In this document: positions 1-58,357 of the stretch, one piece after another
Numbering within the stretch: position 1 is the first letter of the stretch
Layout of the letters: the number at the start of each line of letters is the position of its first letter
Source of the DNA: Candidatus Omnitrophota bacterium
GTDB lineage: Bacteria; Omnitrophota; Gorgyraeia; Gygaellales; JAHJCI01
DNA: 58,357 nt
Direction: 5' to 3'
Assembly (NCBI GenBank): GCA_043812035.1
Contig: JBDRMR010000072.1
Coordinates: forward strand, 1-58,357
Notes under the pieces: generated by a model
Seen by the model: only the letters and a program-made list of their open reading frames with translations
Database searches by the model: none
What the model was told of the DNA's origin: nothing
Translations under genes and position numbers: made by a program

Positions 1-728
1 ATTGAATCAAGAATATTTAAGAAATTCACAAACATTCCCTGGGCAGTTTCGGGTCTTAAATATACTTTCTGAGCAGTTTCTTTGACAGGTCCAAATAAAG
101 TTTCTAACATTAGATTTGCTGCCATAGATTCTTCGGGTAAAGGATTCCCACAATTGGGGCAGGGGGTTCGAGCTATGCCGTCACGAGAACAAGCGATTCT
201 CCCCACGTACGTCTTAAAGTCAAACTCCACTCCACCAAATTTATGGTTTAAATCAGCAATCCAAGAAACAGTTACTTCCGGGTCTTTAACAAGGTTTAAG
301 TTAGGAGCTAATGACTTTCCTTCTGTTTTAGCCCAGCGCAATAAATAAGAACTATCTTTATCTCCCGTCATCGTTTCCCTAAGCGAGGTAAACCAAGAAC
401 TATTCCAAATCTCGTCCCAGATTTTATCGAACCTAAAAAATTTTGCACAAGCAGGACATTTTATAAAAGGATCGGCGAAGCTGTTTAGGTGCCCCGAAGC
501 TTCCCAGACCTTTGGATGCATCAATATCGCCGCGTCCATTCCGTACATATCATCCCGGCAATGGACGTTTGTCTGCCACCAGGCTTTTTTTACGTTGTTC
601 TTAAGCTCGACGCCAAAAGGCGCGTAGTCCCAGGTATTGCTCAGGCCACCGTAAATGCCGGAGCTTAAGAATATAAATCCGCGCCGCTTACACAGCGCTA
701 CAACCTTATCCATCAAATCATTCATCAT
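1..728 (-). CDS. glyQS: glycine--tRNA ligase (GlyQS type), N-terminal part; gene continues beyond the left edge
   Basis: Not in the ORF track because there is no stop in the window. Hand translation of the minus strand from ATG at 728 gives MMNDLMDKVVALCKRRGFIFLSSGIYGGLSNTWDYAPFGVELKNNVKKAWW...KVYLRPETAQGMFVNF. These are class II GlyRS motifs, with two CxxC pairs in the insertion. Confidence 0.85.
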   Translation of the reverse strand, partial: MMNDLMDKVVALCKRRGFIFLSSGIYGGLSNTWDYAPFGVELKNNVKKAWWQTNVHCRDDMYGMDAAILMHPKVWEASGHLNSFADPFIKCPACAKFFRFDKIWDEIWNSSWFTSLRETMTGDKDSSYLLRWAKTEGKSLAPNLNLVKDPEVTVSWIADLNHKFGGVEFDFKTYVGRIACSRDGIARTPCPNCGNPLPEESMAANLMLETLFGPVKETAQKVYLRPETAQGMFVNFLNILDS

Positions 729-730
729 TC

Positions 731-1585
731 TCAGGGACGTTCATTTTTAGGGACGTCGAGCTTTCTAAGTTCTTCTTCTTTTATTGTGAAGCTGTGCTCC
801 TTCGCAGGGAATTTACCTTCGATAACCTCTTTTTTATAATCTTCGATTGCCTTTTGAATTTGAGAAGACAGATTGACATACTGCTTAACGAATTTTGGCT
901 TGAAGCGCTCAAAAAGACCCAATAAATCGTGGGTCACCAGCACCTGGCCGTCACAATGAATTCCTGCTCCAATCCCGATAGTGGGTATGTTCAATTTATC
1001 TGTAATAATTTCGGCTATCTTGTCCGGCACGCACTCAAGAACTATGGAGAAGCAACCCAATCTCTCCAAATCCTGAGCCTGCTTGATTATCCTCTGAGCT
1101 GCCTCGGCATCTCTTCCCTGAACCTTGAATCCGCCTAATTTATCCGCGGTCTGGGGAGTAAGCCCGATATGGCCCATCACCTTAATGCCTGCCTTTATTA
1201 TAGCCTCGGTTACCTCTAAACACTTATCAAACCATTCCAGTTTTACCGCATCGCAGCCGGCCTCTTCGATAAATCTTCTGGCATTTTTTACCGATTCGCC
1301 CGGATTTACCTGATAAGACTCATAAGGCATATCGCCTATAAGTAATGCCGATTTTACTGCCCTTGCCACCGCCTTGGAATGATGAATCATCTCGGCCATC
1401 CCGACCTGAGTAGTTGACTCAAGACCCAATACGACGTTTGCCACGGAATCTCCGACAAGAATCATATCAATGCCGGCACGGTCAATAAGAGAAGCCAGCG
1501 GAAAATCATAAGCGGTAAGCATGGTGATTTTACGTTTACCCTTCATTCCCCGAATATCTTGAATTGTAATTTTATTATTTGCCAT
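731..1585 (-). CDS. panB: 3-methyl-2-oxobutanoate hydroxymethyltransferase
   Basis: 284 aa. KITMLTAYDFPLASLIDRAGIDMILVGDSVANVVLG is a PanB signature. Confidence 0.95.
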   Translation of the reverse strand: MANNKITIQDIRGMKGKRKITMLTAYDFPLASLIDRAGIDMILVGDSVANVVLGLESTTQVGMAEMIHHSKAVARAVKSALLIGDMPYESYQVNPGESVKNARRFIEEAGCDAVKLEWFDKCLEVTEAIIKAGIKVMGHIGLTPQTADKLGGFKVQGRDAEAAQRIIKQAQDLERLGCFSIVLECVPDKIAEIITDKLNIPTIGIGAGIHCDGQVLVTHDLLGLFERFKPKFVKQYVNLSSQIQKAIEDYKKEVIEGKFPAKEHSFTIKEEELRKLDVPKNERP

Positions 1586-1705
1586 TTTTAGCGGATAGCG
1601 GATAGCGTTTATTTTAGCGTTTAGCGGATAGCGTATAGCGTTTAGTATTTTCTATACGCTATACGCTCTACGCTCTACGCTAATAAATATACGCTATACG
1701 CTAAA
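1586..1705. repeat. intergenic inverted array of TAGCG/TATACGC words (imperfect long hairpin) between nfnB stop and panB start
   Basis: The left arm carries gcggatagc / agcgtatagcg words. The right arm carries tatacgc / tctacgc words. agcgtatagcg pairs exactly with cgctatacgct. The 19-mer tatacgctatacgctaaac recurs at 32866-32884. Confidence 0.8.
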
Positions 1706-3136
1706 CTATGCGTCCTTTTTAATATATCTATCTATTTCCACCGCCGCTTTCTTTCCCGCGCCCATTGCCGAGATCACCGTATCGGCGCCGGTAATTATGT
1801 CGCCTCCGGCAAAGACACCGGGAATCGATGTCATCAGGTTCCCGTCTACCCAGATTGTGCCGTTGGGATTGATGGTTAGGCCTGGCGTAACCTTGCCGAT
1901 TAAGGGATTCGGCTTCTGCCCTATGGCAACTATTACCGTATCAACATCAAGGACAAAATTGGAATCTTCTAACGGAACCGGCCTTCTTCTGCCCGAAGCA
2001 TCCGGCTGGCCCAATTCCATTTTTATGCATTCCAGTCCGCTTGCGAAACCCTTTTCATCGCCGAGTATCCTTACCGGTTGAGTAAGCAGCCTGAATTTAA
2101 CGCCTTCGGCTCTGGCGTTCTCAATCTCTTCCCGGCGCGCGGGCATCTCTTTCGCCGTGCGGCGGTAAACTAATTCCGTAACCCTGCCTAATCTGAGAGC
2201 GACTCGCGCGCAGTCAAAAGCCACATTTCCGCCGCCCACAACCGCAACCTTATTGCCGATATTTATCGGCGTGGCATATTCCGGGAAGCGGTACGCCTTC
2301 ATCAGGTTTATCCGGGTAAGGAATTCGTTCGCCGAATAAACCCGGCTCAGGTTTTCGCCGGGTATATTAAGGAACTGCGGCAGCCCTGCGCCGGCAGCCA
2401 GGAATATCGCAAGAAAGCCTTGGGCAAATAAGTCATCCAGATTAAGCGTGCGGCCTATAAGAACATCAGTTTGAATCTCAACGCCGAGACTCCCGACATA
2501 ATCCAATTCCTTTTGGACTATTTTCTTGGGCAATCGGAATTCAGGTATACCGTATGTCAATACCCCGCCGGCTATATGCAATGACTCAAAGAGCAAAACT
2601 TGATATCCTATTTTAGCAAAATCTGCCGCTGCTGTCAAGCCGGCCGGCCCGCTACCCACAACAGCAATTTTAGTTCGTAGTTTGTAGTTCGTAGTTTGTA
2701 GTTTTTCACTATGAACTATGAACTCTGAACTATGAACTATTTCGTAGTCGGCTGCGTATCTCTCCAGCGCTCCGATATTAATCGGCTCTCCCTTTTTGTT
2801 AAGAACGCAAAGTTTTTCACACTGGTCTTCCTGGGGACACACCCGGCCGCAGATAGCCGGAAGGTTATTCTTTTCCTTTATCTTCTTGAGCGCTTCTTTT
2901 CGTTTATCCTGGAGAATAAGTTTGATAAAAGCAGGAATATCTATTCCGACAAGACAGCCCTCGATGCATTTAGGTTCTTTACACTGAATGCACCTCTTTG
3001 CTTCTGCTTTGGCTTGCTCGTCAGAAAGACCGAGCGAGACTTCATTAAAATTATTCTTTCTTTCTTCAGGCGGCTGCTGTCTGACCTTTTGCCGATTGTT
3101 TTTTTTCATTCTGATTCTGTATGCCGATGGGAACAC
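1706..3136 (-). CDS. nfnB: GltD-like NADPH-dependent oxidoreductase, large subunit of an NfnAB/SudAB-type ferredoxin:NADP oxidoreductase
   Basis: 476 aa. N-terminal Cys clusters (CIQCKEPKC, CGRVCPQEDQCEKLC) are followed by two Rossmann motifs (VVGSGPAGL, VVGGGNVAFDCA). The adjacent gene encodes a PyrK-like partner. The exact start is uncertain: GTG at 3136 or ATG at 3109. Confidence 0.8.
   Translation of the reverse strand: MFPSAYRIRMKKNNRQKVRQQPPEERKNNFNEVSLGLSDEQAKAEAKRCIQCKEPKCIEGCLVGIDIPAFIKLILQDKRKEALKKIKEKNNLPAICGRVCPQEDQCEKLCVLNKKGEPINIGALERYAADYEIVHSSEFIVHSEKLQTTNYKLRTKIAVVGSGPAGLTAAADFAKIGYQVLLFESLHIAGGVLTYGIPEFRLPKKIVQKELDYVGSLGVEIQTDVLIGRTLNLDDLFAQGFLAIFLAAGAGLPQFLNIPGENLSRVYSANEFLTRINLMKAYRFPEYATPINIGNKVAVVGGGNVAFDCARVALRLGRVTELVYRRTAKEMPARREEIENARAEGVKFRLLTQPVRILGDEKGFASGLECIKMELGQPDASGRRRPVPLEDSNFVLDVDTVIVAIGQKPNPLIGKVTPGLTINPNGTIWVDGNLMTSIPGVFAGGDIITGADTVISAMGAGKKAAVEIDRYIKKDA
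2671..2739. repeat. 69-nt hairpin of 7-nt words (TAGTTCG/TAGTTTG versus TATGAAC) inside nfnB
   Basis: Arms 2671-2701 and 2709-2739 form a 31-bp stem on the plus strand: 24 Watson-Crick pairs, 6 G-T pairs and 1 mismatch. It encodes IVHSSEFIVHSEKLQTTNYKL in the linker before the first Rossmann motif. Confidence 0.85.
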
Positions 3137-3172
3137 TCTTTCGAACGGATTTGAAACAGGCTTCCGATTGGG

Positions 3173-3997
3173 TTAAAGGGTGTCCCTGATTTGTTGTTCT
3201 TGGACTTTGTATTGGTTGATTCTTTTTTCGAGCTCCTGGAAATCAATCTGGTGTGCGTCAAAGTCCGGGCCCTCAACGCAGGCGAATTTAGTTTCGCCCG
3301 CGATAACGCAGCGGCACGCTCCGCACATACCCGTTGCGTCCACCATAATCGGATTAAGACTAACGACGGTCTTTATCTTTAACGGCCTGGTAATCTCGGA
3401 TACCGCACGCATCATCACCAAGGGACCGATAGCGTAGATTAAATTTACGGTTGACGGTTGACGCTTGACAGATAGTAAATCCTTCAATACGTCGCTGACA
3501 AATCCTTTTCTGCCGCAGGAACCGTCGTCGGTGGTAACGTAAAGCTCGTCACAAACCCGGTTCATTTCTTTCTCCAGAATGAGCAATTCCTTGCTGCGCG
3601 CTCCGACTATGCCGGCCACCTGATTGCCCGCTTCCTTGAACGCCCGTGAAACCGGAAAAACCTCGGCAATCCCGACGCCTCCGCCTATGCATATCACCCG
3701 GCCGAAATTTTTAACTTCCGTAGGGTGACCGAGAGGGCCGAGGATGTGCCCGACTGCATCGCCTGCATTCTTGACGGCTAATTTGCGCGTGGTAAAACCG
3801 ACCTCCTGAAAGATGAGAGTAATTGTTCCCTTGCGCCTGTCCCAATCAGCCAGGGTTAAAGGAATCCGCTCTCCCTTTTCATCGGCAATCAAGACAACAA
3901 ACTGTCCTGCCTGGGCTTTTTTAGCAATGAGGAGCGCTTCCACGCTGATTCTAACTACATCTTTGGCTAATTTCTCTTTATTTATTATCCTGAACAT
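3173..3997 (-). CDS. nfnA: PyrK/SudB-like FAD and 2Fe-2S subunit of ferredoxin:NADP oxidoreductase
   Basis: 274 aa. Flavin reductase fold with C-terminal DATGMCGACRC...FACVEGP cluster motif. Contains 7-nt words (acggttg x2, acgcttg) at 3447-3469. Confidence 0.8.
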   Translation of the reverse strand: MFRIINKEKLAKDVVRISVEALLIAKKAQAGQFVVLIADEKGERIPLTLADWDRRKGTITLIFQEVGFTTRKLAVKNAGDAVGHILGPLGHPTEVKNFGRVICIGGGVGIAEVFPVSRAFKEAGNQVAGIVGARSKELLILEKEMNRVCDELYVTTDDGSCGRKGFVSDVLKDLLSVKRQPSTVNLIYAIGPLVMMRAVSEITRPLKIKTVVSLNPIMVDATGMCGACRCVIAGETKFACVEGPDFDAHQIDFQELEKRINQYKVQEQQIRDTL

Positions 3998-4940
3998 CTC
4001 TATATATCTTTACCTCAACGTTAAATCTCTTAGCCAATTTTCTGCCTTCTTCGTCACCCAAAACAAAAATGCTCGTTGCCAGGGCGTCGGCTGTCAAGCA
4101 ATCGTCGGCAATCACGGTTACGCTGGCAATCTCCGTATCCGCCGGCTCTCCGGTCCGGGGGTCAAGAATGTGGCTATACCGTTTATCTCCCGCGAAAAAA
4201 TACTGTTCATAATTTCCTGCGGTCGCCACGGCTTTATCCTTTAATTCCAGATAGCCGGCAAAGCCTGCCTCCTGCCCCGCCTTTATCGCTATGCGCCAGG
4301 GCTTGCCGTTTTTGCCCCCCAGGCAGTAAATGTCTCCTCCGGCATTTATGAGCGCGCTTTTAATCCCGGCGAGCCTTAATTCCCTGAGCGCGCAATCTAC
4401 CGCATAACCTTTGGCGATTGCCCCCAAACTCATCTTCATGCCTTTAATTTTAAATTCAATAATATTACCACTGATTTTCACTTTGTCAAATCCAATCAAT
4501 TCCAACGCTTCTTTTATTTCGCTGCGCTCCGGCACGCGATAGTTTCCATCGCGGAATCCCCACAATTCAAGCAAAGGAGCCACGGTAACGTCGAAAGCGC
4601 CGGCCGTTTCCTGCCAAAACTCGCCTGCCTTCTTTATAACAAAAAGGGTCTGGGGATTCGCCTCTATCTTGCCTGTCCTGTCCAGACGGGAGATTTCGCT
4701 GTCATCCTTGTAAGAGCTCAGCAGATTCTCGATTCTCTCTATCTCTTTGAATGCTATCTCGGCAGCCCGCTTATCAGGAGAAACAACTTCGACTATCGTC
4801 CCCATCATTATCCGGGCGCTCCTATGCAGGGGCTGTCTCTGGCAGCCGCATAGTCCATAAACCAGAAACCAGAGCACGGAAACCAGAAAAACAAACTTCG
4901 GCTGTAAATTGTAAACTGTGAACTGTAAACTTTTTTTCAT
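3978..4940 (-). CDS. apbE: FAD:protein FMN transferase (ApbE family) lipoprotein
   Basis: 320 aa. Lipobox GLCGC, then MGTIVEV and AIAKGYAVD ApbE motifs. N-terminal codons are built from tgtaaac-type words at 4903-4930. Confidence 0.85.
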   Translation of the reverse strand: MKKSLQFTVYNLQPKFVFLVSVLWFLVYGLCGCQRQPLHRSARIMMGTIVEVVSPDKRAAEIAFKEIERIENLLSSYKDDSEISRLDRTGKIEANPQTLFVIKKAGEFWQETAGAFDVTVAPLLELWGFRDGNYRVPERSEIKEALELIGFDKVKISGNIIEFKIKGMKMSLGAIAKGYAVDCALRELRLAGIKSALINAGGDIYCLGGKNGKPWRIAIKAGQEAGFAGYLELKDKAVATAGNYEQYFFAGDKRYSHILDPRTGEPADTEIASVTVIADDCLTADALATSIFVLGDEEGRKLAKRFNVEVKIYRDVQDNK

Positions 4941-6646
4941 TTTTTTATTGCTTTCAAAAATTCTTCAACCGGGAGGCTGTTCAGGAGGTCTTTTTTCTCT
5001 AAGCCCGCCCGCCTGGCCACGGACACGCCAAGCTGCATTGTCTCTAAACCGCCGATAGAATGAGCATCTGTACCTATGGCTAAGCGGACGCCTTTAGCTT
5101 TTGCGTGGCGGGCATTAGCGTCGTTTAAATCAAGTCTGTCGGGCATAGCGTTAATTTCCAGAGCCGTATTGGTCGAGCGGCAGACTTGCAGAATCCGCTC
5201 GAAATCAAGCTCGTATGCGTCGCGGGTGTCCCAAAGCCTTCCCGTGGGATGGGCGACCACGCGGACGTACCGGTTCTGACAGGCCTTGACTATTCTCTGG
5301 GTAAGCTTGGCTCTTGACTGCTTAAATCCGGAATGAATTGCGGCAATAACCAAGTCAAATTCGCTAAGCACCTTATCGGAGTAGTCGAGTTTGCCCTCCG
5401 AATCTATGTCTACTTCGGCGCCGTAAAGAACCCGGAAATCTTTGAGTTTACTGTTTATTTTCTCGATTTCTGCTTTTTTCTTTTTGAGCTCCCCGATACT
5501 CAATCCGCCGGCGACCTTAAGCCCTTGAGAATGGTCGGTAACAGCTATATAGGAGTAATTCCTGAGCTTTGCCGCCCGGACAAGCTCTTCTATTGGATTG
5601 GCCCCGTCGGACCAGACGGAATGCACGTGCAGGTCGGCCAGAATGTCGCCGGGCTCAACCAGCCCGGGCAATTTATTTTTCCTGGCTAACTCTATTTCTC
5701 CGGTATCCTCCCTTAATTCCGGAGGAATATAACTCATCTTCAATAATTTGAAAATCTCTTCCTCGCTGTGTCCGGCTAAGTGCTTCTCTTTCTTAAACAC
5801 GCCGTATTCGTTAATTTTAAAACCCAAATTAAGGGCGATTGTGCGAAGCTTTATGTTGAAACTCTTTGAACCCGTAAAATACAATAAAGCGGCGCCGAAA
5901 GATTTTTCAGGCACCACCCGGCAATCAACCTGAATGTCCAGTCTGCTGAGAACCGAGGACTTGGTCTCTCCTTTAGCCTGAATCTTCTTTACTATAGGCA
6001 GCTGCGTAAACTTATTCATAACCTTATTCGGACTTGAGGACACTATCAATATGTCTATATCTCTTACGGTTTCTTTCTGCCTCCTTAAGCTGCCGGCGGG
6101 GCTGATTTTTTTAACAAAAGGTAATTCGGACAAAGGCTCGATAAATTCATTTGCCGCATGAACGGCTTTTGCCAGATGCATCCGCTCCCTGCCTCTTTTA
6201 ATAAGGGATATCCCCTGCTTGATATTCTGAATCGTCTTTTCCTTTATCCCGAAGATGCCGGTTAACTTATCGTTCTCAATCGCCTTTTCCAAATCCTCGA
6301 TGGTTTTTATTTTTAGCTGTTTATATAAATTCCATGCGGTTTTCGGCCCGACGGTGGGAATCTTAAGCAAATCAAGCAGGCCCGGGGGGATGGCCTTCTT
6401 TAGGTCTTCGTAAAATTTAAGTTTTCCGGTAGATACTATTTCTTTAATCTTGTTGGCCAAATCCCGGCCGATGCCGGGGATCTCCGACAGCCTTTCTTCT
6501 TCGGACAGGGTCTGTATATTTTCGGAAAGGTCCCTTATGTTCTGGGCAGCCTTCTCGTAGGCCCGGATACGGAAAGGATTCTCCTGCTTGATTTCCAAAA
6601 TCTTCGCTATATTGCCGAAGATTTCAGCAACCCCCTGATTCTCCAT
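4937..6646 (-). CDS. polX: family X DNA polymerase with C-terminal PHP domain
   Basis: 569 aa. FRIRAYEKAAQNI and GIGRDLANKI helix-hairpin-helix motifs at the N-terminus; DLHVHSVWSDG PHP motif at the C-terminus. Confidence 0.9.
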   Translation of the reverse strand: MENQGVAEIFGNIAKILEIKQENPFRIRAYEKAAQNIRDLSENIQTLSEEERLSEIPGIGRDLANKIKEIVSTGKLKFYEDLKKAIPPGLLDLLKIPTVGPKTAWNLYKQLKIKTIEDLEKAIENDKLTGIFGIKEKTIQNIKQGISLIKRGRERMHLAKAVHAANEFIEPLSELPFVKKISPAGSLRRQKETVRDIDILIVSSSPNKVMNKFTQLPIVKKIQAKGETKSSVLSRLDIQVDCRVVPEKSFGAALLYFTGSKSFNIKLRTIALNLGFKINEYGVFKKEKHLAGHSEEEIFKLLKMSYIPPELREDTGEIELARKNKLPGLVEPGDILADLHVHSVWSDGANPIEELVRAAKLRNYSYIAVTDHSQGLKVAGGLSIGELKKKKAEIEKINSKLKDFRVLYGAEVDIDSEGKLDYSDKVLSEFDLVIAAIHSGFKQSRAKLTQRIVKACQNRYVRVVAHPTGRLWDTRDAYELDFERILQVCRSTNTALEINAMPDRLDLNDANARHAKAKGVRLAIGTDAHSIGGLETMQLGVSVARRAGLEKKDLLNSLPVEEFLKAIKK

Positions 6647-6652
6647 CCTCTT

Positions 6653-7024
6653 TTAATCGCCTAAAATTAATTTGATGCGCTCTCTTAACTTAGCCGGCGG
6701 CATCCTGTACTTGATAAAACAATCCAGAGCCCCCATTGCCTTTACCTCTTCTATCTCCTGCTGGGAGTCCCTGGCGGTAAGCACTATCACCGGTATGCTT
6801 TGAGTTGCGGGATCGCTTTTGCAAATAGTCAGGAAACCAAAGCCGTCAAGGCCGGGCATAATCAGGTCCAGAATTATCAAATCAATCTTGATTTTTTTAA
6901 TTATTTCTATGCCTTTTCCCCCGGACTGTTCCGTTATCACGTCATATCCGGCTTTCTCCAAACTTTGGCGGGTAATCTCCAGGCTCATGCGATTATCGTC
7001 GACAACCAGTATTTTTTTATTCAT
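6653..7024 (-). CDS. single-domain response regulator (CheY-like receiver)
   Basis: 123 aa. KILVVDDN, DLIILDLIMPGLDG and PVIVLTA receiver motifs. Confidence 0.9.
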   Translation of the reverse strand: MNKKILVVDDNRMSLEITRQSLEKAGYDVITEQSGGKGIEIIKKIKIDLIILDLIMPGLDGFGFLTICKSDPATQSIPVIVLTARDSQQEIEEVKAMGALDCFIKYRMPPAKLRERIKLILGD

Positions 7025-7025
7025 C

Positions 7026-7955
7026 TTAATTAATCCTCAAATCGTAACTCGATTCGATTGTTTTAACCAAATCGAAGAGGAAACTGTTCACCGGTACGGG
7101 TATTCCTAAACTCTGCCCTTGCCGTAGAATTACTCCGTTAATAAAGTCTATCTCGGTGAATTTCTTCTTAAGAACATCGCCGAGCATAGAGGATATGTTT
7201 TTTGCGGTAGCGGAGCAGACCGCCTCTACCTTGGTTAACGGGTCATCGAATTGAAGTTTTATCCTCTTCCTTTTGGCAACCCTCGCGGCTTCCGAAACCG
7301 CCTGCCTCATAATCGAGCGCGTTCCTTCGAATTCCAGAAGCTGGCCGTTTCTCAGGCGGGTAACCGCTGTGAGCGCGTTAATGCCGACGTTGATAATCAG
7401 TTTTGACCAGAGCGCTCCCTTTATATCTCTGGAGAGGCGGGTAGGAATACCCACTTCGTTAAACAATTGACGGATTTCCCGCAGCTGGGCGGTCAGCTTT
7501 CCGTCAAGGCTGCCGATGACCGTCTCGCCGAATCCGGCATGATGCAACACGCCCGGCTCCGCCAGATTCGCTCCCTGGCTGGTTATGCCGGCAAATACAT
7601 TTTGCCCGCGCAGCAATTCGCTGATTATCTCTATGTTTCCGATGCCGTTTTGCAAAGTAAGCACGGAACAGTTTGCGCCGAGAATCGGCCTGGCATAGTT
7701 TATCAATTCTTTGGTATCGTAGGACTTGACGCATACAAGCAGCAAGTCGCTCTCGCCGATTTGCTCGGGATTAGCCGAGACTCTTACCTTCGCCTGCCAG
7801 GCACCCGAAACACCTTCGATTCTTATTCCATTCTGATTTAAAATTTCGGCGCGGGCATTATCCTTATCCAGGAGCCAAATTTCTTCTTTGGATTTCGATA
7901 GATAAGAAACAAAAAGAGAGCCTATTGAACCAGGGCCTGCCACTACAATTTTCAT
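7026..7955 (-). CDS. panE: 2-dehydropantoate 2-reductase
   Basis: 309 aa. MKIVVAGPGSIGSLF Rossmann motif; ApbA/PanE family layout. Confidence 0.85.
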   Translation of the reverse strand: MKIVVAGPGSIGSLFVSYLSKSKEEIWLLDKDNARAEILNQNGIRIEGVSGAWQAKVRVSANPEQIGESDLLLVCVKSYDTKELINYARPILGANCSVLTLQNGIGNIEIISELLRGQNVFAGITSQGANLAEPGVLHHAGFGETVIGSLDGKLTAQLREIRQLFNEVGIPTRLSRDIKGALWSKLIINVGINALTAVTRLRNGQLLEFEGTRSIMRQAVSEAARVAKRKRIKLQFDDPLTKVEAVCSATAKNISSMLGDVLKKKFTEIDFINGVILRQGQSLGIPVPVNSFLFDLVKTIESSYDLRIN

Positions 7956-7969
7956 CCCGCATCACCTCT

Positions 7970-8683
7970 TTAGGTTTTTTCAATATGAAACTCCAAAAAC
8001 GCATCCAAGACCTTATTTAATTCTTTCATTATCTCCCGGTTTATCCCCAGGCGCAAAACCTTATGAAAATCGTTTTTCTCAATATATAGAATAGACGCCA
8101 CTGTTCCCCGAAAGATATTTCTGGACTTAATATCCCTGTCTAAGCAATGCTCGCACAACAGCCCCCCGAATTTCAAGCTCAACCTCGCCTGAGAAATAAT
8201 CCTGCTATTGCAAGACACGCACGAATCAAGATGAGGCCTGAAGCCGCAAAAATCCAACGCTTTGATCTTGAAAATTATGGGTATCTTATCTAAATTATAT
8301 CCGTTTTCTAATTGGCACAGACAGTCAACGGCAAGGTCAAAAATCCTCTCGTTCCTGTCTTCTTCCACGGTCAGGTCGTTAAGCAATTCAACCAAGCCAA
8401 ACGCTCTCCTGACCCTGTCCAAATCGTTCTTGATTAAGCGGAAATCCCGCTTTAAATCGCATTGACTTACCAGATGCAGCGATGATTTTGTCTTTTTGTA
8501 AAATATAATTTCGTTTAACGAGAGAACATCCAGATTGCTGTTAAATTTAGTCGGCTCCTCTCTTATTCCTTTTAGAAGCCCGGAGAGTTTGCCGAAATCG
8601 CGGGTGTAGAAATTTGCAATGAGACTGGTCTGGCGGAAATTCTGCGTGTTTAAAACAATGCCTTCGGTCCTATGAATAGCCAT
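7970..8683 (-). CDS. recO: DNA repair protein RecO
   Basis: 237 aa. OB-fold N-terminus (TEGIVLNTQNFRQTSLI) and Cys4 motif CVSCNS...CEHC. Confidence 0.85.
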   Translation of the reverse strand: MAIHRTEGIVLNTQNFRQTSLIANFYTRDFGKLSGLLKGIREEPTKFNSNLDVLSLNEIIFYKKTKSSLHLVSQCDLKRDFRLIKNDLDRVRRAFGLVELLNDLTVEEDRNERIFDLAVDCLCQLENGYNLDKIPIIFKIKALDFCGFRPHLDSCVSCNSRIISQARLSLKFGGLLCEHCLDRDIKSRNIFRGTVASILYIEKNDFHKVLRLGINREIMKELNKVLDAFLEFHIEKT

Positions 8684-9101
8684 AGAATTGAAGCTTCTTG
8701 AGGATTTGGAGCGCCTTCCTGTGCATCCGAATTCTGTCTTTTTTATTCCGGTCTTTATACCCTAAAAGGTGCAGTATGCCGTGGACGAGATAAAGCCTTG
8801 CCTCCCGGCCCGGCGAAGTCTTAAATAACCGGGAATTCTCCTCGGCCGTCTCTGTCGAAATCACAATATCGGCAAGGGTCTCATCTTTATCGGAGAGGTC
8901 AAAACAAAGTACGTCGGTGGGCTCTTTCCTGCCGAGGAATCTATAATTCAGCCCCTGTATAGTTCTGTTGTCTGTATAAAGAACGGTAAGCTGGCCCCTC
9001 AATTTTACCTTTAGAATCTTAAGAATCCTGAGAACTATTTCTCTTACTTTTTTCTTGCGGACGGGAATTCTCTTTTGTTGATTTACGATGATTATCTGCA
9101 C
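8670..9101 (-). CDS. ybeY: rRNA maturation endoribonuclease YbeY
   Basis: 143 aa. HGILHLLGYKD zinc-binding motif. Confidence 0.9.
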   Translation of the reverse strand: MQIIIVNQQKRIPVRKKKVREIVLRILKILKVKLRGQLTVLYTDNRTIQGLNYRFLGRKEPTDVLCFDLSDKDETLADIVISTETAEENSRLFKTSPGREARLYLVHGILHLLGYKDRNKKDRIRMHRKALQILKKLQFYGYS

Positions 9102-10407
9102 GGCTCACCGAAGGATAGGTTATACGGGAATGATAAATACTCGTTAAAAGACGGATAAAAATTCCGGAGATTTTTTCAAGGTCCTTCAGGGCTAGTTCGC
9201 ACTCGTCAAGCTGTCCGTCGATAAATTTGTTGTTGACTATCTTGTGCACCTCTTGCTCAATCCTTCCGGGGGTGGGCTCTCTTAAAGCGCGGGTTGCCGC
9301 TTCTACGGAGTCGGCCAGAAGCACGATTGCCGTCTCCTTGCTGTTGGGCTTCGGGCCTGGATAACGGAAACCCTCCTCCGAAATCACTTCGTCTTCCTCT
9401 CCGTTCTCCAGGGCGCGGCGGTAGAAGTAATAAACCACGCTCTTGCCGTGATGCTGGCGGATAAAATCCGTTATTCTCGGATTAAGGCGGTAACGCCGCG
9501 CCAGAGCCTCCCCTTCCTTTACGTGGTTTATAATAACCAACTTGCTCATCGACGGAGAAAGCTCCTCGTGCTTGCTTACGCTCAAATTCTGGTTTTCGCT
9601 GAAGTAGTCCGCCTTCTCAATCTTGCCGATATCGTGGTAATAGGCGCCGATTCTTGCCAATAAAGAATTCGCTCCTACCGCCTCGCAGGCCGCCTCCGAG
9701 AGGTTGCCGACGATGAGGCTGTGGTGGTACGTCCCGGGCGCCTCCAGCATCAGCCTCTTGAGAATCGGATGATTGAAGTCGGACAGCTCTAACAGGCTGA
9801 TATTGGTTACCCGTCCGAATATGTATTCAAATACCGGCAGCAATCCTACGACAATAATGCCGCAGAAAATCCCGTTAAGGAAAAAATATACGTAGGGGTT
9901 GGCGTTATTTACGACCCTGAAATCCCGGATGAACAACCAGGTGAACGCCTGAAATATGCCGACAATGAATCCGGCGCGTATAATCTGGGAGCGGCGGCGG
10001 ACGTTAACCAGAAGGACGGTCGAAGCAGTGGCGCTGACCAAAAATAAAACAGCCGCGTCCAGGCCTCTGAATTCTATGGCCAAAGGCAGGCCGCAAGCCA
10101 GGATCATCAGGAGCGAAATCATCAAATCCTGCCACAGGATGATTACTAACATCGGGATTAAAGAAAACGGTACGTAATAAATCTCCAAATTATTTTCAAA
10201 AGACCAAAGCCCGATGGCAAAAATTATGAGAAAAAGAAGAGACAGGTGCAGGAAGCGGCAATCTGCGGGTTTGCGCTCCTTCCATGCTTCCCAGTAAATA
10301 AAAATACTAACCAATATAAGGGGGATAAGCAGATTGATGTTCAGGACAAGACAGTAAAGAAAAGAGCCCGCGACGACTACGCTATTTTTTATGACTTGCT
10401 TTTTCAT
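9019..10407 (-). CDS. membrane HD-domain phosphohydrolase (PgpH/YqfF-like, 7TM plus HD, no large extracellular domain)
   Basis: 462 aa. Multiple TM helices, then AYYHDIGK and IRQHHG HD motifs. The C-terminal tail overlaps the ybeY start by 83 nt. Confidence 0.8.
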   Translation of the reverse strand: MKKQVIKNSVVVAGSFLYCLVLNINLLIPLILVSIFIYWEAWKERKPADCRFLHLSLLFLIIFAIGLWSFENNLEIYYVPFSLIPMLVIILWQDLMISLLMILACGLPLAIEFRGLDAAVLFLVSATASTVLLVNVRRRSQIIRAGFIVGIFQAFTWLFIRDFRVVNNANPYVYFFLNGIFCGIIVVGLLPVFEYIFGRVTNISLLELSDFNHPILKRLMLEAPGTYHHSLIVGNLSEAACEAVGANSLLARIGAYYHDIGKIEKADYFSENQNLSVSKHEELSPSMSKLVIINHVKEGEALARRYRLNPRITDFIRQHHGKSVVYYFYRRALENGEEDEVISEEGFRYPGPKPNSKETAIVLLADSVEAATRALREPTPGRIEQEVHKIVNNKFIDGQLDECELALKDLEKISGIFIRLLTSIYHSRITYPSVSRADNHRKSTKENSRPQEKSKRNSSQDS

Positions 10408-11260
10408 ATGCCTCGATAATCTTCTGCACGAGCTCGTGCCTGACTATGTCGGAACCGGTGAGATAAATAAATTTTATGCCCTCGATTTCGCTTAAAAGCT
10501 CCTGGGCCTGAAGCAGGCCGGTAGGTTTCCCGCCGGGAAGGTCGCTCTGGGTTATATCGGCGGTAATTACCGCTTTAGAGTCAAATCCGAGGCGCGTCAG
10601 GAACATCTTCATCTGCTCGGCGGTGCAATTCTGGGCCTCGTCGAGAATTATGAAGGCGTCGTTCAGCGTCCTTCCCCTCATGTACGCCAGCGGAGCGACT
10701 TCAATAATCCCGGTATCTACATACCTATCTATAACATCCGGTTCCATCATATCGTAAAGGGCGTCGTAAAGCGGGCGCAGGTAAGGCGAAATCTTTTCAT
10801 ATATATCCCCGGGCAAAAATCCTAAAGATTCGCCCGCCTCTATGGCCGGTCGGGTCAGAATTATCCTGCGAATTAAGCCTTTTTTAAGAGCCTCCTGCGC
10901 CTTCCAGACCGCAAGATATGTCTTGCCTGTCCCGGCCGGGCCGACGACAAAGACAATATCGTACTTGTTTATCGCCTCAACGTAGAGCCTTTGACCTTTC
11001 GTCTTGGGGGCAATGCTGTGCACATGAGTTTGCATCGTAGTTACTTGTTCGGCTTTGCCCGACCTTAACGAACCGATGAGCGCCTCAAGCAGCGCTTCCG
11101 CTCTGCGAACGTTTTTGGAGCTGCCCTTGAGCTTGAGTTTGTCCCCCCGGGAAAAAATCTTAACGTTACATTCCTCTCCGATTGTCCTCAAGTTCTTATC
11201 CCGGGTCCCGAACAGCGCCTGGGCTTCCTGAATATTGCACAGAGGAATAACTCTTTCCAT
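10382..11260 (-). CDS. phoH: PhoH-like ATPase
   Basis: 292 aa. Walker A GPAGTGKTYLAV; IILDEAQN. Confidence 0.9.
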   Translation of the reverse strand: MERVIPLCNIQEAQALFGTRDKNLRTIGEECNVKIFSRGDKLKLKGSSKNVRRAEALLEALIGSLRSGKAEQVTTMQTHVHSIAPKTKGQRLYVEAINKYDIVFVVGPAGTGKTYLAVWKAQEALKKGLIRRIILTRPAIEAGESLGFLPGDIYEKISPYLRPLYDALYDMMEPDVIDRYVDTGIIEVAPLAYMRGRTLNDAFIILDEAQNCTAEQMKMFLTRLGFDSKAVITADITQSDLPGGKPTGLLQAQELLSEIEGIKFIYLTGSDIVRHELVQKIIEAYEKASHKK

Positions 11261-11824
11261 TTATTTCTCCCCCGCCACCTCCTCCACAGGAATCTCGATA
11301 ACCTGCCCCGGATAGATACTGTTGGGGCTCTTTAAAACCTCCCGGTTAACTTCGTAAATCTCCTTCCATCGCTTGGTTGTGCCGTAAAAATTCCTGGAGA
11401 TTTCCTGGAGAGTATCCCCTTTCTTAACCGTATATTTCTTCATAACCACCGTCTGGGACTTGGGCGGTTTAACCACTACGGATTTGATTCCGGAAGCGGC
11501 GGACGGGGTTTTCTGGTTAGCTTCTTCCGCAGCCGAAGGAACGTAAACGGCAGCCTTCGGCTTGGCGGCTTCCGCTTCAGCCGCAGGCGGTTCTGCCTCT
11601 ACCTTTATAGGATGTAACTCTATCTCGAATACCTGAACTTTACGGGTGCTCTTTTTAGACTCGCCTTCGGCGGCTTTAGGTTTACCCGTAAGATAACCGC
11701 GGTTGCCTTCGGCCAACTCCTGGTCAACCCTTTCTTTCACCACGGGATAAGTCCTTACCACGCAACCGCTGATTGCAAAACTCAAAAATCCGCCCAAGGC
11801 AAACAGAGCCAATTTCTTATACAT
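11261..11824 (-). CDS. LysM-domain lipoprotein
   Basis: 187 aa. Lipobox ISGC, an Ala/Glu/Pro-rich linker, and C-terminal LysM YTVKKGDTLQEISRNFYG...IYPGQVIEIP. Confidence 0.8.
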   Translation of the reverse strand: MYKKLALFALGGFLSFAISGCVVRTYPVVKERVDQELAEGNRGYLTGKPKAAEGESKKSTRKVQVFEIELHPIKVEAEPPAAEAEAAKPKAAVYVPSAAEEANQKTPSAASGIKSVVVKPPKSQTVVMKKYTVKKGDTLQEISRNFYGTTKRWKEIYEVNREVLKSPNSIYPGQVIEIPVEEVAGEK

Positions 11825-13229
11825 CTTTCGCCTCCTTTTTTATTTCCAAGCCTAACTCCTCCAACTGAGCTTTATTAACAATGGACGGCGCGTCGGTGAA
11901 CGGACACCAGCCGCTTTGAGTCTTAGGAAATGCGATAACTTCGCGAATGGTATCTTCGTTCGCCAGGATGCTCGTGAATCTATCCAATCCCAAAGCAAAT
12001 CCTCCGTGCGGCGGAGCGCCGTACTTCAGCGCCTGAAGTAAAAAACCGAATCTCGATTCGGCCTCCTCTTGGTCTAAGCCGATAATCTTAAATATCTTTT
12101 CCTGAAGCTCAGGCTTATGAATCCTGAGCGAACCCGAGCCGATTTCCGAGCCGTTTAAAACCAGGTCGTAAGCGAGCGCCTTTACGTCTTTATATGAGCC
12201 GTTCAGCTCTATGTCTTCGTTTGCGGGAGCGGTAAAAGGATGGTGTTCGCTGAGCCAGCGGTTTTCGGCTTCGTCATATTTAAACAGAGGGAAATCAATT
12301 ACCCAGACAAAAGCGAGCTTTTCGCCCCGGCCCGCTTGTCCCAACGGGGCTTGCCTCAAATCAGGCTTATCGGTCTGGTAGCGTTCCATCGCCTCTTCAT
12401 ACTTAAGGCGGGGGAAAGGGGTAACTATGCGCAGGTTAAGAATCCGCTGAAAAACATATTGCAGCAGATGCTCGATTAAATTAAAGATATCCTCCTGATG
12501 AATAAAAGACATCTCCAGGTCTAATTGCGTAAACTCAGGCTGGCGGTCAGCCCGTAAATCCTCGTCGCGAAAACAGCGGGCAATTTGATAATACCGGTCT
12601 GCTCCGGCAATCATAAGGATTTGCTTGAATAGTTGTGGAGACTGGGGAAGAGCGTAAAAATGTCCCGGCGATAATCGGGAAGGCACGAGAAAATCCCTGG
12701 CACCCTCCGGAGTGGATTTGGTAAGCATAGGAGTCTCTATCTCGGCAAAGCCTTGTTCATTTAAAAAAGCCCGCATAGCGGAATAAATATTGTGTCTTAG
12801 CAGTAGATTATCGAGAGCTTTTTTCCTGCGCAAATCCAGATAGCGGTACTTAAGCCGGACTTCGCTGCCCGCGATTGCGTCTTCTTTGATTTCGAAAGGA
12901 AGATTGGCGCAAGTATTTAAAATGCTCAATTCATCCGCGGGAACCTCGACTTCTCCGGTAGGTATCCTGGGATTCTCGGTCCCTTTAGGCCGGCGGTTTA
13001 CTTTTCCCTGAACGAGAATTACAAATTCAGCGCCTAATTCTTTGGCCTGAGCGTATACCTCTTTGTTTAGGCCCGGAGCGAATACCACCTGGGTCAGCCC
13101 GTATCTGTCTCTTAAATCGATGAAGATGATTTTCCCGTGGTCGCGGCGGGAAGCCACCCAGCCGCACAGGGTTACTTTGCTGCCGATCTGGTCCGCCGTT
13201 AATTGTCCGCAGGTATGTGTGCGCAACAT
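11817..13229 (-). CDS. aspS: aspartate--tRNA ligase, bacterial type but lacking the GAD insertion domain
   Basis: 470 aa. MLRTHTCGQLT, FRDEDLRADRQPEFTQLD (motif 2), GGFALGLDR (motif 3). DKPDLRQAPLGQAGRGEKLAFVWVIDFPLF joins the two core halves directly. Confidence 0.9.
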   Translation of the reverse strand: MLRTHTCGQLTADQIGSKVTLCGWVASRRDHGKIIFIDLRDRYGLTQVVFAPGLNKEVYAQAKELGAEFVILVQGKVNRRPKGTENPRIPTGEVEVPADELSILNTCANLPFEIKEDAIAGSEVRLKYRYLDLRRKKALDNLLLRHNIYSAMRAFLNEQGFAEIETPMLTKSTPEGARDFLVPSRLSPGHFYALPQSPQLFKQILMIAGADRYYQIARCFRDEDLRADRQPEFTQLDLEMSFIHQEDIFNLIEHLLQYVFQRILNLRIVTPFPRLKYEEAMERYQTDKPDLRQAPLGQAGRGEKLAFVWVIDFPLFKYDEAENRWLSEHHPFTAPANEDIELNGSYKDVKALAYDLVLNGSEIGSGSLRIHKPELQEKIFKIIGLDQEEAESRFGFLLQALKYGAPPHGGFALGLDRFTSILANEDTIREVIAFPKTQSGWCPFTDAPSIVNKAQLEELGLEIKKEAKDV

Positions 13230-13230
13230 T

Positions 13231-14496
13231 CTATACCTTAACCTTAGCCTTCTGTTGATATATCATTAATTCTTTTATTAAATTGTCTTCCCTGACTTCC
13301 TCCTGCGCTCCGGTAACCATATCCTTCAAAGAAACCACACCCTTAGCCAATTCATCCTCGCCGATAATTACGCAAAATCTCGCGCCCAGTTCATTAGCCT
13401 GGCGCATCGCGCCTTTTAGAGAGCGTCCTGCGTAATCAGTATCGGAGGGGATATTATTTTCGCGCAAAACATGCAACAACTCCGTTCCCTTTGTCTCGGC
13501 TTCCCTGCCCAGCGCTATCACATAAACTAAGCTCTGATTTTTCTGCGCTGCCTTGCTGCCCCTTGCAAGCAGGAGCCTTTCAATTCCAAAAGCAAAGCCG
13601 ATAGCCGGCAGTTCCCTGCCGCCAAGCCTGCCTATCAAGTTATCGTAGCGGCCTCCCGCGCCTATCGCGTCCTGGGCGCCCAGCCTGGCGTGCCTGACTT
13701 CAAATACGGTCCGCGTGTAATAATCGAGGCCTCGGACAAGATAGGGCAGCGACTGATACGAAACTCCTGTCGACTCCAACCCTTCGATTAAAGATTGAAA
13801 ATGCTGCCGGCAGTCAGAGCAAAGATGGTCATGCTTTAACTCTAAACCGCTTACCACCCTCTGGCAATCCGGATTCTTGCAATCCAAAATCCGAAAGATA
13901 TTGCGGATATAGCGGTTCCGGCAATCCGGGCAAAGTTTCGGCAGCTCACTCTTTAATTCTTTCCGCAGGACTTTAGCCAGCCTTGCCTTGTCTTGCGCGC
14001 AACCCAAGCTGTTAATATAAATATGATAACCGGTAATGCCTAATTCCCTGAGCAACCTGTCGCTCATTGAGATAACTTCTATGTCTAAGCGGGGGGAGAG
14101 GCTGCCGATTGCTTCGATTCCCAGATGGTGAAATTGACGAAGGCGGCCTTTTTGGGGACGCTCGGCCCTGAACATCGGACCAAAATAATACAGCTTACTC
14201 GCCTGACTTGTTTTGTCTAAATTATTCTCCAAATACGCCCGCACTACCGCTGCGGTCCCTTCCGGCCGCAAAACCAAATGGTCTTTGCCGTGAATAACTT
14301 CAAACATCTGCTTCTGGACAATCTCGGTAGTTTCGCCTAAGGAATGGTTAAATAAAGATGCTTTTTCTAGGACAGGAGTTCTTATTTCTTGATATCCGTA
14401 AAGGAAAAAAACCCTCCTGGCGACCTCTTCAATTTCCTGCCAGGAGGAGGAATCTTGCGGTAGAATATCCTGTGTGCCCCGCACACGCTTAAACAT
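13231..14496 (-). CDS. hisS: histidine--tRNA ligase
   Basis: 421 aa. RGTQDILP, FRAERPQKGRLRQFHHLG and GGRYDNL motifs. Confidence 0.95.
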   Translation of the reverse strand: MFKRVRGTQDILPQDSSSWQEIEEVARRVFFLYGYQEIRTPVLEKASLFNHSLGETTEIVQKQMFEVIHGKDHLVLRPEGTAAVVRAYLENNLDKTSQASKLYYFGPMFRAERPQKGRLRQFHHLGIEAIGSLSPRLDIEVISMSDRLLRELGITGYHIYINSLGCAQDKARLAKVLRKELKSELPKLCPDCRNRYIRNIFRILDCKNPDCQRVVSGLELKHDHLCSDCRQHFQSLIEGLESTGVSYQSLPYLVRGLDYYTRTVFEVRHARLGAQDAIGAGGRYDNLIGRLGGRELPAIGFAFGIERLLLARGSKAAQKNQSLVYVIALGREAETKGTELLHVLRENNIPSDTDYAGRSLKGAMRQANELGARFCVIIGEDELAKGVVSLKDMVTGAQEEVREDNLIKELMIYQQKAKVKV

Positions 14497-14521
14497 AAAC
14501 CTCGCTTGTCCTCTCTTAAAA

Positions 14522-14794
14522 CTATTTAATTCTTTTTTTCATTTCCAGTCCTGGCCTGAAAACAACACTTTTGCGTGCGGGAACCGGAACAACTTCGCCT
14601 GTACGGGGATTTCTTCCGGTGCGGGGTTTACGCTGTTTTATTTTAAAAACGCCGAAATTCCGCAGTTCAATCTTCTCTCCGCGCACCAATGCGTCCAAAA
14701 TGCAATCAAAAGTAGCTTGCACAATTTTTTTTATCTCAATCTGCTTTAGGTTCGTCTGGTCCGCAATCCTGAGCACTATATCCTTTTTTGTCAT
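14522..14794 (-). CDS. HU/IHF family DNA-binding protein
   Basis: 90 aa. RNPRTGEVVPVPARKSVVFRPG beta-arm motif. Confidence 0.9.
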   Translation of the reverse strand: MTKKDIVLRIADQTNLKQIEIKKIVQATFDCILDALVRGEKIELRNFGVFKIKQRKPRTGRNPRTGEVVPVPARKSVVFRPGLEMKKRIK

Positions 14795-14848
14795 TATCGC
14801 TCCCTCCTGGTTTTGTTACGTAAGTCTCTGTCTTATTATAACTAATAT

Positions 14849-14877
14849 ATTCTAATAAATAAAAGGTGCGGGGTCAA
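14849..14877 (-). promoter_or_regulatory. putative sigma70-type promoter of the HU-like gene
   Basis: Minus-sense TTGACC (14877-14872), 17-nt spacer, TAGAAT (14854-14849). Sits about 55 nt upstream of the start; strong SD CCAGGAGGGAG. Confidence 0.5.
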
Positions 14878-15080
14878 GAAAAATCGCTTTCGCGAAGCTT
14901 CTGGCGATTTTTCTTGATCCTGAGGCCGATAGGACGAGATTCTTCGCGAAGTTTACCCTAGAGCGAAGCGAAGGGCTCAGAATCGTCATCGAGTCCTGAA
15001 CGACCCTTCGGCAGGCTCAGGGTCGTCCTGAGCGAAGCGAAGGACGAAGCGAAGGGCGAAGGATCTTCGGGGGGTCTGGC
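14878..15080. repeat. composite intergenic repeat block (AAATCGC hairpin plus GCGAAGG-word element)
   Basis: gaaaaatcgc...gcgatttttc hairpin at 14879-14914. acgagattcttc...tcctgagcgaagcgaaggacgaagcgaagg at 14935-15054 is shared with 48802-48876. Confidence 0.8.
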
Positions 15081-15085
15081 GCTGG

Positions 15086-15856
15086 TCAATCGTTCTCTTG
15101 TTTTAACCTGTTAAAGAAGCTCTTCCAGGGAAATCTCGTGCCGGGGCATTCGGTATTTGCTCCGGACACCTGGCTGTGGCCCATAATATTTTTCAACGGT
15201 ATGCGGTAAAATCTCCGGAGTACGTTCACCAGGTAAACTAACGAATCCATCTGTTTCTGGGGAACATTCTCCTGACTGTAATTACCCACCAAACAAATCC
15301 CTATCCCATTGTAATTCATACCTCCTGCCTTACAGTGCGCGCCGTTCTGTTGATTAAGCCAACGGGGCGAAATTTCGATATATCCCCCGGGTTTACCTGC
15401 GCTGCCGTTATCGATAACAAAATGATAACCCAGACCGTCAATGAATCCCCTTCGCTTATGAGCGTTGTAAAAGGTGAGGGCATTGCCCACATCTGTAGCG
15501 CTGTGGTGGATGACAATGTATTTCCATTTGTTTGAAGGATATAGAGGGATTATGGAGCTAGCAGGCAAAGCCTGGGGTATAAGGAGCCTTTGCCCCATGC
15601 TTAACTTGTCTTTATCGCTCAGGTTATTTGCCCGCATAATATCTTCGATTCTCACATCGTAAATCTTGCCTATCCTCCACAAAGTCTCTCCTGGAGCCAC
15701 GGTGTGAAAGATATCGTGCCTGATTAATTCCGGAGCAAGAGGATAAACCGTTGCAGGCTGCGGCTTGAGCGGAGCTGTCGGGATAGTGGCGCACGAAGAA
15801 AGAAACAAAAGGCTCGCGCCGGTAATAAATAATTCTATGAATTTATTTATTCGCAT
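15086..15856 (-). CDS. LysM-domain N-acetylmuramoyl-L-alanine amidase (amidase_2/AmpD-like)
   Basis: 256 aa. Signal/lipobox LSSC, LysM HTVAPGETLWRIGKIYDV, amidase_2 core YIVIHHSAT...GAHC. Confidence 0.85.
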   Translation of the reverse strand: MRINKFIELFITGASLLFLSSCATIPTAPLKPQPATVYPLAPELIRHDIFHTVAPGETLWRIGKIYDVRIEDIMRANNLSDKDKLSMGQRLLIPQALPASSIIPLYPSNKWKYIVIHHSATDVGNALTFYNAHKRRGFIDGLGYHFVIDNGSAGKPGGYIEISPRWLNQQNGAHCKAGGMNYNGIGICLVGNYSQENVPQKQMDSLVYLVNVLRRFYRIPLKNIMGHSQVSGANTECPGTRFPWKSFFNRLKQEND

Positions 15857-16632
15857 CGGACTAAATTAATAAAATCCTGCAAAGACAGTCGCTCTCCCCG
15901 GATGTCCCTGTTAATGCTGTATCTTTCAAAAAATCGGTTTAATTTTTTATGAGAAACGACTCCGGAAAGCGAATTTCTTAACATCTTTCTCCTTTGTTGA
16001 AAACTTGAGCGAATAATTTTAAACAGCCTCTTCTCAATTCTTGCATCCAGAGGCAATTTCTCTTTGATATTTAATTTTACAAAAACAGAGTCTACCTTAG
16101 GTTGAGGCCAAAAGCAAGTTTTTTTTACAAAAAATTGTATTTGAGGTTGCGTGTAATATTGCAAAAAGCAGCTAAACGCGCTCCAATCGGAACTTCCCCG
16201 GGAAGCGGCCATCCTCCGGCCAAATTCTTTCTGAACCGTAATATATATACATTCTATTTTATCGCGATATTTGAGTAAATGTACGATTATCGGCGTGGTG
16301 ATGTTATACGGCAAATTTCCTATTACTTTAATCCTGGGCACGCTCTCAAAGAATCTTGCGATATTAAAGCGCAATATATCGAGGTTGATTATTTTAACCC
16401 GAGGAAAATCCGTTAGGTTGCTTTTAAGGGCCGTGCATAAGCGGGGGTCGAACTCCAGGGCAAAGAATTTCTCCGTCTTCTCTGCGATTAGCCTGGTAAG
16501 CTCTCCCCGGCCCGAACCTATTTCAAGAACGGTATCATCAGGCGCGATTTCGCACGCCTTGATGATTTTGCGTCGGATATTCCCGTCGATAAGAAAATGC
16601 TGCCCCAATCGCTTACTCGGCCTGAACCGCAT
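15847..16632 (-). CDS. rsmA: 16S rRNA (adenine1518/1519-N6)-dimethyltransferase
   Basis: 261 aa. KRLGQHFL, EIGSGRGELT, GNLPYNITT. Confidence 0.95.
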   Translation of the reverse strand: MRFRPSKRLGQHFLIDGNIRRKIIKACEIAPDDTVLEIGSGRGELTRLIAEKTEKFFALEFDPRLCTALKSNLTDFPRVKIINLDILRFNIARFFESVPRIKVIGNLPYNITTPIIVHLLKYRDKIECIYITVQKEFGRRMAASRGSSDWSAFSCFLQYYTQPQIQFFVKKTCFWPQPKVDSVFVKLNIKEKLPLDARIEKRLFKIIRSSFQQRRKMLRNSLSGVVSHKKLNRFFERYSINRDIRGERLSLQDFINLVRCE

Positions 16633-16639
16633 CGATAAT

Positions 16640-17647
16640 TTATCTTTTAGCAGATTTGGCGAATAACGAACTCTTCTTTAAATTATTAGTGCATTCGACA
16701 GCTGTCTTTACCGCAGAAACAAAACTGGCCTCGCTGGCAATATTCTTTCCTGCGATGTCAAAGGCAGTGCCGTGCAAAGGAGAAGTGCGCACAAAACCAA
16801 GACCCAATGTGAGGTTCACGCCCGAATCAGGGTCAAGCGCCTTTAAAGGAATAAGAGCTTGGTCGTGATACATTGCAACTACGGCGTCGACATTCCCTTG
16901 TTTTGCTTTCAAATATGCCGAGTCCGCAGGCAAGGGGCCGAAGACGTCCTTTACAATCATCCTCGCCTGTCTTGCGGCCGGACTAATTTTTTCAATCTCC
17001 TCCCGCCCCAGCAAACCGCCCTCTCCGGCGTGCGGGTTAAAGGCAGCTACGCAAATTTTAGGGCGTGCAACGCCAAAATATTCTCTCAGGGCTATATAAG
17101 TTATAACGATGGTTTTATAAATCGCCTCCCGGCTTAATGCGGAGCTGACCTTTTTTAATGCCAGGTGGCGGGTAACCAGACTCACTCTTAAATATTGATT
17201 AAGCAACATCATTGCCAAATTCCGGCTCTTTTTGCCGAAGGCCCGGGCTAAGAATTCGGTATGTCCTGCGTATCTGTAACCGGCTAAATTTATTGCCTGT
17301 TTAGAAATCGGCGCGGTAATCAAACAATCGAGCTCTCTATTCTTTATTAACTCTACCGCCTTTTTCAGATAATCAATTGCTGCCTGACCAAACTCCCTCC
17401 TTATCTTGCCAAACTTAAAATTTTTCCTGGGGACATTATTTAAATCTATAAATTTGAAACTTGTGACTTGCCTGTGCCCGTGAGGGTATGAATTGTGACC
17501 TGTGACTTTATCAAACACCCATTTATCCCCGATTACCGCGATTTCGCCCAATCGGTTTATCCCGGGCCCGGACAGCGCTTTAGATATTACTTCCGGCCCG
17601 ATGCCCGAAGGATCGCCCATGGTTATGCCTATCTTAATAGGACGCAT
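16640..17647 (-). CDS. pdxA: 4-hydroxythreonine-4-phosphate dehydrogenase
   Basis: 335 aa. ITMGDPSGIGPE, GHTEFL, AMYHDQALIP. Confidence 0.9.
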   Translation of the reverse strand: MRPIKIGITMGDPSGIGPEVISKALSGPGINRLGEIAVIGDKWVFDKVTGHNSYPHGHRQVTSFKFIDLNNVPRKNFKFGKIRREFGQAAIDYLKKAVELIKNRELDCLITAPISKQAINLAGYRYAGHTEFLARAFGKKSRNLAMMLLNQYLRVSLVTRHLALKKVSSALSREAIYKTIVITYIALREYFGVARPKICVAAFNPHAGEGGLLGREEIEKISPAARQARMIVKDVFGPLPADSAYLKAKQGNVDAVVAMYHDQALIPLKALDPDSGVNLTLGLGFVRTSPLHGTAFDIAGKNIASEASFVSAVKTAVECTNNLKKSSLFAKSAKR

Positions 17648-18587
17648 ATTCCTTTTTAATCTCGATATAGGCCTTGGACATTAATTCGTCCAGCCACTCC
17701 TTCAGAGCCTCTTTCATTTTTTTCTCAAAAAGATATTTGCTTATTTCGCCCTGCACCTGACTGAGAGATGATTCCCCGGACGGCCGAATATCTTTAACTT
17801 CGAATATGTAATTATTATCTTCTAAACTCATAAGCGGGGAAACCTTTCCCTTATTTAAATTAAAGACTATCTCGGCAATCCGGCCGCTTAGCTGCTTTGA
17901 AGTAACCCATCCCAAATCCGTTATTTCCAGCGAATAGACAGCGGCTATCTCGTCCAAATTCCCGTAATTAAAAACCAGATGCTTCAATTCATCGGCTATT
18001 TCCGGGTCTCTCACGATTAAAAATCTTACCCATCTGAGCTCCGGTTCTCCGAAATCCTTGCTGTGAGCATTATAATATTCGGTAACTTCTTGCGGCTTCA
18101 CCGCAACCTTGCTCTTTATTTTTTTGTCGATTATTTCGAACATAAGAAACTGCTCCGTAATCTTTGTTTCGATGTCGGCCAGGCTTAACCCCTGGGAAGT
18201 CAGATCTTCCAGGAAATCCGCCTCGCTGGCATACCCTTTTTTTATCTGCCCTACCCTCGCATCGATCCTGCTTCGGCCAACCGATATATTCTCTTTATAA
18301 GCCGTCTGCAGAATGAGCCTGTCCTCGATAAGGCGGCTTATCAAATCGGGCATCATCTGATTCACTCTCTGCTCGACTTCTTCTTTGGAATACTGCCCCG
18401 ATAACTGTATTTTCATAAAATTGATAAAATCATTAAGGTCCTTTTGAGTTATTATCTCGTTGTTGACGATAGCCACTACGCCGTCCCCGGCTGAGCTGAA
18501 CGGGCTCCATGAAACTGAAAATAAACTTACCAATATCAAGAAAATTGCCCTCTGCAACAACCTTAATGAAAATTTTTTTAATTTCAT
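17634..18587 (-). CDS. surA: SurA-like periplasmic chaperone / parvulin-type PPIase
   Basis: 317 aa. Signal peptide, SurA N-domain VVAIVNNEIITQKDL, degenerate rotamase domain. surA-pdxA-rsmA order matches E. coli. Confidence 0.7.
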   Translation of the reverse strand: MKLKKFSLRLLQRAIFLILVSLFSVSWSPFSSAGDGVVAIVNNEIITQKDLNDFINFMKIQLSGQYSKEEVEQRVNQMMPDLISRLIEDRLILQTAYKENISVGRSRIDARVGQIKKGYASEADFLEDLTSQGLSLADIETKITEQFLMFEIIDKKIKSKVAVKPQEVTEYYNAHSKDFGEPELRWVRFLIVRDPEIADELKHLVFNYGNLDEIAAVYSLEITDLGWVTSKQLSGRIAEIVFNLNKGKVSPLMSLEDNNYIFEVKDIRPSGESSLSQVQGEISKYLFEKKMKEALKEWLDELMSKAYIEIKKEYASY

Positions 18588-20485
18588 CTCTTAACCTCTT
18601 CTTTTATTTTCTTGAAGGCGTCTATCGTCTCGCGCAAAAGCCGGCAGTACAAGTCAAAACCAATCGCGGTAATAAACCCGTGCTGTTCGGTTCCGAGAAG
18701 ATTTCCCGCCCCGCGGATTTCCAAATCCTGCATCGCAATCTTGAAACCCGAGCCTAACTCGGAGTATTCCTGCAGAGCAGCGAGTCTTTTTTTGGCGTCG
18801 TCGCTCAATACCCCTTTGCGGGGAATAAGAAAATAGGCATAAGCTGACCGGTTAAATCTGCCTACCCTCCCCCGTAATTGATGCAACTCCGCCAGCCCGA
18901 AATTATCCGCATTGTTCACGATAAGGGTATTGACGTTCGGTATATCCAGGCCCGACTCAATAATCGACGTTGAAATAAGCACGTCGATTTTAGAATTTAA
19001 AAATTCCCTCATTGCAGATTCTATCATTTGGCCGGGCATCTGGCCGTGCACGACCCCCAACCTCACCCGCAAAGGAAGCATCCGGCTTAATTTCTGCTTA
19101 ACCTTATCAATATCCTGAACCCGGTTATGCACGAAATAAACCTGTCCTTTTCGCTTTACCTCGTTTAAAACAGCCTGGCGGATTAAATCCTCGTCATATT
19201 CTAACACAAAGGTCTTAATCGGCAAGCGATTTTGCGGCGGAGTATCTATGACCGAAATGTCCCTGAGCTGCATTAAGCTCATGTACAAAGTTCTCGGTAT
19301 CGGCGTTGCGGTAAGGGTCAGCACATCGCAGTTTAAGCGCAATTGCTTCAACTTCTCCTTGCTCTTGACGCCGAATCTCTGCTCCTCGTCGATAATGACC
19401 AATCCGAGGTCCTTAAACTTGATGTCTTCGGCTAAAAGACGGTGGGTGCCGATGACTATATCGACCCTGCCTTCGGCCAAATCCTTTATTATTTTATCCT
19501 GGTCGCTCCTCTTTACCAATCGGGAAAGCATCTCCGGGCGGATAGGAAATTTTTCCACGCGTTTGTTAAAATTCTGATAATGCTGCTCGGCCAGGATAGT
19601 GGTGGGGACTAAAATTGCGGCCTGCCTTTCGCTCATTACGCATTTATAGGCGGCTCTCAACGCCACCTCGGTTTTTCCGTAACCCACGTCCCCGCACAGC
19701 AGCCTGTCCATCGGCTTGGAAGATTCCATATCCTGCCCTGTCTCTTCCCAGGCCTTGACCTGGCCGGGCGTTTCCGGGAAAGGAAACCCTGCCTCAAATT
19801 CCTCCTGCCAGGGCGTGTCTTTGGAGAAAGCGGTTCCGCTCTTTGTCTTGCGCATGGCCTCCACGGACAACAATTCCCAAGCCAGCTGCTGAATGCCCCT
19901 CCTGGCTCTCTGTTTGGTCCGCTGCCAATCCTTGGTTCCCAGCCTGTTCAATTTCGGCCGGCGGGCGCCGAAGGCAACGTATTTCTGGACTAAGTGTACC
20001 TGGTCTATGGGAACGAATAATTTTTCCTGGCGGTCATACTCTATAACCAGATGCTGCTGATATTCATCCGCCGCTTTAATTTTCTCCAAACCCAGAAACT
20101 TGCCGATGCCGTAGCGGTTATGAACCACATAATCGCCAAACTTTATATCTAAAAAATTCGCAAGCGGCAGGTCCTCTTTAAAATGGACGATGCGCGTTAA
20201 GCGGCCCTTGGTTACCGGCAGGATTATCACAACGGTATGGTCCCAAAAACTTTTTCCGGTGGCTAAATCGACGCTTCGCAGGGTCTGAATCCGGTCAGAC
20301 TCCCACTCGATGCGTAAAGGAAGCTCAAAGGTAACCGGCCAAATGTCGATAATGCCGCCGCGCCGGGAGAATTCCCCTTCGGTCGTTATTTGTTCCTGGC
20401 GGCTGTATCCGTATTCGAAAAAGATAGACAACAATCTCTCCATATCTAATTCCTGATTGATGAATAATTTTACGGAAGGAAACAT
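18584..20485 (-). CDS. mfd: transcription-repair coupling factor, strongly shortened form
   Basis: Start moved to ATG 20485 (MFPSVK...), directly after the secDF stop. RID GDYVVHNRYGIGKFLG; helicase motifs GDVGYGKTEVALRAA, DEEQRFG, TATPIPRT, QLRGRVGR. Ends right after GFDLYCRLL. Confidence 0.85.
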   Translation of the reverse strand: MFPSVKLFINQELDMERLLSIFFEYGYSRQEQITTEGEFSRRGGIIDIWPVTFELPLRIEWESDRIQTLRSVDLATGKSFWDHTVVIILPVTKGRLTRIVHFKEDLPLANFLDIKFGDYVVHNRYGIGKFLGLEKIKAADEYQQHLVIEYDRQEKLFVPIDQVHLVQKYVAFGARRPKLNRLGTKDWQRTKQRARRGIQQLAWELLSVEAMRKTKSGTAFSKDTPWQEEFEAGFPFPETPGQVKAWEETGQDMESSKPMDRLLCGDVGYGKTEVALRAAYKCVMSERQAAILVPTTILAEQHYQNFNKRVEKFPIRPEMLSRLVKRSDQDKIIKDLAEGRVDIVIGTHRLLAEDIKFKDLGLVIIDEEQRFGVKSKEKLKQLRLNCDVLTLTATPIPRTLYMSLMQLRDISVIDTPPQNRLPIKTFVLEYDEDLIRQAVLNEVKRKGQVYFVHNRVQDIDKVKQKLSRMLPLRVRLGVVHGQMPGQMIESAMREFLNSKIDVLISTSIIESGLDIPNVNTLIVNNADNFGLAELHQLRGRVGRFNRSAYAYFLIPRKGVLSDDAKKRLAALQEYSELGSGFKIAMQDLEIRGAGNLLGTEQHGFITAIGFDLYCRLLRETIDAFKKIKEEVKR

Positions 20486-20487
20486 TG

Positions 20488-22698
20488 CTATCTGGGAAGA
20501 GGTTTTGCTGAACGGCTCCAGGCGAGCACTAAGGGCGAAACGATGAAAATAGTAGAATAAGTGCCGGCAATAAATCCGACAAAAAGGGCGAAAGCGAAAT
20601 TGCTTAAAATTTGGCCGCCCCAAACAAGGAGCGTGGCCACGACCAGAAGAGTGGTAAAGGTTGTCATCAGCGTTCTGTTTAACGTCTGATTAATGCTTAG
20701 GTTAATCAAGTCGGCAAATCCGGTTTTTGGCAAGATTTTGCGATTTTCCCTCAAGCGGTCATAGATAATTATCGTATCGTTTATGGAGTAACCGGCGATG
20801 CTTAATATTGCCGTTATCGTGATTAAGTCGATCTGCCTGCCGGTTAAGCCCATAAATCCCAGGGTGATTAAAGAGTCGTGAAACAGGGCGATAACCCCCG
20901 CAACCGCAAAGTTAAATTGCTTGAAGCGGAAAGTCACGTAAATGAGGATACCCACGAGAGCCCAGATTAACGCTGAGGTAGCTTTGCTTCTTAAGTGCCG
21001 CCCGGCCACCGGACCGACGTTTTCTACTCTCAGGATATCTATGTTTTGATTACCGAACGCCTGCTTAAGATGTGCGGTAATATCCTCTCCCTCCTTGTCT
21101 GAGGTTTTAATCAAATAAACTCCGGGGTTATCTTTAAACCGCTGTATGGAAGCGTTGGCCTGGCCGATTTCAGCCAAAGCCTGGCGCACTTCTTTTATGG
21201 GAACCGGCTGCTCGAATTTATATTCCTGAACCTTGCCCCCGGTAAAATCGATGCCCCAGGCTGTGCTGCCCTTAGATAATACCGCGGCTAACCCCGCAAC
21301 CAACGCAATCGCCGAGATTGCATAGCATATTCTCCTCTTGGCGATAAAATTAACACGGGTATCTCTGAGGAACTTGTGCAATGTCAATTTTTTTAACCCG
21401 AATTTGCGCACTAATGTCTCTAAAATAGTGCGGGTGACTATTAACGCCGTAAACAAACTGCTCAGAATACCGATGGTCAGCGTCACTGCGAATCCACGCA
21501 CCGGACCCGTTCCGAATTGAAACAATAAGAATGCGGCAATCAAGGTGGTAAGGTTAGAATCTATAATTGCGGAAAAAGCTTTTCCGTAGCCGTTTGAGAT
21601 TACGGTGACCATCGGCCGGCCGAGATTAAACTCCTCCCGCATCCGTTCGTTAATCAAGACATTGGCGTCCACCGCCATACCCAAAGACAGAACGATGCCG
21701 GCAATGCCCGGTAAAGTAAGAGTGGCGGAAACGCCGGGGAAAAGCACCGGCAGAAGCCCTAAGCCGCCGAAGATAAAAACTAAATTCAAAAGCAGGGCTA
21801 AATCCGCAATCAGGCCGGCGAGATGATAAATGGCTACCATGAATATAAGAAGCAGACTTAGGCCTATAGCGCTTGCCTTAAGGCCGGCCCTGATGGAATC
21901 CTGGCCAAGCAGAGGCCCAATCGTCCTTTCCTCCTCGACTACTGTCGGCGCGGGCAGCGCGCCGATCCTTAAAACCAGGGCCAGGTCCTGCGCTTTCTCG
22001 AGCGTAAATCGGCCGCTGATTACCGCTTCTCCCGAAGGAATTTCTTCTCTTATCCGGGGAGCGGATTGCGGCTTCCCGTCGAGAACGATAGCCAGCCTCC
22101 TGCCGACGTTGTTTGCGGTAAATTCGGCGAATTTTCTCGTTCCTTCCGGATTAAATTCCATAGCCACAATCGGCTGCCCGAACGCAGAAGAATCAAAACG
22201 CACGTAGGCATTCTTCAAAGCCTCTCCGGTCAGGACAGCCTCCTTTTCCAAGAGCAGTAGCTCCTCATCCTCTGGAAGGTATTTTAATTCGTATCCCTCC
22301 GGAATCTCTCCCCCAAGAGCCTTGGATAATTTCTCCTTATCGTCGGAAACCAATTTAAATTCCAGGAATGCGGTCCGGCCTATTAACCTTAATGCCCGCT
22401 CCCTATCCGTGATTCCGGGCAATTGGACCACTATCTCGTCTTTCCCCTGCTTTTGTATTATCGGTTCGCGGACGCCGAATTCGTCAATCCGGTTACGCAA
22501 TATCTCGACTGCCCGGTCAACCGCTCCTTCCCTGGACTGCTCATTGAGCCGGCTCGTATCAACTCTTAATAAAAGGTGCATGCCGCCCTTCAGGTCCAGG
22601 CCGAGATTTATTCTCTTCTCCAAAGGGAAGGCATAAAAAGCCATCAGGCCGACAAGACACAGTATCAATATTGTTTTATACAGAAGTTTCCTTGGCAT
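20488..22698 (-). CDS. secDF: protein translocase subunit SecDF fusion
   Basis: 736 aa. LGLDLKGGMHLL SecD motif, two 6-TM halves. Confidence 0.9.
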   Translation of the reverse strand: MPRKLLYKTILILCLVGLMAFYAFPLEKRINLGLDLKGGMHLLLRVDTSRLNEQSREGAVDRAVEILRNRIDEFGVREPIIQKQGKDEIVVQLPGITDRERALRLIGRTAFLEFKLVSDDKEKLSKALGGEIPEGYELKYLPEDEELLLLEKEAVLTGEALKNAYVRFDSSAFGQPIVAMEFNPEGTRKFAEFTANNVGRRLAIVLDGKPQSAPRIREEIPSGEAVISGRFTLEKAQDLALVLRIGALPAPTVVEEERTIGPLLGQDSIRAGLKASAIGLSLLLIFMVAIYHLAGLIADLALLLNLVFIFGGLGLLPVLFPGVSATLTLPGIAGIVLSLGMAVDANVLINERMREEFNLGRPMVTVISNGYGKAFSAIIDSNLTTLIAAFLLFQFGTGPVRGFAVTLTIGILSSLFTALIVTRTILETLVRKFGLKKLTLHKFLRDTRVNFIAKRRICYAISAIALVAGLAAVLSKGSTAWGIDFTGGKVQEYKFEQPVPIKEVRQALAEIGQANASIQRFKDNPGVYLIKTSDKEGEDITAHLKQAFGNQNIDILRVENVGPVAGRHLRSKATSALIWALVGILIYVTFRFKQFNFAVAGVIALFHDSLITLGFMGLTGRQIDLITITAILSIAGYSINDTIIIYDRLRENRKILPKTGFADLINLSINQTLNRTLMTTFTTLLVVATLLVWGGQILSNFAFALFVGFIAGTYSTIFIVSPLVLAWSRSAKPLPR

Positions 22699-22744
22699 CT
22701 TTTTTAGTGTTTAGCGTATAGGAAATACTAAACGCTATGCGCTC
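22699..22744. repeat. TAGCGTA/AAACGCT word hairpin in the yajC-secDF spacer
   Basis: gtgtttagcgtataggaaatactaaacgctatgcgc. Same word family as 1586-1705 and 32854-32892. Confidence 0.6.
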
Positions 22745-23020
22745 TTAGGATTTCTTCAAATAAGCAATGCAGTTCTTATCCAGCTCGACCTTTACGTTGT
22801 CGTCTATACGCAAAATTACCGTCTTGTCTTTAACGTTAATAATCTTGCCGTGAACGCCCCCCGTGGTTACGACCTCGTCGTTTTTTTCCACGTTTTGAAT
22901 CATTTTCTGATGCTCTTTCTGGCTCAATCTCTGCGGCCTGATAAGCAAGAAATAGAAAATGACAAAAATAATAATCAGAGGCAATAAATTAACTAAAGGA
23001 TTAACGGCGGCGGATTCCAT
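22745..23020 (-). CDS. yajC: preprotein translocase subunit YajC
   Basis: ATG at 23020 (the ORF track starts at an upstream TTG). MESAAVNPLVNLLPLIIIFVIFYFLLIRPQ...VVTTGGVHGKI. Confidence 0.9.
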   Translation of the reverse strand: MESAAVNPLVNLLPLIIIFVIFYFLLIRPQRLSQKEHQKMIQNVEKNDEVVTTGGVHGKIINVKDKTVILRIDDNVKVELDKNCIAYLKKS

Positions 23021-23026
23021 AATCAA

Positions 23027-23120
23027 CTCCCTTCTTCAATGAGCCCACAACTTACGGAGTCCAAAGGACGACGTAAGTTGTTTGGGCGAATTGAACCCTT
23101 GACATCGTAGATGTCAAGGG
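23027..23120 (-). promoter_or_regulatory. leader cassette copy A (rearranged): TTGACA hairpin, then P1/P3 long hairpin, then the SD of yajC
   Basis: Minus-sense CCCTTGACATCTACGATGTCAAGGG, TTCAAT-TC-GCCC-AA-ACAACTTACG-TC-GTCC-TTT-GGAC-TC-CGTAAGTTGT-GGGC-TC-ATTGAA, then GAAGGGAG. Homologous to copies B-D. Confidence 0.75.
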
Positions 23121-23125
23121 TAAAC

Positions 23126-23404
23126 TCAGCCAGACGACTTAGCTTCACTCTCGTTCGCTAAGTCGTGGCTTCGTTTAACCAAACCGCTTACGGTTTCGGA
23201 CATCTGAGCGCCGCAGGACAGCCAGTAATTAAGTCTTTGCGTGTTTATCTTAATTACCGCCGGCTCTTTGGTGGGGTCGTAATAGCCCAACTCTTCGATA
23301 GAACGGCTGTCTCGCGACTTTCTTTTGTCAAAAACGCTGATGCGGAAAAAGTATCTCTTTTTAGAGCTTTTGCCTATCTTTCTTAATCTTATACGCACTG
23401 ACAT
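23126..23404 (-). CDS. rpsP: 30S ribosomal protein S16
   Basis: 92 aa. MSVRIRLRKIGKSSKKRYFFRISVFDKRKSRDSRSIEELGYYDP. The last ~14 codons coincide with hairpin module Y (23129-23168). Confidence 0.95.
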   Translation of the reverse strand: MSVRIRLRKIGKSSKKRYFFRISVFDKRKSRDSRSIEELGYYDPTKEPAVIKINTQRLNYWLSCGAQMSETVSGLVKRSHDLANESEAKSSG

Positions 23405-23432
23405 CGATTACCCTCCTTTGTCTCCTTAATCC

Positions 23433-24911
23433 TTACTCCTTAATAATTGCTTCGACCTGCGCCTTTGCCTTATTTACCGTCTCCTGATACTCTTTCTCCG
23501 GATTCGAGTCGGCGACAATTCCGCCGCCGGCTTGGACATAGGCTTTTTTGCCCTTAATCAATATGGTCCGTATCGTAATGCATGTATCCAGATTGCCTGA
23601 AAAGCTAAAATAACCTACGCATCCCGCATACGGTCCCCGCCTGGTATTCTCCAGCTCGTCAATTATTTCCATGGCCCTGACCTTGGAGCTGCCGCTTACC
23701 GTACCCGCAGGAAAAGTCGCCCTTAAACAATCGTAAATATCTCTGTCTCTGCGTAACTTTCCCTCTACCTCGCTTACCAGGTGCATTACGTGAGAGTATC
23801 TTTCCACGTGCATAAAGTTTTTAACTCTGACCGTTCCAAAATCGCATACCCGGCCCAAATCGTTCCTTCCCAAATCTACCAGCATTATGTGCTCGGCTTT
23901 CTCTTTCTTGCTGCCTAACAGTTGAGCTTCCAATCTTTGGTCTTCTTTCTCGTCAATGCCCCTGGGCCGGGTTCCGGCAATCGGACGGGTTATTACCCTT
24001 CTGCCTTCACAGCGCACCAACGCTTCCGGAGAAGCGCCCAATAAGAAAAGGTCTTTCAGCTCCAAGAAAAACATATAGCTGGAAGGATTCAAACTCCTCA
24101 AGTCCCGGTAGATATCCAGAGGCGACTTCCCGCATAAAGACAGACAAAAGCGCTGAGAGGGCACCACCTGAATGATGTCTCCGCGGCGAATATAGGTTTT
24201 TGCTTTTTTTATAAGTTTTAAATAATCGGCTTTTTTGAAATTCGAATGAATCTTCGGCTCGGGCTTATGCTTTGCGCGTTCATTCCTTATTCTCCCAAGA
24301 GGGTTTGTCAGCCGGCAATGGAGCTGTTCTATTTTTTTCTTTGCGATATTATAACATTTTCCGGCGCTTCGGCCGTCCGGAATAAAAGCATTGGACACGA
24401 TTTTTATAGTGTGGTGCAGGTGGTCAAAAACAAGCAAAGTATCGCTTAAGACCCACACGCTGTCCCAGGTTTTCAAATCGTCGGGGTTTTTATCCGGAAT
24501 TTTTTCAAAGAACCGGACTACGTCGTATCCTAAATATCCCACAAACCCTCCGCAGAAACGGGGCAAATCGCCGTGCAAAACCACCTTAAAGCCGGACATT
24601 ACCTTCTTAATCTCATCAAGAGGATCCTTTGCCGCTTTAAATCTCTTTACCGTGCCCCTTCGGCTGTTGAATATTTCCATCCGGCCTGCCTTGCTCCTTA
24701 AAACCCAGGCGGGCTCGGTGCCCAAAAACGAATACCGGGCAATTGCCTGGGCTCCCTCCACGGATTCCAGAAGATAATTGTATCGCCCGCGCCTGATTTT
24801 CAAAAACGCCGAAACCGGCGTATCCAAATCCGCGCGTATCTCTTTATATACCGGGATAAGATTGCCTTTCTTAGATAATCTCAAGAATTCTTTTAGCGAA
24901 GGGCTGTACAT
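23433..24911 (-). CDS. trpE: anthranilate synthase component I (chorismate-binding enzyme)
   Basis: 492 aa. [34 protein letters not shown] PabB assignment cannot be fully excluded. Confidence 0.8.
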
Positions 24912-24914
24912 AAT

Positions 24915-25304
24915 TTAAAAAAGAAACTTCTTTTTTGTAACCTTATGTAACTTTATGGAACATCGTGTAACCTTACGCAACCTCTTCATAGATAGCCTTC
25001 TGAAAAAACAAGAATAATTCCCCGTATGGCAAGCGGCGCCTTTCTGCCGGACCTTTATAAGCAACGCGTCCGCATCGCAGTCATAATATATAGATTTTAC
25101 CCTCTGGAAATTTCCGGTGGTTGCTCCCTTTACCCAATACTCTTTGCGCGAGCGCGACCAGAAACAGGTCAATCCCGAGCTCAACGTCCTGCGCAGGGAT
25201 TCCTTATTCATATAAGCGAGCATCAAGACTTCTTTGGTCTTATAGTCTTGAATGACCGCAGGAATTAAGCCCTTTTTGTCAAATTTTAAGTCTTTGATTT
25301 TCAT
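24915..25304 (-). CDS. hisI: phosphoribosyl-AMP cyclohydrolase with repeat-derived C-terminal tail
   Basis: 129 aa. [21 protein letters not shown] ~27 aa basic tail is encoded by GTAAC-word DNA (24915-24998). Confidence 0.9.
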
Positions 25305-26077
25305 TTCAGCCTCACCGGAATGCCGTTATTCGCCAGGTATTGCTTGACCTGGCTTATGGAAAGCTCTTGATAATGGAATATCGACGCAGCCAAGGCAGCG
25401 TCTGCCCCTGCCTTTGAAAATACGTCCAGAAAATGCTCGGGCTTGCCCGCTCCGCCGGAAGCGATTACCGGGACACCAACCGCATCTACAACGCTCCCGG
25501 TCAAATCCAAATCATAGCCGTCTTTAGTTCCGTCGAAATCCATGCTGGTAAGAAGTATTTCCCCCGCTCCGAGCTCGGCGGCCTGCCTTGCCCATTCAAC
25601 GGCATTTAACTCCGTCGGCGTTCTGCCTCCGTTTATAAAAACTTGCCAGGATTTAGCTTGAGGCCCTTCCCCCCCGGCTAACTTGGCGTCAATCGCCGCC
25701 ACAATGCACTGACATCCGAAACGCCTGCTGGCGTATTGTATTAAATCCGGGCATTTCACCGCAGCCGTATTTAAGGAAACCTTGTCTGCTCCGGCGTTCA
25801 GCAAATCGCGGATATCGGATAAATCCCTTATTCCTCCCCCCACGGTAAATGGCATAAAAATCTTTTGGGCTATTTTTTCAACGAGATTTATGAGGATTTT
25901 TCTTTTTTCAAAGCTGGCGGTTATGTCTAAAAAGACCAGCTCGTCCGCTCCCTGTTGATTGTAGATTTCGGCCACCTCAACCGGATCTCCGGCGTCCCTC
26001 AATCCCAAAAACCTTATGCCTTTTACCACTCTGGCGTCCTTTATATCCAGACAGGGAATAATGCGCTTAGTAAGCAT
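25301..26077 (-). CDS. hisF: imidazole glycerol phosphate synthase cyclase subunit
   Basis: 258 aa. [20 protein letters not shown]. Confidence 0.95.
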
Positions 26078-26082
26078 AGCCT

Positions 26083-26598
26083 TTATTTTTTCGGCTCCAA
26101 ATATTGTCGTAAAAGATCCCAGGTTTGCTTATCCAGGCGGCCGTCTGCGGTCAGGCCGTGCGCCTTTTGAAATTCTTTAAGAGCTTCTTGAGTCCGGGGC
26201 CCGATCTGCCCGTCAATTGTTCCCGGGTCAAACCCCGCATTCCTTAAAGCGGTCTGCACCTTCATCACGGACTTATAATAGGTCTTAGCCCTTGCTTCCT
26301 TTTTCTGCTCCCGGAATGCCTCGGTTAAATCTTCGAGCTTTTTTTGCTGTTCGTTAAGAGCCTTTAACAACTCTGCTTTTTCCTGTTTTTCTTTCTCCAG
26401 GACGTTGGTTAAGCTGATAATCTCCGAATCCTTTTTTAGAACGTTTGCCTCCAGTGCAGAAATTCTGTTCTCTAATGCCTGCGTCTGTGATTCATCCGGT
26501 TTTTCCGGCACGGTTACGCAACCTGCAACAGAAATTAAAAATACCAGAACCGCCAGCGTTTTAAGGTATCTGCCCGACATCTTATTCCTCCTTCTCAA
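26083..26598 (-). CDS. coiled-coil lipoprotein with C-terminal peptidoglycan-binding (PG_binding_1) domain
   Basis: 171 aa. Lipobox VAGC, heptad-rich middle, [37 protein letters not shown]. Confidence 0.75.
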
Positions 26599-27314
26599 AC
26601 CGCCTTCATTGCTTCCCTTAGAGTAAATTTTCCCTCATACAGCGCCTTGCCGATAATTACTCCCGTCAGGCCCTGCTTGCCTAAAGGTTTCAATCTGTAT
26701 ATGTCGACAAGGCTGGAAATACCGCCCGAAACGATAACCGAAAGGCCGGAATTATTCAGAATTTTTTTAACCATAGCGATATTCGGCCCTTTCAAAGTGC
26801 CGTCGCGGAAAATATCCGTATAAATAACTTCCTTAAAGCCGATGTCTTCGAGTTTCCTGATTAATTCGAGGATACCTACTCCTTTGTATTCTCTCTGCCA
26901 GCCGCTCAGCTTTACTACCTTGTCCTGGACGTCGATGCTTACGATTACTTTCTGCTTGAATTCTCTGAACACCTTACGCAAGAACTTCTCGTCCTGCAGC
27001 TTTGTGCCCAAAACGACCCTGTTGGCTCCGCAGTTCAATACCTGCTTTATGGACTTCTCGTCCCTCAATCCTCCCCCGAATTCGATGGGAATCCGCACAC
27101 TCTTGGCCATCTTCTTTATTACGTCCAGGTGGCAGATTTTTCCGGTTTTGGCTCCGTCTAAGTCCACGACGTGCAAATACTTTGCGCCCTGCTTCTCCCA
27201 GTGCCGGGCAGTGCTTACCGGGTTAGAGGAGTATGTTTTTTTCTTGTCAAAATGGCCCCGGAATAATCTGACTACCTTGCCTTCCTTTAAATCAATTGCC
27301 GGTATAATCAACAT
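26595..27314 (-). CDS. hisA: ProFAR isomerase
   Basis: 239 aa. MLIIPAIDLKEGKVVRL. Confidence 0.95.
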   Translation of the reverse strand: MLIIPAIDLKEGKVVRLFRGHFDKKKTYSSNPVSTARHWEKQGAKYLHVVDLDGAKTGKICHLDVIKKMAKSVRIPIEFGGGLRDEKSIKQVLNCGANRVVLGTKLQDEKFLRKVFREFKQKVIVSIDVQDKVVKLSGWQREYKGVGILELIRKLEDIGFKEVIYTDIFRDGTLKGPNIAMVKKILNNSGLSVIVSGGISSLVDIYRLKPLGKQGLTGVIIGKALYEGKFTLREAMKAV

Positions 27315-27320
27315 TGTCCG

Positions 27321-27938
27321 CTATAACTCTACAAAGTTTTTTAAAATCTTAAGCCCCGTGCTCAGACTCTTTTCCGGATGAAACTGCACCCCGAAAACGT
27401 TATCCCGGTTTATAACGGCGGCAAAATCTATGCCGTAGTCGCTGGTCGCGGCGACAATGCTTTCGTCCTGGGGCTGGGCATAATAAGAGTGGCAAAAATA
27501 CACGTTGGTGCCTGAGGGGATATCTTTTAACAAGCCTCTGCAGGGGTGCTTTGGCGTCGAGGCGCAATCTATTTGATTCCAGCCGATGTGAGGCACTTTA
27601 AATCCCTTTATATTGAATTTTTTTACCGTCCCCCTCAATACGCCGAGGCCCCGGGCATCCCCGGATTCTTCGCTCTGCTCAAAAAGCAGCTGCATCCCCA
27701 GACAAATACCGAGAAAACATTTTCCCTTTTTTATCGAGTCCAGCACGGCTTGGGTAAGATTTCTTTCCTTTAACCCTTCCACTCCGTCGCAAAACGCACC
27801 CACGCCCGGCAGGACAACCTTATCCGCAGCCAGAATCTTCTCAGGCTTATCGGTTACTAAAACCCGGGCTCCGGCTAACTGAGTAGCCTTGGCTACGCTG
27901 TGAATATTGCCCATACCGTAATCAATAACCGCTATCAT
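27321..27938 (-). CDS. hisH: imidazole glycerol phosphate synthase glutaminase subunit
   Basis: ATG 27938 with SD GAAGGG (the ORF track starts at TTG 27959). IAVIDYGMGNIHSV, GICLGMQLL, HSY. Confidence 0.9.
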   Translation of the reverse strand: MIAVIDYGMGNIHSVAKATQLAGARVLVTDKPEKILAADKVVLPGVGAFCDGVEGLKERNLTQAVLDSIKKGKCFLGICLGMQLLFEQSEESGDARGLGVLRGTVKKFNIKGFKVPHIGWNQIDCASTPKHPCRGLLKDIPSGTNVYFCHSYYAQPQDESIVAATSDYGIDFAAVINRDNVFGVQFHPEKSLSTGLKILKNFVEL

Positions 27939-27951
27939 TTTAACCCTTCGA

Positions 27952-28602
27952 CTAATCAATCACACCTTTTGTGGAGGGTATGCCTTGCCTGTGCGGGTCG
28001 ATTCCGGTAGCTTGATTCAACGCTATGCCAAAGGCCTTAAAGACAGGCTCTAATACGGTGTGAATATCTACCATCCCTGGCGCTAATTGACCGGGATTTT
28101 CAGTTTTAATAATAATATTGACGCCGCTTTGTTTTGCAAACGATTCAAAAAAATGATTTGCATCCTCTATAGTATAGTCCTCTTCTTTTTTTGCGGTCTC
28201 TAAACCGAATCTGGATATTATTCCTGTAAAATGACTGCGCCCGCTTATGTCCAATGTTACGCTTGCCAGCACGCTCTCCATCGGGGCAGAAGCGGAACCA
28301 AACCTTCTTATTCCCTTCATATTTCCCAATGCCTTTTTGAATGTCTGTCCTAAAACAATCCCCACATCTTCGTTCGTGTGGTGCGTATCCACCTTTAAAT
28401 CGCTCTTTATTACCTTAAGTTTAAGGTCAAGTAATCCATGAAAAACGAACAACTCAAGCATATGGTCGAGAAACCCTATCCCCGTATCAATCTGGGCCTT
28501 GCCTTTTCCGTCAATATTCAAGATACAGTTAATTTCCGTCTCTGTTGTCTTCCTCTCAATTCCGGCAATTCTTTCAATTTTTCGTTTAAATATATTAAAC
28601 AT
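27952..28602 (-). CDS. hisB: imidazoleglycerol-phosphate dehydratase
   Basis: 216 aa. RKTTETEI, DTHHTNEDVGI. Confidence 0.95.
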   Translation of the reverse strand: MFNIFKRKIERIAGIERKTTETEINCILNIDGKGKAQIDTGIGFLDHMLELFVFHGLLDLKLKVIKSDLKVDTHHTNEDVGIVLGQTFKKALGNMKGIRRFGSASAPMESVLASVTLDISGRSHFTGIISRFGLETAKKEEDYTIEDANHFFESFAKQSGVNIIIKTENPGQLAPGMVDIHTVLEPVFKAFGIALNQATGIDPHRQGIPSTKGVID

Positions 28603-28641
28603 GCCTGTTCCTCACAAGAAAATCTCTTCGCTCACCATCAA

Positions 28642-29865
28642 TTATAAAAATCTCGCTTTTATTGATTCCGCATGCTGGCTTAATCCCTCGATGCCGACTA
28701 TTTTCTCGACCGGATTCTTTGCCCTCTCCAGCGCCTTTTTGGAATACGAGATAATATAATTACTTTTTATAAAATCGGATAAATTAAGGCCGGAAAAGAA
28801 CCGCGCGCTGCCTCCGGTAGGCAAAACGTGACTGGGGCCGGCGAAATAGTCTCCTACCGCCACAGGACTGAAAGACCCTAAGAATATCGCGCCGGCGTGT
28901 CTTATCTTTTTAACCAAGCTGCCCGGTTTCTTAACCAAAATTTCCAAATGCTCGGGTGCTATACGGTTGGCTATCTCGGCCGCTTCGTCTAAATTTTTGG
29001 TCAATATAATATATCCGTCGCCTTCCACCTGCGACCTGACCTGGCGCGCGAGAGTCTTGGAATTAGTAACCAGAAAAACCTGGCTTTTGGCGTGCTCTTT
29101 CTGCGCCTTTATGTCGGCGATGACTAATTTGGGGTCTGAGAAACGGCTGGCGATGATTACCAGTTCGGTGGGTCCTGCCAGCATATCCACGTCGACAAAG
29201 CCAAATACCTGACGCTTCGCTTCGGTAACATATTGGTTGCCCGGCCCCACAATCTTATCTACCTTCGGTATGCTTTTTGTGCCGAAAGCCAAAGCGGCGA
29301 TGCTCTGCGCCCCGCCTATGCGGTAAATCTGGTCAACCTTCAATAAATTTGCCACTGCCAGAATGTGCGGATTAATGTTTCCGTCTTTATCCGGAGGGCT
29401 GACCAAAACAATCTCCTTGACCCCGGCAATTTTTGCCGGCAAAACAGTCATATAAACCGTAGATACCAAAGGAGCCTGGCCGGCGGGCACGTAAACGCCT
29501 ACTCTTTCTATGGGGTGGAAGTTTTCTCCCAAAATTGCGCCGTCGGCGTCTTTTATCCTCCAGGACCTCCTGATTTGCTCCCGGTAGAACCGGGTTATAT
29601 TCTCGATAATCTGCTTCAGGGAAGTAACAAAATCCGGTTCTATGTTTTGGTAAGCTCCGGAAATCTCGGCCTCTGTAATACGCAGGGATTTTGCGGAGAG
29701 CTTAACTGCGTCGAATTTCTTGGTGTATTTTATCAAGGCATCGTCTCCCTGCAGACGCACATCCTCGATTATCTTCTCCACCTTTTCCTTGAGCCGCCTT
29801 GTTCTGGGGATGCCGCGGTTATATATTTCCTGAAGTTTTTTACTGGAATAACGTATGATTCTCAT
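28642..29865 (-). CDS. hisD: histidinol dehydrogenase
   Basis: 407 aa. HisD layout with GPGNQYVTEAK and APEHLEI. Confidence 0.9.
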   Translation of the reverse strand: MRIIRYSSKKLQEIYNRGIPRTRRLKEKVEKIIEDVRLQGDDALIKYTKKFDAVKLSAKSLRITEAEISGAYQNIEPDFVTSLKQIIENITRFYREQIRRSWRIKDADGAILGENFHPIERVGVYVPAGQAPLVSTVYMTVLPAKIAGVKEIVLVSPPDKDGNINPHILAVANLLKVDQIYRIGGAQSIAALAFGTKSIPKVDKIVGPGNQYVTEAKRQVFGFVDVDMLAGPTELVIIASRFSDPKLVIADIKAQKEHAKSQVFLVTNSKTLARQVRSQVEGDGYIILTKNLDEAAEIANRIAPEHLEILVKKPGSLVKKIRHAGAIFLGSFSPVAVGDYFAGPSHVLPTGGSARFFSGLNLSDFIKSNYIISYSKKALERAKNPVEKIVGIEGLSQHAESIKARFL

Positions 29866-29879
29866 AGTTAAATATTAAA

Positions 29880-29951
29880 AGCTGGCGAGAGGAGTCGAAC
29901 CTCCAACCTAGTGATTACAAATCACTTGCGCTGCCATTGCGCCACGCCAGC
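29880..29951 (-). tRNA. tRNA-Thr (anticodon UGU)
   Basis: Minus-sense GCTGGCG-TG-GCGC-AATGGCA-GCGC-A-AGTGA-TTTGTAA-TCACT-AGGTT-GGAGG-TTCGACT-CCTCT-CGCCAGC-T folds as a 72-nt cloverleaf. No encoded CCA. Confidence 0.85.
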
Positions 29952-29999
29952 GTCACTCACTAACGCTTATTCCCTGATCCCTACCTACTACCTACTAAT
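29952..29999 (-). repeat. G/A/T-rich conserved tRNA 5' leader (TAGG/GGGA words)
   Basis: Minus-sense AGGTAGTAGGTAGGGATCAGGGAATAAG...TAGTGAGTGAC aligns with the tRNA-Met leader at 37113-37160. Confidence 0.7.
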
Positions 30000-30854
30000 T
30001 TTAATGGCGTCGGGAATCTTCTCAATTATATCCGAGGCAATCATTCCTGCCTGCGTTTTCTCTTTGGCTGCTAAATCTCCGGCTAAGCCGTGCAAATACA
30101 CTGCGTATTTTGCCGCCTCAAAGCCGTCCAATCCCTGGCCTAAAAAAGCCGCAATCATACCGGTTAAAACGTCTCCGGAGCCGGCAGTAGCCATACCGGG
30201 ATTGCCCGTCTCATTGGTATATACCTTTCCTTCTGCATCCGCAACTACCGTGCCGTGTCCTTTCAGCACAATGATGCAATTATAATCCCTGGCAAACCCT
30301 TGCGCAATATCTTTTCTGCTGTGCTGTATTTCATTTATACTTATATTCAACAATCTGCTCATCTCGCCGGGATGCGGAGTTAGTATTTTTGTTGCCCGTT
30401 TTTTGCGCTGCGTATCCCGTAATAAATCCGGGTAACCCGCTAATGCGTTTAAGCCGTCCGCGTCAATGACCATCGGCTTATTTACGTCGGAAATTATTTT
30501 TCGGATTAAATTTTGAGTTGATTTATTTTGACTGAGGCCCGGACCGACGCTTAAAATATCAATCTTGTCTAATATTTTCTTTATCTGAGGATAAGCCTTA
30601 ACGCTCAGGGTAAGCTCTGCAGTCTGAGCCAAAGGCTTAAGTATTATTTCAGGGGCTTTTATTTTAATAAAAGCGTTGATGAGGCCGCCTGGCAGACCCA
30701 GGGTGACCATTCCCGCGCCGGAGCGGATTGCCGAATTAGAACACAGAATTGCCGCGCCGCTGAATTGCGCGCAGCCAGCCAGAATTAAAATATGGCCAAA
30801 ATCGCCTTTATGAGCTTGAGTTTCCCTGTGTGATAATTGCGCTGGCAACCGCAT
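29988..30854 (-). CDS. nnrD: ADP-dependent NAD(P)H-hydrate dehydratase (YjeF C-terminal type)
   Basis: 288 aa. HKGDFGHILILAGC, GSGDVLTGMIAAFLGQG. Confidence 0.85.
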   Translation of the reverse strand: MRLPAQLSHRETQAHKGDFGHILILAGCAQFSGAAILCSNSAIRSGAGMVTLGLPGGLINAFIKIKAPEIILKPLAQTAELTLSVKAYPQIKKILDKIDILSVGPGLSQNKSTQNLIRKIISDVNKPMVIDADGLNALAGYPDLLRDTQRKKRATKILTPHPGEMSRLLNISINEIQHSRKDIAQGFARDYNCIIVLKGHGTVVADAEGKVYTNETGNPGMATAGSGDVLTGMIAAFLGQGLDGFEAAKYAVYLHGLAGDLAAKEKTQAGMIASDIIEKIPDAIKISR

Positions 30855-31176
30855 AATTTTTGATATGGGAGATAGAAATATAAACCTTGAATTTATCTTT
30901 ATATGAATTTGTCAAAGAACAAAAAGGCTTGCCTTGGCGGTCATTCAATATTTGCACGTCTTTAAATCTCAACCCCGCCTTACCCAGAGCCTTAAATACG
31001 GCCTCCTTGGCGGCGAACCTGCCCGCCAGATGCTGGTAGCGATTGTTGTGTCCTTCTGCGTTTTGTAATTCCTTATCCGTAAAAATCCGCTCAAGAAAAC
31101 TGCAGCCGTATTTATCTATCGCGCTTTTAATCCGCCTAACTTCGATAATATCCACGCCGTTTCCGATTATGCTCAT
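30808..31176 (-). CDS. acpS: holo-[acyl-carrier-protein] synthase
   Basis: Start set to ATG 31176, which forms an ATGA overlap with the pdxJ stop. MSIIGNGVDIIEVRRI. The ORF-track N-terminal 20 aa are judged spurious. Confidence 0.85.
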   Translation of the reverse strand: MSIIGNGVDIIEVRRIKSAIDKYGCSFLERIFTDKELQNAEGHNNRYQHLAGRFAAKEAVFKALGKAGLRFKDVQILNDRQGKPFCSLTNSYKDKFKVYISISHIKNYAVASAIITQGNSSS

Positions 31177-31883
31177 TTGATCAGCGCTTTCATCTCCCGG
31201 ACGGCCCGGTCCAGACCGACCAGCGCTGCGCGGCAAACAATGGAATAACCGATGTTCAGCTCCTCTATCCGGGGAATTCTTGCTACCGGTTTTACGTTGT
31301 AGTAATCCAGGCCGTGCCCCGCGTTAACGGTTAGGCCCTTGCGATGTCCGTAGCCCGCCGCCCTTTCAAGCTCGGCCAAGCGCAGCCTTTTGGAAGATTC
31401 CGTTTTTGCGTCGGCGTATCTGCCCGTATGCAACTCAATCATCTCAACGCCCAGCTTGACGCTTGCGTCGATTTGCGATTTAACCGGGTCGATAAATAAG
31501 CTTATCGCGATATTATGCTTTCTCAATTTATTTATCGCTCCGGCGACCTTCTTTATATTGCCGGCTACATCCAGCCCGCCTTCCGTAGTTATTTCCTTTC
31601 TCTTCTCGGGAACCAGAGTCGCCTGCTGCGGCCTGACTTTACACGCGATATTAACAATCTCGGCAGCGGCAGACATTTCCAAATTTAATTTGGTTTTGAC
31701 TACTTTCTTTAAAAGATAAAGGTCGCGGTCTTTTATGTGGCGCCGGTCCTCGCGCAGATGCACCACGATGCCGTCTGCGCCGGCTGCTTCGCAAATGAAC
31801 GCAGCATAGACCGGTTCGGGCTCAACGCCGCTCCTTATCTGCCTTATGCTTGCAATATGGTCTATATTGACCCCTAATTTCAT
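31173..31883 (-). CDS. pdxJ: pyridoxine 5'-phosphate synthase
   Basis: 236 aa. MKLGVNIDHIASIRQ, HLREDRRHI. Confidence 0.95.
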   Translation of the reverse strand: MKLGVNIDHIASIRQIRSGVEPEPVYAAFICEAAGADGIVVHLREDRRHIKDRDLYLLKKVVKTKLNLEMSAAAEIVNIACKVRPQQATLVPEKRKEITTEGGLDVAGNIKKVAGAINKLRKHNIAISLFIDPVKSQIDASVKLGVEMIELHTGRYADAKTESSKRLRLAELERAAGYGHRKGLTVNAGHGLDYYNVKPVARIPRIEELNIGYSIVCRAALVGLDRAVREMKALIK

Positions 31884-31901
31884 ATTACTCTATACTTTAT
31901 A

Positions 31902-32045
31902 TCACGATAAATACCTGTGCAACTCCTCTCCGATATACAGCCAAAGCAAAATGGCCAGGAATAACGCAATAAGCTTAAGCCAGGGATGAGTGGTGAACCA
32001 GTGTTTTATCGCGCTCTTTATTTTGAACCCATTCGAAACTTTCAT
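31902..32045 (-). CDS. 47-aa membrane peptide resembling only the N-terminal TM anchor of CdaR/YbbR
   Basis: ATG 32045 overlaps the cdaA stop (ATGA). MKVSNGFKIKSAIKHWFTTHPWLKLIALFLAILLWLYIGEE. It occupies the position normally held by cdaR. The upstream part of ORF 31902..32270 is out of frame inside cdaA. Confidence 0.55.
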   Translation of the reverse strand: MKVSNGFKIKSAIKHWFTTHPWLKLIALFLAILLWLYIGEELHRYLS

Positions 32046-32797
32046 TCTTCCTTCGTCTTCGGCTTCATTAATTGCTTGACCCTGAACAATATCTCCTCGC
32101 GCTTCATGCCCTGATATAGCCTGCCTTCGTATGCCAAGGATATGTCCTGTCTCTCCTCGGAAACCACGATTACTACCGCGTCGGTCTCTTTGGATAAGCC
32201 GATTGCTGCCCGGTGGCGCATTCCGAAAATGCGGCTGACGTCGGGGCTCTCGTCCAGGGGGAACAGGCACCCCGCGGAACTGACTCTGCCCAATTGAACA
32301 ATAACTCCGCCGTCGTGCAATAAGCTTCCCGGAGTAAAAATATTTTGAAGCAACTCCGAGGTGACAACGGCGTCTATAGGCACGCCTGTCTCTACGTACG
32401 GCTTTAAAGGATCGTCTCTTTCAATCGCAATCAACGCCCCTATAGCCTGGCGGGCAAGATAATCCACTGCTTTGGTAATCTCTTTCAACATATAATCCAA
32501 CTCTTCTTCGCGCAAAGGCAGAATAAACAGGTGGCGGCGGCCCAGACGGGCCAAACCCTGCCTTATCTCCGGCTGGAATATAACGAGCAGGCCTAATACC
32601 GACAAAGCAAACAATTTTGTCATAAGCCACTCCAGCCTCTCCAATCCTAATCGCTGGACTACGAAGAAGAGAACCAGCAGCACGATTATTCCGCGCACGA
32701 CTTGAAGCGCCCGGGTTCCGGTAAAAAAGAGCATTATCTGGTAAATCACAAACCAAAGTATGCCGATTTCCAGAATTATCTTCCAGTTGTCCGCCAT
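32042..32797 (-). CDS. cdaA: diadenylate cyclase CdaA
   Basis: 251 aa. Three N-terminal TM helices, DGGVIV, GMRHRAAIGLSKETDAVVIVVSEE. Confidence 0.9.
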   Translation of the reverse strand: MADNWKIILEIGILWFVIYQIMLFFTGTRALQVVRGIIVLLVLFFVVQRLGLERLEWLMTKLFALSVLGLLVIFQPEIRQGLARLGRRHLFILPLREEELDYMLKEITKAVDYLARQAIGALIAIERDDPLKPYVETGVPIDAVVTSELLQNIFTPGSLLHDGGVIVQLGRVSSAGCLFPLDESPDVSRIFGMRHRAAIGLSKETDAVVIVVSEERQDISLAYEGRLYQGMKREEILFRVKQLMKPKTKEE

Positions 32798-32853
32798 CTT
32801 AGTTCTATCTTCAGATTCGGATATTTAGCTGTTGCAAAAATTCCCTCTCTTAT

Positions 32854-32892
32854 TATACGCTATCTATACGCTATACGCTAAACGCTATACGC
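32854..32892. repeat. TATACGC word array at the folP 3' end
   Basis: tatacgctatctatacgctatacgctaaacgctatacgc. The last 4 folP codons and the stop lie inside it. Confidence 0.8.
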
Positions 32893-34053
32893 TTTTCTTA
32901 TTGCGTCGGCAATCTTTACCGCCTGCGCCGCAAATTTAACGTCATGAACCCTGACGATGCTAGCACCGTTCATCACGGCTATCGCAAGCGTTGCCAACGT
33001 TCCGCTTAACCTTTGCTGAGGTGGAAGATTTAAGAGCTTGCCGATGAACGATTTTCGCGAAGGCCCTACAAGAACCGGGCAACCCAGCACCTTCAGCTCT
33101 TTCAGACTGTTCAGAATCTCTAAGTTATGTTCTACGGTCTTGCCGAACCCGATCCCCGGATCCACGATGATTCTTTTCTTGTCTATTCCTGAATCCTGCG
33201 CCCTTTTTATCGCCGCAGCCAGGTACCCGATTATCTCGCCCATCAAAAATTCGTATCGCGGATTCTTCTGCATGCTCCTAGGCGTGCCTTTCATGTGCAT
33301 AACGATAACCCGCGCCCTGCTTTTGGCTAATACCTCAATCATGCGGCGATTTCTCAAGCCGGTAATATCGTTCACAATCGAAGCTCCCGAATCCAAAGCC
33401 TGTCTGGCAACTTCCGGCTTATACGTATCTACGGAAATAGGGACTTTAATTATTTTAGATAGTTTTTTTATGACCGGGGCCGTTCTCTTAATTTCTTCTT
33501 TTTCCGATACCGGCAAAGCGCTCGGCCGGCTTGATTCCCCTCCTATATCGATGATGTCCGCGCCTTGAGAAACCAGTTCCCGGGCATAATCAATTATCTG
33601 CCCGATGCTCGCGCCCCTTGTCAGCAAGCCGTCCCCGCTAAACGAGTCGGGCGTAAGATTTACGATACCCATTATCCGCGTTCTGGCGCTTTCCGGCAAT
33701 TGATAATTTTTTAACACCGAGGAGATTCTTCCGCAGAGCCCCTGCAGACCCCGGACTTGCGGCTGCTCGTCAAGCTTGTCCAACAGCCGCTCATACTGGC
33801 TGAGCGTGCCCATAACAAGACAATCGGTTAACCGGGATTTTCCGTTAAGCGTGCCCCGGCTTAAACAAACTTCCCCCCCGATAGAAAGCATCTCCTGTTT
33901 TAAGATGTTTGCGCTGAAGCAATCCAGGTTATTCAGTCTAATCAGGCGCAATATACCTTTCGGAGCCATTATTTCTATTCCCCGCTTATCCGCGCCGATC
34001 TTCCTCATTATCTTCTGAATCTGCTCAATGTCGTCGGTATTGATAATCCGCAT
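32878..34053 (-). CDS. folP: dihydropteroate synthase with ~120 aa N-terminal extension
   Basis: 391 aa. Core IMGIVNLTPDSFSGDG, DIGGESSRP. The N-terminal domain is of unknown function. Confidence 0.85.
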   Translation of the reverse strand: MRIINTDDIEQIQKIMRKIGADKRGIEIMAPKGILRLIRLNNLDCFSANILKQEMLSIGGEVCLSRGTLNGKSRLTDCLVMGTLSQYERLLDKLDEQPQVRGLQGLCGRISSVLKNYQLPESARTRIMGIVNLTPDSFSGDGLLTRGASIGQIIDYARELVSQGADIIDIGGESSRPSALPVSEKEEIKRTAPVIKKLSKIIKVPISVDTYKPEVARQALDSGASIVNDITGLRNRRMIEVLAKSRARVIVMHMKGTPRSMQKNPRYEFLMGEIIGYLAAAIKRAQDSGIDKKRIIVDPGIGFGKTVEHNLEILNSLKELKVLGCPVLVGPSRKSFIGKLLNLPPQQRLSGTLATLAIAVMNGASIVRVHDVKFAAQAVKIADAIRKAYSV

Positions 34054-34055
34054 AC

Positions 34056-35930
34056 TTAAGCCTTCGTGGCTTCTTTGCTTTCCTGAGCCGCGTTTTCCTG
34101 TACGCCAACAATCTTTTTTACTTCTTCGCCGTCCAGAACCTCTCTTTCCAACAAGGCAGAGGCTAGAAGGTTCAGTTTGTCCCGGTTCTTCTCCAGAATT
34201 TTCTTTGCGTTATTATAGGCCTCGTCCACTATCTTCTGAATTTCTTCGTCAATAATGTGGGCGGTGGTGTCGCTGTAATTCCTCTCCTCCGCCAAATTCT
34301 TGCCCAGGAATACAAGCCCGTCCCTTCTGCCGAGGGTTACGTTGCGCAGCCTCTCCGACATCCCGAATTCGGTTACCATGCGCCGCGCCATTTGTGTCGC
34401 GACCAGAAGGTCGTTCTCCGCACCGGTAGTGGCGTCCCCTATGTTTATAATCTCGGATGCCCGGCCTCCCAAAAACACGGTAATCCGGCACATCAGCTCC
34501 TCTCTGGTCATGACGTAGCGGTCTTGAAGGGGAAGCTGCATAGTATATCCCAGAGCGGCAACGCCGCGCGGGATAATCGAGACCTTGTGCAGCGGGTCTA
34601 CATGAGGCAGAAGCAAGGTAATAAGCGCGTGGCCCGCTTCATGAAAAGAAACAATCTCTTTTTCCCTTTTTGAGATAACCCGGCTTTTTCTCTCGGGCCC
34701 GGCTATTACCCTCTCGATAGCCGCCTCTAACTCTTCTTTCCCTACCGTCTCTTTATTGTTGCGCGCTGCCAGCAGAGCTGCCTCGTTGCAAAGATTGGCT
34801 AAATCAGCCCCGGAAAATCCCGGGGTCTGGCGAGCGATTGACTTTAAATCAACTGCCTGGTCCAGTTTTATCTTACGGGTATGGACCTTAAGAATATCCT
34901 CGCGGCCGATTATATCCGGACGGTCAACAACGATGTGGCGGTCAAATCTTCCCGGACGGAGCAAGGCAGGGTCGAGCACGTCCGGCCGGTTCGTTGCCGC
35001 AATAAGGATTAATGCTTCGGTAGGGTCGAATCCGTCCATCTCGGCCAGCAGTTGATTAAGAGTCTGCTCCCTTTCGTCGTGGCCGCCGCCGATGCCGGAA
35101 AAGCGCAGACGGCCCACCGCGTCGATTTCGTCGATAAAGATAATGCCTCCTTTGCCGGATGACTTTGCCGCCCGCCGGCCCTGAGCGAACAGGTCGCGAA
35201 CGCGGGATGCACCCACTCCGACAAACATCTCAACAAAATCCGAACCGGAAATACTGAAAAAAGGAACTTCCGCCTCGCCGGCCACAGCACGAGCTATTAA
35301 AGTTTTTCCGCATCCCGGCGGGCCGACAAGCAAGACGCCTTTTGGAATCTTGCCTCCTAAACGCTGGAACTTCTTTGGGTCCTTTAAGAACTCGATAATC
35401 TCCTTTAATTCCTCCTTGGCTTCATCTACGCCGGCTACGTCCTCAAAAGTAGCTTTCTTTGATTCCGAATGGATAAGCGGCCTGGCCTTGCCGAAAGACA
35501 TTATCCGGTTGCCTAATTGTTCTCCCCGAGCCGCCATCATCCACCAGAACAAAATCAAAATCAAAATCGGGCCGAAATAAATTAATAATTGCGTAAACAT
35601 AGTCCTGGGCGGCTCTACTTTAAAGTCTTTGACGTTCTCGCGTAAAAATTTAAGCAATTCCGGGTCATTCTCGGGGATATTAAGGTAAAATCGGGTGCCG
35701 TTCTCGAAACTCCCCTCCAGCATATTCTCCGTCTTGGTCACCGATTCGATTCTTCCGGGTTCATTCTTAAGAGTGCGATAGAAGTCGCTGTAAGTGATTT
35801 TCTGAGGAGCGCCGGCAGAAGGGATTTTTATATTGCTTAAGAGATAGAGCGCCCCGAAGATAATCAAAATCCAAAGAATCGGAGACCCCCATTGTTTTTT
35901 GCCGGATTTTTTGTTAATTTTCTTGTTCAT
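34056..35930 (-). CDS. ftsH: ATP-dependent zinc metalloprotease FtsH
   Basis: 624 aa. [25 protein letters not shown]. Confidence 0.97.
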
Positions 35931-35964
35931 GACAAAATTCTCCTTTAAATTCCCGTAAAAAAAT

Positions 35965-35993
35965 ATTATAAATCCAAGTTGCTACAAAAGCAA
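35965..35993 (-). promoter_or_regulatory. putative sigma70-type promoter of ftsH
   Basis: Minus-sense TTGCTT (35993-35988), 17 nt, TATAAT (35970-35965). SD AAAGGAGAA follows. Confidence 0.5.
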
Positions 35994-36017
35994 GAGATTT
36001 TAAGATTAGTTGCGTGT

Positions 36018-37031
36018 TTATGTCCTTTTTTGATAAATAAAAAGATGCCTCTTGTCCTTACGGACTGATACGCCCCGGGGGAGGTCAACGACGGAATTTA
36101 TTGGGCGGCAAAAGATTAGGTCTTCGAGCTCTTCGATATGCTTGAAGCTGAGCCTGCGGGTCGTACCCGTAACTTGCGATATCGAAAGCCTCAAAACCAG
36201 CCTTTCTATTGCCGGATGCAATTTTGATAACCTGTTTAAATCAAGCCTCATTCCTGATTTAATCTCATCCCCTTTTATTGCCAAAGGCTTTTTTAATCCG
36301 TTAAGGGCTTTTCTTGCGGCTTTTTCCAGATAGTCATAATCGCAGGCGGCGGTCCGGGCAAGGTTCGCTAAGACCTCTTTTATATTCGAATTATAGTTCT
36401 TTGCTAACTCGGGAATCAGGCGCCTTCTGATGCGGTTCCGGAAATAAGCGATGTCCCGGTTAGTTGGATCGGTCCGGGGCCGAATCTTCCTGCGTTTTAG
36501 ATAAGATTCTATATCGCTTCGCGAGACTTCAATCAGCGGTCTGATAATCATAAATCCGGCGATTTTACGCCTGGGAAGCATTGAAGCAAGCCCGTATAAA
36601 CCTGTGCCCCTTATCAAGCGCATAAGAACCGTTTCTGCCTGGTCGTCCCTGTTATGACCCAGGGCGATTTTGGAAGCATTCACTTTCCCGGCTGCGTCAA
36701 ACAAAAATTTCAATCTCTGCTTCCGGGCATTTTCCTCGATTGAGCCCTTTTTGGCCAAATTTCTTATATCAATCGCTTCCGAAATAAAAGGCAGGTCTAA
36801 TCTTTGGGCAAGGGATTCCACAAATTCGCTATCCCGGTAAGAATCTTCCCTAATTTGATGGTCTAAATGCGCGATGTGTAAATTAAGCTTCAGCTCCTTC
36901 CTCAGCGAATTTAGAACCAGGATAAGGGTAACCGAATCCGGTCCTCCGGAAACTCCGACCACAACCTTATCGCTCTTGCTTAACAGGCCGTACCTCTTAA
37001 TAGTTTCTTTTACGCGTCTTAAGAGAGACAT
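36018..37031 (-). CDS. tilS: tRNA(Ile)-lysidine synthase
   Basis: 337 aa. PP-loop VGVSGGPDSV. Confidence 0.9.
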   Translation of the reverse strand: MSLLRRVKETIKRYGLLSKSDKVVVGVSGGPDSVTLILVLNSLRKELKLNLHIAHLDHQIREDSYRDSEFVESLAQRLDLPFISEAIDIRNLAKKGSIEENARKQRLKFLFDAAGKVNASKIALGHNRDDQAETVLMRLIRGTGLYGLASMLPRRKIAGFMIIRPLIEVSRSDIESYLKRRKIRPRTDPTNRDIAYFRNRIRRRLIPELAKNYNSNIKEVLANLARTAACDYDYLEKAARKALNGLKKPLAIKGDEIKSGMRLDLNRLSKLHPAIERLVLRLSISQVTGTTRRLSFKHIEELEDLIFCRPINSVVDLPRGVSVRKDKRHLFIYQKRT

Positions 37032-37038
37032 ATTTTTA

Positions 37039-37112
37039 TGGCGGCGACTGGATTTGAACCAGTGACATAACGGGTATGAGCCGTTCGCTCTGCCAGGCTG
37101 AGCTACGCCGCC
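37039..37112 (-). tRNA. tRNA with CAU anticodon (elongator Met, or Ile2 substrate of TilS)
   Basis: Minus-sense GGCGGCG-TA-GCTC-AGCCTGGCA-GAGC-G-AACGG-CTCATAC-CCGTT-ATGTC-ACTGG-TTCAAAT-CCAGT-CGCCGCC-A. The G1-C72 pair and the lack of a GGG/CCC anticodon stem argue against an initiator. Confidence 0.85.
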
Positions 37113-37160
37113 GTCGCTCGCTAGGGCTACCTAATCCCTAATACCTAACTACTACCTGCT
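37113..37160 (-). repeat. conserved tRNA 5' leader, second copy
   Basis: Minus-sense AGGTAGTAGTTAGGTATTAGGGATTAGG...TAGCGAGCGAC. It differs from the Thr leader only by a few base substitutions (three of them transitions) and a short indel. Confidence 0.7.
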
Positions 37161-37178
37161 GCTTTTTTCTCGGAAAAT

Positions 37179-37206
37179 ATTTTAGCATAGAATAGGCAAA
37201 AAGCAA
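37179..37206 (-). promoter_or_regulatory. putative promoter of the tRNA(CAU)-tilS unit
   Basis: Minus-sense TTGCTT, 16 nt, TAAAAT preceded by TGC (extended -10 like). Same -35 hexamer as the ftsH promoter. Confidence 0.4.
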
Positions 37207-37227
37207 ACTTTCATTAAGTTAAGATTG

Positions 37228-37236
37228 TGATATAAT
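37228..37236 (+). promoter_or_regulatory. extended -10 element (TGATATAAT) 10 nt upstream of the phosphatase ATG
   Basis: TGA-TATAAT at 37228-37236; ATG at 37246; no SD between them. This implies a leaderless or near-leaderless mRNA. Confidence 0.4.
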
Positions 37237-37245
37237 ATTTTTGAA

Positions 37246-37830
37246 ATGAAAGGGATTATCCGTAGAATAACTCTGTTGTGTTTTTTGTTTGTATCCGGCT
37301 GCGCATACCTGGGCTACATCCAGGATCCCTTTGTCGATATACCTAATTTTCACCAAGTTGACGATATCCTTTACAGAGGCGGCCAGCCCAATCAGGAAGG
37401 ATGGAATAAATTGAAGTCGTTGGGAATTAAGACAATAATCAGTCTGCGCGGCGAAGACGAGGAAACCGCCGAAGAAAAAGAAAAGACAGAAGCTATGGGA
37501 ATGAATTTCTATCATTTGCCTATGAGTATCTATGAGCGTCCCGCCGACGAACAGGTTCTCAAGTTCCTGGAAATAGTTTTAAATAAGGATAGCCAGCCGG
37601 TATTTGTCTATTGCACAAGCGGCCGGGACAGAACCGGCGCAATGGTCGCTATGTATCGGGTGGTAGTCTCGGGAATGACGATAAAACAAGCTTATAAAGA
37701 GGCAAAAGGGCTCGGATTTTGGCCTTATCACGGAGACGTCCCGGAGCTCAAAAATTTCATCCATCAACTTAAAGACAAAAAGCTCTATTTCGAAAAAGCA
37801 AAGGAGTTACTCTATGAAGACGGTAAGTAA
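37246..37830 (+). CDS. Cys-based protein tyrosine / dual-specificity phosphatase lipoprotein
   Basis: 194 aa. Lipobox FVSGC; CX5R P-loop VYCTSGRDRTG. Confidence 0.8.
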   Translation: MKGIIRRITLLCFLFVSGCAYLGYIQDPFVDIPNFHQVDDILYRGGQPNQEGWNKLKSLGIKTIISLRGEDEETAEEKEKTEAMGMNFYHLPMSIYERPADEQVLKFLEIVLNKDSQPVFVYCTSGRDRTGAMVAMYRVVVSGMTIKQAYKEAKGLGFWPYHGDVPELKNFIHQLKDKKLYFEKAKELLYEDGK

Positions 37831-38176
37831 ATTTCTGATTACGGTAACCGTATCGGCTTTGGTTTTCTGCGGCAAAGCCGAGGCTCATTCGGTAAGGCAC
37901 CACTTAATTAATATGGGTAAAAGCCTGGTAAGATTAACCTTCTCTCCCCTGTACGGAGTATTCGTTAAAGGGCCGAAGAACATCAAAGAAGCTTATGAAT
38001 ACGAGGTTTACGGCAGCGAAAAGCCGGAAGAAAAAGGGCTGTTGCGAAAAAAACTTTTTGCCTTCTGGCGCTCTCCGGGAGAAGAAGCAAAAGGCGCAAT
38101 AGACGGCCTGGTTGATAGCGTAGACGCGGGCGGCCGATTTATGAAAGAATTCCTTTCTATATTCTTCAGCGATTAA
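37814..38176 (+). CDS. secreted hypothetical protein
   Basis: 120 aa. Signal peptide ...FCGKAEA. Overlaps the phosphatase gene by 17 nt. No motif I recognise with confidence. Confidence 0.55.
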   Translation: MKTVSKFLITVTVSALVFCGKAEAHSVRHHLINMGKSLVRLTFSPLYGVFVKGPKNIKEAYEYEVYGSEKPEEKGLLRKKLFAFWRSPGEEAKGAIDGLVDSVDAGGRFMKEFLSIFFSD

Positions 38177-38377
38177 CCTCCCTGACAAAATCTGACCTAA
38201 CTTCAAGAACAAGAAAGGGTTAATGACGTACTTGGATTCTTACGAAACGCCTCTGTGCATGGAATTTCTTTATTTCATATGCTATACTTTAATTAAGAAG
38301 AATATAAAATCGGTAATATTGGCGGCATAATGTTGCCTTTATGAAGGTTAATCTCTTAAACAGGCAGGGGAGCAAAA

Positions 38378-38776
38378 ATGACTGTTTGCCGGAAAAAAAT
38401 ACTAATCCTGGCGTGTGTTTTGACTTTAGCGCTCCCCCTCTATGCCCAAGAAGCGGAATATTCTTTGAAAAATAATCCGGGCGGCACTGAAGCCGCCGTC
38501 ACTGCCTCTGACCAGCAGGAGAAAGCAGAAAGCTCTTTTTGGGAATTCGTAGACAAACAAGCGTATGCTGCCGCAGTAGATGACAAAGAAGAGAAGGAAA
38601 TATTAAGAGAGGAGTGGAGGAAGCTGCTGGGAGTGGATATCTTCTACCCGTATTTTAAAGAACAGGAAATAGAAGACTGGGTGAGCCAAAAGGCAAGCGT
38701 GGAAGTTTTTAAAATAAAAGGCCGTCCCACCATCGAATATAATCAATTCAAATACACCTTCAAAATAGAATTCTAA
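38378..38776 (+). CDS. secreted hypothetical protein
   Basis: 132 aa. Signal peptide ...ALPLYAQEA; SD GGGGAG upstream. Confidence 0.55.
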   Translation: MTVCRKKILILACVLTLALPLYAQEAEYSLKNNPGGTEAAVTASDQQEKAESSFWEFVDKQAYAAAVDDKEEKEILREEWRKLLGVDIFYPYFKEQEIEDWVSQKASVEVFKIKGRPTIEYNQFKYTFKIEF

Positions 38777-38831
38777 CCGCCCTTTAGAATTCCTTACGTA
38801 ATTTTTACAGAGATACAAGAAAATCGCCTTC

Positions 38832-38868
38832 GGCGATGACCTTTAGCGATTTTCAGTGGTTAGGAAAG
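38832..38868. repeat. AAATCGC hairpin between convergent genes (possible bidirectional terminator)
   Basis: gaaaatcgc cttcggcgatgaccttta gcgattttc. Same arms as the hairpin at 14879-14914. Confidence 0.4.
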
Positions 38869-38880
38869 TATTCTATCCCC

Positions 38881-39120
38881 TTACGGGCACAGGTACTTTC
38901 CTATACCATAAATTATTGTTATCAAGCCTATAACAATCAAAAACAACCCCATTATTCTGGTATTGCGGATTTCCCTCTTCATAGAAATAGGTTCAATCCT
39001 CCAGTTTATCTTTTCGTAAAACCGCGCTTGCATGCGTATAGCCGGGGAGGGGTTAAGAAATATAAATACGCCGATAACTATGCCGGCTCCGGAGATTAAC
39101 ATTGATATAAACCGTATCAT
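38881..39120 (-). CDS. small membrane protein (2-3 TM), translationally coupled to acsE
   Basis: 79 aa. The start overlaps the acsE stop by 1 nt (TAATG). Hydrophobic throughout. Confidence 0.55.
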   Translation of the reverse strand: MIRFISMLISGAGIVIGVFIFLNPSPAIRMQARFYEKINWRIEPISMKREIRNTRIMGLFLIVIGLITIIYGIGKYLCP

Positions 39121-39908
39121 TATTTTTTCCTGTATGCCTCAAGAAAAGAATCGCAGTAGATCTGTTTATTTAATATCAATTCGGCGGTAATCAGGGAATC
39201 CATTAGTTCTTTATCCAACGGGTCAAGTATTGCCGCATCTAATCCGTTAGTTATTGCCATAATTAAAAATATCCGGTTGACCAGGCTTCTCTGCTGCGCT
39301 CCCTGCGATACGTTACTCAGGCCGACAACCGTCTTGGGAGGAGGCTGCGAGATAATCTTTAATTCGGCCACCGCTTTTAAAGTATCCTCTAATTGCGCCT
39401 GGGCTACGTTTACCGGCAAAACCACGGGGTCAATGTACAGTTCCTCAAGAGGGAATCCCTTCTCCTGACAATCGGCAACGATAGTCGCGGCTAATTCCAG
39501 GCGCCTGTCTTTATCCTGCGGCACTCCCTTTTTATCCAGGGTCAGGCCGATTAAGCCGGCTTTATATTTTAAGGCCAGGGACACAAAGATATCCAATCTC
39601 TCTTTGTCTGCGGATGTGGAGTTAATCATCGCTTTATTCTTAGCCGCTTTCAGCCCTGCTTCAATAGCACTGGCTTTGGTGCTGTCCAAGCATAATATTT
39701 TATCGGTAACTTCCTGGACTACAGAAATAAGCCAGACTATATCCGAAGCCGGGTTACCTGAGGCGGGTCCGCAATTTATATCCAGAGCTTCACAGCCCGC
39801 ATCAACCTGCTGTTCAGCCAAACGCTGGATTACAGTTTTGTCCTTCTGCTGTATAGCCCGCCTGACATCTTTATACATCCCATTAATCAGTTCGCCAATA
39901 ATAAACAT
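39120..39908 (-). CDS. acsE: methyltetrahydrofolate:corrinoid Fe-S protein methyltransferase
   Basis: 262 aa. MFIIGELINGMYKDVRRAIQ...LDINCGP...LSNVSQG is collinear with, and the same length as, Moorella AcsE as I recall it. Confidence 0.9.
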   Translation of the reverse strand: MFIIGELINGMYKDVRRAIQQKDKTVIQRLAEQQVDAGCEALDINCGPASGNPASDIVWLISVVQEVTDKILCLDSTKASAIEAGLKAAKNKAMINSTSADKERLDIFVSLALKYKAGLIGLTLDKKGVPQDKDRRLELAATIVADCQEKGFPLEELYIDPVVLPVNVAQAQLEDTLKAVAELKIISQPPPKTVVGLSNVSQGAQQRSLVNRIFLIMAITNGLDAAILDPLDKELMDSLITAELILNKQIYCDSFLEAYRKK

Positions 39909-39932
39909 CTTAACCTCCTGGTATAATCTGGA

Positions 39933-39961
39933 ATTTTACAAACACGGGTTACCCGAACCAA
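39933..39961 (-). promoter_or_regulatory. putative promoter of acsE
   Basis: Minus-sense TTGGTT (39961-39956), 17 nt, TAAAAT (39938-39933). SD CAGGAGGT. Confidence 0.4.
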
Positions 39962-39977
39962 ATATCTGGGCAGCGGA

Positions 39978-41066
39978 TTATTGCGAAAAAATCTCCGGCT
40001 TATTTTCGTAAACCCGCAGGAGCGCCTCAACCACCTGCGGGTCGAATTGCGTGCCGGATTTTTTCTTTATCTCCTCGCACGCCTCAGGCAAACTCATTCC
40101 TCTGCGGTATGCGCGGTCGGAGGTAAGGGCATCCGTAACGTCGGCAACAGCAATAATTCTGGCTTCCAAAGAGATATCATCTCCCTTTAATCCCCGCGGA
40201 TAGCCCCCGCCGCCGTAAAACTCATGATGCTCGCCTATGCCGCGAACGAATCTTTTTAAGTGCGGAATGGAGCTTACGATCTTTATTCCGATTTCGGGAT
40301 GCTGTTCGATTATCTTATGCTCTTCGGAAGTAAGTTCTTCCGGTTTAGTCAAGATTAACTCGCTTATGCCTATTTTTCCTATGTCGTGCAGAATGGCGGC
40401 CAATTTAAGATTCTTGACCTGGTTTCGCGGCAAATTTAATTCTTCGGCGACACTCAGGGCAATTTTGGTAACCCTCTGCGAATGTCCGGCAGTGTAAGGG
40501 TCCTTGGCGTCGATAGCGGCGACAAGCGAGCTTATCAGGCCGATGAATAAGTCCTCGGTCTCCTTATACAGCTTAGCATTGACCAAAGCGATTGATGCAT
40601 AATTAGCCAAAATCTGCAGAATATGCTGTTGGCCGGAGTATAACAACTCGGAGGGATTTTTATTGCTTAAAGTCAGGACCCCGATGGTATTTTTTTCGGC
40701 TTCCAACCGTATGCTTAAAAAAGACCGGAACGGAAAATTTTTTTTATTTAATTCCGGATTTGCCCCGGTATCGTTAACTATCAGAGGAGCGGAAAAATCC
40801 ATAACCAGTTTGTTTATTTCTTCCCACGCTCCTAAGATTTTTAAGTTTTCCGATTCGTCTTCGCTGAATCCGCGCGCAGCCGCTAACCCCAGGCGGGCGC
40901 TCTTCTCATCCAGTATGAAGAGCGCCCCATAGTCATTATGGAACATGCGCTCGGCTTCTCTTAGAATGACTTCGTTGACCCGTTCGATGTCAAGCGCGGA
41001 AATAATTGTCCTGCTTATCTCTAAAAGAGTATTTAGAGCCAGTCCGTTAACTTTGTCCTTTAACAT
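39978..41066 (-). CDS. GAF-domain HD-GYP phosphodiesterase
   Basis: 362 aa. N-terminal GAF; AAILHDIGKIGI, HHEFYGGGGYPRGLKG. Confidence 0.85.
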   Translation of the reverse strand: MLKDKVNGLALNTLLEISRTIISALDIERVNEVILREAERMFHNDYGALFILDEKSARLGLAAARGFSEDESENLKILGAWEEINKLVMDFSAPLIVNDTGANPELNKKNFPFRSFLSIRLEAEKNTIGVLTLSNKNPSELLYSGQQHILQILANYASIALVNAKLYKETEDLFIGLISSLVAAIDAKDPYTAGHSQRVTKIALSVAEELNLPRNQVKNLKLAAILHDIGKIGISELILTKPEELTSEEHKIIEQHPEIGIKIVSSIPHLKRFVRGIGEHHEFYGGGGYPRGLKGDDISLEARIIAVADVTDALTSDRAYRRGMSLPEACEEIKKKSGTQFDPQVVEALLRVYENKPEIFSQ

Positions 41067-41077
41067 TTAGCCGTTAT

Positions 41078-41488
41078 TTACGGATTCCAGGTCTTCTTGG
41101 TTACCTCTACGTCTATATCCTTGGGGTCCCCGCTCAAATCCAACTGTCTGTTGCCGTTTATGTCTTCGACGCGGACTTTGACGCTCTGGGCGATATCGCT
41201 ATCAATCAGGTCGAAAGTCCTTATATGGCAAGGATTGGCTACGCACTCAGGGTTGCTGATGTCGAAGTAAGCCGGATTGCCGTATTTATACCTCCACACC
41301 CAGTATCCGTATTGTATGCCCAGTCCCCTGGCATAGCGGACCTCGTCTAGTCCTTTAAAAGAATAGGTAATTCCGTGTTGGCTCTGGATCAAAACTAACG
41401 TCGCAAAAGCAAGCGTGGAGACGGCAAGAAGAAACGCCAAAACGATAATCAGGCCTACCGAGCGGTTATTCTTCAAGTAATTATTCAT
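41078..41488 (-). CDS. PilX/GspK-like minor pseudopilin candidate
   Basis: 136 aa. NNRSVGLIIVLAFLLAVSTLAF N-terminal helix without the cleavage motif. Overlaps the upstream gene by 8 nt. Confidence 0.5.
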   Translation of the reverse strand: MNNYLKNNRSVGLIIVLAFLLAVSTLAFATLVLIQSQHGITYSFKGLDEVRYARGLGIQYGYWVWRYKYGNPAYFDISNPECVANPCHIRTFDLIDSDIAQSVKVRVEDINGNRQLDLSGDPKDIDVEVTKKTWNP

Positions 41489-41972
41489 ATCTTCTTAAGG
41501 TAACTTTGGTAATGAATCGGACCGGCTGAAGCCCGGAACTCTGGCGTCCCTGCATGGTCAGCTCTATAGTTAAAACCCTTCGCTTGGTCCTCTCGTTCTC
41601 TTCGGGCCCGGAAAAAATCAAGCCGCTTACGCCCCGGGCAATAATCTCCTGCGCATCCCCTGCCGGGCCGTATTTTACGCATAAACATGTATCGTCCAGC
41701 GTGTATTCGTACGTCTCGGTGTATCCTCCGGGAGTTATTTCCGAAAACGTTATTGTTGACGGCGGATCCGAAACATTTACGTCATCGGCCGCGCTGAGGT
41801 ATTTTACCATATGCTGCAGAGCGATATTAGCCTGATTTTGAACCTCGGCCTGGACGTTAAAGGAGGAAAAAAAGCCTGAGGCAGCCGTATACAACGCTCC
41901 GCCTGAAAGCGTCACTAAAGATATCAAACCCACCGCAAGCAAAAGTTCAATTAAACTTATGGCTCTTGCCAT
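41481..41972 (-). CDS. prepilin-type N-terminal domain protein (pseudopilin)
   Basis: Start set at ATG 41972. MARA-ISLIELLLAVGLISL with Glu at +5. The ORF-track N-terminal 40 aa overlap the upstream gene. Confidence 0.6.
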   Translation of the reverse strand: MARAISLIELLLAVGLISLVTLSGGALYTAASGFFSSFNVQAEVQNQANIALQHMVKYLSAADDVNVSDPPSTITFSEITPGGYTETYEYTLDDTCLCVKYGPAGDAQEIIARGVSGLIFSGPEENERTKRRVLTIELTMQGRQSSGLQPVRFITKVTLRRYE

Positions 41973-42337
41973 TGAATAGTTACCGTTATTTTCTTCCGAT
42001 CGGCAATTCCGTCGGGAGGTTGGTCTAAATCCTCGTCTATTATTATCCAGGTCCTCTGCCAACCGTATGGCAATATGCGCGTATCCTCGCAATCAACGGT
42101 TGGATATGTGCTACCTCCAGGAAGCTCCTGGAGACAATCATCGTCAAAATCCAAAGCCCCAAGCTCCTCCAATTTCTCCCGTGTAAAATTCAATACCTCT
42201 TGTTTGTACTGGGCTCTTTTCAGCTGCCTCTTCCCGGCGACAAACAGCCCGGCTATTCCCAAAAGTATTAGGCTCAGGATGACCATAGATACAATAATCT
42301 CGATCAAAGTCACGCTCTTCTGTCTCATTCTTTTCAA
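41957..42337 (-). CDS. prepilin-type N-terminal domain protein (GspI/PilV-like pseudopilin)
   Basis: 126 aa. MKRMRQKS-VTLIEIIVSMVILSL with Glu at +5. Confidence 0.65.
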   Translation of the reverse strand: MKRMRQKSVTLIEIIVSMVILSLILLGIAGLFVAGKRQLKRAQYKQEVLNFTREKLEELGALDFDDDCLQELPGGSTYPTVDCEDTRILPYGWQRTWIIIDEDLDQPPDGIADRKKITVTIQWQEP

Positions 42338-42340
42338 AAC

Positions 42341-43240
42341 TCAGTCATCGTCATCTTCTTCTTCCGACTCCTTATAGAATCCCGCCTTCTTTCCTCTGGA
42401 CTTTTTAGCTATCTCCCCTGACTTTTGCTTCCATTGACCGAGATGTTTACCCGAAGGAGAAACGGAATCCTCAAATACTACACCCTCGCTCCACACGTTT
42501 GCGTCCTGGGCTATAATCTGGACCTCATCTCCGGAATTCAGCGGATAACTGGAAAGGTCGCCGGCATCAGGGTTCTTATCGGTTACCGTTAAATTCTTAT
42601 CGGGGGCAACCTCTACCAACTGAACATAGGTATAATCCCCTTGACCCACGGTTTGCGGGTCGCCGTCCACGTCAACATCGTTGTCGTATACGGTTACGCA
42701 GAATGTCGTTCCAGTTACCCCTACCGTTGCCGTGGGCGTTTCTACGCTGAAAGTGGAGCTACCCAAAAGGACGCCGATATCAAATAAAGCTCCTCCGCTA
42801 TCCTGATAAACTGCGCTGACCGAATCTTCGCTTATCCCGCTGATTGTAAGCTGCCCTCCTTCTTCTATCGAAACTCTGTTGCTGACGTCGACCTCGGCGG
42901 ACCTGCTTAAGCCGACAACCACATAATTGTTGGTGGATGAATCAAGGTCATCCGGACAGCGAATCTTATCGCCTGTCTCCAGGGCCTGCTGCTCCCAGCC
43001 GTTTTCCCAGGTGCCTTCAGGAGTCGTAGCCCTATCAACCTCAGGCATTACCGTAGACGGTATTTCGTTTCCAAAAGAATCCGTGCAACCCCAGCCGAGG
43101 ATTCTTGACGCAGGTATTCTGGTTATTACTCCTTCTAACTTTAATTCTTCGGCTAAGGCATAGCCGTCCAGAAAAACAAATCCTAACGAACCGGCGAACA
43201 ACGAAATAGCGAAATAGCGAAATAGCGAAATAACTCTCAT
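42341..43240 (-). CDS. secreted FecR-domain protein with acidic C-terminal tail
   Basis: 299 aa. Signal peptide; ...STFSVETPTATVGVTGTTFCVTV FecR-like core; ends ESEEEDDDD. Confidence 0.6.
   Translation of the reverse strand: MRVISLFRYFAISLFAGSLGFVFLDGYALAEELKLEGVITRIPASRILGWGCTDSFGNEIPSTVMPEVDRATTPEGTWENGWEQQALETGDKIRCPDDLDSSTNNYVVVGLSRSAEVDVSNRVSIEEGGQLTISGISEDSVSAVYQDSGGALFDIGVLLGSSTFSVETPTATVGVTGTTFCVTVYDNDVDVDGDPQTVGQGDYTYVQLVEVAPDKNLTVTDKNPDAGDLSSYPLNSGDEVQIIAQDANVWSEGVVFEDSVSPSGKHLGQWKQKSGEIAKKSRGKKAGFYKESEEEDDDD
43202..43233. repeat. 8-nt tandem repeat (3 perfect plus 1 imperfect unit) in codons 4-14 of the FecR-like gene
   Basis: Plus-strand cgaaatag x3 then cgaaataa. The unit length is not a multiple of 3. 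Confidence 0.9.
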
Positions 43241-43243
43241 CTC

Positions 43244-45151
43244 TTACCCCCTCTTTATTACTACAACGGTTAAGTCATCGCCCAAAGGCGCGGGCCGCAT
43301 AAAATCTAAAACCGACTGTATGATTCGCTCGTTCAAAACCGGAGAAGGCAAAAAATCATTCTTCTCTATCGCATCTCTCAGGCGCATTTCTCCGAATTCT
43401 TCACCCCCCTTCTTTTTTGCCTCTAAAACCCCGTCCGTACATAAAACCAAGGTATCTCCTGGCGCAAGACTTATTGGCGACTGGACATATTCGCTGCCGT
43501 CAATAATACCCAAAGGCACTCCGCTGGCCGCATTAACAAAAATAATACCCTTGTGCTCGCTTTTAAGCGCAGCCTTTATGTGACCTGCGTTTGCGAAATA
43601 ACCTTCGCCTTCGCTGTCCAGGATTAACAAAATCGCCGTGGCAAATATGCCCGGAGGATATCTTTGTTTCAGTTCCTGATTTACCGACTCCAATATTTTT
43701 GCCGGCTGTAGATATAATTTAATATAAGTCCGGAATACGCTTATGGATAGGGCCATATATAAACTTGCCGGCACGCCTTTGCCGGTTACGTCGCCGATAA
43801 GAACGGCCAAGCGCCCTTCATCCAGTTTAATTATATCATAGAAATCGCCTCCGATATACCGGCAGGGTAAAAGCTTGGCAGCGACCTCAATCTCCGTCTG
43901 CTTAACCAGGCTGGTGCGCGAAAGAAAGCCCTGCTGGAGCCTGGCAGCTATTTCGAGGTCGTGTTCCAGCAATAAATGCTTCTGTCTCTCTTTGACGTAA
44001 GAAAAAAACAATAAAGAAAAAAAGATTGTTAACAATACTGCCGTAGGATAAACGAGGTCAATCCACAATCCCGACAGGACTAATAACGCCGCCGAAACAA
44101 AAATACAACCGACCGACAGAACACCCAGCCAGGGGACCCATCTGAAGGAAAAACGGCTGCGGTTGTAAATCCATACGGTCAAGCCCAAGAGAAAAACTAG
44201 AATTAATAGGTTAATGCCCCGGCTTGCTCTCTTAAGGTAGCCGGAGGTCAATATTGAATTAAATATGTTCGCATTAACTCCGACCATCGGATAAACCGTT
44301 TCCAGAGGAGTAGCGCCTATATCGCTAAAGCCGCCCATGCCGGTAGCGGTCAGGCCGATAAAACAAATCTTATCTTTTAATTCGGTTAAATCTAAACGGG
44401 GAATTAATCCCGACCCTAACTGCTCGTAACTTACCAAGATATCCACATAAGAATAATGCTTAAAGGTTTCCTTCCAGACTCCGGCATAATTTACAATGAA
44501 TCTGCCCCTGTCATCGAGCGGCAGCGACAAATCTTCCGGCCGCCTCCGGAGGTAATCGGAGGCCATTAAAATACTCAGCTGGGGAACGGTCTCTGCTTCT
44601 AATTTAATAAAAGGCCGGATATGCCGCCGCTTTCCGTCGATATCGGGCTCGATATTAATATGCCCGTAGCCCCGGGCAGTTTGTTTTAACCCGTTAATCA
44701 AATCCACTCCCCGTCCGTAAGGATAATAAACGTTCCTTGCGCTTTTTGTTGCCGAGATTAATTTGTCGTCTGAGGGACTCTCCCTATCGAATATAATATC
44801 AAAACAAATCTGGCGCGCTCCGTATTCCGAGAGTACCTGGATTAACCGGGCGTGGTATTTGCGGTCAAACGGCCAGCGCCCGATTTGATCGAGGCTATCG
44901 CCGCCAATCTCAACTATTGCTATCTCGGGCATAGCCGCCTGCGGCCCACGCATCCTGAGCCGCCAGTCAAAGGTTATCAGTTCGAAAATCTCCAGCCAGC
45001 GAAAATAACTTCCTAAACAGATTATTATCGCGATTATCAAAAATAATAAACCCCGCACCTTTCTTTGCAATAACGTCTTTCCAAAATCCGAAAAGGTGCG
45101 GGGTAAAAACTTCTTTGCTTTTCTTAACAGCACCGCGAAATCAATCTTCAT
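43244..45151 (-). CDS. CHASE2 sensor fused to PP2C/SpoIIE-type serine phosphatase
   Basis: 635 aa. IAIVEIGGDSLDQIGRWPFDRKYHARLI (CHASE2), TM helices, GGDFYDI and GDVTGKGVPASLYMA (PP2C). Confidence 0.85.
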   Translation of the reverse strand: MKIDFAVLLRKAKKFLPRTFSDFGKTLLQRKVRGLLFLIIAIIICLGSYFRWLEIFELITFDWRLRMRGPQAAMPEIAIVEIGGDSLDQIGRWPFDRKYHARLIQVLSEYGARQICFDIIFDRESPSDDKLISATKSARNVYYPYGRGVDLINGLKQTARGYGHINIEPDIDGKRRHIRPFIKLEAETVPQLSILMASDYLRRRPEDLSLPLDDRGRFIVNYAGVWKETFKHYSYVDILVSYEQLGSGLIPRLDLTELKDKICFIGLTATGMGGFSDIGATPLETVYPMVGVNANIFNSILTSGYLKRASRGINLLILVFLLGLTVWIYNRSRFSFRWVPWLGVLSVGCIFVSAALLVLSGLWIDLVYPTAVLLTIFFSLLFFSYVKERQKHLLLEHDLEIAARLQQGFLSRTSLVKQTEIEVAAKLLPCRYIGGDFYDIIKLDEGRLAVLIGDVTGKGVPASLYMALSISVFRTYIKLYLQPAKILESVNQELKQRYPPGIFATAILLILDSEGEGYFANAGHIKAALKSEHKGIIFVNAASGVPLGIIDGSEYVQSPISLAPGDTLVLCTDGVLEAKKKGGEEFGEMRLRDAIEKNDFLPSPVLNERIIQSVLDFMRPAPLGDDLTVVVIKRG

Positions 45152-45206
45152 CCCGTTAGAAATATTCTCTTCTGTCCCCTTAGAAATTACAAATTTCTAA
45201 CGGGAT
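45152..45206. repeat. TAGAAAT word hairpin in the spacer between the STAS-kinase and CHASE2-PP2C genes
   Basis: cccgttagaaat...atttctaacggg (12-bp outer arms) and an inner ttagaaatt-aca-aatttctaa. Confidence 0.8.
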
Positions 45207-45899
45207 TCATACATTCTTAATCATCTCTATAGTATTACCTTTTTTATCGAATCTAACCTCATCCATAAAATTAAAAATTAATGACAACCCTTTGCCCCTG
45301 GTTCTTGTATCAAACCCTCCTCCCTCATCGCTGACCGCTACCTCCAGCCGGCGGTCATCTAATTTGTAATCAACCGTTGCCAGCTTCTGGCTCTCTAACT
45401 TATTGCCGTGCTTTATGGCATTGACCACAGCTTCTTCTACGCAGAGTCTGATTTCGGTAAGAAAATACTTGTCCAGATTCAGCGAAGATAAAGATTCCAA
45501 CACCTTGTTGCTTATTGATTTTACATAAACGGGATTTGAAGGAATCTGCCATCTCCAGGATTGTCCGAATCCGGCCACCGCCTCTTCCTCGGAATTGTAA
45601 ACAGGCATAATCTGAACGAGGTGGGTAACTTCTAAGCTCTTCCTGACCACTGAGGTGAGGTTTGTAAGCGCCAGGGAATTAAGGCCTTTTTGTTTTAATT
45701 TATTATTGACCTCGAGGAACAGACCGAGTCCGGAACTGTCCGCATAAGTTAAATCCGCCCCGTGAATAACGATGTTTTTGCTCTCTTGCAAAAAAACCTC
45801 AAATTCCTGCTGTGCTCTTTCTCTGCTGTTGATAGTTAATTCTCCCTGGAGAGAAAGGACTAACGCGATAGGGGTTTTGGATTTAACGCTGATTTTCAT
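45207..45899 (-). CDS. fusion of STAS anti-sigma antagonist domain and RsbW/SpoIIAB-type serine kinase domain
   Basis: ATG 45899 with SD GGGGAAAG. STAS motif DLTYADSSGLGLF (phosphorylatable Ser present). Kinase N-box EEAVVNAIKHGN and G-box VSDEGGGFD. Confidence 0.8.
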   Translation of the reverse strand: MKISVKSKTPIALVLSLQGELTINSRERAQQEFEVFLQESKNIVIHGADLTYADSSGLGLFLEVNNKLKQKGLNSLALTNLTSVVRKSLEVTHLVQIMPVYNSEEEAVAGFGQSWRWQIPSNPVYVKSISNKVLESLSSLNLDKYFLTEIRLCVEEAVVNAIKHGNKLESQKLATVDYKLDDRRLEVAVSDEGGGFDTRTRGKGLSLIFNFMDEVRFDKKGNTIEMIKNV

Positions 45900-46845
45900 T
45901 GCTTTCCCCGAAGCATTCCTCAATGTACGTGTTTACGTAATTAATTGAGTTTGGGTGACGCATGATTAGAAGATCGGCGCCGGACTGAAGCAGCGCCACT
46001 GCAGTAGCGGCTTCCCAGATTCTGCCCCGCTCGACCTCGGGCCCCCACTGTCCAAATTCATCCTGCTTTGCCTTGGCTTCTTTTGCCCTCCAGGCTTCCT
46101 GGCCTACAAAACAAACAAACGGCATTGCCAGCATCTTATCTCCGGATAGGGCAGCAAGCCTGGCTCGCTCCATTATCGAATACGCGTATTCCAAGCCGTA
46201 ACCCAGCGCACCGATAGTCGGATTAATTACCATTCTTTCCGCGGGCATACCCATATCGGAAATAAGAATATTCAATTGCTTAGCAATGTTTATATCTATC
46301 GGCGATTCGGCGATAATATTGTGTCCGTCGGCTAGGACAGCTACGGTCAACGTCCGATAGTTATCCTGAACCGCATCGCCGAACAAACATCTCCTTCCTT
46401 GGGCTGCTTGAGAGCAGACAGGGAGCACCTCGTTATCTTTGGTATCGTCTCCGCACCCTAGAATTACAAGAGGCACATCTATTTTATTAATGAGATTACC
46501 GACCAGCTTGGCCTCTTCCTCGGGAGACCTATTTCCGAAATCGGGATGTGCGCCCTGCAGCTTTAAACATAAAATTTGGGCATTATATTCCTGAACGCAT
46601 TTCTTCGCCCATTCCAAAGGACTCTTAAATACATCCTTGTATTGAACGGCTAATTCCTCGGGCCAGTCGGAAGGAGCGACATCCCAGATTTCAAAGGCGA
46701 TTCTGGGCCTGTTCGGTATTTTTCCTTCTTTAAACAAGAAGGGCAATCCCTCCTCGCCGCCGATCTTAATGACCTTTGGTTCCTTTCCGAGCACAACTTC
46801 GTTAATCTTTGCCGAGTATTTCTGTAAAACCGGTTCTGCAGCCAT
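45883..46845 (-). CDS. acsD: corrinoid Fe-S protein small subunit (CODH/ACS delta)
   Basis: 320 aa. INEVVLGKEPKVIKIGGEEGLPFLF...RIAFEIWDV. Confidence 0.85.
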   Translation of the reverse strand: MAAEPVLQKYSAKINEVVLGKEPKVIKIGGEEGLPFLFKEGKIPNRPRIAFEIWDVAPSDWPEELAVQYKDVFKSPLEWAKKCVQEYNAQILCLKLQGAHPDFGNRSPEEEAKLVGNLINKIDVPLVILGCGDDTKDNEVLPVCSQAAQGRRCLFGDAVQDNYRTLTVAVLADGHNIIAESPIDINIAKQLNILISDMGMPAERMVINPTIGALGYGLEYAYSIMERARLAALSGDKMLAMPFVCFVGQEAWRAKEAKAKQDEFGQWGPEVERGRIWEAATAVALLQSGADLLIMRHPNSINYVNTYIEECFGESNENQR

Positions 46846-46847
46846 AG

Positions 46848-48776
46848 CTATACCTTCGCGTTAAGGAATCTTGAGTTATCCGTATGCGGGAAAAACATAG
46901 CTGCTATATATTCATCCATATAGGCGGATTCGATAGACAGCTCGTAATAAGTAACCTTCTTTGCGATCTCTTTTACCTTCTCCATTGCCTGATAAGAAAG
47001 TAAAACCCGGCACGCGCCTGCCAGGGAACTATTCCCCACGAAGATAAGCCTGTCCCGCTTAATATTCGGGAACAACCCTATACTTACCGCATTCTCAATA
47101 TTTATATATGTTCCGAATCCCCCGGCGACGAATATCTTTTTAATATCGTTAAAGTCCAGGTTTGTCTGTCTCACTAAAATCGAGGCAGCGGCAAATATAG
47201 CCGCCTTGGCGCGCTTTATATTATCGATGTCGTCTTCGGTAATTATAATATCCGAGCTTGATTCCGCTTCCTCTTTAAATGCGATGACGAATTCAAGGCC
47301 GGAATCGCCCTTTCGCAGGCGGGGGCTTTTGATTTGATTGAACTTTCCGTCTTTATTGATTGCGCCTGCTTTTAACAAGCCGGACACGATGTCGATGTAG
47401 CCTGAGCCGCAAATCCCCAGAGCCCTTCCCCGGCCGATAACTTCAAAGCCGACGCTATAGTCTTTAGGAGAAATCTTTACATTTTGTATTGCTCCTCTGG
47501 CAGCCCTTATGCCGCAAGTCAAGCCGCTGCCTTCAAATGCTGGTCCGGCCGAAGCGGCGCAGCCGATTAAAAACTCATTATTTCCCAGAACAATCTCGCC
47601 GTTTGTGCCGATGTCGATTAATAAGCATAACTGTTCTTCCTTATATATGCCGCAAGACAGAATCCCCGAACAAGTATCCCCGCCCAAATAGCTGGAGACT
47701 CCGGGAATGCAGGATAAAAGGCCGCGCGGATTTATTTTTATTCCCGCCTCGGTAGCCCGTATCGTCGGGACTAAATTTGCTGTCGGAACATATGGCTCTT
47801 TTCTGATGTAGGTTGGGTCTACCCGCAGAAGAAGATGAATCATTGTGGTATTCCCCGCGCACAGAACGCAGTTGACGTCGTTTAAATCAATGTTGTTTTC
47901 CGCAGCCAGGTCCTTAATCATCTCGTTCATAGTGTCGATAACCGCGTGGTGCAGCTTTTCCAAACCGTGCGTCTCGCGCGCGAAGATTATGCGGCTGATG
48001 ATATCGCTGCCGAAAGCGGCCTGCTTATTATATGCTGCCTTTGTGCCGAGAGCCTTTTTTTTGTTTAAATCCACCAGCTGCGAAGAAATGGTGGTGGTCC
48101 CGATATCAAAACAAATCCCGTAATTCTTGCTCGATGTGTCTCCCGGCTCAACCAGAACAATCTCTGTAGTGCCGTTCCTTTTTCCGAGAGTAACGGTTAC
48201 CTTCCATTCTGAGCCGCGCAGGATCTGCCCGAGCCTGCGTATGTTAACCAGTCCGGTCTGCATTACGGGGATATCGTGAGCCCGGCGAATCGCACGGTAC
48301 AATCTTTCTAGGTCGCTTATCCGGTCGGCGTGGTCAGGCGGAGGCAGCTCTAAAAATAATTTTGTAGCTAAAGGAGAATGAAGAAAGACTCCTTCTTCTA
48401 AAATCGGCTTCGGCGCCTCTATTTCCTCCGCCTTCGAATACAGGCCTTTTAATCTTAAATCAATTTCTTCCTGGGTTAACCTCTCGAAATCCAACCTGGA
48501 CTCGGGAGGAATTAAGACATCCAGGTCGCTTTGAACCAATGCCTGACAGGCCAGATAATAGCCCTGCCTTCTCTGCTCAGGCGAAATCCTCCCGGATGGC
48601 TGGCCTAAGACCTCGCCCTTCCTTACGATTGCTTTACACCTGCCGCAGACGCCCTCGCCGCCGCAGCTTGAATTAATGTGGATATTGGCTGTCAAAGCCG
48701 CGGCCAGGATAGTCTTGCCTTTCTCTATCTCGACGGTTTTATTGTCCGGATAAAAGGTAACTTTAAATTTTCCCAT
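46848..48776 (-). CDS. reductive activator of corrinoid Fe-S protein (RACo; 2Fe-2S ferredoxin plus ASKHA ATPase)
   Basis: 642 aa. Plant-type ferredoxin motif SSCGGEGVCGRCK, then DIGTTT and DIGTNGE ASKHA phosphate motifs. Confidence 0.85.
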   Translation of the reverse strand: MGKFKVTFYPDNKTVEIEKGKTILAAALTANIHINSSCGGEGVCGRCKAIVRKGEVLGQPSGRISPEQRRQGYYLACQALVQSDLDVLIPPESRLDFERLTQEEIDLRLKGLYSKAEEIEAPKPILEEGVFLHSPLATKLFLELPPPDHADRISDLERLYRAIRRAHDIPVMQTGLVNIRRLGQILRGSEWKVTVTLGKRNGTTEIVLVEPGDTSSKNYGICFDIGTTTISSQLVDLNKKKALGTKAAYNKQAAFGSDIISRIIFARETHGLEKLHHAVIDTMNEMIKDLAAENNIDLNDVNCVLCAGNTTMIHLLLRVDPTYIRKEPYVPTANLVPTIRATEAGIKINPRGLLSCIPGVSSYLGGDTCSGILSCGIYKEEQLCLLIDIGTNGEIVLGNNEFLIGCAASAGPAFEGSGLTCGIRAARGAIQNVKISPKDYSVGFEVIGRGRALGICGSGYIDIVSGLLKAGAINKDGKFNQIKSPRLRKGDSGLEFVIAFKEEAESSSDIIITEDDIDNIKRAKAAIFAAASILVRQTNLDFNDIKKIFVAGGFGTYINIENAVSIGLFPNIKRDRLIFVGNSSLAGACRVLLSYQAMEKVKEIAKKVTYYELSIESAYMDEYIAAMFFPHTDNSRFLNAKV

Positions 48777-48801
48777 TTTAAATGAGCACGCAACTTATGG
48801 A

Positions 48802-48922
48802 ACGAGATTCTTCACTTTGTCCTTCGTCACTTCGTTCCTCAGGACAATCCTGAGCGAAGCGAAGGACGAAGCGAAGGACGAAGCGAAGGGTCTCTCTCAC
48901 CTCCGTTGGAGGTGAGACCTCC
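48802..48922. repeat. GCGAAGG-word element (second copy, one extra 12-nt unit) plus a 10-bp hairpin
   Basis: acgagattcttc...tcctgagcgaagcgaaggacgaagcgaagg(acgaagcgaagg)g, then tctcacctcc-gttg-gaggtgaga. Confidence 0.85.
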
Positions 48923-48927
48923 AAAAA

Positions 48928-50259
48928 TTATAAGTTTTTCAAAAACGACGGTATGCCGGAGGCTTCTTTCGGCCCTACCTCGACCTGCCAATTCGTCTTC
49001 TCTTCCAAATCTCCGCTCATTACAGCCACGTATCCAGGAATAATCAAGCGTTTGTGGGAAACCTTCTCTTTTATATCGAGCTTGTCCATAGTTGCGGCAA
49101 TTACCTCTGCGGTAAATTTCTCCGCAGCCCAGGCGGTCAAGACCGACATACCTTCGGTATCTACGGTTACGATGTAAGAGGGGACTTTACTTGCCTCAAC
49201 TTCTCCCAGCACCGTGTAATAAGTCAAAGAAAAATTGGTGGTAACCAGAACCGGAGACTTATTGCTGACGCTGCCTACCGGATAAATCTTAGACTCAACC
49301 TGCAACGGCTTCTGCGGGTCAGTGTAAATGTTCTGTCTTAAAGTCAGGAGCGCTAATACCTCCCAGGATTGTGTTCCTTTAATTAAAACTACGCCGGCGT
49401 ATTTTGCGATATAAGTAGCTGCTTCAAGCGCTTCTTTAAAAGGCCGGGAGCAATCATCTATAATTGCCATGGAAGGAAATCCCAGGCTGCGCTCAGACCG
49501 ATAAAGACTGGCGCGCCGGATTTGAGTCAAATCCCAGAGCTTTTCTGCGATACTTTTCCTGCCGGTATCCAGAACCAGGTCTTCTATCCCCTGATTAATC
49601 AGCTTTTGGGTTATTTCCGATAATTCTGACAGCTCCTGAGCATGTACCGCAACCGGAACTTTAAACTCTGCGGCTATCTTACTAAGGTCTTCGTAATTGT
49701 CCCTGTCTAAGCAATAAATCAGGGGCTTCTGCGCGGAAATAATCTTCAACGCCTCTTTTTGCGCCTGGGCGTCTTTACTGATTAAAACCAGCCCCAGGTT
49801 AGTATTCTCTTTAATCAACTTTACCGTCTGAACGAATTTAGCCGCGTCTTTATTCTGCCTTATTGCTATCAAATTAGGGCGAAGCATAGAGCCGATTCTC
49901 TCAAAGCTTAATGCGTTAATATGCTTTACGGTCTTAAGGATTTCTTCCTCTTGGAGACTGTCCTCGATAATAAAACCCAGACCGCACGGATGATGGAACT
50001 TTTCCTCGTGGCGGAACATCACGGTCTCGTTCCCGACCTCCAATTTATTCTCGCCTTCGCCAATTGCAACCAGTCTTATCGGAGGCCGGCTCGCTGCTTC
50101 CAAAGTCCGCTTGGCCTCCTCGGATAAATAAGGGCATTTCACAGCCTCCACCTGCCTCTTGGCTAACTGCATAGCAAAGGCCAAGCATGTAGCGAACCCG
50201 CACTCCCGGCAGTTTGTCTTGGGCAACAGCTTATATATATCCAATCCTGATAGTGTCAT
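48928..50259 (-). CDS. acsC: corrinoid Fe-S protein large subunit (CODH/ACS gamma)
   Basis: 443 aa. N-terminal 4Fe-4S motif TNCRECGFATCLAFAM. Confidence 0.9.
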   Translation of the reverse strand: MTLSGLDIYKLLPKTNCRECGFATCLAFAMQLAKRQVEAVKCPYLSEEAKRTLEAASRPPIRLVAIGEGENKLEVGNETVMFRHEEKFHHPCGLGFIIEDSLQEEEILKTVKHINALSFERIGSMLRPNLIAIRQNKDAAKFVQTVKLIKENTNLGLVLISKDAQAQKEALKIISAQKPLIYCLDRDNYEDLSKIAAEFKVPVAVHAQELSELSEITQKLINQGIEDLVLDTGRKSIAEKLWDLTQIRRASLYRSERSLGFPSMAIIDDCSRPFKEALEAATYIAKYAGVVLIKGTQSWEVLALLTLRQNIYTDPQKPLQVESKIYPVGSVSNKSPVLVTTNFSLTYYTVLGEVEASKVPSYIVTVDTEGMSVLTAWAAEKFTAEVIAATMDKLDIKEKVSHKRLIIPGYVAVMSGDLEEKTNWQVEVGPKEASGIPSFLKNL

Positions 50260-50282
50260 GTTTAGGTTATTGGTGTTGGGTA

Positions 50283-50699
50283 TTAGGTGTTAGGTGCTAG
50301 GTCAAAAAGTTTATAATAATCTGTACTATACAACTTTTTTGCTAATAATTCAGAATCCCGATGTGTTTTTGTTTCTTTCAAATCCTTAATGAGATTATCC
50401 TTTAATTTTAAACTAATCTTTTTGTGATTAACCAGATTATAGAATTCTAACCTGATTCCAGAACCGTTTAATTTCTCGATATTCCCCTTGCCATAAGTTG
50501 CGCCGGTAGACAACTGGAGGCCGTCGATGAGACAACTTTTGGGCTTCTTATTTGCCCCCGAAACTTTTACTTTTAGACCAAAATATTTCTTTGCCTTTAA
50601 TTTTTTAAGGGCTAACTCACCGGCAAGGACACCCAGGGTCAAATAAGGGCCGAGGTGTCCGTGGAATCTCACTGTTTCTTTAAGCGTTATCTCCTTCAT
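50283..50699 (-). CDS. FmdE-domain protein
   Basis: 138 aa. RFHGHLGPYLTLGVLAG resembles the FHGH motif of FmdE/FwdE. No zinc ribbon. Confidence 0.6.
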   Translation of the reverse strand: MKEITLKETVRFHGHLGPYLTLGVLAGELALKKLKAKKYFGLKVKVSGANKKPKSCLIDGLQLSTGATYGKGNIEKLNGSGIRLEFYNLVNHKKISLKLKDNLIKDLKETKTHRDSELLAKKLYSTDYYKLFDLAPNT

Positions 50700-50722
50700 A
50701 TTGCCGACCCATCAATTAATAA

Positions 50723-51433
50723 TCAAGGATTGCGGATGACCAAACTTGCGAAATAAGCCGCGCCGAAGCCGTTATCTATATTCACTACCGAGACCCCGGG
50801 AGAACAGGCATTAAGCATTGTCAGCAAGGGGGCTAAGCCGGAAAAATTGGCACCGTAGCCAATGCTGGTAGGAACGGCAATTACCGGACAGGCAACCAAA
50901 CCGCTAACGATACTGGCTAAGGCTCCTTCCATTCCGGCGATAACGATAATCACCCGGCATTTCCTCAATATGCCCACCTTTCTCAAAACCCGATGAACGC
51001 CCGCTACACCCACATCGTATAATTTAATCGCGCGATTGTCCATAAATTCCAAAGTTGCCGCCGCCTCTTCCGCTATCGGAATGTCCGATGTTCCGGCGCA
51101 GACTATCCCGACGGTTCCGGTTTTCTCTGCCGAGCCTGCCGACTTGCCTAATCCCTTACGTGCGCCGTAAGGCTTAACATAAGCTATTCTGCCGGCCTGG
51201 TTATATTTCATTTGAGAATAAAATTTTTTAAGGTATAAGAACGTCTGCTTATTCAAGCGGGTTAACAGCAGCGGCTGTCTTTGTTTAAGTATTATCCCGG
51301 CAATTTCCCTGATCTGCTCCTTTGTCTTTCCCGGGCAATATACAACTTCGGGAAATCCCCGCCGCCTGAATCTTTCCAAATCCACACACGCAAAATCTCT
51401 TTCCTCTACAGCTTTTGCAAAGACCCTTGGCAT
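50723..51433 (-). CDS. larB: nickel-pincer cofactor biosynthesis carboxylase/hydrolase LarB (PurE-like)
   Basis: 236 aa. GFPEVVYCPGKTKEQI, CAGTSDIPIAEEA, DVGVAGVHR, AGMEGALASIVSGLV, VNIDNGFGAA. Confidence 0.8.
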   Translation of the reverse strand: MPRVFAKAVEERDFACVDLERFRRRGFPEVVYCPGKTKEQIREIAGIILKQRQPLLLTRLNKQTFLYLKKFYSQMKYNQAGRIAYVKPYGARKGLGKSAGSAEKTGTVGIVCAGTSDIPIAEEAAATLEFMDNRAIKLYDVGVAGVHRVLRKVGILRKCRVIIVIAGMEGALASIVSGLVACPVIAVPTSIGYGANFSGLAPLLTMLNACSPGVSVVNIDNGFGAAYFASLVIRNP

Positions 51434-51733
51434 TTACGTATTAAATATAATTATAATCATCAAAATAATTATCAAGAAAGATACGATATAGAAATCGTTG
51501 AAGTAAAAAAAATCTTGCAGCTTTTCGAAAACGCTTACGCGCTCCTCCATCCCGGCCGATTTTGAAATCTCCTGCTTTACCTCCTGCACGTGTTCAGGCT
51601 TAAATCTCAGATACACTCCGCCGATCTTATAGGCAGGGATTTTCCCCTGCTCGGCCAGGCCGATAACTTCTCCTTCGGAAACTCCCAACTCATGGGCGAC
51701 TTCCCTTACGGTTAAAAGCTTGTCTTGCTTCAT
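51434..51733 (-). CDS. excisionase-type HTH protein with C-terminal membrane anchor
   Basis: 99 aa. LLTVREVAHELGVSEGEVIGLAEQGKIPAYKIGGVYLRF; C-terminal FYIVSFLIIILMIIIIF. Confidence 0.65.
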   Translation of the reverse strand: MKQDKLLTVREVAHELGVSEGEVIGLAEQGKIPAYKIGGVYLRFKPEHVQEVKQEISKSAGMEERVSVFEKLQDFFYFNDFYIVSFLIIILMIIIIFNT

Positions 51734-51749
51734 GCTTTACTCTTTTGCC

Positions 51750-52250
51750 CTATCTAATCTTGCCCGAGGCTATCCAGGTGTCGATATTTTTACGTTCAAA
51801 CCTCCAGTCCTCACCCTCTCTGACTCCAGGCAGCTTTCCCGAATCGGCCCATTCCACAATGGAATTCAAATCTACTTCCAAATAACGCGCTAACTCCTCC
51901 GCGGTTAAGAAATCGTGCAACATGTAACATTTCCCGTCAAAAATCGCCCCCTCGGCAATATTCAATTTTGACGGATATATTTCTCCTTCTACGATTGCCT
52001 TGGGCAAAAGCGAAAGCATCTCTTTGGCCACGATTTTGCCTCTAACCCTGCCTCCGATAATGATGCTGTCGCCGATTATATCCGCCCTCACCATAGCGGT
52101 AGTCCCTATAGTCAGAGTTCCCCTGACTTCTAAGTTTCCTTCAAAGCTGCCGTTGATTCGCAAATTCACGGGGTCTTTAAAACTCAAGCTGCCCTGCATC
52201 GAAGCGTCCACATCCAGAAGCTTCTCCTCTATCTTTTTCCTTAAACGCAT
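51750..52250 (-). CDS. bactofilin domain fused to a C-terminal excisionase-type HTH
   Basis: Start set at ATG 52250, after the cassette SD. The ORF-track N-terminal 52 aa are the translated leader cassette. Bactofilin repeats LRINGSFEGNLEVRGTLTIG...IIGGRVRGKIVA...IAEGAIFDGKCYM. HTH LTAEELARYLEVDLNSIVEWADSGKLPG. Confidence 0.75.
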   Translation of the reverse strand: MRLRKKIEEKLLDVDASMQGSLSFKDPVNLRINGSFEGNLEVRGTLTIGTTAMVRADIIGDSIIIGGRVRGKIVAKEMLSLLPKAIVEGEIYPSKLNIAEGAIFDGKCYMLHDFLTAEELARYLEVDLNSIVEWADSGKLPGVREGEDWRFERKNIDTWIASGKIR

Positions 52251-52426
52251 TGTTTTCTCACCTCCTTCAATGAGCAGGCGATTTATGGAGCACGCAGTGC
52301 GACATAAATCGTAGGCATTGACATCTTTGATGTCAATGCCGCCTGCGAATTGAACCCAGCACTTATTTGCTGATTTAAGATACGGTTCAAATAAGTGCTG
52401 GACCAAATTCAGCCACGGCCTTCGGC
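52251..52426 (-). promoter_or_regulatory. leader cassette copy B (core 52261-52354) with upstream 14-bp hairpin X (52355-52401)
   Basis: Minus-sense TTCAAT-TC-GCAGG...GGCATTGACATC-AAA-GATGTCAATGCC...CGATTTATG-TC-GCAC-TGC-GTGC-TC-CATAAATCG-CCTGC-TC-ATTGAA-GGAGG. TTGACA, 17 nt, TACGAT is embedded. Confidence 0.8.
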
Positions 52427-52873
52427 CTATTTAGAAAGCCCTTTTTCCAGTTGGCCCAGGAAAAAGAGGATCGCTATCGCCAGAACAGCGGTGACTAAAC
52501 TGGCCAGGTAAAAACCGCAGCCTATGCCCATACCGATTCCCGCAACGAGCCAGAGACTGGCAGCTGTTGTTAAGCCTCTTACCGCTTCTCCTGAACGGAT
52601 TATTGCGCCTGCGCCGAGAAAACCGATTCCGGTAATTATCCCGGCGGCGATTCGTGCGGGGTCTAAAGTAGCTACGTCCTTATATATATCAAAAACATAT
52701 TGAGATGTCAACATTATAAGGCAGGAACCTAATGACACCAGGATATGCGTGCGCAAGCCGGCACTGCGTTTCTTAACCTCCCGCTCAAAGCCAATTAACC
52801 CGCCTAAGATTATCGCTAAAATCAAACGCCCAAAAATAGCCAAAGGAGCAATCATCTTCTCCACCTCCTTCAA
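52427..52873 (-). CDS. MgtC/SapB family membrane protein
   Basis: 148 aa. GFEREVKKRSAGLRTHILV, 4-5 TM helices. Confidence 0.85.
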   Translation of the reverse strand: MKEVEKMIAPLAIFGRLILAIILGGLIGFEREVKKRSAGLRTHILVSLGSCLIMLTSQYVFDIYKDVATLDPARIAAGIITGIGFLGAGAIIRSGEAVRGLTTAASLWLVAGIGMGIGCGFYLASLVTAVLAIAILFFLGQLEKGLSK

Positions 52874-52954
52874 TGAGCAGATAACTTATGGAGCGTAAGC
52901 GACATAAGTTATAGGCATTGACATCGTAGATGTCAATGCCGTCTGCGAATTGAA
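52864..52954 (-). promoter_or_regulatory. leader cassette copy C (91 nt, identical to copy D)
   Basis: Minus-sense TTCAAT-TC-GCAGA-C-GGCATTGACATC-TAC-GATGTCAATGCC-T-ATAACTTATG-TC-GC-TTAC-GC-TC-CATAAGTTAT-CTGC-TC-ATTGAA-GGAGG. TTGACA (52936-52931), 17 nt, TATAAC (52913-52908). Confidence 0.85.
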
Positions 52955-53934
52955 TATCCCAAACCCGCAACCATTGCCGCATTGTCGGTGCAAAATTCTT
53001 TCGGAGAAAAATAAACCCTTAAACGGTTAATACCCGCCTCATTCCCGAATTTCTCTCTGAGGCGACTATTTGCCGCAACGCCTCCCCCCACAACCAATTG
53101 GTCCGTCTTGTTTAACCTGCAAGCTAAAACGGATTTCCTGACGAGCGCATCAATGACTGCTTCCTGAAAAGAGGCAGCCACGTCTCGAATAACGGGCAGC
53201 GGGCAGCGGGAAGCGGAGAACGGAGAATGCTTCCCGCGCCCCGTATCGCGTTTCCCGCCACCCGTTCCCCGAACATAATACAACACTGCCGTCTTTATCC
53301 CGCTAAAACTGAAGTCCAAAGGACGCTGGGTATTGCTGCATCTGAACTTTATACTCGCGGGATTTCCTTTTTTTGCAAACTTCTCAATAACCGGGCCGCC
53401 GGGAAAACTTAATCCTAAAATGCCGGCAACCTTGTCATATGCCTCTCCGCAGGCATCGTCCCGGGTCGAACCGAGGGGCTTGATTTTAGAGAATCTCTCA
53501 ACGTAAAACAAACTCGTATGCCCTCCGGAAACTACCAGGCCGACAAAAGGAAAACGGGGTTTTTCTTTGTTGAAAAAGGCGGAATAGAGATGGGCGTGCA
53601 GGTGATTTATCTTAACCAAGGGTAAATCCCGCGCGAAGCTCAAAGCCCTGGCGAAACAAATACCGACAAGCAAAGAGCCGTGCAAACCGGGTTGCTCTGT
53701 TACCGCAATCAGCTTTATATTATTTAACTTTGTTCCAGCCTGCTCTAAACTGTCGGCAAAGACGGCGCTTATCGTTTCCGAATGCCTGCGAGAGGCTATT
53801 TCCGGGACTATGCCTCTGTAGCGCCTGTGAAAATTCAAGCTTGATGAAACAATGTTAGAATAAACCTTTTGACCGTTCTCAACTACGGAGACCGCCGTCT
53901 CGTCGCATGAAGTCTCTATGCCTAACACCAACAT
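52933..53934 (-). CDS. tsaD: tRNA N6-adenosine threonylcarbamoyltransferase
   Basis: 333 aa. MLVLGIETSCDETAVSVV, VVSGGHTSL, VVGGGVAANS. Its stop TGA lies inside the TTGACA of cassette C. Confidence 0.9.
   Translation of the reverse strand: MLVLGIETSCDETAVSVVENGQKVYSNIVSSSLNFHRRYRGIVPEIASRRHSETISAVFADSLEQAGTKLNNIKLIAVTEQPGLHGSLLVGICFARALSFARDLPLVKINHLHAHLYSAFFNKEKPRFPFVGLVVSGGHTSLFYVERFSKIKPLGSTRDDACGEAYDKVAGILGLSFPGGPVIEKFAKKGNPASIKFRCSNTQRPLDFSFSGIKTAVLYYVRGTGGGKRDTGRGKHSPFSASRCPLPVIRDVAASFQEAVIDALVRKSVLACRLNKTDQLVVGGGVAANSRLREKFGNEAGINRLRVYFSPKEFCTDNAAMVAGLGYSIRRRH
53191..53267. repeat. imperfect GC-rich hairpin (CGGGCAG/CGGAGAA words) inside tsaD
   Basis: gggaagc...gcttccc 7-bp core. Outer aacgggcagcggg / cccgccacccgtt arms have two C-A mismatches on the plus strand, which are G-U pairs in mRNA sense. 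Encodes GTGGGKRDTGRGKHSPFSASRCPLPV. Confidence 0.7.
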
Positions 53935-55211
53935 TATTTACTCTTATATATCTTGATAGCCTTTAATACGTCCACTGCCCGCATCAATTGGTTATCGGTC
54001 AGGTATTTCCCGGGAACTTCCTTCGCCTGCTCTTGCTTTCCTTCGCTCTCCTCTAATCCTTGAAAAATATCGGCTATGGATTTCTCCTCTTGTTCGGCCA
54101 GCTCGATCTTGCCTTCTTCTACGATTATGTCGGGATTAACGCCCTGACCGTGGATTACCCGCCCGTTCGGGCTAAAATACTTACTGGTGGTCAATCTAAT
54201 CGCGGAGCCGTCGTTTAAAGGGATGACGGTTTGAACCGAGCCCTTTCCGAAGGTCTTGGTGCCCAATATAATTGCCCGCTTATAATCCTGCAATGCCGCA
54301 GCTACGATTTCGCTTCCCGACGCAGACCCGTTGTTTACCAAAATCACCAAAGGCAGGCTTAAATCCGGCTCCCTGCTCTTAGAATCGAATTCCATGTTTT
54401 GATTTTCTTTCCTTCCCCGGGTGGAGACTATAAGCTGGCCTTTTTCCACAAAGTTCTCCGTAATCTTAACTGCGGCGTCAAGCAACCCTCCCGGATTATT
54501 CCTTAAATCGAGAATCAGCGCATCCATGCCTTGCGATTTTAATTTTTGCACCGCCTTGCCGAATTCATCCGGCGTATTTTGACGAAATTCAACGAGGCGG
54601 ATATAACCTATGCCCTCATCCAATATCTGCGCCTCTTTTATATCCTTTATCTTTATAATTTCCCGGATAATCTTAAATTCCAGAAGCTTATCTTTTCCCT
54701 CTCTCAGCACGGTTATGCTTACCTGTGAACCGGGCTTGCCCCGCAGCTTCTTTACGGCTTCGAGCAGGTTAATATCTCGGGTAAGTTCTCCGTCGATTTT
54801 TACGATATGGTCTCCTGCCTTTATCCCCGCCTGCCAAGCGGGAGTATCCTCAATCGGCGTCACCACGGTAAGTAGTCCGTCCTTGAGGGTTATCTCGATT
54901 CCCAAGCCGCCGAATTCTCCGGTAGTATCTACCTTCAACTCATTGTATGTATCCGGGTCCATAAATTGGCTGTGTGGGTCCAGAGAGTCGAGCATCCCTG
55001 TGAGCGCTCCGTAAACCAGCTCTTTGGAATCGACCTCTTCAACGTAGTCGTTTTTTATGATTGCGAAGCCGTCGGAAAATAAATTTATATTTCTATATAA
55101 ATCGTCCTTCTTCTCTGCTTGCTTCTCCTGGGAAATCGCGATTGAGCCGATAACCACAGCCGCGGCTAAAACTGAAATCAACATCGAAAATTTTAATATC
55201 TTTCTTCGCAT
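53934..55211 (-). CDS. ctpA: carboxy-terminal processing protease (S41) with PDZ domain
   Basis: Start set at ATG 55211 (MRRKILKF...). The ORF-track TTG start lies in the cassette SD. GSASGSEIVAAAL, KTFGKGSVQ. Confidence 0.9.
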   Translation of the reverse strand: MRRKILKFSMLISVLAAAVVIGSIAISQEKQAEKKDDLYRNINLFSDGFAIIKNDYVEEVDSKELVYGALTGMLDSLDPHSQFMDPDTYNELKVDTTGEFGGLGIEITLKDGLLTVVTPIEDTPAWQAGIKAGDHIVKIDGELTRDINLLEAVKKLRGKPGSQVSITVLREGKDKLLEFKIIREIIKIKDIKEAQILDEGIGYIRLVEFRQNTPDEFGKAVQKLKSQGMDALILDLRNNPGGLLDAAVKITENFVEKGQLIVSTRGRKENQNMEFDSKSREPDLSLPLVILVNNGSASGSEIVAAALQDYKRAIILGTKTFGKGSVQTVIPLNDGSAIRLTTSKYFSPNGRVIHGQGVNPDIIVEEGKIELAEQEEKSIADIFQGLEESEGKQEQAKEVPGKYLTDNQLMRAVDVLKAIKIYKSK

Positions 55212-55395
55212 AACCGTTTCCTCCTTCAATGAGCAGATAACTTATGGAGCGTAAGCGACATAAGTTATAGGCATTGACATCGTAGATGTCAATGCCGTCT
55301 GCGAATTGAACCCTTGACATTTTGTTACTACAAAATGTCAAGGGTCAAATTCAGACATAGAACTTAGCTTCGCTATCGCTCGCTAAGTTCTGTCT
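55212..55395 (-). promoter_or_regulatory. leader cassette copy D: core 55220-55310, hairpin X 55311-55344, hairpin Y 55354-55394
   Basis: The core is 100% identical to 52864-52954. X is CCCTTGACATTTTG-TAGTAAC-CAAAATGTCAAGGG. Y is GACAGAACTTAGC-GAGCGATAGCGAA-GCTAAGTTCTATGTC and starts 1 nt after the gatB stop. Confidence 0.85.
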
Positions 55396-56820
55396 TCATT
55401 TGATTAATCTCTTCTTCAATATCTCCAATACCGCCTTGGGATTAGCCTTGCCTTTGGACTTTCGCATAACCTGACCGACTAAATACTGAACGGCGTTCTC
55501 TTTGCCGCCTAAATAATCGTTAGCCGAATCCGGGTTTTCCCGTATGGACTCTTCTATAATTTTATCCAGGGCTTCTCCGGCGGAAATCTGGATTAAATTC
55601 TTCCTCTCGACAATTATCTCAGGAGCCTCGCCGGTTTCGATCATCTCGGTTAAAACACCCTTGGCTGCGATATTGGAAATCTTGCCCTCCCTGGATAACT
55701 TAATCAGGCTTGATAGATTCTCCGGCATAAGGTTCAAATCGGCAATGCTCAGTTTGCGGTTATTTAGTTCGGAAAGCAAAGGGCCGCTAATCCAGTTGAC
55801 AATCATTTTTGCCTCAGGATAAAATTTAAAACAATCTTCGAAAAATTCGGCAAGCTCTTTCTCCGAAGTTAAAATACGCGTATCGTATTCCGAAAGCCGG
55901 TAATCCCGCATAAAACGCTCCTCTTTTTGCCGGGGTAATTCAGGCAAGGACTTTTCTATCTCCTGTCGCATCCTTGAATCGATAACAAAAGGAGGCAGGT
56001 CCGGCTCGGGGAAATAGCGATAATCCTGGGCTTCCTCCTTTGTGCGCATTGGGCAAGTTCTTTGGCCCTGGACATCCCACAATCGCGTTTCCTGAATTAC
56101 CTTGCCCCCGCTCTGCAGTAATTTTGTCTGACGTTTTAATTCAAATTCCAGAGCGTCGCGAACCCCCCTAAAAGAATTCATATTCTTCAACTCTGTCTTG
56201 ATCCCTAAAACAAGTTCGTCTTTTTTCTTAACTGATATATTGGCATCGCACCTCAAAATTCCCTTTTCCATATCGCAACTTGAAATCCCCAGATACCGGA
56301 TGGTTTGTTTTAAGGTTACTAAATACTCGTAAGCCTCCTGCGGCGAATTAATGTCCGGACAGCTCACTATCTCAAGGAGCGGTATGCCGGTCCGGTTAAA
56401 ATCAACTAAACTTACGTCTTCTTCATGAATCAATTTCCCCGCGTCCTCTTCCAGATGCACCCGTTTAATGCCGATACGCTTCTGTCCGCCGTTTAAGCCC
56501 ATGTTCAAAAACCCGTCCTGGCCTATAGGTAAATCGTACTGGGAAATCTGATAATTCTTTGGTAAATCTGGATAAAAATAGTTCTTGCGGTCGAATTTAG
56601 TGAATTCGGCAACCCGGCAGTTCAGCGCAATCGCCACTTTTACGGCGTATTCAAAAGCCTTTTGGTTAAACACCGGCAGACACCCCGGCAGGCCCAAACA
56701 AACCGGGCAAACCTGAGAATTCGGCTGGCTGCCGAATTCGGTCGAGCATCCGCAAAATATCTTGGTGTCTGTTTTTAGCTGAACGTGAACCTCTAATCCG
56801 ATTACTGCCTCATATTCCAT
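55396..56820 (-). CDS. gatB: Asp/Glu-tRNA amidotransferase subunit B
   Basis: 474 aa. MEYEAVIGLEVHVQLKTDTKIFC. Confidence 0.97.
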   Translation of the reverse strand: MEYEAVIGLEVHVQLKTDTKIFCGCSTEFGSQPNSQVCPVCLGLPGCLPVFNQKAFEYAVKVAIALNCRVAEFTKFDRKNYFYPDLPKNYQISQYDLPIGQDGFLNMGLNGGQKRIGIKRVHLEEDAGKLIHEEDVSLVDFNRTGIPLLEIVSCPDINSPQEAYEYLVTLKQTIRYLGISSCDMEKGILRCDANISVKKKDELVLGIKTELKNMNSFRGVRDALEFELKRQTKLLQSGGKVIQETRLWDVQGQRTCPMRTKEEAQDYRYFPEPDLPPFVIDSRMRQEIEKSLPELPRQKEERFMRDYRLSEYDTRILTSEKELAEFFEDCFKFYPEAKMIVNWISGPLLSELNNRKLSIADLNLMPENLSSLIKLSREGKISNIAAKGVLTEMIETGEAPEIIVERKNLIQISAGEALDKIIEESIRENPDSANDYLGGKENAVQYLVGQVMRKSKGKANPKAVLEILKKRLIK

Positions 56821-56949
56821 AATTATTATAGTCTCAGTTACTGGCGGTTACTGTTAGTTACTGACGGTTACTTTTTTGTAACCGACAATAACCATTAGTA
56901 ACAAACTGTCGTTTTGCTTGGATTCAGTAACTATCAGTAACTATAAAAA
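56821..56949. repeat. 129-nt gatA-gatB spacer made of GTTACTG/GTAAC words (long imperfect hairpin)
   Basis: cagttactggcggttactgttagttactgacggttac-ttttttg-taaccgacaataaccattagtaacaaactg, followed by cagtaactatcagtaactat. Shares ttttttgtaacc with the hisI tail region. Confidence 0.8.
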
Positions 56950-58357
56950 TTATATTTTCGGTTTCCTGAGATGCCAATCGGTATTCTGCTCATACGTATA
57001 AGCGACGCGAAAGAGCATCTCCTCGTTAAAGTGCTTCGCCATAATCTGCAGGCCGACCGGAAGACCTTCTTTAGTGAATCCGCAGGGTATTGATATCGCC
57101 GGAATTCCGGCCAAATTAGCGCTGATGGTAAATATGTCGGATAAATACATCTTCAGGGGATCTTTGATCCTCTCTCCTGTCTTGAACGCAGCGGTAGGAG
57201 AGGTAGGCGTAACAATACAGTCAACGGCATTGAAAGCCTTGTCGAAATCCTGTTTAATAAGGGTCCTTACCTTTTGAGCGCTCAGATAGTAAGCATCATA
57301 GTAGCCGTAAGACAGAGCAAAGGTTCCTAATATTATCCTCCTCTTCGCTTCCTGGCCGAAACCCTGGTTTCGAGTGGCTTTATACATACTAATTAACCTG
57401 TTTTCTGTTTCATGCTCTCCGTCTTCTGCCCTTAAACCGTATTGAACTCCGTCAAACCTGGCTAAGTTCGAGCTCGCCTCGGCAGTAGCAATAATATAAT
57501 AAACCGGCACTGCATAATCAGTATGGGAGAGACTTATCTTACGAACCTCCGCGCCCAATTGTTTCAATTTATCTATCGCTTCCGAGACTATATCTTTTAC
57601 CTGCTTATCGATTCCCTCGACAAAATACTCCTCTGGGACGCCGAGCTTTATGCCCTCAACGTCATTGACCAGGTTTCGGACATAATCGGGAACGGGAATA
57701 TTCGCCGACGTAGAATCAAGCGGGTCATATCCGGCAATTTCCTTTAAAACCAGGGCGCAGTCTCTGACGTCTTTGGCAATCGGCCCTATCTGGTCGAGGC
57801 TGGATGCAAAAGCAACCAGGCCGTAGCGGGAAACCCTGCCGTAAGTGGGCTTAAGCCCGACCACCCCGCAAAAGCTGGCCGGCTGCCTTATCGAGCCGCC
57901 GGTATCCGAACCCAAAGACACGATTGCCTCGTCTGCGGCTACGGCGGCAGCGCTGCCTCCGGAAGAGCCTCCGACTACCCGCTCTAAATCCCAGGGATTA
58001 CTTGTCGGGCCGAAACAGGAATTTTCCGTCGACGACCCAAAGGCGAATTCATCCATATTATTTTTTATTTCTAAAATCCGGGCTCCCGCTTTAATTAACC
58101 TCTCGATTACGGTGGCGTTGTAGGGCGGCTTAAATCCCCGTAAAATCTTTGAGCAGCATTCCGTACTTAATCCCCTGGTGCAAATGTTATCCTTGATTGA
58201 GACGGGAATACCCATTAAGGGAGCTGATGACTGATGGCTGAAAGTTGAAAGGTCTGAAAAACTTGAATCAGAAAGTCTGACATAAGCCTTAATCTTAGAC
58301 TCTACTTTCTTAATCCTGTTTTTTATGGAATTGATTATCTCTTGAGGAGTAATTTCG
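56950..58357 (-). CDS. gatA: Asp/Glu-tRNA amidotransferase subunit A; N-terminus beyond the right edge
   Basis: Amidase signature [13 protein letters not shown]. Hand translation upstream of the ORF-track Met stays open to the window edge ([57 protein letters not shown]). Confidence 0.95.

Follow-up and report, generated by a model that had tools for sequence, protein, structure and literature searches.

Mosaic hairpin repeats at gene boundaries in Omnitrophota, proposed to act as cistron punctuation once transcribed

The spacer between the genes for ribosomal protein S16 (rpsP) and YajC in a Candidatus Omnitrophota genome is filled by hairpins of a family that recurs at gene boundaries across the phylum. 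The family is a conserved element that folds as a single strand, with a strict boundary polarity, a fixed geometry toward stop and start codons, and an ancient occupancy of its positions that is combined with concerted turnover. It is best filed as a phylum-wide variant of the bacterial mosaic palindromic repeats, with an unusual polarity linked to gene boundaries. With moderate confidence, we propose that these REP/MITE-like repeats would act, once transcribed, as cistron punctuation, through a mechanism that we infer from sequence. The window referred to below is the whole stretch of DNA analysed, 58,357 nucleotides of contig JBDRMR010000072.1.

At this locus the minus strand carries, in order, trpE, rpsP, a 105-nt spacer, yajC and a fused secDF. 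Three successive hairpins, followed by the Shine-Dalgarno (SD) sequence of yajC, lie between rpsP and yajC:

23126..23404, minus strand: rpsP, ribosomal protein S16, an ORF of 92 amino acids in which Pfam Ribosomal_S16 covers residues 14-69 only
23126..23173, minus strand: S16 C-terminal tail RSHDLANESEAKSSG with its TGA stop, wholly within the inverted hairpin
23120..23178, plus strand: gene-end hairpin, an inverted family member that takes in the former "hairpin Y" and "linker" (cmsearch 51.8 bits, E 1.2e-10)
23096..23120, minus strand: X hairpin CCCTTGACATCTACGATGTCAAGGG, whose 19-nt core is shared with the P2 arm of copies C and D
23035..23095, minus strand: gene-start hairpin of yajC, canonical short form (73 bits, E 2.8e-16, a score that is partly by construction, as this copy is one of the 49 rows of the model)
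23027..23034, minus strand: yajC SD GAAGGGAG, directly adjoining the hairpin; relatives without the element have the same SD
22745..23020, minus strand: yajC, an ORF of 91 amino acids with its ATG at 23020

The gene-start hairpin of yajC is laid out as P1a, UC/UC loop, P1b, bulge, P3, a second UC/UC loop and the apex (TTCAAT-TC-GCCC..ACTTACG-TC-GTCC TTT GGAC-TC-CGTAAGT..GGGC-TC-ATTGAA), and six nucleotides separate GAAGGGAG from the ATG. The linker GGCTGAGTTTA between Y and X holds the S16 stop codon. The 149-nt segment 23024-23172 folds as three hairpins at -71.1 kcal/mol (z = -8.9 against shuffles), and an extension of the X stem can pair alternatively with P1a in what looks like a switch. 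A single giant hairpin formed by long-range pairing of Y with the core was rejected, since the two belong to diverged subtypes (by eye about 60-65% identical) and the minimum free energy structure consists of three local hairpins. Two further candidates failed: a tRNA-like cloverleaf whose closing helix would join the 5' end of Y to the core's 3' end, where complementarity is poor, and an origin of the yajC copy (copy E) by simple deletion between TTGACAT repeats, by which the 5' strand of P1 would be lost, yet it is present.

The sequence similarities that a preliminary description had reported here proved far above chance and lie where it placed them. The 19-nt core TTGACATCTACGATGTCAA has exact matches at 23099-23117, 52918-52936 and 55274-55292, plus one with two mismatches at 52318-52336, against 0.01 occurrences expected; the TTGACA hairpin upstream of yajC is indeed the P2 module, placed outside the closing helix, and the long hairpin at 23035-23095 with two TC/TC loops is followed, as described, by GAAGGGAG and the yajC ATG. 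Hairpin Y (23129-23168) is homologous to 55354-55394 (78% identity over 55 nt), the pattern CTTAGCGANCGANAGNGAAGCTAAG is found only at these two Y sites (0 expected), and the covariation claimed for the Y stems is seen as compensatory changes at three pairs. The linker had been said to be conserved in copies A, B and D as well; this stands for B and D together with the yajC copy, and fails for copy A at 48.8 kb, the motif GKCTGARTTTR being found at three loci (23121, 52404 and 55346; 0.25 expected).

The general unit of the family is about 58 nt long (range 56-62). It is built on a 6-bp basal helix (TTMAAT/ATTKAA), above which an invariant 2x2 UC/UC internal loop leads to a 4-bp helix. A bulge of 1-2 nt separates this from a 10-bp helix (..ACTTAYG/CRTAAGT..), which is topped by a second UY/UC loop and an apex that varies; some copies carry an additional arm, P2. 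A scan with the pattern TCCRTAARTN5GCTCATTKAA, derived from the 3' half of five window copies, through bacteria and archaea at one genome per species matched at least 117 stretches. The matches listed come from about 80 assemblies at species level; apart from three obvious chance ones, they are Omnitrophota MAGs or PVC/"Planctomycetia" bins with the same architecture, and this spread rules out a repeat peculiar to the source genome. The upstream sequence, which the pattern leaves free, nearly always contains the partner strand (A/T)(T/A)(C/A)AATTCGC. As the pattern was taken from gene-start copies, the sample is biased toward them. The element is modular, as had been suggested, but the yajC copy is not the rearranged cassette it was taken for: among the matches listed, the form without P2 is the commonest (50 of 109 copies), with P2 an optional arm.

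An alignment of 49 distinct short-form copies, whose 3' strand is partly fixed by the search pattern, has 88.9% of its cells paired, and controls in slid register fall to 22-43%. Compensatory change is seen at ten pairs (144 cells), a level reached by none of 500 shuffles; since the variable stems represent a few recurrent subfamilies, these cells overcount the independent events. RNAalifold arrives independently at the same hairpin fold. A covariance model built from this alignment (about 45 other genomes plus the yajC copy) gave 192 matches in about 0.9 Mb of loci that had been chosen for containing a match; the unbiased density estimate is about one per 8-13 kb. In the window, Rfam 15 returned no family at the element copies, either at gathering score or at E up to 10, and only two tRNAs reached gathering. 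Self-cleaving ribozymes were considered too: no Rfam ribozyme matched at E up to 10, and CUGAGUU is by eye unlike CUGANGA-helix-GAAA. A search of the literature on Omnitrophota RNA motifs and repeats, and for the literal sequence strings, found no description of the element.

Seven full copies and one truncated copy were found in the window. Besides the yajC copy, four others stand immediately before a start codon on its strand, upstream of the genes for RACo, a bactofilin-HTH protein, MgtC and a CtpA-like protease:

48778..48801, minus strand: truncated copy A, 3' half only (TCCATAAGTTGCGTGCTCATTTAA), adjoining the ATG of the RACo gene
52266..52354, minus strand: copy B, gene-start hairpin with P2 insert, upstream of the bactofilin-HTH gene
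52356-52401: X hairpin preceding copy B
52404-52414: remnant of an inverted copy, GGCTGAATTTG, preceding copy B
52869..52954, minus strand: copy C, gene-start hairpin with P2 insert, upstream of mgtC
55225..55310, minus strand: copy D, gene-start hairpin with P2 insert, upstream of the ctpA-like S41 protease gene
55311..55345, minus strand: X hairpin of copy D (ACCCTTGACATTTTGTAGTAACAAAATGTCAAGGG)
55345..55403, plus strand: second gene-end (inverted) hairpin, after gatB (55 bits, E 1.6e-11)

The gatB stop codon, TGA at 55398-55396, forms nt 6-8 of its inverted hairpin in the mRNA sense, and the tsaD ORF stops at a TGA (52935-52933) in the P2 arm of copy C, the last TsaD codons being encoded by the element. 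Y, described before as a module in its own right, is an inverted member of the same hairpin family at both of its sites (51.8 and 55 bits, E about 1e-10). The conserved "linker" likewise dissolves into the family, as CTGARTTT is simply the basal helix and internal loop of the inverted copy. Inverted copies carry the UC/UC loops on their own strand and present GA/GA on the mRNA strand.

Orientation with respect to genes is strongly biased, as judged from crude ORF calls. Start codons within 30 nt of the 3' end of an element are sense in 113 cases and antisense in 14, gene ends at the edge of an element are antisense in 41 and sense in 9, and adjacent pairs of elements stand head-to-head in 41 of 46 cases and never tail-to-tail. 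Two types can be told apart by their tails. Type A (tail GCTCATTKAA) has 125 copies, with a start at -1 to +22 nt in 96 of them; in loci with genes on both strands, its orientation tracks the adjacent gene and not the majority strand. Type B (tail TCACTTAT, TCATTTGA or TCGTTTAA) has 48 copies, 33 of which are at the end of an ORF on the opposite strand. There the upstream stop codons fall at fixed positions of the element, namely TAA at nt 2-4 (16 copies), TGA at nt 6-8 (4, as in gatB) and TGA at nt 51-53 (3, as in S16), and about a quarter of the gene-end copies add codons. Some type A sequences also occupy the gene-end position, one of them immediately behind a tRNA cluster. The mosaic runs in the order inverted copy on the upstream stop codon, variable GC-clamped X hairpin, and sense copy touching the SD or AUG.

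The distance from hairpin to start codon is bimodal, with one mode at 9-14 nt and the other at -2 to +4 nt. An SD follows the hairpin directly in 72 of the 75 starts at 6 nt or more; 37 of the 38 starts in the -2 to +4 mode have none, and these make up about one third of all starts (37 of 113). By their N-terminal sequences, the genes of this SD-less class look like infA, rplK, rplJ, rpsG, rplC, rpsS, rpmC, rpmI, rplT, tig, smpB, rpoC and serS, and the hairpin also precedes genes that, judged in the same way, encode EF-Tu, GroEL, L31 and SpoVG. Elements punctuate an apparent str/S10 operon (rpsL-[A]-rpsG-[B]-fusA-[B][A]-tuf-rpsJ-[B][A]-rplC) and an apparent nusG-[B][A]-rplK-rplA-[A]-rplJ-rplL-rpoB-[B][A]-rpoC operon, and are also found within an apparent rnf operon.

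At the rpsP end of the locus the element has become protein. The S16 frame traverses hairpin Y (...VKRSHDLANESEAKSSG*) to a TGA at 23128-23126 in the linker, and its last 15 codons are the inverted hairpin copy, which agrees with the reading of Y as an S16 tail proposed before. Since the frame must cross the inverted copy to reach the TGA in its basal loop, S16 acquires a 15-residue, lineage-specific tail. Alignment of 40 S16 homologues bears this out: the tail RSHDLA(N/S)xSEAKSSG is confined to the closest group, while the remaining homologues stop right after LVK or bear unrelated, often K/E-rich tails. The tail occurs only in relatives that have the nucleotide hairpin (proteins P0002-P0009 and P0015; loci L121, L123, L124 and L136), and among the relatives compared no tail without hairpin was found. 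S16 proteins that are 77-87% identical and have unrelated tails come from loci with no element at rpsP-yajC, where the two genes are separated by 2 nt (L125/L130/L132) or share a 1-nt stop/start overlap (L133). The hairpin is present in all tail-bearing loci as near-invariant DNA, with substitutions only in the apical loop, although the S16 bodies of these loci differ by 13-24%; in L121, L123 and L136 it is nearly identical, the changes again being in the apical loop. The cassette lies between ..GGTTTGGTTAA (S16 ..GLVK) and the yajC SD. Element-free relatives share this SD (GAAGGGAGCTGATTATG), there within the S16 tail, and the cassette thus fills the space between a conserved S16 body and a pre-existing yajC SD.

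Positions of the element are old and their content turns over fast. The gatB/ctpA junction is occupied both in the window and in L034 (49% amino acid identity; same gatA-gatB-ctpA-tsaD synteny), the tsaD/mgtC junction in the window and in L094 (66% amino acid identity), the rho/rpmE junction in four genomes (62-89% identity), and an element lies upstream of rpsP in three genomes (41-59% identity). The S16-based scan of metagenomes gave only about nine close relatives. At rpsP-yajC even close relatives differ. The element is missing from L125-127, L130 and L132, where the genes stand 2 nt apart; from L133, where the rpsP stop overlaps the yajC ATG by one base; and from L134 and L135, whose spacer measures about 35 nt. 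Y, X and A are all present in the window and in L121, with A units from different stem subfamilies; in L124 a sense unit is joined to the 5' half of Y and precedes a second unit identical to it; L123 and L129 contain a mosaic of 307 nt; L136 shows a different X type and an A unit with P2; and in L131 only the first 18 nt of Y are left. Subtypes of X and A thus vary among L121, L123, L124, L131 and L136. When empty and filled sites are compared (L125/L130 against the window), about 51 nt are replaced and no duplication is readable. Copies C and D share 100% identity across 91 nt though both of their junctions are anciently occupied, which points to gene conversion or replacement. Assemblies are broken at identical copies in L051, L073, L110 and L001; such breaks, the presence/absence polymorphism and the insertion into ORF ends are what would be expected of a selfish element.

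In the reading that we prefer, the cassette would be transcribed within a polycistronic mRNA and would fold into separate hairpins that punctuate the cistrons. The gene-end hairpin may close the upstream ORF through its built-in stops (TAA at nt 2-4, TGA at nt 6-8, TGA at nt 51-53) and shield the 3' side of the upstream RNA. The gene-start hairpin may sequester the sequence upstream and offer the SD or AUG at a fixed distance, and may in addition mark a processing site or a barrier at the 5' end; a role of this kind would account for the highly expressed genes whose start codon comes 0-3 nt behind the hairpin with no SD. Copies would spread and be homogenised by recombination, gene conversion or a putative transposition activity.

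It is possible, if on the doubtful side, that the family is instead a selfish, non-autonomous mobile element of REPIN/MITE type, the hairpin being the ssDNA substrate of a transposase acting in trans, for example of the HUH/Y1 kind. Its siting at boundaries, its stops and its polarity would then come from purifying selection in a compact genome, from insertion of head-to-head units and from a replication-strand bias. The head-to-head doublets do resemble REPINs (PMC3116915), and presence/absence and module swapping among close relatives, identical copies within genomes, contigs that end at copies, ORF tails made by insertion (S16, TsaD) and the duplicated tRNA 5' fragments that flank some copies all speak for such an element. 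So does the pairing itself. The stems are 97% Watson-Crick, with G.U against A.C at 7 versus 7 in type A and 3 versus 8 in type B (model strand), an earlier count of 27 versus 6 having been inflated by pattern-fixed positions; since G.U is about as frequent as A.C, the pairs do not bear the usual mark of selection on a single RNA strand and suit an ssDNA hairpin just as well. Moreover, the TC/TC loops are kept on the element strand in both orientations, which fits strand-specific recognition at the DNA level better than a single RNA-binding factor. From stems and loops together, a mobile element recognised as ssDNA fits equally well. Against it stand a sequence core shared by about 80 species and junctions that are occupied alike in relatives with 40-66% protein identity; the 113:14 ratio of sense to antisense at starts, mixed-strand loci included; and the hairpins that adjoin SD-less starts of very highly expressed genes, which should be strongly deleterious if inert. 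No transposase was seen in the 8-kb blocks around matches.

A further reading, that the hairpins form a dedicated Omnitrophota code for cistron boundaries, in which the sense copy is a general initiation or processing signal acting in cis and the inverted copy the matching gene-end signal, both kept by concerted evolution as a host function and not as a parasite, seems to us rather unlikely. Under such a code, SD-less initiation at an AUG 0-3 nt downstream would proceed through cleavage to a leaderless or nearly leaderless mRNA, or through docking of the hairpin on the 30S platform.

Transcriptional control offers a further alternative: the X hairpin or inverted copy would end transcription of rpsP, and the TTGACA palindrome, with a -10-like hexamer, would restart it for yajC. 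Suitable spacings exist (TTGACA-N17-TACGAT in copy B, TTGACA-N17-TATAAC in C and D, TTGACA-N17-TCAATT in E), and in L109 an inverted copy follows directly 3' of a tRNA cluster. We nevertheless hold this to be very unlikely. Promoter- and terminator-like matches are at chance level in both regions scanned; no X hairpin has a T-run, and the scans report none of the X, Y and core hairpins. In most genomes the X hairpins are without TTGACA, which is found only in a subset of X and P2 arms, and a promoter would not lead one to expect compensatory changes in the variable stems. Elements also lie inside the apparent str, S10 and rplKAJL-rpoBC operons.

That the element is a double-stranded or cruciform DNA site for a nucleoid protein, a topoisomerase or a recombinase, in the manner of integron attC, has a slim chance of being right. 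In its favour, the element is an imperfect palindrome that has a bulge, small internal loops and an apex that varies, an architecture that loosely recalls attC. However, no GTTRRRY/RYYYAAC box, the defining feature of attC, is visible in the alignments, the flanking genes are core genes in conserved synteny and not cassettes, and the arms are consistently asymmetric, with TC on the same strand in both, which favours a folded single strand. Slimmer still is the chance of a boxA-like Nus-factor site that would recruit NusB-NusE for antitermination along long co-directional arrays, a reading suggested by the likeness of GCUCAUUUAA/GCUCAUUGAA to the rrn boxA, GCUCUUUAA, and by the nearly uniform direction of the window (one strand has 54 of 60 ORF calls). 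Yet this segment is part of a helix in the conserved fold and its K position covaries from C-G to A-U, the element occurs inverted too, and one copy per 8-13 kb is far denser than known boxA use. Finally, a cis-regulator specific to yajC-secDF or rpsP (riboswitch, ribosomal-protein leader or attenuator), for which a structured leader directly before an SD and the switch-like pairing of the X stem with P1a might speak, is effectively refuted by the distribution of the element, which precedes functionally unrelated genes (RACo, bactofilin, MgtC, CtpA, YajC and others), is absent at rpsP-yajC in close relatives and matches no Rfam family.

Among known systems, the closest likeness is to other small palindromic repeats. 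REP-type elements affect mRNA 3' stability. With REP, BIME and REPIN sequences the Omnitrophota family shares abundant short extragenic palindromes, mosaic clusters of alternating orientation, inverted doublets with a spacer, and homogeneity within genomes combined with long vertical persistence (PMC3116915, PMC3337134, bioRxiv 10.1101/2021.07.10.451892). It differs in that the REP unit is 20-40 nt long with a conserved 5' GTAG, whereas the unit here has 56-62 nt, two conserved 2x2 loops and, in place of a GTAG head, the heads TTMAATTCGC or GTAAGTTC; its doublet members are diverged subtypes that each fold alone, unlike those of REPINs; and strict polarity at gene starts and ends, direct abutment on the SD or AUG and phylum-wide conservation of the core set it further apart. 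As in MITEs of the Correia, ERIC and RUP type, there is insertion polymorphism among close relatives and near-identity of copies within a genome. The outer ends of head-to-head composites look TIR-like (TTMAATGA...TCATTKAA), and the single comparison of empty with filled sites let no target-site duplication be read.

The pneumococcal BOX repeats (boxA-boxB-boxC) are modular, hairpin-forming intergenic repeats of variable module content, restricted to a species. The modularity is alike, but the sequence is unrelated and BOX is without start/stop polarity. Rickettsia palindromic elements reportedly enter protein-coding sequence and add peptide segments, which the S16 and TsaD tails resemble; those elements insert in frame inside genes, however, while the Omnitrophota element lies at the end of the gene and provides its stop. 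Intercistronic RNase III sites of phage T7 and chloroplast processing elements such as PPR10 sites, which are conserved and either structured or bound, set the upstream 3' end, the downstream 5' end and the context of initiation. They provide a functional analogy only, as there is no sequence relation and processing is hypothetical here. The CREE/NEMIS of Neisseria are likewise small inverted-repeat elements beside genes with presence/absence variation, and their transcribed hairpins can be cleaved by RNase III or block it, with altered expression of adjacent genes (PMC2649163). CREE are confined to one genus, carry TIRs of 26 bp, an IHF site and a TA duplication, and can give rise to promoters; none of these features was seen in the Omnitrophota element, whose systematic sense orientation before start codons CREE lack.

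Omnitrophota are an uncultured and widespread phylum, and the element may mark a substantial fraction of its gene boundaries, touching the start codons of genes for ribosomal proteins, RNA polymerase and translation factors. In practice, such repeats break metagenome assemblies, mislead ORF callers at starts and 3' ends, and could serve as a marker of the phylum. If selfish, the element would be an unusually old, sequence-conserved mobile repeat that remodels protein C-termini, as in S16 and TsaD. If the hairpins act in RNA, they would represent a phylum-specific organisation of polycistronic mRNA, possibly with initiation that is independent of the SD.

Besides the 15-residue C-terminal tail of S16 (rpsP), the end of TsaD is a second protein tail in the window that is derived from the hairpin element. 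Copy C, a gene-start hairpin (a sense repeat copy preceding a start codon) located upstream of mgtC, encodes the final TsaD codons (..YSIRRRH*; 52933-52954, - strand), and the tsaD stop codon TGA lies within its inserted P2 arm. Further inside the gene, sub-threshold Rfam matches to microRNA precursors on both strands at 53192-53272 indicate a strong palindrome within the tsaD coding region. Another sub-threshold match, to Rickettsia sRNA47 (54229-54347, + strand), reaches 31 bits (E 1.5e-5) against a gathering score of 60; it is antisense to a ctpA-like gene and is probably spurious. Across the whole window (1-58357), nearly all ORF calls (54 of 60) fall on the - strand and make up a very long co-directional array. 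Among its members are the Wood-Ljungdahl genes cdhD and RACo, gatA/gatB, his and trp genes, and secDF.

The X arm, the variable GC-clamped hairpin preceding gene-start hairpins, also forms recurrent families, since the sequence of one variant, AATAATGATTCCGAAAGTGCCTGCTAGGCCGCAGCCATTTCGGA, is kept upstream of gene-start hairpins in several genomes and before different genes (loci L006, L012, L043, L078 and L116). The recurrent families are:

TTGACA type
CCCCACACC type
CCCGCC type

Other repeats were observed in the window:

15016-15061 and 48838-48895, a separate family, CTCAGGnnnATCCTGAGCGAAGCGAAGGACGAAGCGAAGG with tandem GCGAAGG-like units, making a long hairpin; a CTCAGGnnnATCCTGAGCGAAGCGAAGGACGAAGCGAAGG-type repeat replaces the 5' half of the gene-start hairpin at 48.8 kb
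1569-1702 and 32863-32893, short TATACGCTATACGCT / TTTAGCGGATAGCG type repeats, tandem and dispersed
22700-22745, a palindrome, GTTTAGCGTATAGG..CTAAACGCTATGCGCTC, related to the TATACGCTATACGCT / TTTAGCGGATAGCG repeats, filling the yajC-secDF spacer and flagged as terminator-like

Identical hairpin copies are sites where contigs stop or are truncated (L001 at its 3' end, L051, L073, L110 and L022/L067), and metagenome assemblies are evidently broken by these repeats.

At four loci from other genomes, inverted copies of the element directly follow 12-36 nt that repeat the 5' portion of a tRNA:

L092, 1-300
L101, 650-914
L065, 1-200
L040, 1-180 and 5960-6290

At L092 the same 36 nt, identical, begin a complete tRNA approximately 150 nt further downstream, and at L040 a complete tRNA-Pro follows. 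These tRNA fragments look like a partial duplication dating from the arrival of the element.

Follow-up and report, generated by a model that had tools for sequence, protein, structure and literature searches.

Among bacterial partner switches, the RsbU-RsbV-RsbW and SpoIIE-SpoIIAA-SpoIIAB modules of Bacillus combine a PP2C phosphatase, a DSSG-type STAS protein and a GHKL serine kinase/anti-sigma factor. In Pseudomonas aeruginosa SiaABCD, the phosphorylation of a small partner protein depends on a PP2C phosphatase together with a kinase, and this partner in turn controls a c-di-GMP enzyme (PMC7647112, PMC8457831). The Burkholderia 'BiofilmReg' operon encodes a response regulator, a LysM/FecR protein and a CHASE2 histidine kinase (PMC5192318), and in P. 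aeruginosa the minor pilins of the type IV pilus act together with PilY1 as surface sensors that feed c-di-GMP signalling (PMC5979040, PMC8806160). A block of genes that interrupts an acs cluster in an Omnitrophota bacterium resembles these systems in part, in the case of the pilins by analogy only.

The window, i.e., the whole stretch of 58,357 nt that was analyzed, carries the acs genes and the island on the minus strand. Upstream of the island lie acsC (48928-50259; corrinoid Fe-S protein large subunit, Pfam CdhD 334 bits plus FeS), which is syntenic across about 70 Omnitrophota loci, RACo (46848-48776; reductive activator of corrinoid protein, Pfam RACo_C_ter, Raco_middle, RACo_linker and Fer2) and acsD (45883-46845; small subunit, NCBIfam NF003376, 439 bits), which forms the upstream boundary. 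The downstream boundary is acsE (39120-39908), which encodes the methyl-H4folate:corrinoid Fe-S protein methyltransferase (PRK07535, 299 bits; cut-off 259). Between acsD and acsE are seven intact genes in a 5.9-kb block, and the open reading frames and domains bear out the initial annotation that sensory and pilin-like genes are wedged into the cluster. Its statement that the CODH/ACS catalytic subunits (acsA/acsB) are missing also holds for the scanned window ORFs of at least 110 aa.

The first island gene (45207-45899) encodes a 230-aa fusion of an RsbV/SpoIIAA-like STAS domain (Pfam STAS, 56 bits) and an RsbW/SpoIIAB-like GHKL kinase domain (HATPase_c_2, 72 bits), with PDB matches to RsbW, SpoIIAA and SpoIIAB. 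The AF2 model (pLDDT 83) superimposes on SpoIIAB, RsbW and SpoIIAA with TM scores of 0.8-0.9, and the DSSG motif, N-box, G1 and G2 are kept in 14 orthologues. It is followed by a 635-aa membrane sensor phosphatase (43244-45151) with an extracytoplasmic CHASE2 domain (166 bits) and a cytoplasmic SpoIIE/RsbU-type PP2C domain (SpoIIE, 157 bits). The island thus has the three components of the Bacillus modules. However, STAS and kinase form one polypeptide, a CHASE2 sensor outside the cytoplasm is attached to the phosphatase, the unit also includes an HD-GYP enzyme and pilin-like genes, and no sigma factor is linked to it; none was found in the window or among the gene calls listed for related cassettes. 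The ATP lid of the kinase domain is also shortened, with 15-18 residues missing between the G1 and G2 boxes. Because of this shortened lid the kinase activity of the fusion is uncertain, and judged from its sequence a classical kinase/phosphatase cycle might not hold.

Directly behind the phosphatase gene lies a gene for a 299-aa FecR-like protein with a signal peptide (42341-43240). Its Pfam FecR score of 21.0 bits is under the cut-off of 24, but profile-profile comparison with bona fide FecR neighbours of CHASE2-PP2C genes in other Omnitrophota gave a probability of 98% (E = 1.6e-13). As in the 'BiofilmReg' operon, the gene for a secreted FecR-domain protein thereby adjoins that of a CHASE2 membrane sensor, although the Burkholderia operon uses a histidine kinase and response regulator instead of a PP2C switch and lacks HD-GYP and pilin-like genes. 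The last island gene (39978-41066) encodes a 362-aa GAF-HD-GYP protein (Pfam HD_5, 147 bits, plus GAF), a putative c-di-GMP phosphodiesterase in which the HD, HH and GYP motifs are seen; the catalytic motifs of the PP2C domain are likewise all visible. SiaABCD shares with the proposed working of the island a logic resembling a partner switch with c-di-GMP output. Its output enzyme is, however, a diguanylate cyclase, its partner SiaC falls outside the classical STAS proteins, and it lacks CHASE2, FecR and pilin-like genes; the island match to the SiaA family is far under the cut-off (35 bits vs 700).

The remaining three genes encode small proteins, of which only the first has a solid pilin-like status. 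Protein 1 (41957-42337), a PilV/ComGE-like minor pilin, scores 27.5 bits for Pfam N_methyl (cut-off 21.2) and has weak NCBIfam matches to ComGE and PilV. Its true start is probably the ATG at 42328 (MRQKSVTLIE...), and the glutamate at +5 is kept in the orthologue alignment. Protein 2 (41481-41972; 163 aa, MARAISLIELL...) has a pilin-like N-terminus. The window copy gave no match in the Pfam search, but two of five orthologues match N_methyl (E = 2.3e-4), the L155 orthologue has a canonical GFTLLE motif, and a weak profile match to PilA 9laa was obtained (E = 0.013). Protein 3 (41078-41488) is PilX/GspK-like, with a hydrophobic N-terminus lacking Glu at +5. Here too the window copy has no family match, while one of five orthologues matches PilX_N (E = 7.9e-4); the protein is kept in L004, L156, L157 and L155. 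A minor-pilin-like set next to a larger secreted protein, genetically tied to signalling and c-di-GMP, may by analogy recall the P. aeruginosa minor pilins and PilY1. The window contains no PilY1 homologue, pilus assembly genes or prepilin peptidase.

The acsD stop and the STAS-kinase start overlap by 17 nt, read directly as ATGAAAATCAGCGTTAA, and this start is backed by orthologue N-termini (MKI.VKS) and an independent gene call. From the STAS-kinase gene onward to acsE, the junctions are gaps of 55, 3 and 3 nt, overlaps of 16 and 8 nt, and gaps of 11 and 69 nt. The 55-nt spacer holds a perfect 14-bp inverted repeat ending at the CHASE2-PP2C start codon (45150-45206, minus strand; RNA fold -21.7 kcal/mol, z = -4.3), which is not conserved in relatives. 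Terminator-like hairpins scored within the island all fall inside coding regions and none lies between its genes; the sole such site outside coding regions on the minus strand from 38800 to 46900 is a hairpin followed by a T run (38823-38837), likely the end of the transcription unit. Since the genes overlap or are closely spaced and no terminator-like hairpin separates the island genes, co-transcription is plausible, and the island probably shares a transcript with acsC-RACo-acsD and acsE. The acsD overlap, which had been taken to argue for this, stands as read, but it is not conserved: the distance from acsD to the island ranges from the 17-nt overlap to a 217-nt spacer (L002 and L081), which in L002 holds a -10-like TGGTATAAT. 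In five lineages (window, L004, L008, L156 and L157) the first island gene overlaps acsD or begins right next to it. At the other end, acsE follows after about 15-69 nt in three lineages (about 15 nt in L156), and at least in L156 it would rely on transcription through the island. Downstream, a 79-aa two-helix membrane ORF (38881-39120) shares one base with the acsE stop. It gave zero tblastn matches in the roughly 70 related loci and only a sub-threshold match to DUF202, and because it is not conserved its membership of the transcription unit is doubtful.

Among 67 related species-level loci whose acsD and acsE share a contig, 64 have these genes side by side, which confirms that an otherwise conserved neighbourhood is interrupted here. 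The island occurs only in the window and in eight other contigs (L002, L004, which is complete, L008, L081, L083, L156, L157 and L158), always at the acsD-acsE junction. As this gene order and junction recur in independent assemblies (NCBI, JGI, ENA and Logan), the island is not an artefact. The carriers cluster in a bootstrapped NJ tree of AcsC+RACo+AcsD (57.5%), nested in a clade with 100% support whose remaining members, L003 and L005, do not carry it. CHASE2-PP2C orthologues at 62-81% identity always adjoin acsD, and homologues at 33-44% are located elsewhere. Another lineage (L044 and L049) carries an inserted CDF transporter gene at the acsD-acsE junction, so this junction tolerates unrelated insertions.

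At seven Omnitrophota loci (L075, L082, L086, L087, L159, L160 and L161), a conserved cluster that adjoins accA and mlaEFD rather than acs encodes homologues of the island's kinase, STAS, FecR, CHASE2-PP2C (about 40% identity) and GAF-HD-GYP (about 49%; range 45-53%) proteins. The order there is DUF212 - LysM/YkuD - AccA - kinase - STAS - MlaE - MlaF - MlaD - (FecR - barrel-like 350 aa) - CHASE2-PP2C - GAF-HD-GYP. One genome, GCA_043817155.1, carries this cluster on contig L161 and an uninterrupted acsC-RACo-acsD-acsE on contig L034. Unlike the island, the Mla-linked cluster has separate STAS and kinase genes, a kinase with a full ATP lid, no pilin-like genes, and the HD-GYP gene directly after the phosphatase gene. 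Across other Omnitrophota the neighbours of the homologous cassette are accA/mla, GreA or other genes and not acs, and L155 holds a rearranged version with kinase, CHASE2-PP2C, HD-GYP, FecR-like/DUF4114, three pilin-like genes and a major-pilin-like gene. The synteny comparison suggested in the initial annotation therefore places cassette homologues at an unrelated locus and leaves acsD-acsE contiguous in relatives, which in substance goes against the functional tie it proposed, with the caveat that the Mla-linked version lacks pilin-like genes and encodes STAS and kinase separately.

We consider it probable that this 5.9-kb block represents one lineage's form of a signalling cassette common in Omnitrophota, inserted once and with no dedicated role in acs function. 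The insertion at the acsD-acsE junction would date from the ancestor of a small clade of Omnitrophota, the block has stayed intact since, and its position most likely reflects insertion at a tolerant operon junction. From established knowledge of the domain families, we infer that the outward CHASE2 domain would sense an envelope or surface cue, probably working with the secreted FecR-like protein and the minor-pilin-like trio, and would govern the activity of the PP2C phosphatase. Phosphatase and kinase domain would then set the phosphorylation of the STAS DSSG serine, a partner switch with STAS and kinase on one polypeptide, whose state could be relayed to the GAF-HD-GYP enzyme to change c-di-GMP levels. 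A rather unlikely alternative is that the fused RsbW-like domain acts as an anti-sigma factor or binds some other protein whose gene lies elsewhere, or that pilus or pseudopilus assembly is controlled directly, with the HD-GYP enzyme co-located but working in parallel. In its favour, the kinase domain is structurally closest to the anti-sigma factors SpoIIAB and RsbW, its shortened ATP lid could point to binding rather than catalysis, and pilin-like genes lie within the cassette. However, neither the window nor the gene calls listed for related cassettes showed a sigma factor. In the Mla-linked clusters and in L155, moreover, GAF-HD-GYP genes come straight after CHASE2-PP2C genes, in many cases overlapping them by 4 nt, which argues that the two form a functional pair.

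The interruption of a conserved operon could also be read as a mobile genomic island gained recently, or as a chimeric assembly, but this is highly improbable. The scanned ORFs gave no integrase or transposase family match, there are no flanking repeats and no GC shift relative to the neighbours, the homologues are Omnitrophota proteins, and the junction is the same in all four assembly sources. In addition, island and Acs proteins have diverged in step: when the window is compared with L004, identity is 70-73% for cytoplasmic island proteins, 70-80% for Acs proteins and 38-60% for exported island proteins. The arrangement is thus stable, as its position is conserved across diverged genomes and acsD junctions overlap or nearly overlap in five lineages. 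Such stability at 65-80% protein identity speaks against simple insertion as the whole explanation, as the cassette could have gained a function linked to acs expression. That the module is a dedicated regulator, controlling the corrinoid Fe-S protein, its activator or AcsE at the level of activity or expression, is nevertheless quite unlikely. It would act by the STAS/kinase protein binding or phosphorylating an Acs protein, or by read-through control to acsE, and the in-operon position in nine contigs of one clade, the tight acsD junctions and the short spacers before acsE agree with this. Yet the homologous cassette is not linked to acs elsewhere, even in a genome with an intact acs cluster, most related species have acs without the island, no island domain is specific to C1 metabolism, and the acsD overlap varies. 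We see no sign of dedicated corrinoid Fe-S protein control, and the earlier claim that the sensing module is functionally tied to the methyl- and carbonyl-branch enzymes is not upheld, given the homologues beside accA/mla, the variable overlap and the CDF gene at the same junction. A second, independent HD-GYP/acs linkage, which would favour dedicated regulation, is found in L026, where an unrelated HD-GYP gene overlaps the acsE stop; by a rough estimate, one such chance neighbour among about 70 loci is unsurprising.

Pfam and NCBIfam scans of the window ORFs place all genes of the acs unit on the minus strand. In the direction of transcription these are acsC (48928-50259, CdhD and FeS domains), RACo (46848-48776, four RACo/Fer2 domains) and acsD (45883-46845, NF003376, 439 bits), followed by a fusion of STAS and HATPase_c_2 domains (45207-45899, Pfam), a CHASE2 and SpoIIE/PP2C protein (43244-45151, Pfam), a secreted FecR-like protein (42341-43240), three pilin-like proteins with hydrophobic N-termini (41957-42337, 41481-41972 and 41078-41488) and a GAF and HD-GYP protein (39978-41066, HD_5, 147 bits). 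After these seven island genes come acsE (39120-39908, PRK07535, 299 bits) and a membrane ORF of 79 amino acids that is not conserved (38881-39120). The corrinoid Fe-S protein cluster is thus represented by acsC, acsD, RACo and acsE, all present and syntenic, and the gene content and order between acsD and acsE are as described in the initial annotation. The 17-nt overlap of the fusion gene with the 3' end of acsD, also described there, was confirmed by direct reading as ATGAAAATCAGCGTTAA, and the start of the fusion gene matches both the N-termini of its orthologues and an independent gene call on the identical public contig. The remaining junctions are, in order, gaps of 55, 3 and 3 nt, overlaps of 16 and 8 nt, and gaps of 11 and 69 nt. 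The remainder of the window encodes housekeeping genes. Among the scanned window ORFs there was no match to sigma factor, PilZ or GGDEF families, nor to a CODH/ACS catalytic subunit, in line with the earlier statement that acsA and acsB are absent.

An AcsD scan of species-representative genomes gave 73 loci, with which the window proteins were compared by tblastn. These loci are Omnitrophota MAGs almost throughout, two distant matches being Bathyarchaeia, and some carry the third-party labels Planctomycetales/Planctomycetia, Deltaproteobacteria or "bacterium". The order acsC-RACo-acsD-acsE of the window recurs at about 70 Omnitrophota loci, and the widespread synteny is tsaD - mgtC - bactofilin - AIRC-like - FmdE-like - acsC - RACo - acsD - acsE ... 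tilS - ftsH - folP. The synteny comparison suggested in the initial annotation shows that acsD and acsE are normally neighbours, being adjacent in 64 of the 67 loci with both genes on one contig (gap of at most 293 nt, median about 30). The complete island, with gene order identical to the window, was found in one related locus (L004), and partial copies occupy the same acsD-acsE junction in seven others (L002, L008, L081, L083, L156, L157 and L158). Two loci of another lineage, L044 and L049, carry one cation-efflux (CDF) gene between acsD and acsE (L049:10969-11832), so the same junction has independently accepted an unrelated gene.

In a bootstrapped NJ tree of AcsC, RACo and AcsD (1319 columns), the island carriers cluster together with 57.5% bootstrap and are nested in a clade with 100% support; in its remaining members, L003 and L005, acsD lies directly beside acsE. 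This topology points to a single insertion, and the simplest history of the island is one insertion after L003 and L005 had branched off; a single gain with two later losses is a possible alternative. We rejected a mobile genomic island, as the GC content of the island is that of its flanks, no direct or inverted repeats bounding it were found, and no scanned ORF matched an integrase or transposase family. Comparison of the window with L004 gave 70-73% identity for the cytoplasmic island proteins, 70-80% for AcsC, RACo, AcsD and AcsE, and 38-60% for the exported FecR-like and pilin-like island proteins. The cytoplasmic values are similar to those of the Acs proteins, and the pattern is that expected of functional genes of long vertical descent whose surface parts evolve faster.

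Homologues of the CHASE2-PP2C phosphatase form two groups, a close one with 62-81% identity and a large Omnitrophota group with 33-44%. All members of the close group with visible context adjoin acsD, whereas the distant group is not located beside acs. A JGI metagenome scan with the same protein returned two close relatives only, and its matches were mostly distant PP2C domains. Seven loci (L075, L082, L086, L087, L159, L160 and L161) share an Mla-linked cluster with the order DUF212 - LysM/YkuD - accA - RsbW-like kinase - STAS - mlaE - mlaF - mlaD - (FecR - 350-aa barrel-like protein) - CHASE2-PP2C - GAF-HD-GYP, which in L159 spans 3193-11065. Other arrangements are greA - FecR - STAS - kinase - CHASE2-PP2C in L079 and L084, and CHASE2-PP2C, kinase and STAS genes beside FeoAB and magnetosome-like genes (MamI, a trypsin-PDZ protease and cation-efflux proteins) in L077 and L078 (10001-21917). 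The latter context suggests a magnetotactic Omnitrophota genome with the same partner switch in yet another setting. One further locus, L155, whose phosphatase is 44% identical, encodes a kinase, CHASE2-PP2C, HD-GYP, a FecR-like/DUF4114 protein, three pilin-like genes and a major-pilin-like gene with the canonical RAFTLLE motif; by its predicted gene content it is a rearranged pilin-containing version of the island cassette.

The FecR-like island protein scores 21.0 bits against Pfam FecR, below the cut-off of 24, and in a profile-profile comparison its orthologue family matches the bona fide FecR proteins encoded next to CHASE2-PP2C (98% probability, E = 1.6e-13). Together with the identities between island and Mla-linked proteins (HD-GYP 49%, phosphatase 41%), this match indicates that five island domains have counterparts in a cassette typical of the phylum. 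The initial annotation had described a sensing module in genetic linkage with the enzymes that couple the methyl and carbonyl branches, and suggested a regulatory meaning. Such a meaning is not supported by assembly GCA_043817155.1, which carries the Mla-linked cassette on contig L161 and an uninterrupted acsC-RACo-acsD-acsE on contig L034. In substance, this is the arrangement that was named there as refuting the proposal, i.e., the island at unrelated loci with acsD and acsE contiguous.

The junctions of the island bear on its tie to the acs genes. The genes overlap or abut, and the island has no terminator-like hairpin between its genes; the first such site outside coding sequence is at 38837-38823, past the last ORF. 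These features favour co-transcription. A promoter and terminator scan of 38.5-51.8 kb gave site counts not above the shuffled expectation and does not settle the operon structure. In L004, L156 and the window, acsE trails the HD-GYP gene by about 15-69 nt, and its expression in these three loci probably depends on transcription through the island or on an internal promoter. The acsD junction is variable and ranges from the 17-nt overlap to a 217-nt spacer before the STAS-kinase gene in L002 (4693-4911). This spacer, found also in L081, contains repeated CACAGAG/CTCTGTG motifs and TGGTATAAT, a possible island-specific promoter.

One reading of this linkage is co-option of the cassette in this clade, with surface or host-contact sensing gating C1 metabolism. 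The state of the switch, or c-di-GMP, would then control read-through into acsE, or how active the corrinoid protein or its activator RACo is, and an attached or predatory lifestyle would be linked to use of the Wood-Ljungdahl methyl branch. However, a specific acs tie is disfavoured by the distribution of island and cassette, the variable acsD junction and the unrelated CDF insertion, and we consider co-option very improbable. The description of the locus in the initial annotation stands; the regulatory meaning suggested there is at best unproven and more likely incidental. If, as we consider likelier, the island is a variant of the cassette that inserted once into the acs operon without a dedicated acs role, it is a clear example of a regulatory cassette that entered a highly conserved metabolic operon and was long retained there, and it calls for caution when function is deduced from the gene neighbourhood of one genome.

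The STAS domain of the fusion protein (Pfam STAS, 56 bits) aligns with SpoIIAA over the DSSGLG phosphosite, where D54, S55 and G57 are invariant and S56 nearly invariant among 14 orthologues. The kinase half aligns with RsbW and SpoIIAB over the N, G1 and G2 boxes, and the N-box (E..N..H), G1 (DEGxGF) and G2 (GxGL) motifs are conserved in the 14 orthologues. An AlphaFold model (pLDDT 83) has TM scores of 0.8-0.9 to SpoIIAB, RsbW and SpoIIAA/RsbV. Compared with SpoIIAB and RsbW, the G1-G2 segment, or ATP lid, is 15-18 residues shorter in the window protein and the 14 orthologues; a full lid is present in the separately encoded kinases of the Mla-linked clusters and L155. Foldseek with the fusion model also matched the histidine kinase DesK. 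As kinases of the DesK type have a short lid, yet are active, kinase activity of the fusion is possible despite its short lid. An exhaustive profile search returned one representative of the island clade's fusion at 50% identity and one more distant short-lid fusion, the protein P0277, encoded on a 1.8-kb contig after nadA. The search also gave many further STAS/kinase fusions in both domain orders, which led us to reject uniqueness of the STAS-kinase fusion.

All catalytic motifs are kept in both enzymes encoded by the island. The PP2C domain (Pfam SpoIIE, 157 bits) has GGDFYD, GDVTGKG, TDG and GDDLT, and the HD_5 domain has GHSQRV, LHDIGK, QHPE, EHHE, GGGYP and VADVTD. By its HD, HH and GYP motifs, the GAF-HD-GYP protein is a putative c-di-GMP phosphodiesterase. 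The CHASE2 domain of the phosphatase (Pfam, 166 bits, residues 42-322) has hydrophobic segments on both sides; this fits the architecture predicted for an extracytoplasmic sensor, with CHASE2 N-terminal between transmembrane segments. The spacer ahead of the CHASE2-PP2C gene (45150-45206) contains a perfect 14-bp inverted repeat, ATCCCGTTAGAAAT / ATTTCTAACGGGAT, which folds into a hairpin (-21.7 kcal/mol, z = -4.3). This hairpin runs up to the ATG and may restrict translation of the gene. Relatives do not keep it, and their spacers vary between a 4-nt overlap and 357 nt.

The three pilin-like proteins resemble a minor-pilin set of the PilV/PilW/PilX type by their sequences, with the first member alone secure. 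This protein matches N_methyl with 27.5 bits (cut-off 21.2) and has a weak likeness to PilV/ComGE. The second has a visible A|ISLIE motif, and N_methyl was detected in two of five orthologues (E = 2.3e-4) and not in the window copy. The third is without Glu at +5, and PilX_N was detected in one of five orthologues (7.9e-4). PDB profile searches with the three families returned noise apart from one marginal PilA match for the second (E = 0.013). A single-sequence AlphaFold model of this protein has a pilin-like helix-then-sheet topology and is too poor to count as evidence (pLDDT 59.5), and Foldseek with the model gave no meaningful match. No scanned ORF of the 58-kb window matched prepilin peptidase or pilus assembly ATPase/platform families; these genes may be encoded elsewhere in the genome.

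From what is established for RsbU/V/W and SpoIIE/AA/AB, the PP2C and GHKL domains would set the phosphorylation of the STAS serine, and the CHASE2 domain would put the phosphatase under extracytoplasmic control. The FecR-like protein could act as a co-sensor, since CHASE2 is constantly paired with a FecR-domain protein, both here and in a Burkholderia operon (PMC5192318). In the Mla-linked clusters and L155 the GAF-HD-GYP gene comes right after that of the phosphatase, and the two often overlap by 4 nt, which makes the GAF-HD-GYP enzyme the likeliest output; that HD-GYP is the target of the switch is proposed from gene linkage. The logic is similar to that of SiaABCD in P. aeruginosa (PMC7647112, PMC8457831), except that the island has a c-di-GMP hydrolase and SiaABCD a cyclase. 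The companions of the cassette (Mla transporter, L,D-transpeptidase-like and, in this clade, pilin-like proteins) point to the envelope or surface as the subject of signalling. In P. aeruginosa, minor pilins and a larger secreted protein link surface sensing to c-di-GMP (PMC5979040, PMC8806160), which serves as an analogy only. As a whole, this chain from sensing to output is one that we infer.

In the Mla-linked cluster, the RsbW-like kinase and a DSSG-type STAS gene lie immediately upstream of mlaE-mlaF-mlaD, and the CHASE2-PP2C phosphatase and GAF-HD-GYP genes lie downstream. The STAS protein could be an MlaB equivalent under kinase/phosphatase control. Phospho-regulation of MlaB-type STAS proteins is an open question (PMC7367683), on which this cassette bears.

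All components of the island belong to known families, and CHASE2-PP2C proteins, FecR beside CHASE2, STAS/kinase fusions and partner switches feeding c-di-GMP are documented. In the literature searched, we found no account of a STAS-kinase fusion with a short lid occurring together with pilin-like genes and an HD-GYP enzyme, nor of this combination residing stably in the acs operon of one Omnitrophota clade. The phylum-wide Mla-linked cassette and the pilin-associated variant are the more useful leads. The latter may sense surface or host contact in the Omnitrophota, which are ultra-small and possibly host-dependent bacteria (PMC10066038).

Some further features of the window and the acs loci were observed. 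Between tilS and the acs unit, an interval that is variable across the phylum, the window has a divergently oriented block (37246-38776, plus strand) encoding a dual-specificity/tyrosine phosphatase-like protein, along with two ORFs that match no family. In L026, which lacks the island, the gene of a GAF-less membrane HD-GYP protein of 291 aa (8986-9861) overlaps the acsE stop by 4 nt. This independent linkage of HD-GYP to acs would speak for a functional tie; by a rough estimate, chance could account for one such neighbour in some 70 loci. Several distant Omnitrophota loci (L025, L038, L056, L057, L061, L062, L064, L065, L067 and L069) have a further acsE-like gene 2-3 kb downstream of acsE, with 35-41% identity to the window AcsE. 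RACo and acsD are separated by about 750 nt in many Omnitrophota loci, and in the one locus inspected (L020:9255-10010) this gap encodes a 251-aa MinD/CooC-like P-loop protein, as read from its GKGGTGKT motif. In the window (46845-46848) and in L003, L004 and L005 of its clade, RACo abuts acsD without this gap. The acsC-RACo spacer of the window (48777-48927) is a structured element of very high stability (-73.6 kcal/mol, z = -7) and is built of CTTCGCTTCGTCCTTCG repeats. The 17-mer recurs exactly at 15038-15054, about 34 kb away, and the element looks like a small REP-like repeat. FmdE-like and AIRC-domain genes precede acsC in the window (50283-51433). Ahead of acsC, the AIRC gene recurs in most loci with a recovered upstream flank and the FmdE-like gene in about half of those, and the two may be unrecognised accessory genes of the acs cluster.

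Follow-up and report, generated by a model that had tools for sequence, protein, structure and literature searches.

The segment at positions 52251 to 52426 of the window (the whole stretch of DNA that was analysed, 58,357 nucleotides) is a copy of a palindromic repeat, modular and interspersed, that is specific to Candidatus Omnitrophota and takes up the gaps between genes. Members of this family share a fold with pairing-preserving covariation and, in a generic gene context, a register to the stop codon of the upstream gene and to the Shine-Dalgarno (SD) motif and ATG of the next one. The hairpin repeat is undescribed: Rfam covariance models at the gathering threshold matched only two tRNAs and left the repeat unmatched, an Rfam E-value scan of 52150-55450 gave sub-threshold noise only, and literature searches by phylum and motif and by conserved sequences returned nothing relevant to it. 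The explanation that we favor, at somewhat less than even odds (about 45%), is that a REP/MITE-like palindromic repeat has been co-opted to act as a transcribed cassette at gene boundaries, with the TC/TC loop as a putative recognition site.

The coding strand of every neighboring gene is the minus strand, and the units are read on that strand. A full module, on the coding strand, consists of three abutting hairpins, namely an inverted (A) unit, a spacer hairpin (H-1) and a sense (S) unit. The inverted unit, the loops of which read GA/GA in the mRNA sense, holds the stop codon of the upstream gene. The sense unit is composed of P0 (UUCAAU/AUUGAA), a 2x2 UC/UC loop, P1 and an interior that is stable and variable; a single G separates the 3' end of the unit from GAGG, the Shine-Dalgarno motif of the next gene. 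The units, 59-100 nt in size, begin with TTCAAT-TC-GC, finish with GC-TC-ATTGAA and form compound hairpins, often with three-way junctions. The features in the window are as follows.

23035..23095, minus strand: S unit copy A, a minimal form without P2 and, at 92.7 bits, the window's best covariance-model match
23096..23120, minus strand: H-1 of module A, CCCUUGACAUC-UAC-GAUGUCAAGGG
23121..23178, plus strand: inverted A unit of module A (covariance-model match)
48774..48800, minus strand: half unit E, 3' strand only, CCAUAAGUUGC-GUGC-UC-AUUUAA-A-AUG
52248..52265, minus strand: G and GAGG Shine-Dalgarno (52261-52265), 10-nt spacer, ATG of the bactofilin-HTH gene (52248-52250)
52266..52354, minus strand: S unit copy B (sequence, MFE fold, covariance-model match, covariation)
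52349-52354 / 52266-52271, minus strand: P0 of copy B, UUCAAU/AUUGAA
52347-52348 and 52272-52273, minus strand: basal UC/UC loop of copy B
Copy B, minus strand: P1, GCAGG/CCUGC
52314-52340, minus strand: P2 hairpin of copy B, 12-bp stem, loop AAA at 52326-52328
52303-52312 / 52279-52287, minus strand: P3a of copy B
52301-52302 and 52288-52289, minus strand: inner UC/UC of copy B
Copy B, minus strand: P3b, GCAC-UGC-GUGC
52355..52402, minus strand: H-1 of module B, 15-bp stem CCAGCACUUAUUUG ... CAAAUAAGUGCUGG (fold)
52403..52434, minus strand: reduced inverted (A) unit of module B, CUAAAU-AG-GCC..GGCU-GA-AUUUGG (sequence, fold)
52864..52954, minus strand: S unit copy C (unit 52869-52954) with GGAGG
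55220-55224 and 55209-55211, minus strand: GGAGG following copy D, and the ATG of ctpA (S41 peptidase)
55225..55310, minus strand: S unit copy D (sequence, MFE fold)
55311..55344, minus strand: H-1 of module D, CCCUUGACAUUUUGU ... ACAAAAUGUCAAGGG (fold)
55345..55403, plus strand: inverted A unit of module D (full-length covariance-model match, 44.9 bits)

In all three modules, the stop codon of the upstream gene is embedded in the inverted unit. The mgtC stop TAG (52427-52429) is made of the last P0' base and the loop of the module B unit. The A unit of module D reads TCAAAT-TC-AGAC...GTCT-TC-ATTTGA on the plus strand and UCAAAU-GA-AGAC...GUCU-GA-AUUUGA in the mRNA sense, and the gatB stop TGA (55396-55398) spans its P0' and GA loop. 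The rpsP (S16) open reading frame runs through the inverted unit of module A, with its stop TGA (23126-23128) in the 3' GA loop of the unit, and copy A itself is located upstream of yajC-secDF. H-1 of module B has no linker to the hairpin on either side; across the family, H-1 is present in at least 62 of 95 sense units and falls into discrete stem families that are common to different genomes, with a loop that varies in length from 1 to 100 nt. Copy C comes without H-1 and without an A unit, and its 5' part encodes the last residues of tsaD and the stop TGA (52933-52935); the contig of locus L116 ends inside unit C, at an assembly break. Half unit E has no SD, the ATG of the RACo gene being located 1 nt past P0, and such SD-less variants occur also in other genomes.

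The original prediction held that the copies differ by paired changes, and all its sequence statements on copies A-D are correct when read on the minus strand. P3 of copy B is ACGATTTATG/CATAAATCG versus ATAACTTATG/CATAAGTTAT in copies C and D, which amounts to three double substitutions; its apical stem is GCAC/GTGC where theirs is GC/GC, and the 12-bp stem of P2 is the same, with a loop that reads AAA instead of TAC. Copy A has P1 GCCC/GGGC and P3 ACAACUUACG/CGUAAGUUGU, with the change to ...TTACG/CGTAA.... In each of the four copies, TC is opposite TC twice, once in P3 and once at the base, where the loop separates TTCAAT/ATTGAA from P1.

A covariation test on about 150 copies from 60 genomes strongly confirmed the paired changes. 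Among 29 minimal units, 94% of the cells are paired, 12 of the 24 pairs show double changes, and the covariation score is 0.33 compared to 0.13 for shuffled data, with none of 500 shuffles scoring as high. For the 150 covariance-model matches, in an alignment that was fitted to the model and so favors the structure, 95.4% are paired (74% when shuffled, 23-46% with slid partners), with double changes at 23 of the 24 base pairs. Compared with dinucleotide shuffles, the module folds have z-scores of -7.0 (B) and -11.4 (D).

The proposed invariance of TC/TC stands across the phylum for the basal loop, which is nearly invariant (95 of 98 sense units and 27 of 27 inverted units), and fails for the inner P3 loop, which is variable (TC/TC in 43 and TT/TC in 10 of 67); one third of the units have an unrelated, altogether different interior. 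When any 2x2 loop was allowed in the scan, TC/TC was found 94 times and the next non-complementary type at most 5 times. The confirmed covariation, together with the conserved symmetric mismatch loop, points to a selected structure with a specific recognition feature. To that extent, the interpretation as a selected RNA fold or a specific protein-binding structure is upheld, but signs of DNA-level palindrome dynamics, described below, weigh against its purely RNA version. The accompanying argument, by which no mismatch would be preserved in a plain DNA palindrome, does not hold as a discriminator, given that REP-type DNA repeats keep conserved mismatches that are needed by their transposase (PMC3733652). 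Furthermore, paired changes in a palindrome can arise via templated correction from arm to arm.

The repeat is widespread in the phylum. A scan for the exact pattern TTCAATTCGC-N40-70-GCTCATTGAAG yielded at least 115 loci, of which about 100 fold as predicted, all in Omnitrophota-type MAGs (at least 60 genomes), and 17 matches elsewhere are unstructured and due to chance. Identical termini are thus found in at least 60 species-level genomes labeled Omnitrophota or unclassified PVC, with the MAG taxon labels taken at face value and the P0/P1 termini fixed by the seed pattern in two thirds of the copies. The motif occurs also in several MAGs deposited as Planctomycetia. The covariance model gave 232 matches in 755 kb, and the window carries about 1 module per 15 kb. 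A regular-expression unit finder, when unfiltered, produced 0.34 matches per kb in control loci, many of them false positives; with an energy and composition filter, it found 126 matches versus 2 in controls. The viral contigs that were scanned contained no matches, and a search for other strains with the exact MgtC protein returned a single 1-kb contig.

The position of the units relative to genes is strict. Among the 150 best matches, 98 are sense units, which are followed by a start codon mostly 9-12 nt past P0; this codon is ATG in 89 of the 98, and an SD-like motif is present in 85. Inverted units hold the upstream stop within P0' or its loop, where its position peaks at -10 and -14. The 22 close pairs, each flanked by co-directional genes, are without exception arranged head-to-head as [A][H-1][S]; tandem and tail-to-tail pairs were not found. 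Sense and inverted units have distinct P0/P1 consensus sequences that fit their respective SD-bearing and stop-codon-bearing roles. Modules fill the entire gap at boundaries between functionally unrelated genes, and their occupancy is conserved at orthologous junctions.

The genes downstream of the repeat are unrelated to each other: 94 of them encompass 127 Pfam families, none of which is found in more than two genes, and the 98 downstream proteins form 88 clusters. The repeat is therefore generic, not a gene-specific regulator, and the module is not a riboswitch. A classical cis-regulatory RNA for a defined regulon (riboswitch, thermometer or protein-binding leader) might be suggested by the 5' leader position adjoining the SD, the covariation and the conserved internal loop, but this explanation, already disfavored, is very improbable. 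Apart from the unrelated housekeeping genes downstream, the SD is not occluded, being unpaired in the predicted MFE folds of modules B and D (in B, the entire 52248..52265 stretch); terminator scans detected no U-tract intrinsic terminators inside modules; the interiors are interchangeable; inverted copies reside at gene 3' ends; identical copies are possible within one genome; and there is no Rfam match. An attenuator-like long-range pairing of the A-unit 3' strand GAAUUUGA with the S-unit 5' strand UUCAAUUC, or a cloverleaf, was rejected because P0' of the A unit co-varies locally (TCAAAT/ATTTGA, GTAAAT/ATTTAC, GTAAGT/ACTTAC and TCACAT/ATGTGA), whereas the S-unit strand stays TTCAAT. The resemblance of GCUCAUUGAAGG to rrn boxA is presumably beside the point, given that boxA does not fit a position next to every SD.

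At two first genes, canonical sigma70-like promoters lie upstream of the whole module (TTGAAA-17-TAAAAT in L071 and TTGACA-17-TAGTAT in L090), so that the module would be transcribed. This arrangement is at odds with a transcription signal cassette, acting as dsDNA or nascent RNA, in which transcription of the upstream operon would be terminated by the inverted unit and H-1, and that of the next operon would begin from embedded hexamers (TTGACA in H-1 and P2, TAYRAY where P3 starts). Such a cassette would suit modules that fill the whole gap at boundaries of functionally unrelated genes, and candidate promoters can be found in the form of TTGACA-17-TACGAT in copy B (10/12), TTGACA-17-TATAAC in C, D and L057, and recurrent TTGACA-type stems in H-1. 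Promoter-like matches are, however, no more common than in shuffles; H-1, with its 1-100 nt loop and several families devoid of TTGACA, provides no fixed -35/-10 geometry; and a promoter model does not predict pairing-preserving covariation. We consider this possibility quite improbable.

The repeat is copied, homogenized and inverted at the DNA level. Copies C and D are 100% identical from TTCAAT through GGAGG, with sharp boundaries. Insertion of copy C truncates tsaD, replacing about 17 codons, and the tsaD/mgtC junction, occupied by unit C in the window, is empty in the orthologous locus L015, a case of presence/absence polymorphism at orthologous sites. Units at orthologous junctions (gatB/ctpA in L008 and mgtC/bactofilin in L015) resemble same-genome paralogs instead, and interior identity of at least 0.9 was observed in 5 of 93 within-genome pairs versus 1 of 4660 between-genome pairs. 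The P2 loop is inverted between strains: the window has AAA, a near-identical sister strain TTT. Watson-Crick pairing in the stems is 96-98% perfect, and the counts of G·U against A·C are 10 vs 5 and 5 vs 5; with mismatches this rare, the strand test is uninformative, but an old fold selected as RNA would not usually have near-perfect stems without a clear G·U excess. In inverted copies, TC/TC and TTCG are conserved on the strand of the copy itself and not on that of the mRNA, so that a single RNA-binding factor cannot read both unit types. Taken together, the near-perfect stems, the own-strand signals of inverted copies, the identity of C and D with the tsaD truncation, and the loop flip point to palindrome dynamics at the level of DNA and away from a fold under RNA selection alone. 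UUCG/GNRA tetraloops were considered as proof of RNA and set aside as weak, with a true cUUCGg found only 6 times, most TTCG in triloop contexts and that of inverted units on the non-mRNA strand.

These dynamics are what would be expected of a non-autonomous mobile repeat that, like REPINs and MITEs, acts purely as DNA, with hairpins in ssDNA that would be read by a dedicated hairpin-specific enzyme, for example a RAYT/IS200-like tyrosine transposase. The TC/TC mismatch would then be the enzyme recognition feature, and the SD/stop register would reflect insertions that survive in compact genomes. The head-to-head inverted pairs with a spacer also fit this scenario, as does the knowledge that REPs have functional mismatches and form head-to-head dimers (PMC3733652, PMC3116915). 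Yet, known REP/MITE families are lineage-restricted and patchy, whereas here the same termini recur in at least 60 genomes of a phylum and orthologous occupancy is conserved; all 98 sense units face a start codon, mostly at the same distance, with the SD as part of the copied unit; the two orientations differ in P0/P1 consensus in accord with their roles; the GTAG/CGTC tag is absent; and at the few junctions inspected, those of unit C and modules A and D, there were no flanking direct repeats or target-site duplications. A repeat that is nothing but mobile DNA appears somewhat unlikely.

REP/REPIN elements associated with RAYT are short palindromes, 20-40 nt long, one end of which bears an unpaired GTAG (or CGTC) tag (PMC3733652). 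The genomes that carry them have a single-copy RAYT (Y1 transposase) gene flanked by the repeats. Like REP, BIME and REPIN sequences (PMC3733652, PMC3116915, PMC3337134), the Omnitrophota units are interspersed, intergenic, imperfect palindromes with sub-families that carry alternative complementary stem residues, with conserved mismatches, a predominance of head-to-head dimers, probable co-transcription with flanking genes, and vertical inheritance combined with within-genome turnover. Unlike REPs, which are confined to a species or genus and vary strongly in abundance, the Omnitrophota units lack the terminal tag, are 59-100 nt long, have termini common to at least 60 genomes of a phylum, and are fixed in place, the inverted unit by its overlap with the stop codon and the sense unit by its distance of one nucleotide to the SD. 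Correia (CREE) and ERIC MITEs (PMC2649163, PMC10969869) are likewise intergenic, roughly 100-200 bp long, with inverted ends, able to fold when transcribed and to carry expression signals, and differ in presence between genomes; their folded transcripts are acted on by RNase III or RNase E. The terminal inverted repeats and variable core of a MITE are found here, the A unit being an inverted S unit, as judged from the full-length model match on the opposite strand, and H-1 the core with a loop of 1-100 nt. Correia and ERIC elements differ in being restricted to a genus or family, in inserting in either orientation and in their target-site duplications (TA for Correia; none seen at unit C). In the Omnitrophota module, each "end" is a hairpin in its own right, which co-varies independently and has an invariant 2x2 mismatch, the orientation to genes is strict, and the SD and stop codon are built in.

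Integron attC sites are also defined by structure, lie between co-directional ORFs and place their 3' core just upstream of the next start codon. The folded layout is similar: both have a terminal helix (TTCAAT/ATTGAA here, RYYYAAC/GTTRRRY in attC), then an unpaired central spacer, another helix and a terminal structure that varies; the single gene mgtC is located between two units, and within-genome copies are similar. That the units are attC-like recombination sites flanking mobile gene cassettes is nonetheless scarcely credible: the flanked genes are core housekeeping genes with synteny conserved between species, the modules are scattered over many contigs rather than gathered in a cassette array, the loop is a symmetric 2x2 one without extrahelical bases, each junction has two units and a spacer instead of one, the terminal base pair is unlike the attC core, and intI was not seen near the examined copies.

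Under the co-opted cassette that we favor, the module would be transcribed within mRNAs, between cistrons or as a 5' UTR. The sense hairpin would supply and present an unpaired SD and AUG directly 3' of a very stable helix, protecting the 5' side and insulating initiation from upstream sequence, and the inverted hairpin would cap the upstream ORF. The UC/UC loop (TC/TC in DNA) may be the recognition or cleavage site of a putative trans factor, the candidates being an RNase that processes the transcript and a DNA enzyme that is specific for hairpins and copies the unit. The predicted fold, in which the SD is not sequestered and no obvious switch is apparent, counts against this explanation, as do the near-perfect stems, the own-strand signals of inverted copies and the third of the units with unrelated interiors. 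In phage T7, the intercistronic RNase III hairpins are repeated, mutually similar, carry a conserved internal loop and reside between co-directional genes of long polycistronic transcripts; the phage genome has a handful of such sites, and the mRNAs keep protective hairpins after processing. The Omnitrophota hairpins differ in the symmetric UC/UC loop and in the inverted partner unit that has no T7 counterpart. Their modeled geometry, about 26 stacked pairs interrupted by 2x2 loops, is compatible with an RNase III-type site, at which the transcript would be cut in the internal loop of a helix of roughly two turns. A bolder, doubtful extension is a phylum-wide "gene punctuation", whereby a dedicated factor that reads UC/UC and its GA/GA mirror would cut polycistronic transcripts, long and from one strand, at every module, the SD of the element would dock the ribosome, and DNA copying would install new boundaries, as at tsaD/mgtC. 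If so, each cistron would possess a 3' protective hairpin that includes its stop codon and a 5' ribosome-docking hairpin.

Omnitrophota are uncultured, and to our knowledge, nothing is known of how they organize gene expression. Because one gene's stop codon and the following gene's ribosome-binding site are physically part of the module, which is also frequent and has termini common to at least 60 genomes, it gives concrete, testable access to how operons are built, mRNAs processed and translation initiated in Omnitrophota. On the practical side, the motif is a sharp taxonomic marker, the repeat causes contig breaks in assemblies, and ORF callers are misled because ORFs run into the units. 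Finally, the combination of covariation, an invariant mismatch and DNA copying in one element helps to separate RNA selection from palindrome-templated mutation, and can inform how selfish palindromic repeats turn into host expression signals.

All genes around copy B, the unit singled out in the original prediction, lie on the minus strand, so that the element has to be read as the reverse complement. The four copies A to D are sense (S) units of a hairpin repeat with helices P0 to P3, a basal loop between P0 and P1 and an inner loop inside P3; inverted counterparts are called A units.

Repeat units in the window
52266-52354, minus strand: S unit, copy B, read from the sequence
52869-52954, minus strand: S unit, copy C, identical to D
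55225-55310, minus strand: S unit, copy D, identical to C
23035-23095, minus strand: S unit, copy A, without P2
55339-55410, opposite strand: inverted unit upstream of copy D (covariance model, 44.9 bits)
23123-23175, opposite strand: inverted unit upstream of copy A (covariance model)
52403-52434: reduced A unit of the module containing copy B, with the mgtC TAG in its loop
48774-48800: half-unit E (the 3' strand alone), of the type without a Shine-Dalgarno sequence (SD), with ATG one nucleotide past P0

On the minus strand, copy B begins as UUCAAU-UC-GCAGG-C-[P2 GGCAUUGACAUC AAA GAUGUCAAUGCC]-U, continues into P3 as ACGAUUUAUG-UC-GCAC UGC GUGC-UC-CAUAAAUCG, and ends as CCUGC-UC-AUUGAA-G-GAGG-N10-AUG, with the AUG serving as start codon for bactofilin-HTH (a Pfam assignment). 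The predicted pattern of paired differences was recovered: copy B departs from C and D by three double substitutions in P3, by an apical stem that is longer, and by the sequence of the P2 loop, the 12-bp stem below it being unchanged; the P1 and P3 changes of copy A are compensated, and TC faces TC at the base and within P3 in all four copies. The modules of B and D fold with z = -7.0 and -11.4, respectively, relative to shuffles.

The paired changes are also supported with more copies, in two sets compared with shuffles. In 29 minimal units (61-64 nt), 94% of cells are paired, double substitutions occur at 12 of 24 pairs, and the covariation score is 0.33 against 0.13 for shuffles, none of 500 reaching as high. 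Run on the window and on 755 kb of Omnitrophota loci, the covariance model built from these units yielded 232 matches; among the 150 best, in an alignment that is fitted to the model and in which two thirds of the copies were chosen with fixed termini, 95.4% of cells are paired (74% shuffled, 23-46% slid) and double substitutions affect 23 of 24 pairs, including P0 and P1. The proposed invariance of TC/TC holds, nearly, for the basal loop, but not for the inner one. The 5' side of the basal loop is TC in 95/98 sense and 27/27 inverted units, nearly every unit has T followed by C on the 3' side, and the loop is kept where P0 has changed (TTTAAT/ATTAAA, TTAAAT/ATTTAA, ATAAAT/ATTTAT). When any dinucleotides were allowed, TC/TC occurred 94 times, GA/GA 130 times (units counted on the opposite strand), and every other non-complementary combination at most 5 times. 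The inner P3 loop is TC/TC in only 43/67 units and TT/TC in 10/67. Interiors of other kinds, such as a long, perfect hairpin or an AT-rich hairpin combined with a purine-rich spacer, account for one third of units.

Immediately upstream of copies D and A, the model has further matches on the opposite strand, so that the hairpin there is an inverted unit copy, and both classes recur across loci. The S consensus is GGG-TTCAAT-TC-GCNN...NNGC-TC-ATTGAA-G-GAGG, followed by a start codon mostly 9-12 nt past P0 (ATG in 89/98); in a few SD-less variants, P0 is followed by one nucleotide and ATG. A units read T(C/A)AAAT-TC-RGMC on their own strand and UCAAAU-GA-RGMC...GKCY-GA-AUUUGA in the mRNA sense, and contain the stop codon of the upstream gene. 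This is a TAA within GUAAAU, or a UGA to which P0' contributes its last base and the GA loop the rest. The rpsP (S16) ORF runs through the entire inverted unit of the copy A module (23126-23178) to a TGA in the 3' GA loop, so that about 17 C-terminal residues would be repeat-encoded, or else the true stop or annotation differs. Between A and S units lies H-1, a CCC...GGG spacer hairpin with a loop of 1 to 100 nt and stems that fall into a few discrete sequence families common to several genomes. The 22 close unit pairs all have the head-to-head layout [A][H-1][S] and separate genes that run in the same direction, and in predicted folds the three hairpins are contiguous without a linker.

A scan of one genome per GTDB species with the pattern TTCAATTCGC-N40-70-GCTCATTGAAG found at least 115 loci, and the repeat is present in at least 60 genomes. 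About 100 of the 117 matches listed fold as the predicted compound hairpin, mostly with GGG or GGA before and GAGG plus ATG after; all of these come from MAGs labelled Omnitrophota/Omnitrophica or TPA bins labelled Planctomycetia/Planctomycetales. The 17 listed from other phyla lack the structure, a number of about the order estimated for chance. Typical modules occur in TPA MAGs labelled 'uncultured Planctomycetia/Planctomycetales' (loci L004, L010, L033, L054, L062, L065, L077, L082, L094, L101, L105, L110, L113) and in L080, labelled 'Candidatus Brocadiaceae'. Either these carriers are mislabelled Omnitrophota or the family reaches neighbouring PVC lineages. No Rfam family matches the repeat, a literature search found the motif in no paper, and viral contigs contained 0 copies.

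Several functional readings were rejected. A regulon-specific leader is contradicted by 127 Pfam families among 94 downstream genes, none in more than two (the genes include yajC, ctpA, mgtC, bactofilin, PFK, chorismate synthase and ATP synthase subunit c); an occluding switch, by an SD that is unpaired in predicted folds; a U-tract terminator, by the absence of such tracts in module scans; and long-range pairing of A and S units, because the A-unit P0' co-varies only locally. A consistent promoter was likewise rejected, given that hexamers are no commoner than in shuffles and their geometry is not constant across copies. Near-consensus sigma70-like arrangements do occur on the minus strand, TTGACA-17-TACGAT in copy B (52308-52336; TTGACA in the P2 5' arm, -10 at the start of P3) and TTGACA-17-TATAAC in C (52908-52936) and D (55264-55292), shared with L057 and L088; a transcript from these hexamers would be without P0, P1 and P2. 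Unit orientation strictly follows the flanking genes, and where the upstream neighbour is divergent, sigma70-like promoters lie just upstream of the A unit (TTGAAA-17-TAAAAT in L071, TTGACA-17-TAGTAT in L090), so that the entire module would be 5' UTR. Both observations are evidence that the module is transcribed with its genes. An orphan H-1 5' arm, CCCCGCACCTTTT (14849-14877, minus strand), has no partner; together with a preceding TTGA it forms TTGACC-17-TAGAAT. Some 55 nt downstream begins a small ORF (ATG 14792-14794) that we take from its translation to be HU/IHF-like. Repeat junctions may occasionally create promoters. In the ORF listing, the long ORFs of the window are almost all on the minus strand, with a few plus-strand ones at about 37.2-38.8 kb, and GC skew is negative in each 4-kb bin, near zero at about 36-40 kb, a picture consistent with long transcription units that run in one direction and are punctuated by repeats.

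The repeat also bears marks of copying as DNA. Identity between copies C and D starts at the outermost base of P0 and stops after GGAGG, which points to copy-paste with sharp ends. The window TsaD ends in ...VAGLGYSIRRRH*, its final residues coming from unit C (SIRRRH and the stop are encoded by TTCAATTCGCAGACGGCATTGA, 52933-52954), so that insertion has rewritten the C-terminus of tsaD; the TsaD of L015 and L008 is about 17 residues longer, and in L015 tsaD abuts mgtC with no element between. The window and these two loci share the synteny gatB|ctpA-tsaD|mgtC|bactofilin, with units also at orthologous junctions (gatB|ctpA in L008, mgtC|bactofilin in L015); the unit interiors in L008 and L015 resemble paralogues from their own genome, not the units at orthologous sites, which argues for concerted evolution. 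Interiors at least 0.9 identical make up 5/93 within-genome and 1/4660 between-genome pairs, with a median identity of 0.57 in both; the family is old, with occasional recent copying. In L116 (ENA ERZ27247128 k141_84521), a near-identical strain with 2 SNPs per kb, the P2 loop of copy B is TTT (553-555) instead of AAA (52326-52328 in the window), an inversion of the perfect 12-bp palindrome in DNA. The same flip separates L038 from L084 in their H-1 hairpins. The L116 contig ends within unit C, suggesting an assembly break at the repeat. On their own strand, inverted units retain TC/TC as well as TTCG (12 vs 1), as expected of true inverted copies. The stems are nearly perfect: 2.4-3.7% of pairs are mismatched, and G·U does not clearly exceed A·C. 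Arm-to-arm templated correction in palindromes can yield paired substitutions without RNA selection; the survival of TC/TC through such correction argues that the loop itself is under selection.

Gene gaps also hold other repeats. Tandem heptamers (CTATACG, GCGTATA, TAGCGGA) in inverted arrays form long hairpins at 1586-1702, 22700-22757 and 32800-32900, an intergenic family distinct from the TC/TC repeat; analogous genome-specific arrays (TAGCTAA, CGTATAT, GTATCTC, AAGGTTAC and others) occur in many other Omnitrophota loci. An inverted (C)AGTAAC(T/C)G array, a further type, fills the gatA|gatB gap (56835-56942) and folds into a hairpin some 100 nt long. Upstream of half-unit E (48830-48900, cdhD|RACo gap), a long hairpin is made up of short tandem repeats of the CTTCGCTTCGTCC type, which recur at 15010-15065, inside the long gap 14497-15085.

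Any REP or MITE family is far less widely conserved than the Omnitrophota repeat, and we know of no built-in SD and stop register described for them. The repeat lacks the GTAG/CGTC tag that defines REP (PMC3733652). It resembles REPINs in its turnover, its head-to-head dimers with conserved mismatches and its predicted co-transcription (PMC3116915), and Correia and ERIC in the idea of a transcribed fold-back repeat targeted by RNases (PMC2649163, PMC10969869). This combination places it outside every named family. A putative factor most likely recognises the invariant TC/TC (UC/UC) loop. It may act on the transcript, in processing, stability or ribosome loading, or on single-stranded DNA during copying, and both may be true: the strict register of the repeat to translation signals and its conserved positions speak for a role at the RNA level, and the strand behaviour of inverted units and the perfect stems speak for recognition at the DNA level. 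The repeat is best read as a family of REP/BIME/MITE-like palindromes that Omnitrophota co-opted as a gene-boundary cassette: the copied unit includes the SD, its inverted partner has stop codons in two of three frames, and each cistron is flanked by stable hairpins.

Follow-up and report, generated by a model that had tools for sequence, protein, structure and literature searches.

The stretch of Candidatus Omnitrophota DNA analysed here (the window, 58,357 nt) raises the question of why one structured sequence should stand, letter for letter, in front of two unrelated genes. The 91-nt repeat lies at positions 55220-55310, upstream of ctpA, and at 52864-52954, upstream of mgtC, and the 100% identity reported in the original prediction proved exact. 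From sequence comparison, we consider it likely that the repeat represents one module (Z) of a mosaic family of small mobile palindromes specific to Omnitrophota, in which another module (Y) is tied to an Slx1-like GIY-YIG gene. The family appears to be tied to these tiny nuclease genes rather than to gene regulation.

Identical hairpins precede unrelated genes

The local genes at the two identical copies are on the minus strand. In mRNA sense both copies begin TTCAAT-TC-GCAGA-C-(GGCATTGACATC-TAC-GATGTCAATGCC)-T- and continue (ATAACTTATG-TC-GC-TTAC-GC-TC-CATAAGTTAT)-CTGC-TC-ATTGAA-GGAGG, with an ATG 8 nt further on. The pattern of the 12-bp hairpin occurs three times in the window, against none expected from shuffles. 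The prediction of four sense copies was borne out: a diverged copy lies at 52266-52354, and a fourth, at 23035-23095, was recovered by nhmmer and by a covariance model built from 15 minimal copies. To this census we add two inverted hairpins on the plus strand (module X) and a degenerate 3' half of Z. All four Z copies are in mRNA sense with an ATG 6-10 nt downstream, and their folding z-scores against shuffled sequence range from -5.5 to -6.0; for the whole gatB-ctpA spacer the value is -10.5. As first described, Z forms a discrete and portable structured cassette where unrelated co-directional genes meet.

A typical mosaic consists of three modules: X over the upstream stop codon, a Y palindrome, and Z against the Shine-Dalgarno sequence (SD) of the next gene. 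The window contains the following features.

55220..55224, minus strand: ctpA ribosome-binding site GGAGG, read as target-site sequence outside the mobile unit; relatives have GGGAGGG in the same place and no element
55225..55310, minus strand: Z hairpin copy 1, 86 nt, TTCAAT..ATTGAA, with two TC/TC internal loops and a nested palindrome; upstream of ctpA
55270..55296, no strand assigned: nested palindrome GGCATTGACATC-NNN-GATGTCAATGCC in the bulge of Z, with further occurrences at 52914-52940 (copy 2) and 52314-52340 (copy 3)
55311..55344, no strand assigned: Y palindrome of the TTGACA class, CCCTTGACATTTTG / CAAAATGTCAAGGG, 6-nt loop; arms match the full-length elements L082 and L039
55345..55403, plus strand: X copy, an inverted and diverged hairpin; covariance-model match E 3.4e-9, span 55342-55408
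52869..52954, minus strand: Z hairpin copy 2, solo (without X or Y), identical to copy 1; upstream of mgtC
52266..52354, minus strand: Z hairpin copy 3, diverged with compensatory changes; upstream of a bactofilin/HTH gene
52355..52402, no strand assigned: Y palindrome of the AGCACT class, TCCAGCACTTATTTG / CAAATAAGTGCTGG; arms match the GIY-YIG element L129
52403..52433, plus strand: X remnant, truncated, over the mgtC stop codon (52427-52429); read straight from the sequence
48777..48806, minus strand: degenerate 3' half of Z, CCATAAGTTGCGTGCTCATTTAAA; abuts the ATG of a 642-aa ORF, no SD
23035..23095, minus strand: Z hairpin copy 4, minimal two-way form, upstream of yajC; nhmmer E 2.7e-11, covariance model 91 bits
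23096..23120, no strand assigned: Y mini-palindrome CCCTTGACATC-TAC-GATGTCAAGGG
23121..23178, plus strand: X copy, inverted; covariance-model match E 5.5e-6, span 23117-23183

Across the family Z reads TTCAAT-TC-GC...GC-TC-ATTGAA over 61-90 nt, with two TC/TC mismatch loops that do not vary and are spaced about 15-16 bp, and its 3' end stops exactly where the ribosome-binding site of the following gene begins. X is the same kind of hairpin, inverted, and its end T(C)AAATGA gives the upstream gene its stop codons, with TAA and TGA available in two frames. Y is a palindrome with 13-16-nt arms that, in the window spacers, begins CCC and finishes GGG. A pairing of X with Z into one long hairpin was considered and rejected, as the stems of X bear no relation to those of Z at the same locus.

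Several modules contribute to neighbouring coding sequences. The X copy at 55345..55403, with GA/GA loops in mRNA sense, includes the gatB stop codon (55396-55398), and the X copy at 23121..23178 encodes the rpsP C-terminal tail and stop codon (23126-23128), where relatives have other tails. In a correction to the first reading of this DNA, tsaD ends inside Z copy 2, which provides its last 6 codons and stop codon (52933-52935).

Copy 3 differs from copies 1 and 2 by a 3-nt loop indel and by compensatory changes in both stems, GCAGA/TCTGC to GCAGG/CCTGC and ATAACTTATG/CATAAGTTAT to ACGATTTATG/CATAAATCG. The tight three-way junction originally proposed for every copy does not extend to copy 4, a two-way hairpin whose TTGACA hairpin lies outside the closing helix, 5' of TTCAAT. 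The GCTCATTTAAAATG variant of the degenerate Z half is also found in other genomes.

The element first described as hairpin 1 can be read as a small palindrome nested in the Z bulge. It has a 19-nt core, TTGACATCTACGATGTCAA, in common with the Y palindrome at 23096-23120, and the bulge position holds different inserts, or none, in other Z copies. These observations bear on the proposal that the cassette is a portable promoter plus 5' UTR, in which TTGACA-17-TATAAC/TACGAT would drive the downstream gene. The hexamers are present in copies 1-3, and a promoter scan lists the copy-3 site, TTGACA-17-TACGAT, at 10/12. However, TTGACA-17-TATAAC occurs only in copies with the nested palindrome, an optional component that contributes the TTGACA and is absent from most family members. 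The -10 hexamer of copies 1 and 2 ends in C and fails the scan rule, leaving copy 3 as the only one listed as sigma-70-like, and a transcript from that point would miss the 5' half of the structure. By inspection, no consistent -35/-10 pair lies upstream of Z across loci. A promoter function is thus very improbable. Likenesses to boxA/NusB, to a tRNA-like T-arm and to a single-subunit RNA-polymerase promoter were dropped on inspection, as the sequences do not fit.

Empty sites in relatives point to insertion

Relatives found via TsaD (78-83% identity) and SecDF (73-87% identity) retain the gene orders gatB-ctpA-tsaD-mgtC-bactofilin and trpE-rpsP-yajC-secDF. In close relatives, the corresponding junctions consist of 2-27-nt spacers or overlapping genes and carry no element. 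The covariance model found no match in about 50 kb of the closest relatives. The absence of the element from syntenic relatives implies that the window copies at gatB|ctpA, tsaD|mgtC and rpsP|yajC are insertions. A more distant relative (L127) has an X-Z pair at a different junction, and at the mgtC|bactofilin junction relatives carry a different cassette. Three junctions could be compared in filled and empty form.

gatB|ctpA: relatives have a 27-nt spacer, ...AGATTAA-gaaaggatTAAaaacaatattagtg-GGAGGG...; the window has X-Y-Z between AGATTAA and GGAGG
tsaD|mgtC: relatives (empty sites L116-L119) have overlapping genes, ...GGGATAT-cggttatttg-GGAGGTGGAAAGGATGATT; the window has ...GGGATAT-[Z]-GGAGGTGGAGAAGATGATT
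rpsP|yajC: the closest relative has ...AATAAG-GAAGGGAGTTAATTATG; the window has [X-Y-Z]-GAAGGGAGTTGATTATG

Each time the SD is native and the element stops exactly at ATTGAA. The claim that the ribosome-binding site belongs to the repeat must therefore be abandoned, since the orthologous empty sites already have it. The mobile unit would instead be the hairpin from foot to foot, 86 nt in copies 1 and 2 (TTCAAT...ATTGAA), and GGAGG would be the target's own SD; the 91-nt identity would then be the sum of an 86-nt mobile hairpin and a 5-nt SD already at both targets. Native bases were replaced at the three sites (10, about 25 and 52 nt), and no target-site duplication was found in the three comparisons, a combination compatible not only with transposition but also with recombination or template switching. 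The C-terminus of TsaD reads SIRRRH* in the window and RLFGRWKG* in relatives.

Judged by these alignments, X-Y-Z was probably inserted at gatB|ctpA and rpsP|yajC in this genome, and a Z on its own, an exact match of the gatB|ctpA copy, into a formerly overlapping tsaD/mgtC pair. The elements have moved recently in the lineage of the window.

Z is conserved as a folded hairpin

We examined the pairing of Z over 122 distinct sequences. In this alignment, which was fitted to the model and whose pairing figures are to be read accordingly, 96.1% of cells are paired and 23 of the 24 pairs show double changes. None of 500 shuffles matched any observed measure, and slid controls pair at 32-41%. The two main helices comprise 1608 cells, with 1550 Watson-Crick, 22 G.U, 15 A.C and 21 other combinations. 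Since the pairing is almost purely Watson-Crick, the Z helices show no strand asymmetry of the kind typical of RNA helices, and there is no G.U excess. Read in the orientation of the element itself, the TC/TC loops do not vary in either X or Z. The halves of the element are not mirror images, which argues that a folded hairpin is conserved and not a duplex-DNA dimer site. A UUCG-tetraloop case for RNA was dropped, as by inspection the loops are C-UUC-G triloops and not canonical tetraloops.

Distribution and placement across Omnitrophota

Scanning the pattern TTCAATTCGC-N40-70-GCTCATTGAAG in a collection of species-representative genomes returned at least 115 stretches. Among the matches listed, about 98 are structured, from at least 59 assemblies nearly all labelled Candidatus Omnitrophota/Omnitrophica, with up to seven structured Z copies per genome; the other ~17 are unstructured chance matches from other phyla. 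Some source assemblies of the structured copies are loosely labelled bins. No copy of the element was found in viral contigs. A metagenome scan with the nested-palindrome core gave only 4 contigs, in which the same nested palindrome occurs with different distal stems, and the modules thus seem to recombine.

The placement of Z follows strict rules. A start codon with its ORF begins 3-16 nt after Z (mode 8-10) in 94 of the 98 structured copies listed, GAGG forms the next four bases in 52 of the 98, and a co-directional gene lies upstream in 79 of the 98. GGG or GGA directly precedes Z in 96/98 structured copies. The Y palindrome adjoins Z in 73/92 cases and the full X-Y-Z arrangement is present in 44/92. 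In about 85% of copies no base separates the hairpin from the SD, and the Z end sequences are conserved across genomes of very different G+C.

Over 697 kb of Z-bearing loci the covariance model gave 191 non-overlapping matches. Of these, 111 are Z ahead of start codons and 51 are inverted X, with a gene on the opposite strand ending in or near them, mostly at T(C)AAATGA; some of the remainder are Z variants with the ATG straight after the helix and no SD. The fetched loci, each picked for one copy, hold roughly one further element per 7-8 kb, and selection for Z biases both this density and the association of Z with GIY-YIG genes there. The original prediction had proposed a covariance-model and genome search, with copies scattered irrespective of start codons as the outcome that would reduce the repeat to an ordinary one; the search found copies tied to start codons, with strong covariation.

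The proteins encoded downstream of Z (n=93) fall into 136 Pfam families, with at most two proteins per family. Together with the presence of the same genes in relatives without the element, this contradicts the suggestion of a gene-specific cis-regulatory RNA. A riboswitch-like or protein-binding leader, or an integron attC site, would suit the three-way-junction shape beside the SD and the position between unrelated co-directional genes. A riboswitch is expected to serve a coherent gene set and to have a conserved unpaired core, whereas the genes downstream of Z are unrelated and conservation sits in the helix ends, not in the junction or loop nucleotides, with one junction arm being optional. 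Rfam, at gathering and at permissive thresholds, returned only two tRNAs and noise, with nothing at the repeat. An attC site is expected to have R''/R' cores and to lie in an accessory cassette array next to intI, but the flanks of Z are housekeeping genes in conserved synteny and there are no RYYYAAC/GTTRRRY cores. We find explanations of this kind hardly credible.

A more serious alternative is that X, Y and Z are RNA modules of benefit to the host that punctuate long operons between cistrons, with mobility being secondary. X and Y would act as 3' stabilising or terminating hairpins, and Z would be a 5' hairpin that insulates and presents the SD, or else would mark the site of processing by an RNase III-type enzyme or a dedicated RNA-binding protein. 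The strict, orientation-specific placement relative to stop and start signals argues for this, as do the conservation of ends and TC/TC loops in at least 59 species, the survival of stem pairing through many double changes, and the high stability of the hairpins as RNA. Transcripts in the window must run through the elements, as 54 of its 62 genes share a strand and are separated by short gaps. The conserved ends and the zero spacing to the SD favour a primary RNA function in particular; they go beyond what a purely selfish element needs, and fit a host function.

On the other hand, the junctions of close relatives work without the element, and no gene family is enriched downstream. G.U pairs are no commoner than A.C (22 versus 15 of 1608 cells), unlike in helices selected as RNA. 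The element occurs in both orientations, which present different RNA loops (UC/UC versus GA/GA), and copies are found that are 100% identical or have nested or exchanged modules. Taken together, we regard a primary RNA function as unlikely, and favour the interpretation of the modules as mobile palindromes.

Full-length Y palindromes carry Slx1-like GIY-YIG genes

At several loci a small ORF takes the place of the Y "loop": the full-length Y holds a gene for a 77-115 aa Slx1-like GIY-YIG nuclease between its arms. All 6 ORFs tested by hmmscan belong to PF01541 (41.7-63.6 bits against a cut-off of 22.6) and have no other domain. The best matches among solved structures are 1zg2 and 1ywl (UPF0213), with phmmer E values of 7.9e-10 and 2.2e-5, a type classified as the minimal bacterial Slx1-like form (Dunin-Horkawicz et al., PMC1564403). 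The Y-encoded proteins are thus predicted to be stand-alone minimal Slx1/UPF0213 (YhbQ-like) GIY-YIG domains.

The gene and the palindrome are closely fitted to each other. The 5' arm of Y ends 2-8 nt ahead of the ATG, the stop codon lies inside the 3' arm (AAAAT-TAG-TGCTGGG), and the arm class tracks the protein clade. An HMM built from four such ORFs detected 11 small ORFs in the fetched, Z-selected loci, all 11 directly upstream of Z. Three distinct insertion sites were reached by protein similarity alone, and all three have the same arms. The first element lies between ssb and rpsR, inside the rpsF-ssb-rpsR operon; the second site contains X, a mini-Y, a full Y and Z, with the nested palindrome type seen in the window; the third has the arms and no Z. 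L129 and L140 have arms but no canonical Z, and Z and Y may be independent elements that merely cluster. Many of the GIY-YIG nuclease genes are on contigs of <2 kb.

ORF-less forms of Y were compared with full-length ones. In L007, L031 and L116 the 35 nt at each end match the full-length L059 (87-97% identity), while the ~250 nt between the ends, including the ORF, are missing. The Y arms in the window match arms of full-length elements (L082 and L039 for one class, L129 for the other). The Y at 55311..55344 would accordingly be an ORF-less miniature of a GIY-YIG element, and short Y palindromes, all those of the window included, are probably internal-deletion (MITE-like) derivatives of full-length Y. 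The HMM found no GIY-YIG gene in the window; thus, any mobilisation would require a gene located elsewhere in the genome and acting in trans.

Comparison with known repeat families

The original prediction recognised no named element in the repeat. This holds for Rfam, but it dismissed REP/BIME too readily: a mobile palindromic mosaic with inverted partners is the closest known kind. The REP/BIME/REPIN elements of Proteobacteria, which are associated with RAYT, are likewise multi-copy extragenic imperfect palindromes whose stems are kept complementary, alternating in orientation with linker motifs between co-directional genes in operons. High copy number and alternating orientation are found here as well (191 matches over 697 kb; in 44/92 cases X and Z flank Y in inverted orientation). 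The family differs in that one orientation abuts the SD and the other covers the stop codon, in that the linker Y is itself palindromic and can hold a nuclease gene, and in the use of the same end sequences throughout the phylum.

These likenesses raise the possibility that a RAYT (Y1 HUH) transposase moves the elements and that the GIY-YIG gene is a passenger, or a homing gene targeting Y. Inverted hairpin pairs with a spacer are arranged as in REPINs and BIMEs (PMC3116915, PMC2817692), and strict Watson-Crick pairing with asymmetric mismatches is what single-stranded DNA hairpin substrates would be expected to show. However, REP hairpins have 20-40 nt and a GTAG/CGTC tag, whereas those of this family measure 61-90 nt, end in TTCAATTCGC / GCTCATTGAA and have no such tag. 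The two arms of a REPIN are copies of one another; X and Z at a given locus are not. A phmmer search with E. coli RayT over 3720 ORF segments (~1 Mb of loci plus the window) found no homologue, which is weak evidence given the sparse sampling. We judge movement by a RAYT to be improbable.

MITEs such as Correia/NEMIS and ERIC resemble the family in the terminal inverted repeats of Y, in a short form that keeps both ends of a coding element, in the long hairpins formed on transcription, and in adding codons and stop codons to neighbouring genes. An origin by internal deletion applies to Y only. In contrast to MITEs, the coding partner is a ~80-aa GIY-YIG nuclease and no DDE or other known transposase, no target-site duplication is seen, and 10-52 nt are replaced. 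Correia and ERIC elements are processed by RNase III or RNase E.

Free-standing GIY-YIG homing genes (phage T4 seg, I-TevI relatives) share the catalytic domain, the wedging into a conserved operon (here ssb|rpsR) and the presence or absence among relatives. Here, however, only a minimal Slx1/UPF0213-type domain is present, with no DNA-binding domain (77-115 aa), and the gene is bracketed by inverted repeats and hairpins. The abundant ORF-less derivatives at many unrelated junctions are not a product of classical homing.

The MIRUs of Mycobacterium lie between cistrons and overlap, at their ends, the stop and start codons on either side; they are tandem direct repeats with small ORFs, not palindromic hairpins, and have no associated nuclease gene. 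They resemble the present family in their intercistronic position in operons, their fixed orientation relative to genes and the location of their ends at translation stop and start signals. Literature searches on Omnitrophota RNA motifs, palindromes, MITEs and GIY-YIG, and on GIY-YIG with inverted repeats or transposases, returned no description of such a family, in a corpus mostly outside subscription journals.

A possible mechanism of mobility

The nuclease may be what mobilises the palindromes. They stand a real chance of belonging to a new class of nuclease-driven element; more specifically, we tentatively raise the possibility, short of an even chance, that X, Y, Z and the ~80-aa Slx1-like GIY-YIG nuclease together constitute a class of bacterial transposable element not described before. 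In this scheme hairpins or cruciforms, once extruded, would be recognised by a minimal structure-specific nuclease, which would drive their copying into new intercistronic gaps and into one another. Such an element would be adapted to the operons of streamlined genomes, where its insertion would be nearly harmless: one end would form a multi-frame stop-codon trap, and the other would lie flush with, or target, the SD.

The steps can be envisaged as follows. Hairpins in extruded or single-stranded form would be recognised by the Slx1-like GIY-YIG nuclease, made elsewhere in the genome, which would nick them in trans. The nick would start copying by repair or template switching, with junctions at the hairpin feet and SD microhomology. 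The flush placement at stop codon and SD may mean that an insertion survives only if it terminates the upstream ORF without obstructing the downstream SD; alternatively, it may stem from recombination at SD microhomology. The transcribed hairpins would then act at most as generic intercistronic insulators or stabilisers.

Implications for Omnitrophota genomes

In this little-known phylum without cultured members, a large part of the intergenic DNA that is structured belongs to the family, and knowledge of it should prevent such hairpins from being annotated wrongly as riboswitches, terminators or promoters. Assembly breaks may have the same explanation, as many nuclease genes are on very short contigs. 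Tying minimal stand-alone GIY-YIG (UPF0213/Slx1-like) proteins to inverted repeats and their ORF-less derivatives gives a testable idea of what the substrate of these proteins may be. The three comparisons of empty and filled sites illustrate how an insertion can split overlapping, translationally coupled genes, re-supplying a stop codon and leaving the SD intact. An inserted Z would have its engineered counterpart in the hairpin insulators of synthetic operons.

Tandem-unit palindromes in the window

Several palindromic intergenic spacers in the window are made up of short tandem units:

1587-1703, tandem-unit palindromic spacer
2671-2740, tandem-unit palindromic spacer
22699-22744, tandem-unit palindromic spacer
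32854-32893, tandem-unit palindromic spacer
56837-56944, tandem-unit palindromic spacer

The unit is 7 nt long in most of them, with one array set opposite its complementary array. Facing heptamer arrays include TTTAGCG (x8.7) against CTATACG (x7.4), and TAGTTTG against ACTATGA in a second pair, while the gatA|gatB spacer contains 10-nt units (GTTACTGACG / TCAGTAACTA). The tandem-unit palindromes are a repeat class other than X (the inverted, diverged hairpin over the upstream stop codon), Y (the palindrome between X and Z) and Z (the mobile hairpin abutting the next ribosome-binding site).

A heptamer palindrome also lies inside a coding region:

53193-53272, heptamer palindrome within tsaD

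It consists of a CGGGCAG array (x3.4) and its complement, characterized by a z of -3.2 in DNA folding. The encoded stretch is Gly/Lys/Arg-rich and varies in length and sequence between TsaD orthologues; the palindrome therefore looks like an in-frame palindromic insertion.

CGAAG-rich repeats (unit CGAAGCGAAGGA, x2.4-2.9) adjoin a CTCAGG...CCTGAG hairpin in two window spacers:

15016-15061, CGAAG-rich repeat beside hairpin
48838-48895, CGAAG-rich repeat beside hairpin

The latter stands where the 5' half of the degenerate Z copy would be.

Elements and genes in other genomes

Directly upstream of gatB, the window has gatA, whereas L116, a contig from a relative, has a different, small gene:

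L116 221-475, '23S rRNA intervening sequence protein' gene (PF05635)

It is one more family of small genes commonly found as multi-copy insertions.

In one Z sub-family (L020, L042, L049, L053, L058, L094, L098, L107 and L115), the bulge position is taken up by a conserved insert that is rich in purines and resembles GTTCAAAGAAGAAATTCATAGAAGAT, and the distal hairpin lacks the TC/TC loop.

The GIY-YIG element of L135-L137 (JGI metagenome contigs) is flanked on both sides by giant ORFs, with called products of 19,857-23,706 aa upstream and 2,989 aa downstream. There, the ORF-less mini-Y lies directly ahead of the nuclease-encoding full Y, bracketed by an 18-nt direct repeat (TCATAAGGCCGAATTTGA) that could be a duplication from insertion or from unequal recombination. 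Many carriers of small GIY-YIG genes among the protein-similarity search matches are contigs of only 0.5-2 kb, as would be expected if GIY-YIG elements break metagenome assemblies.
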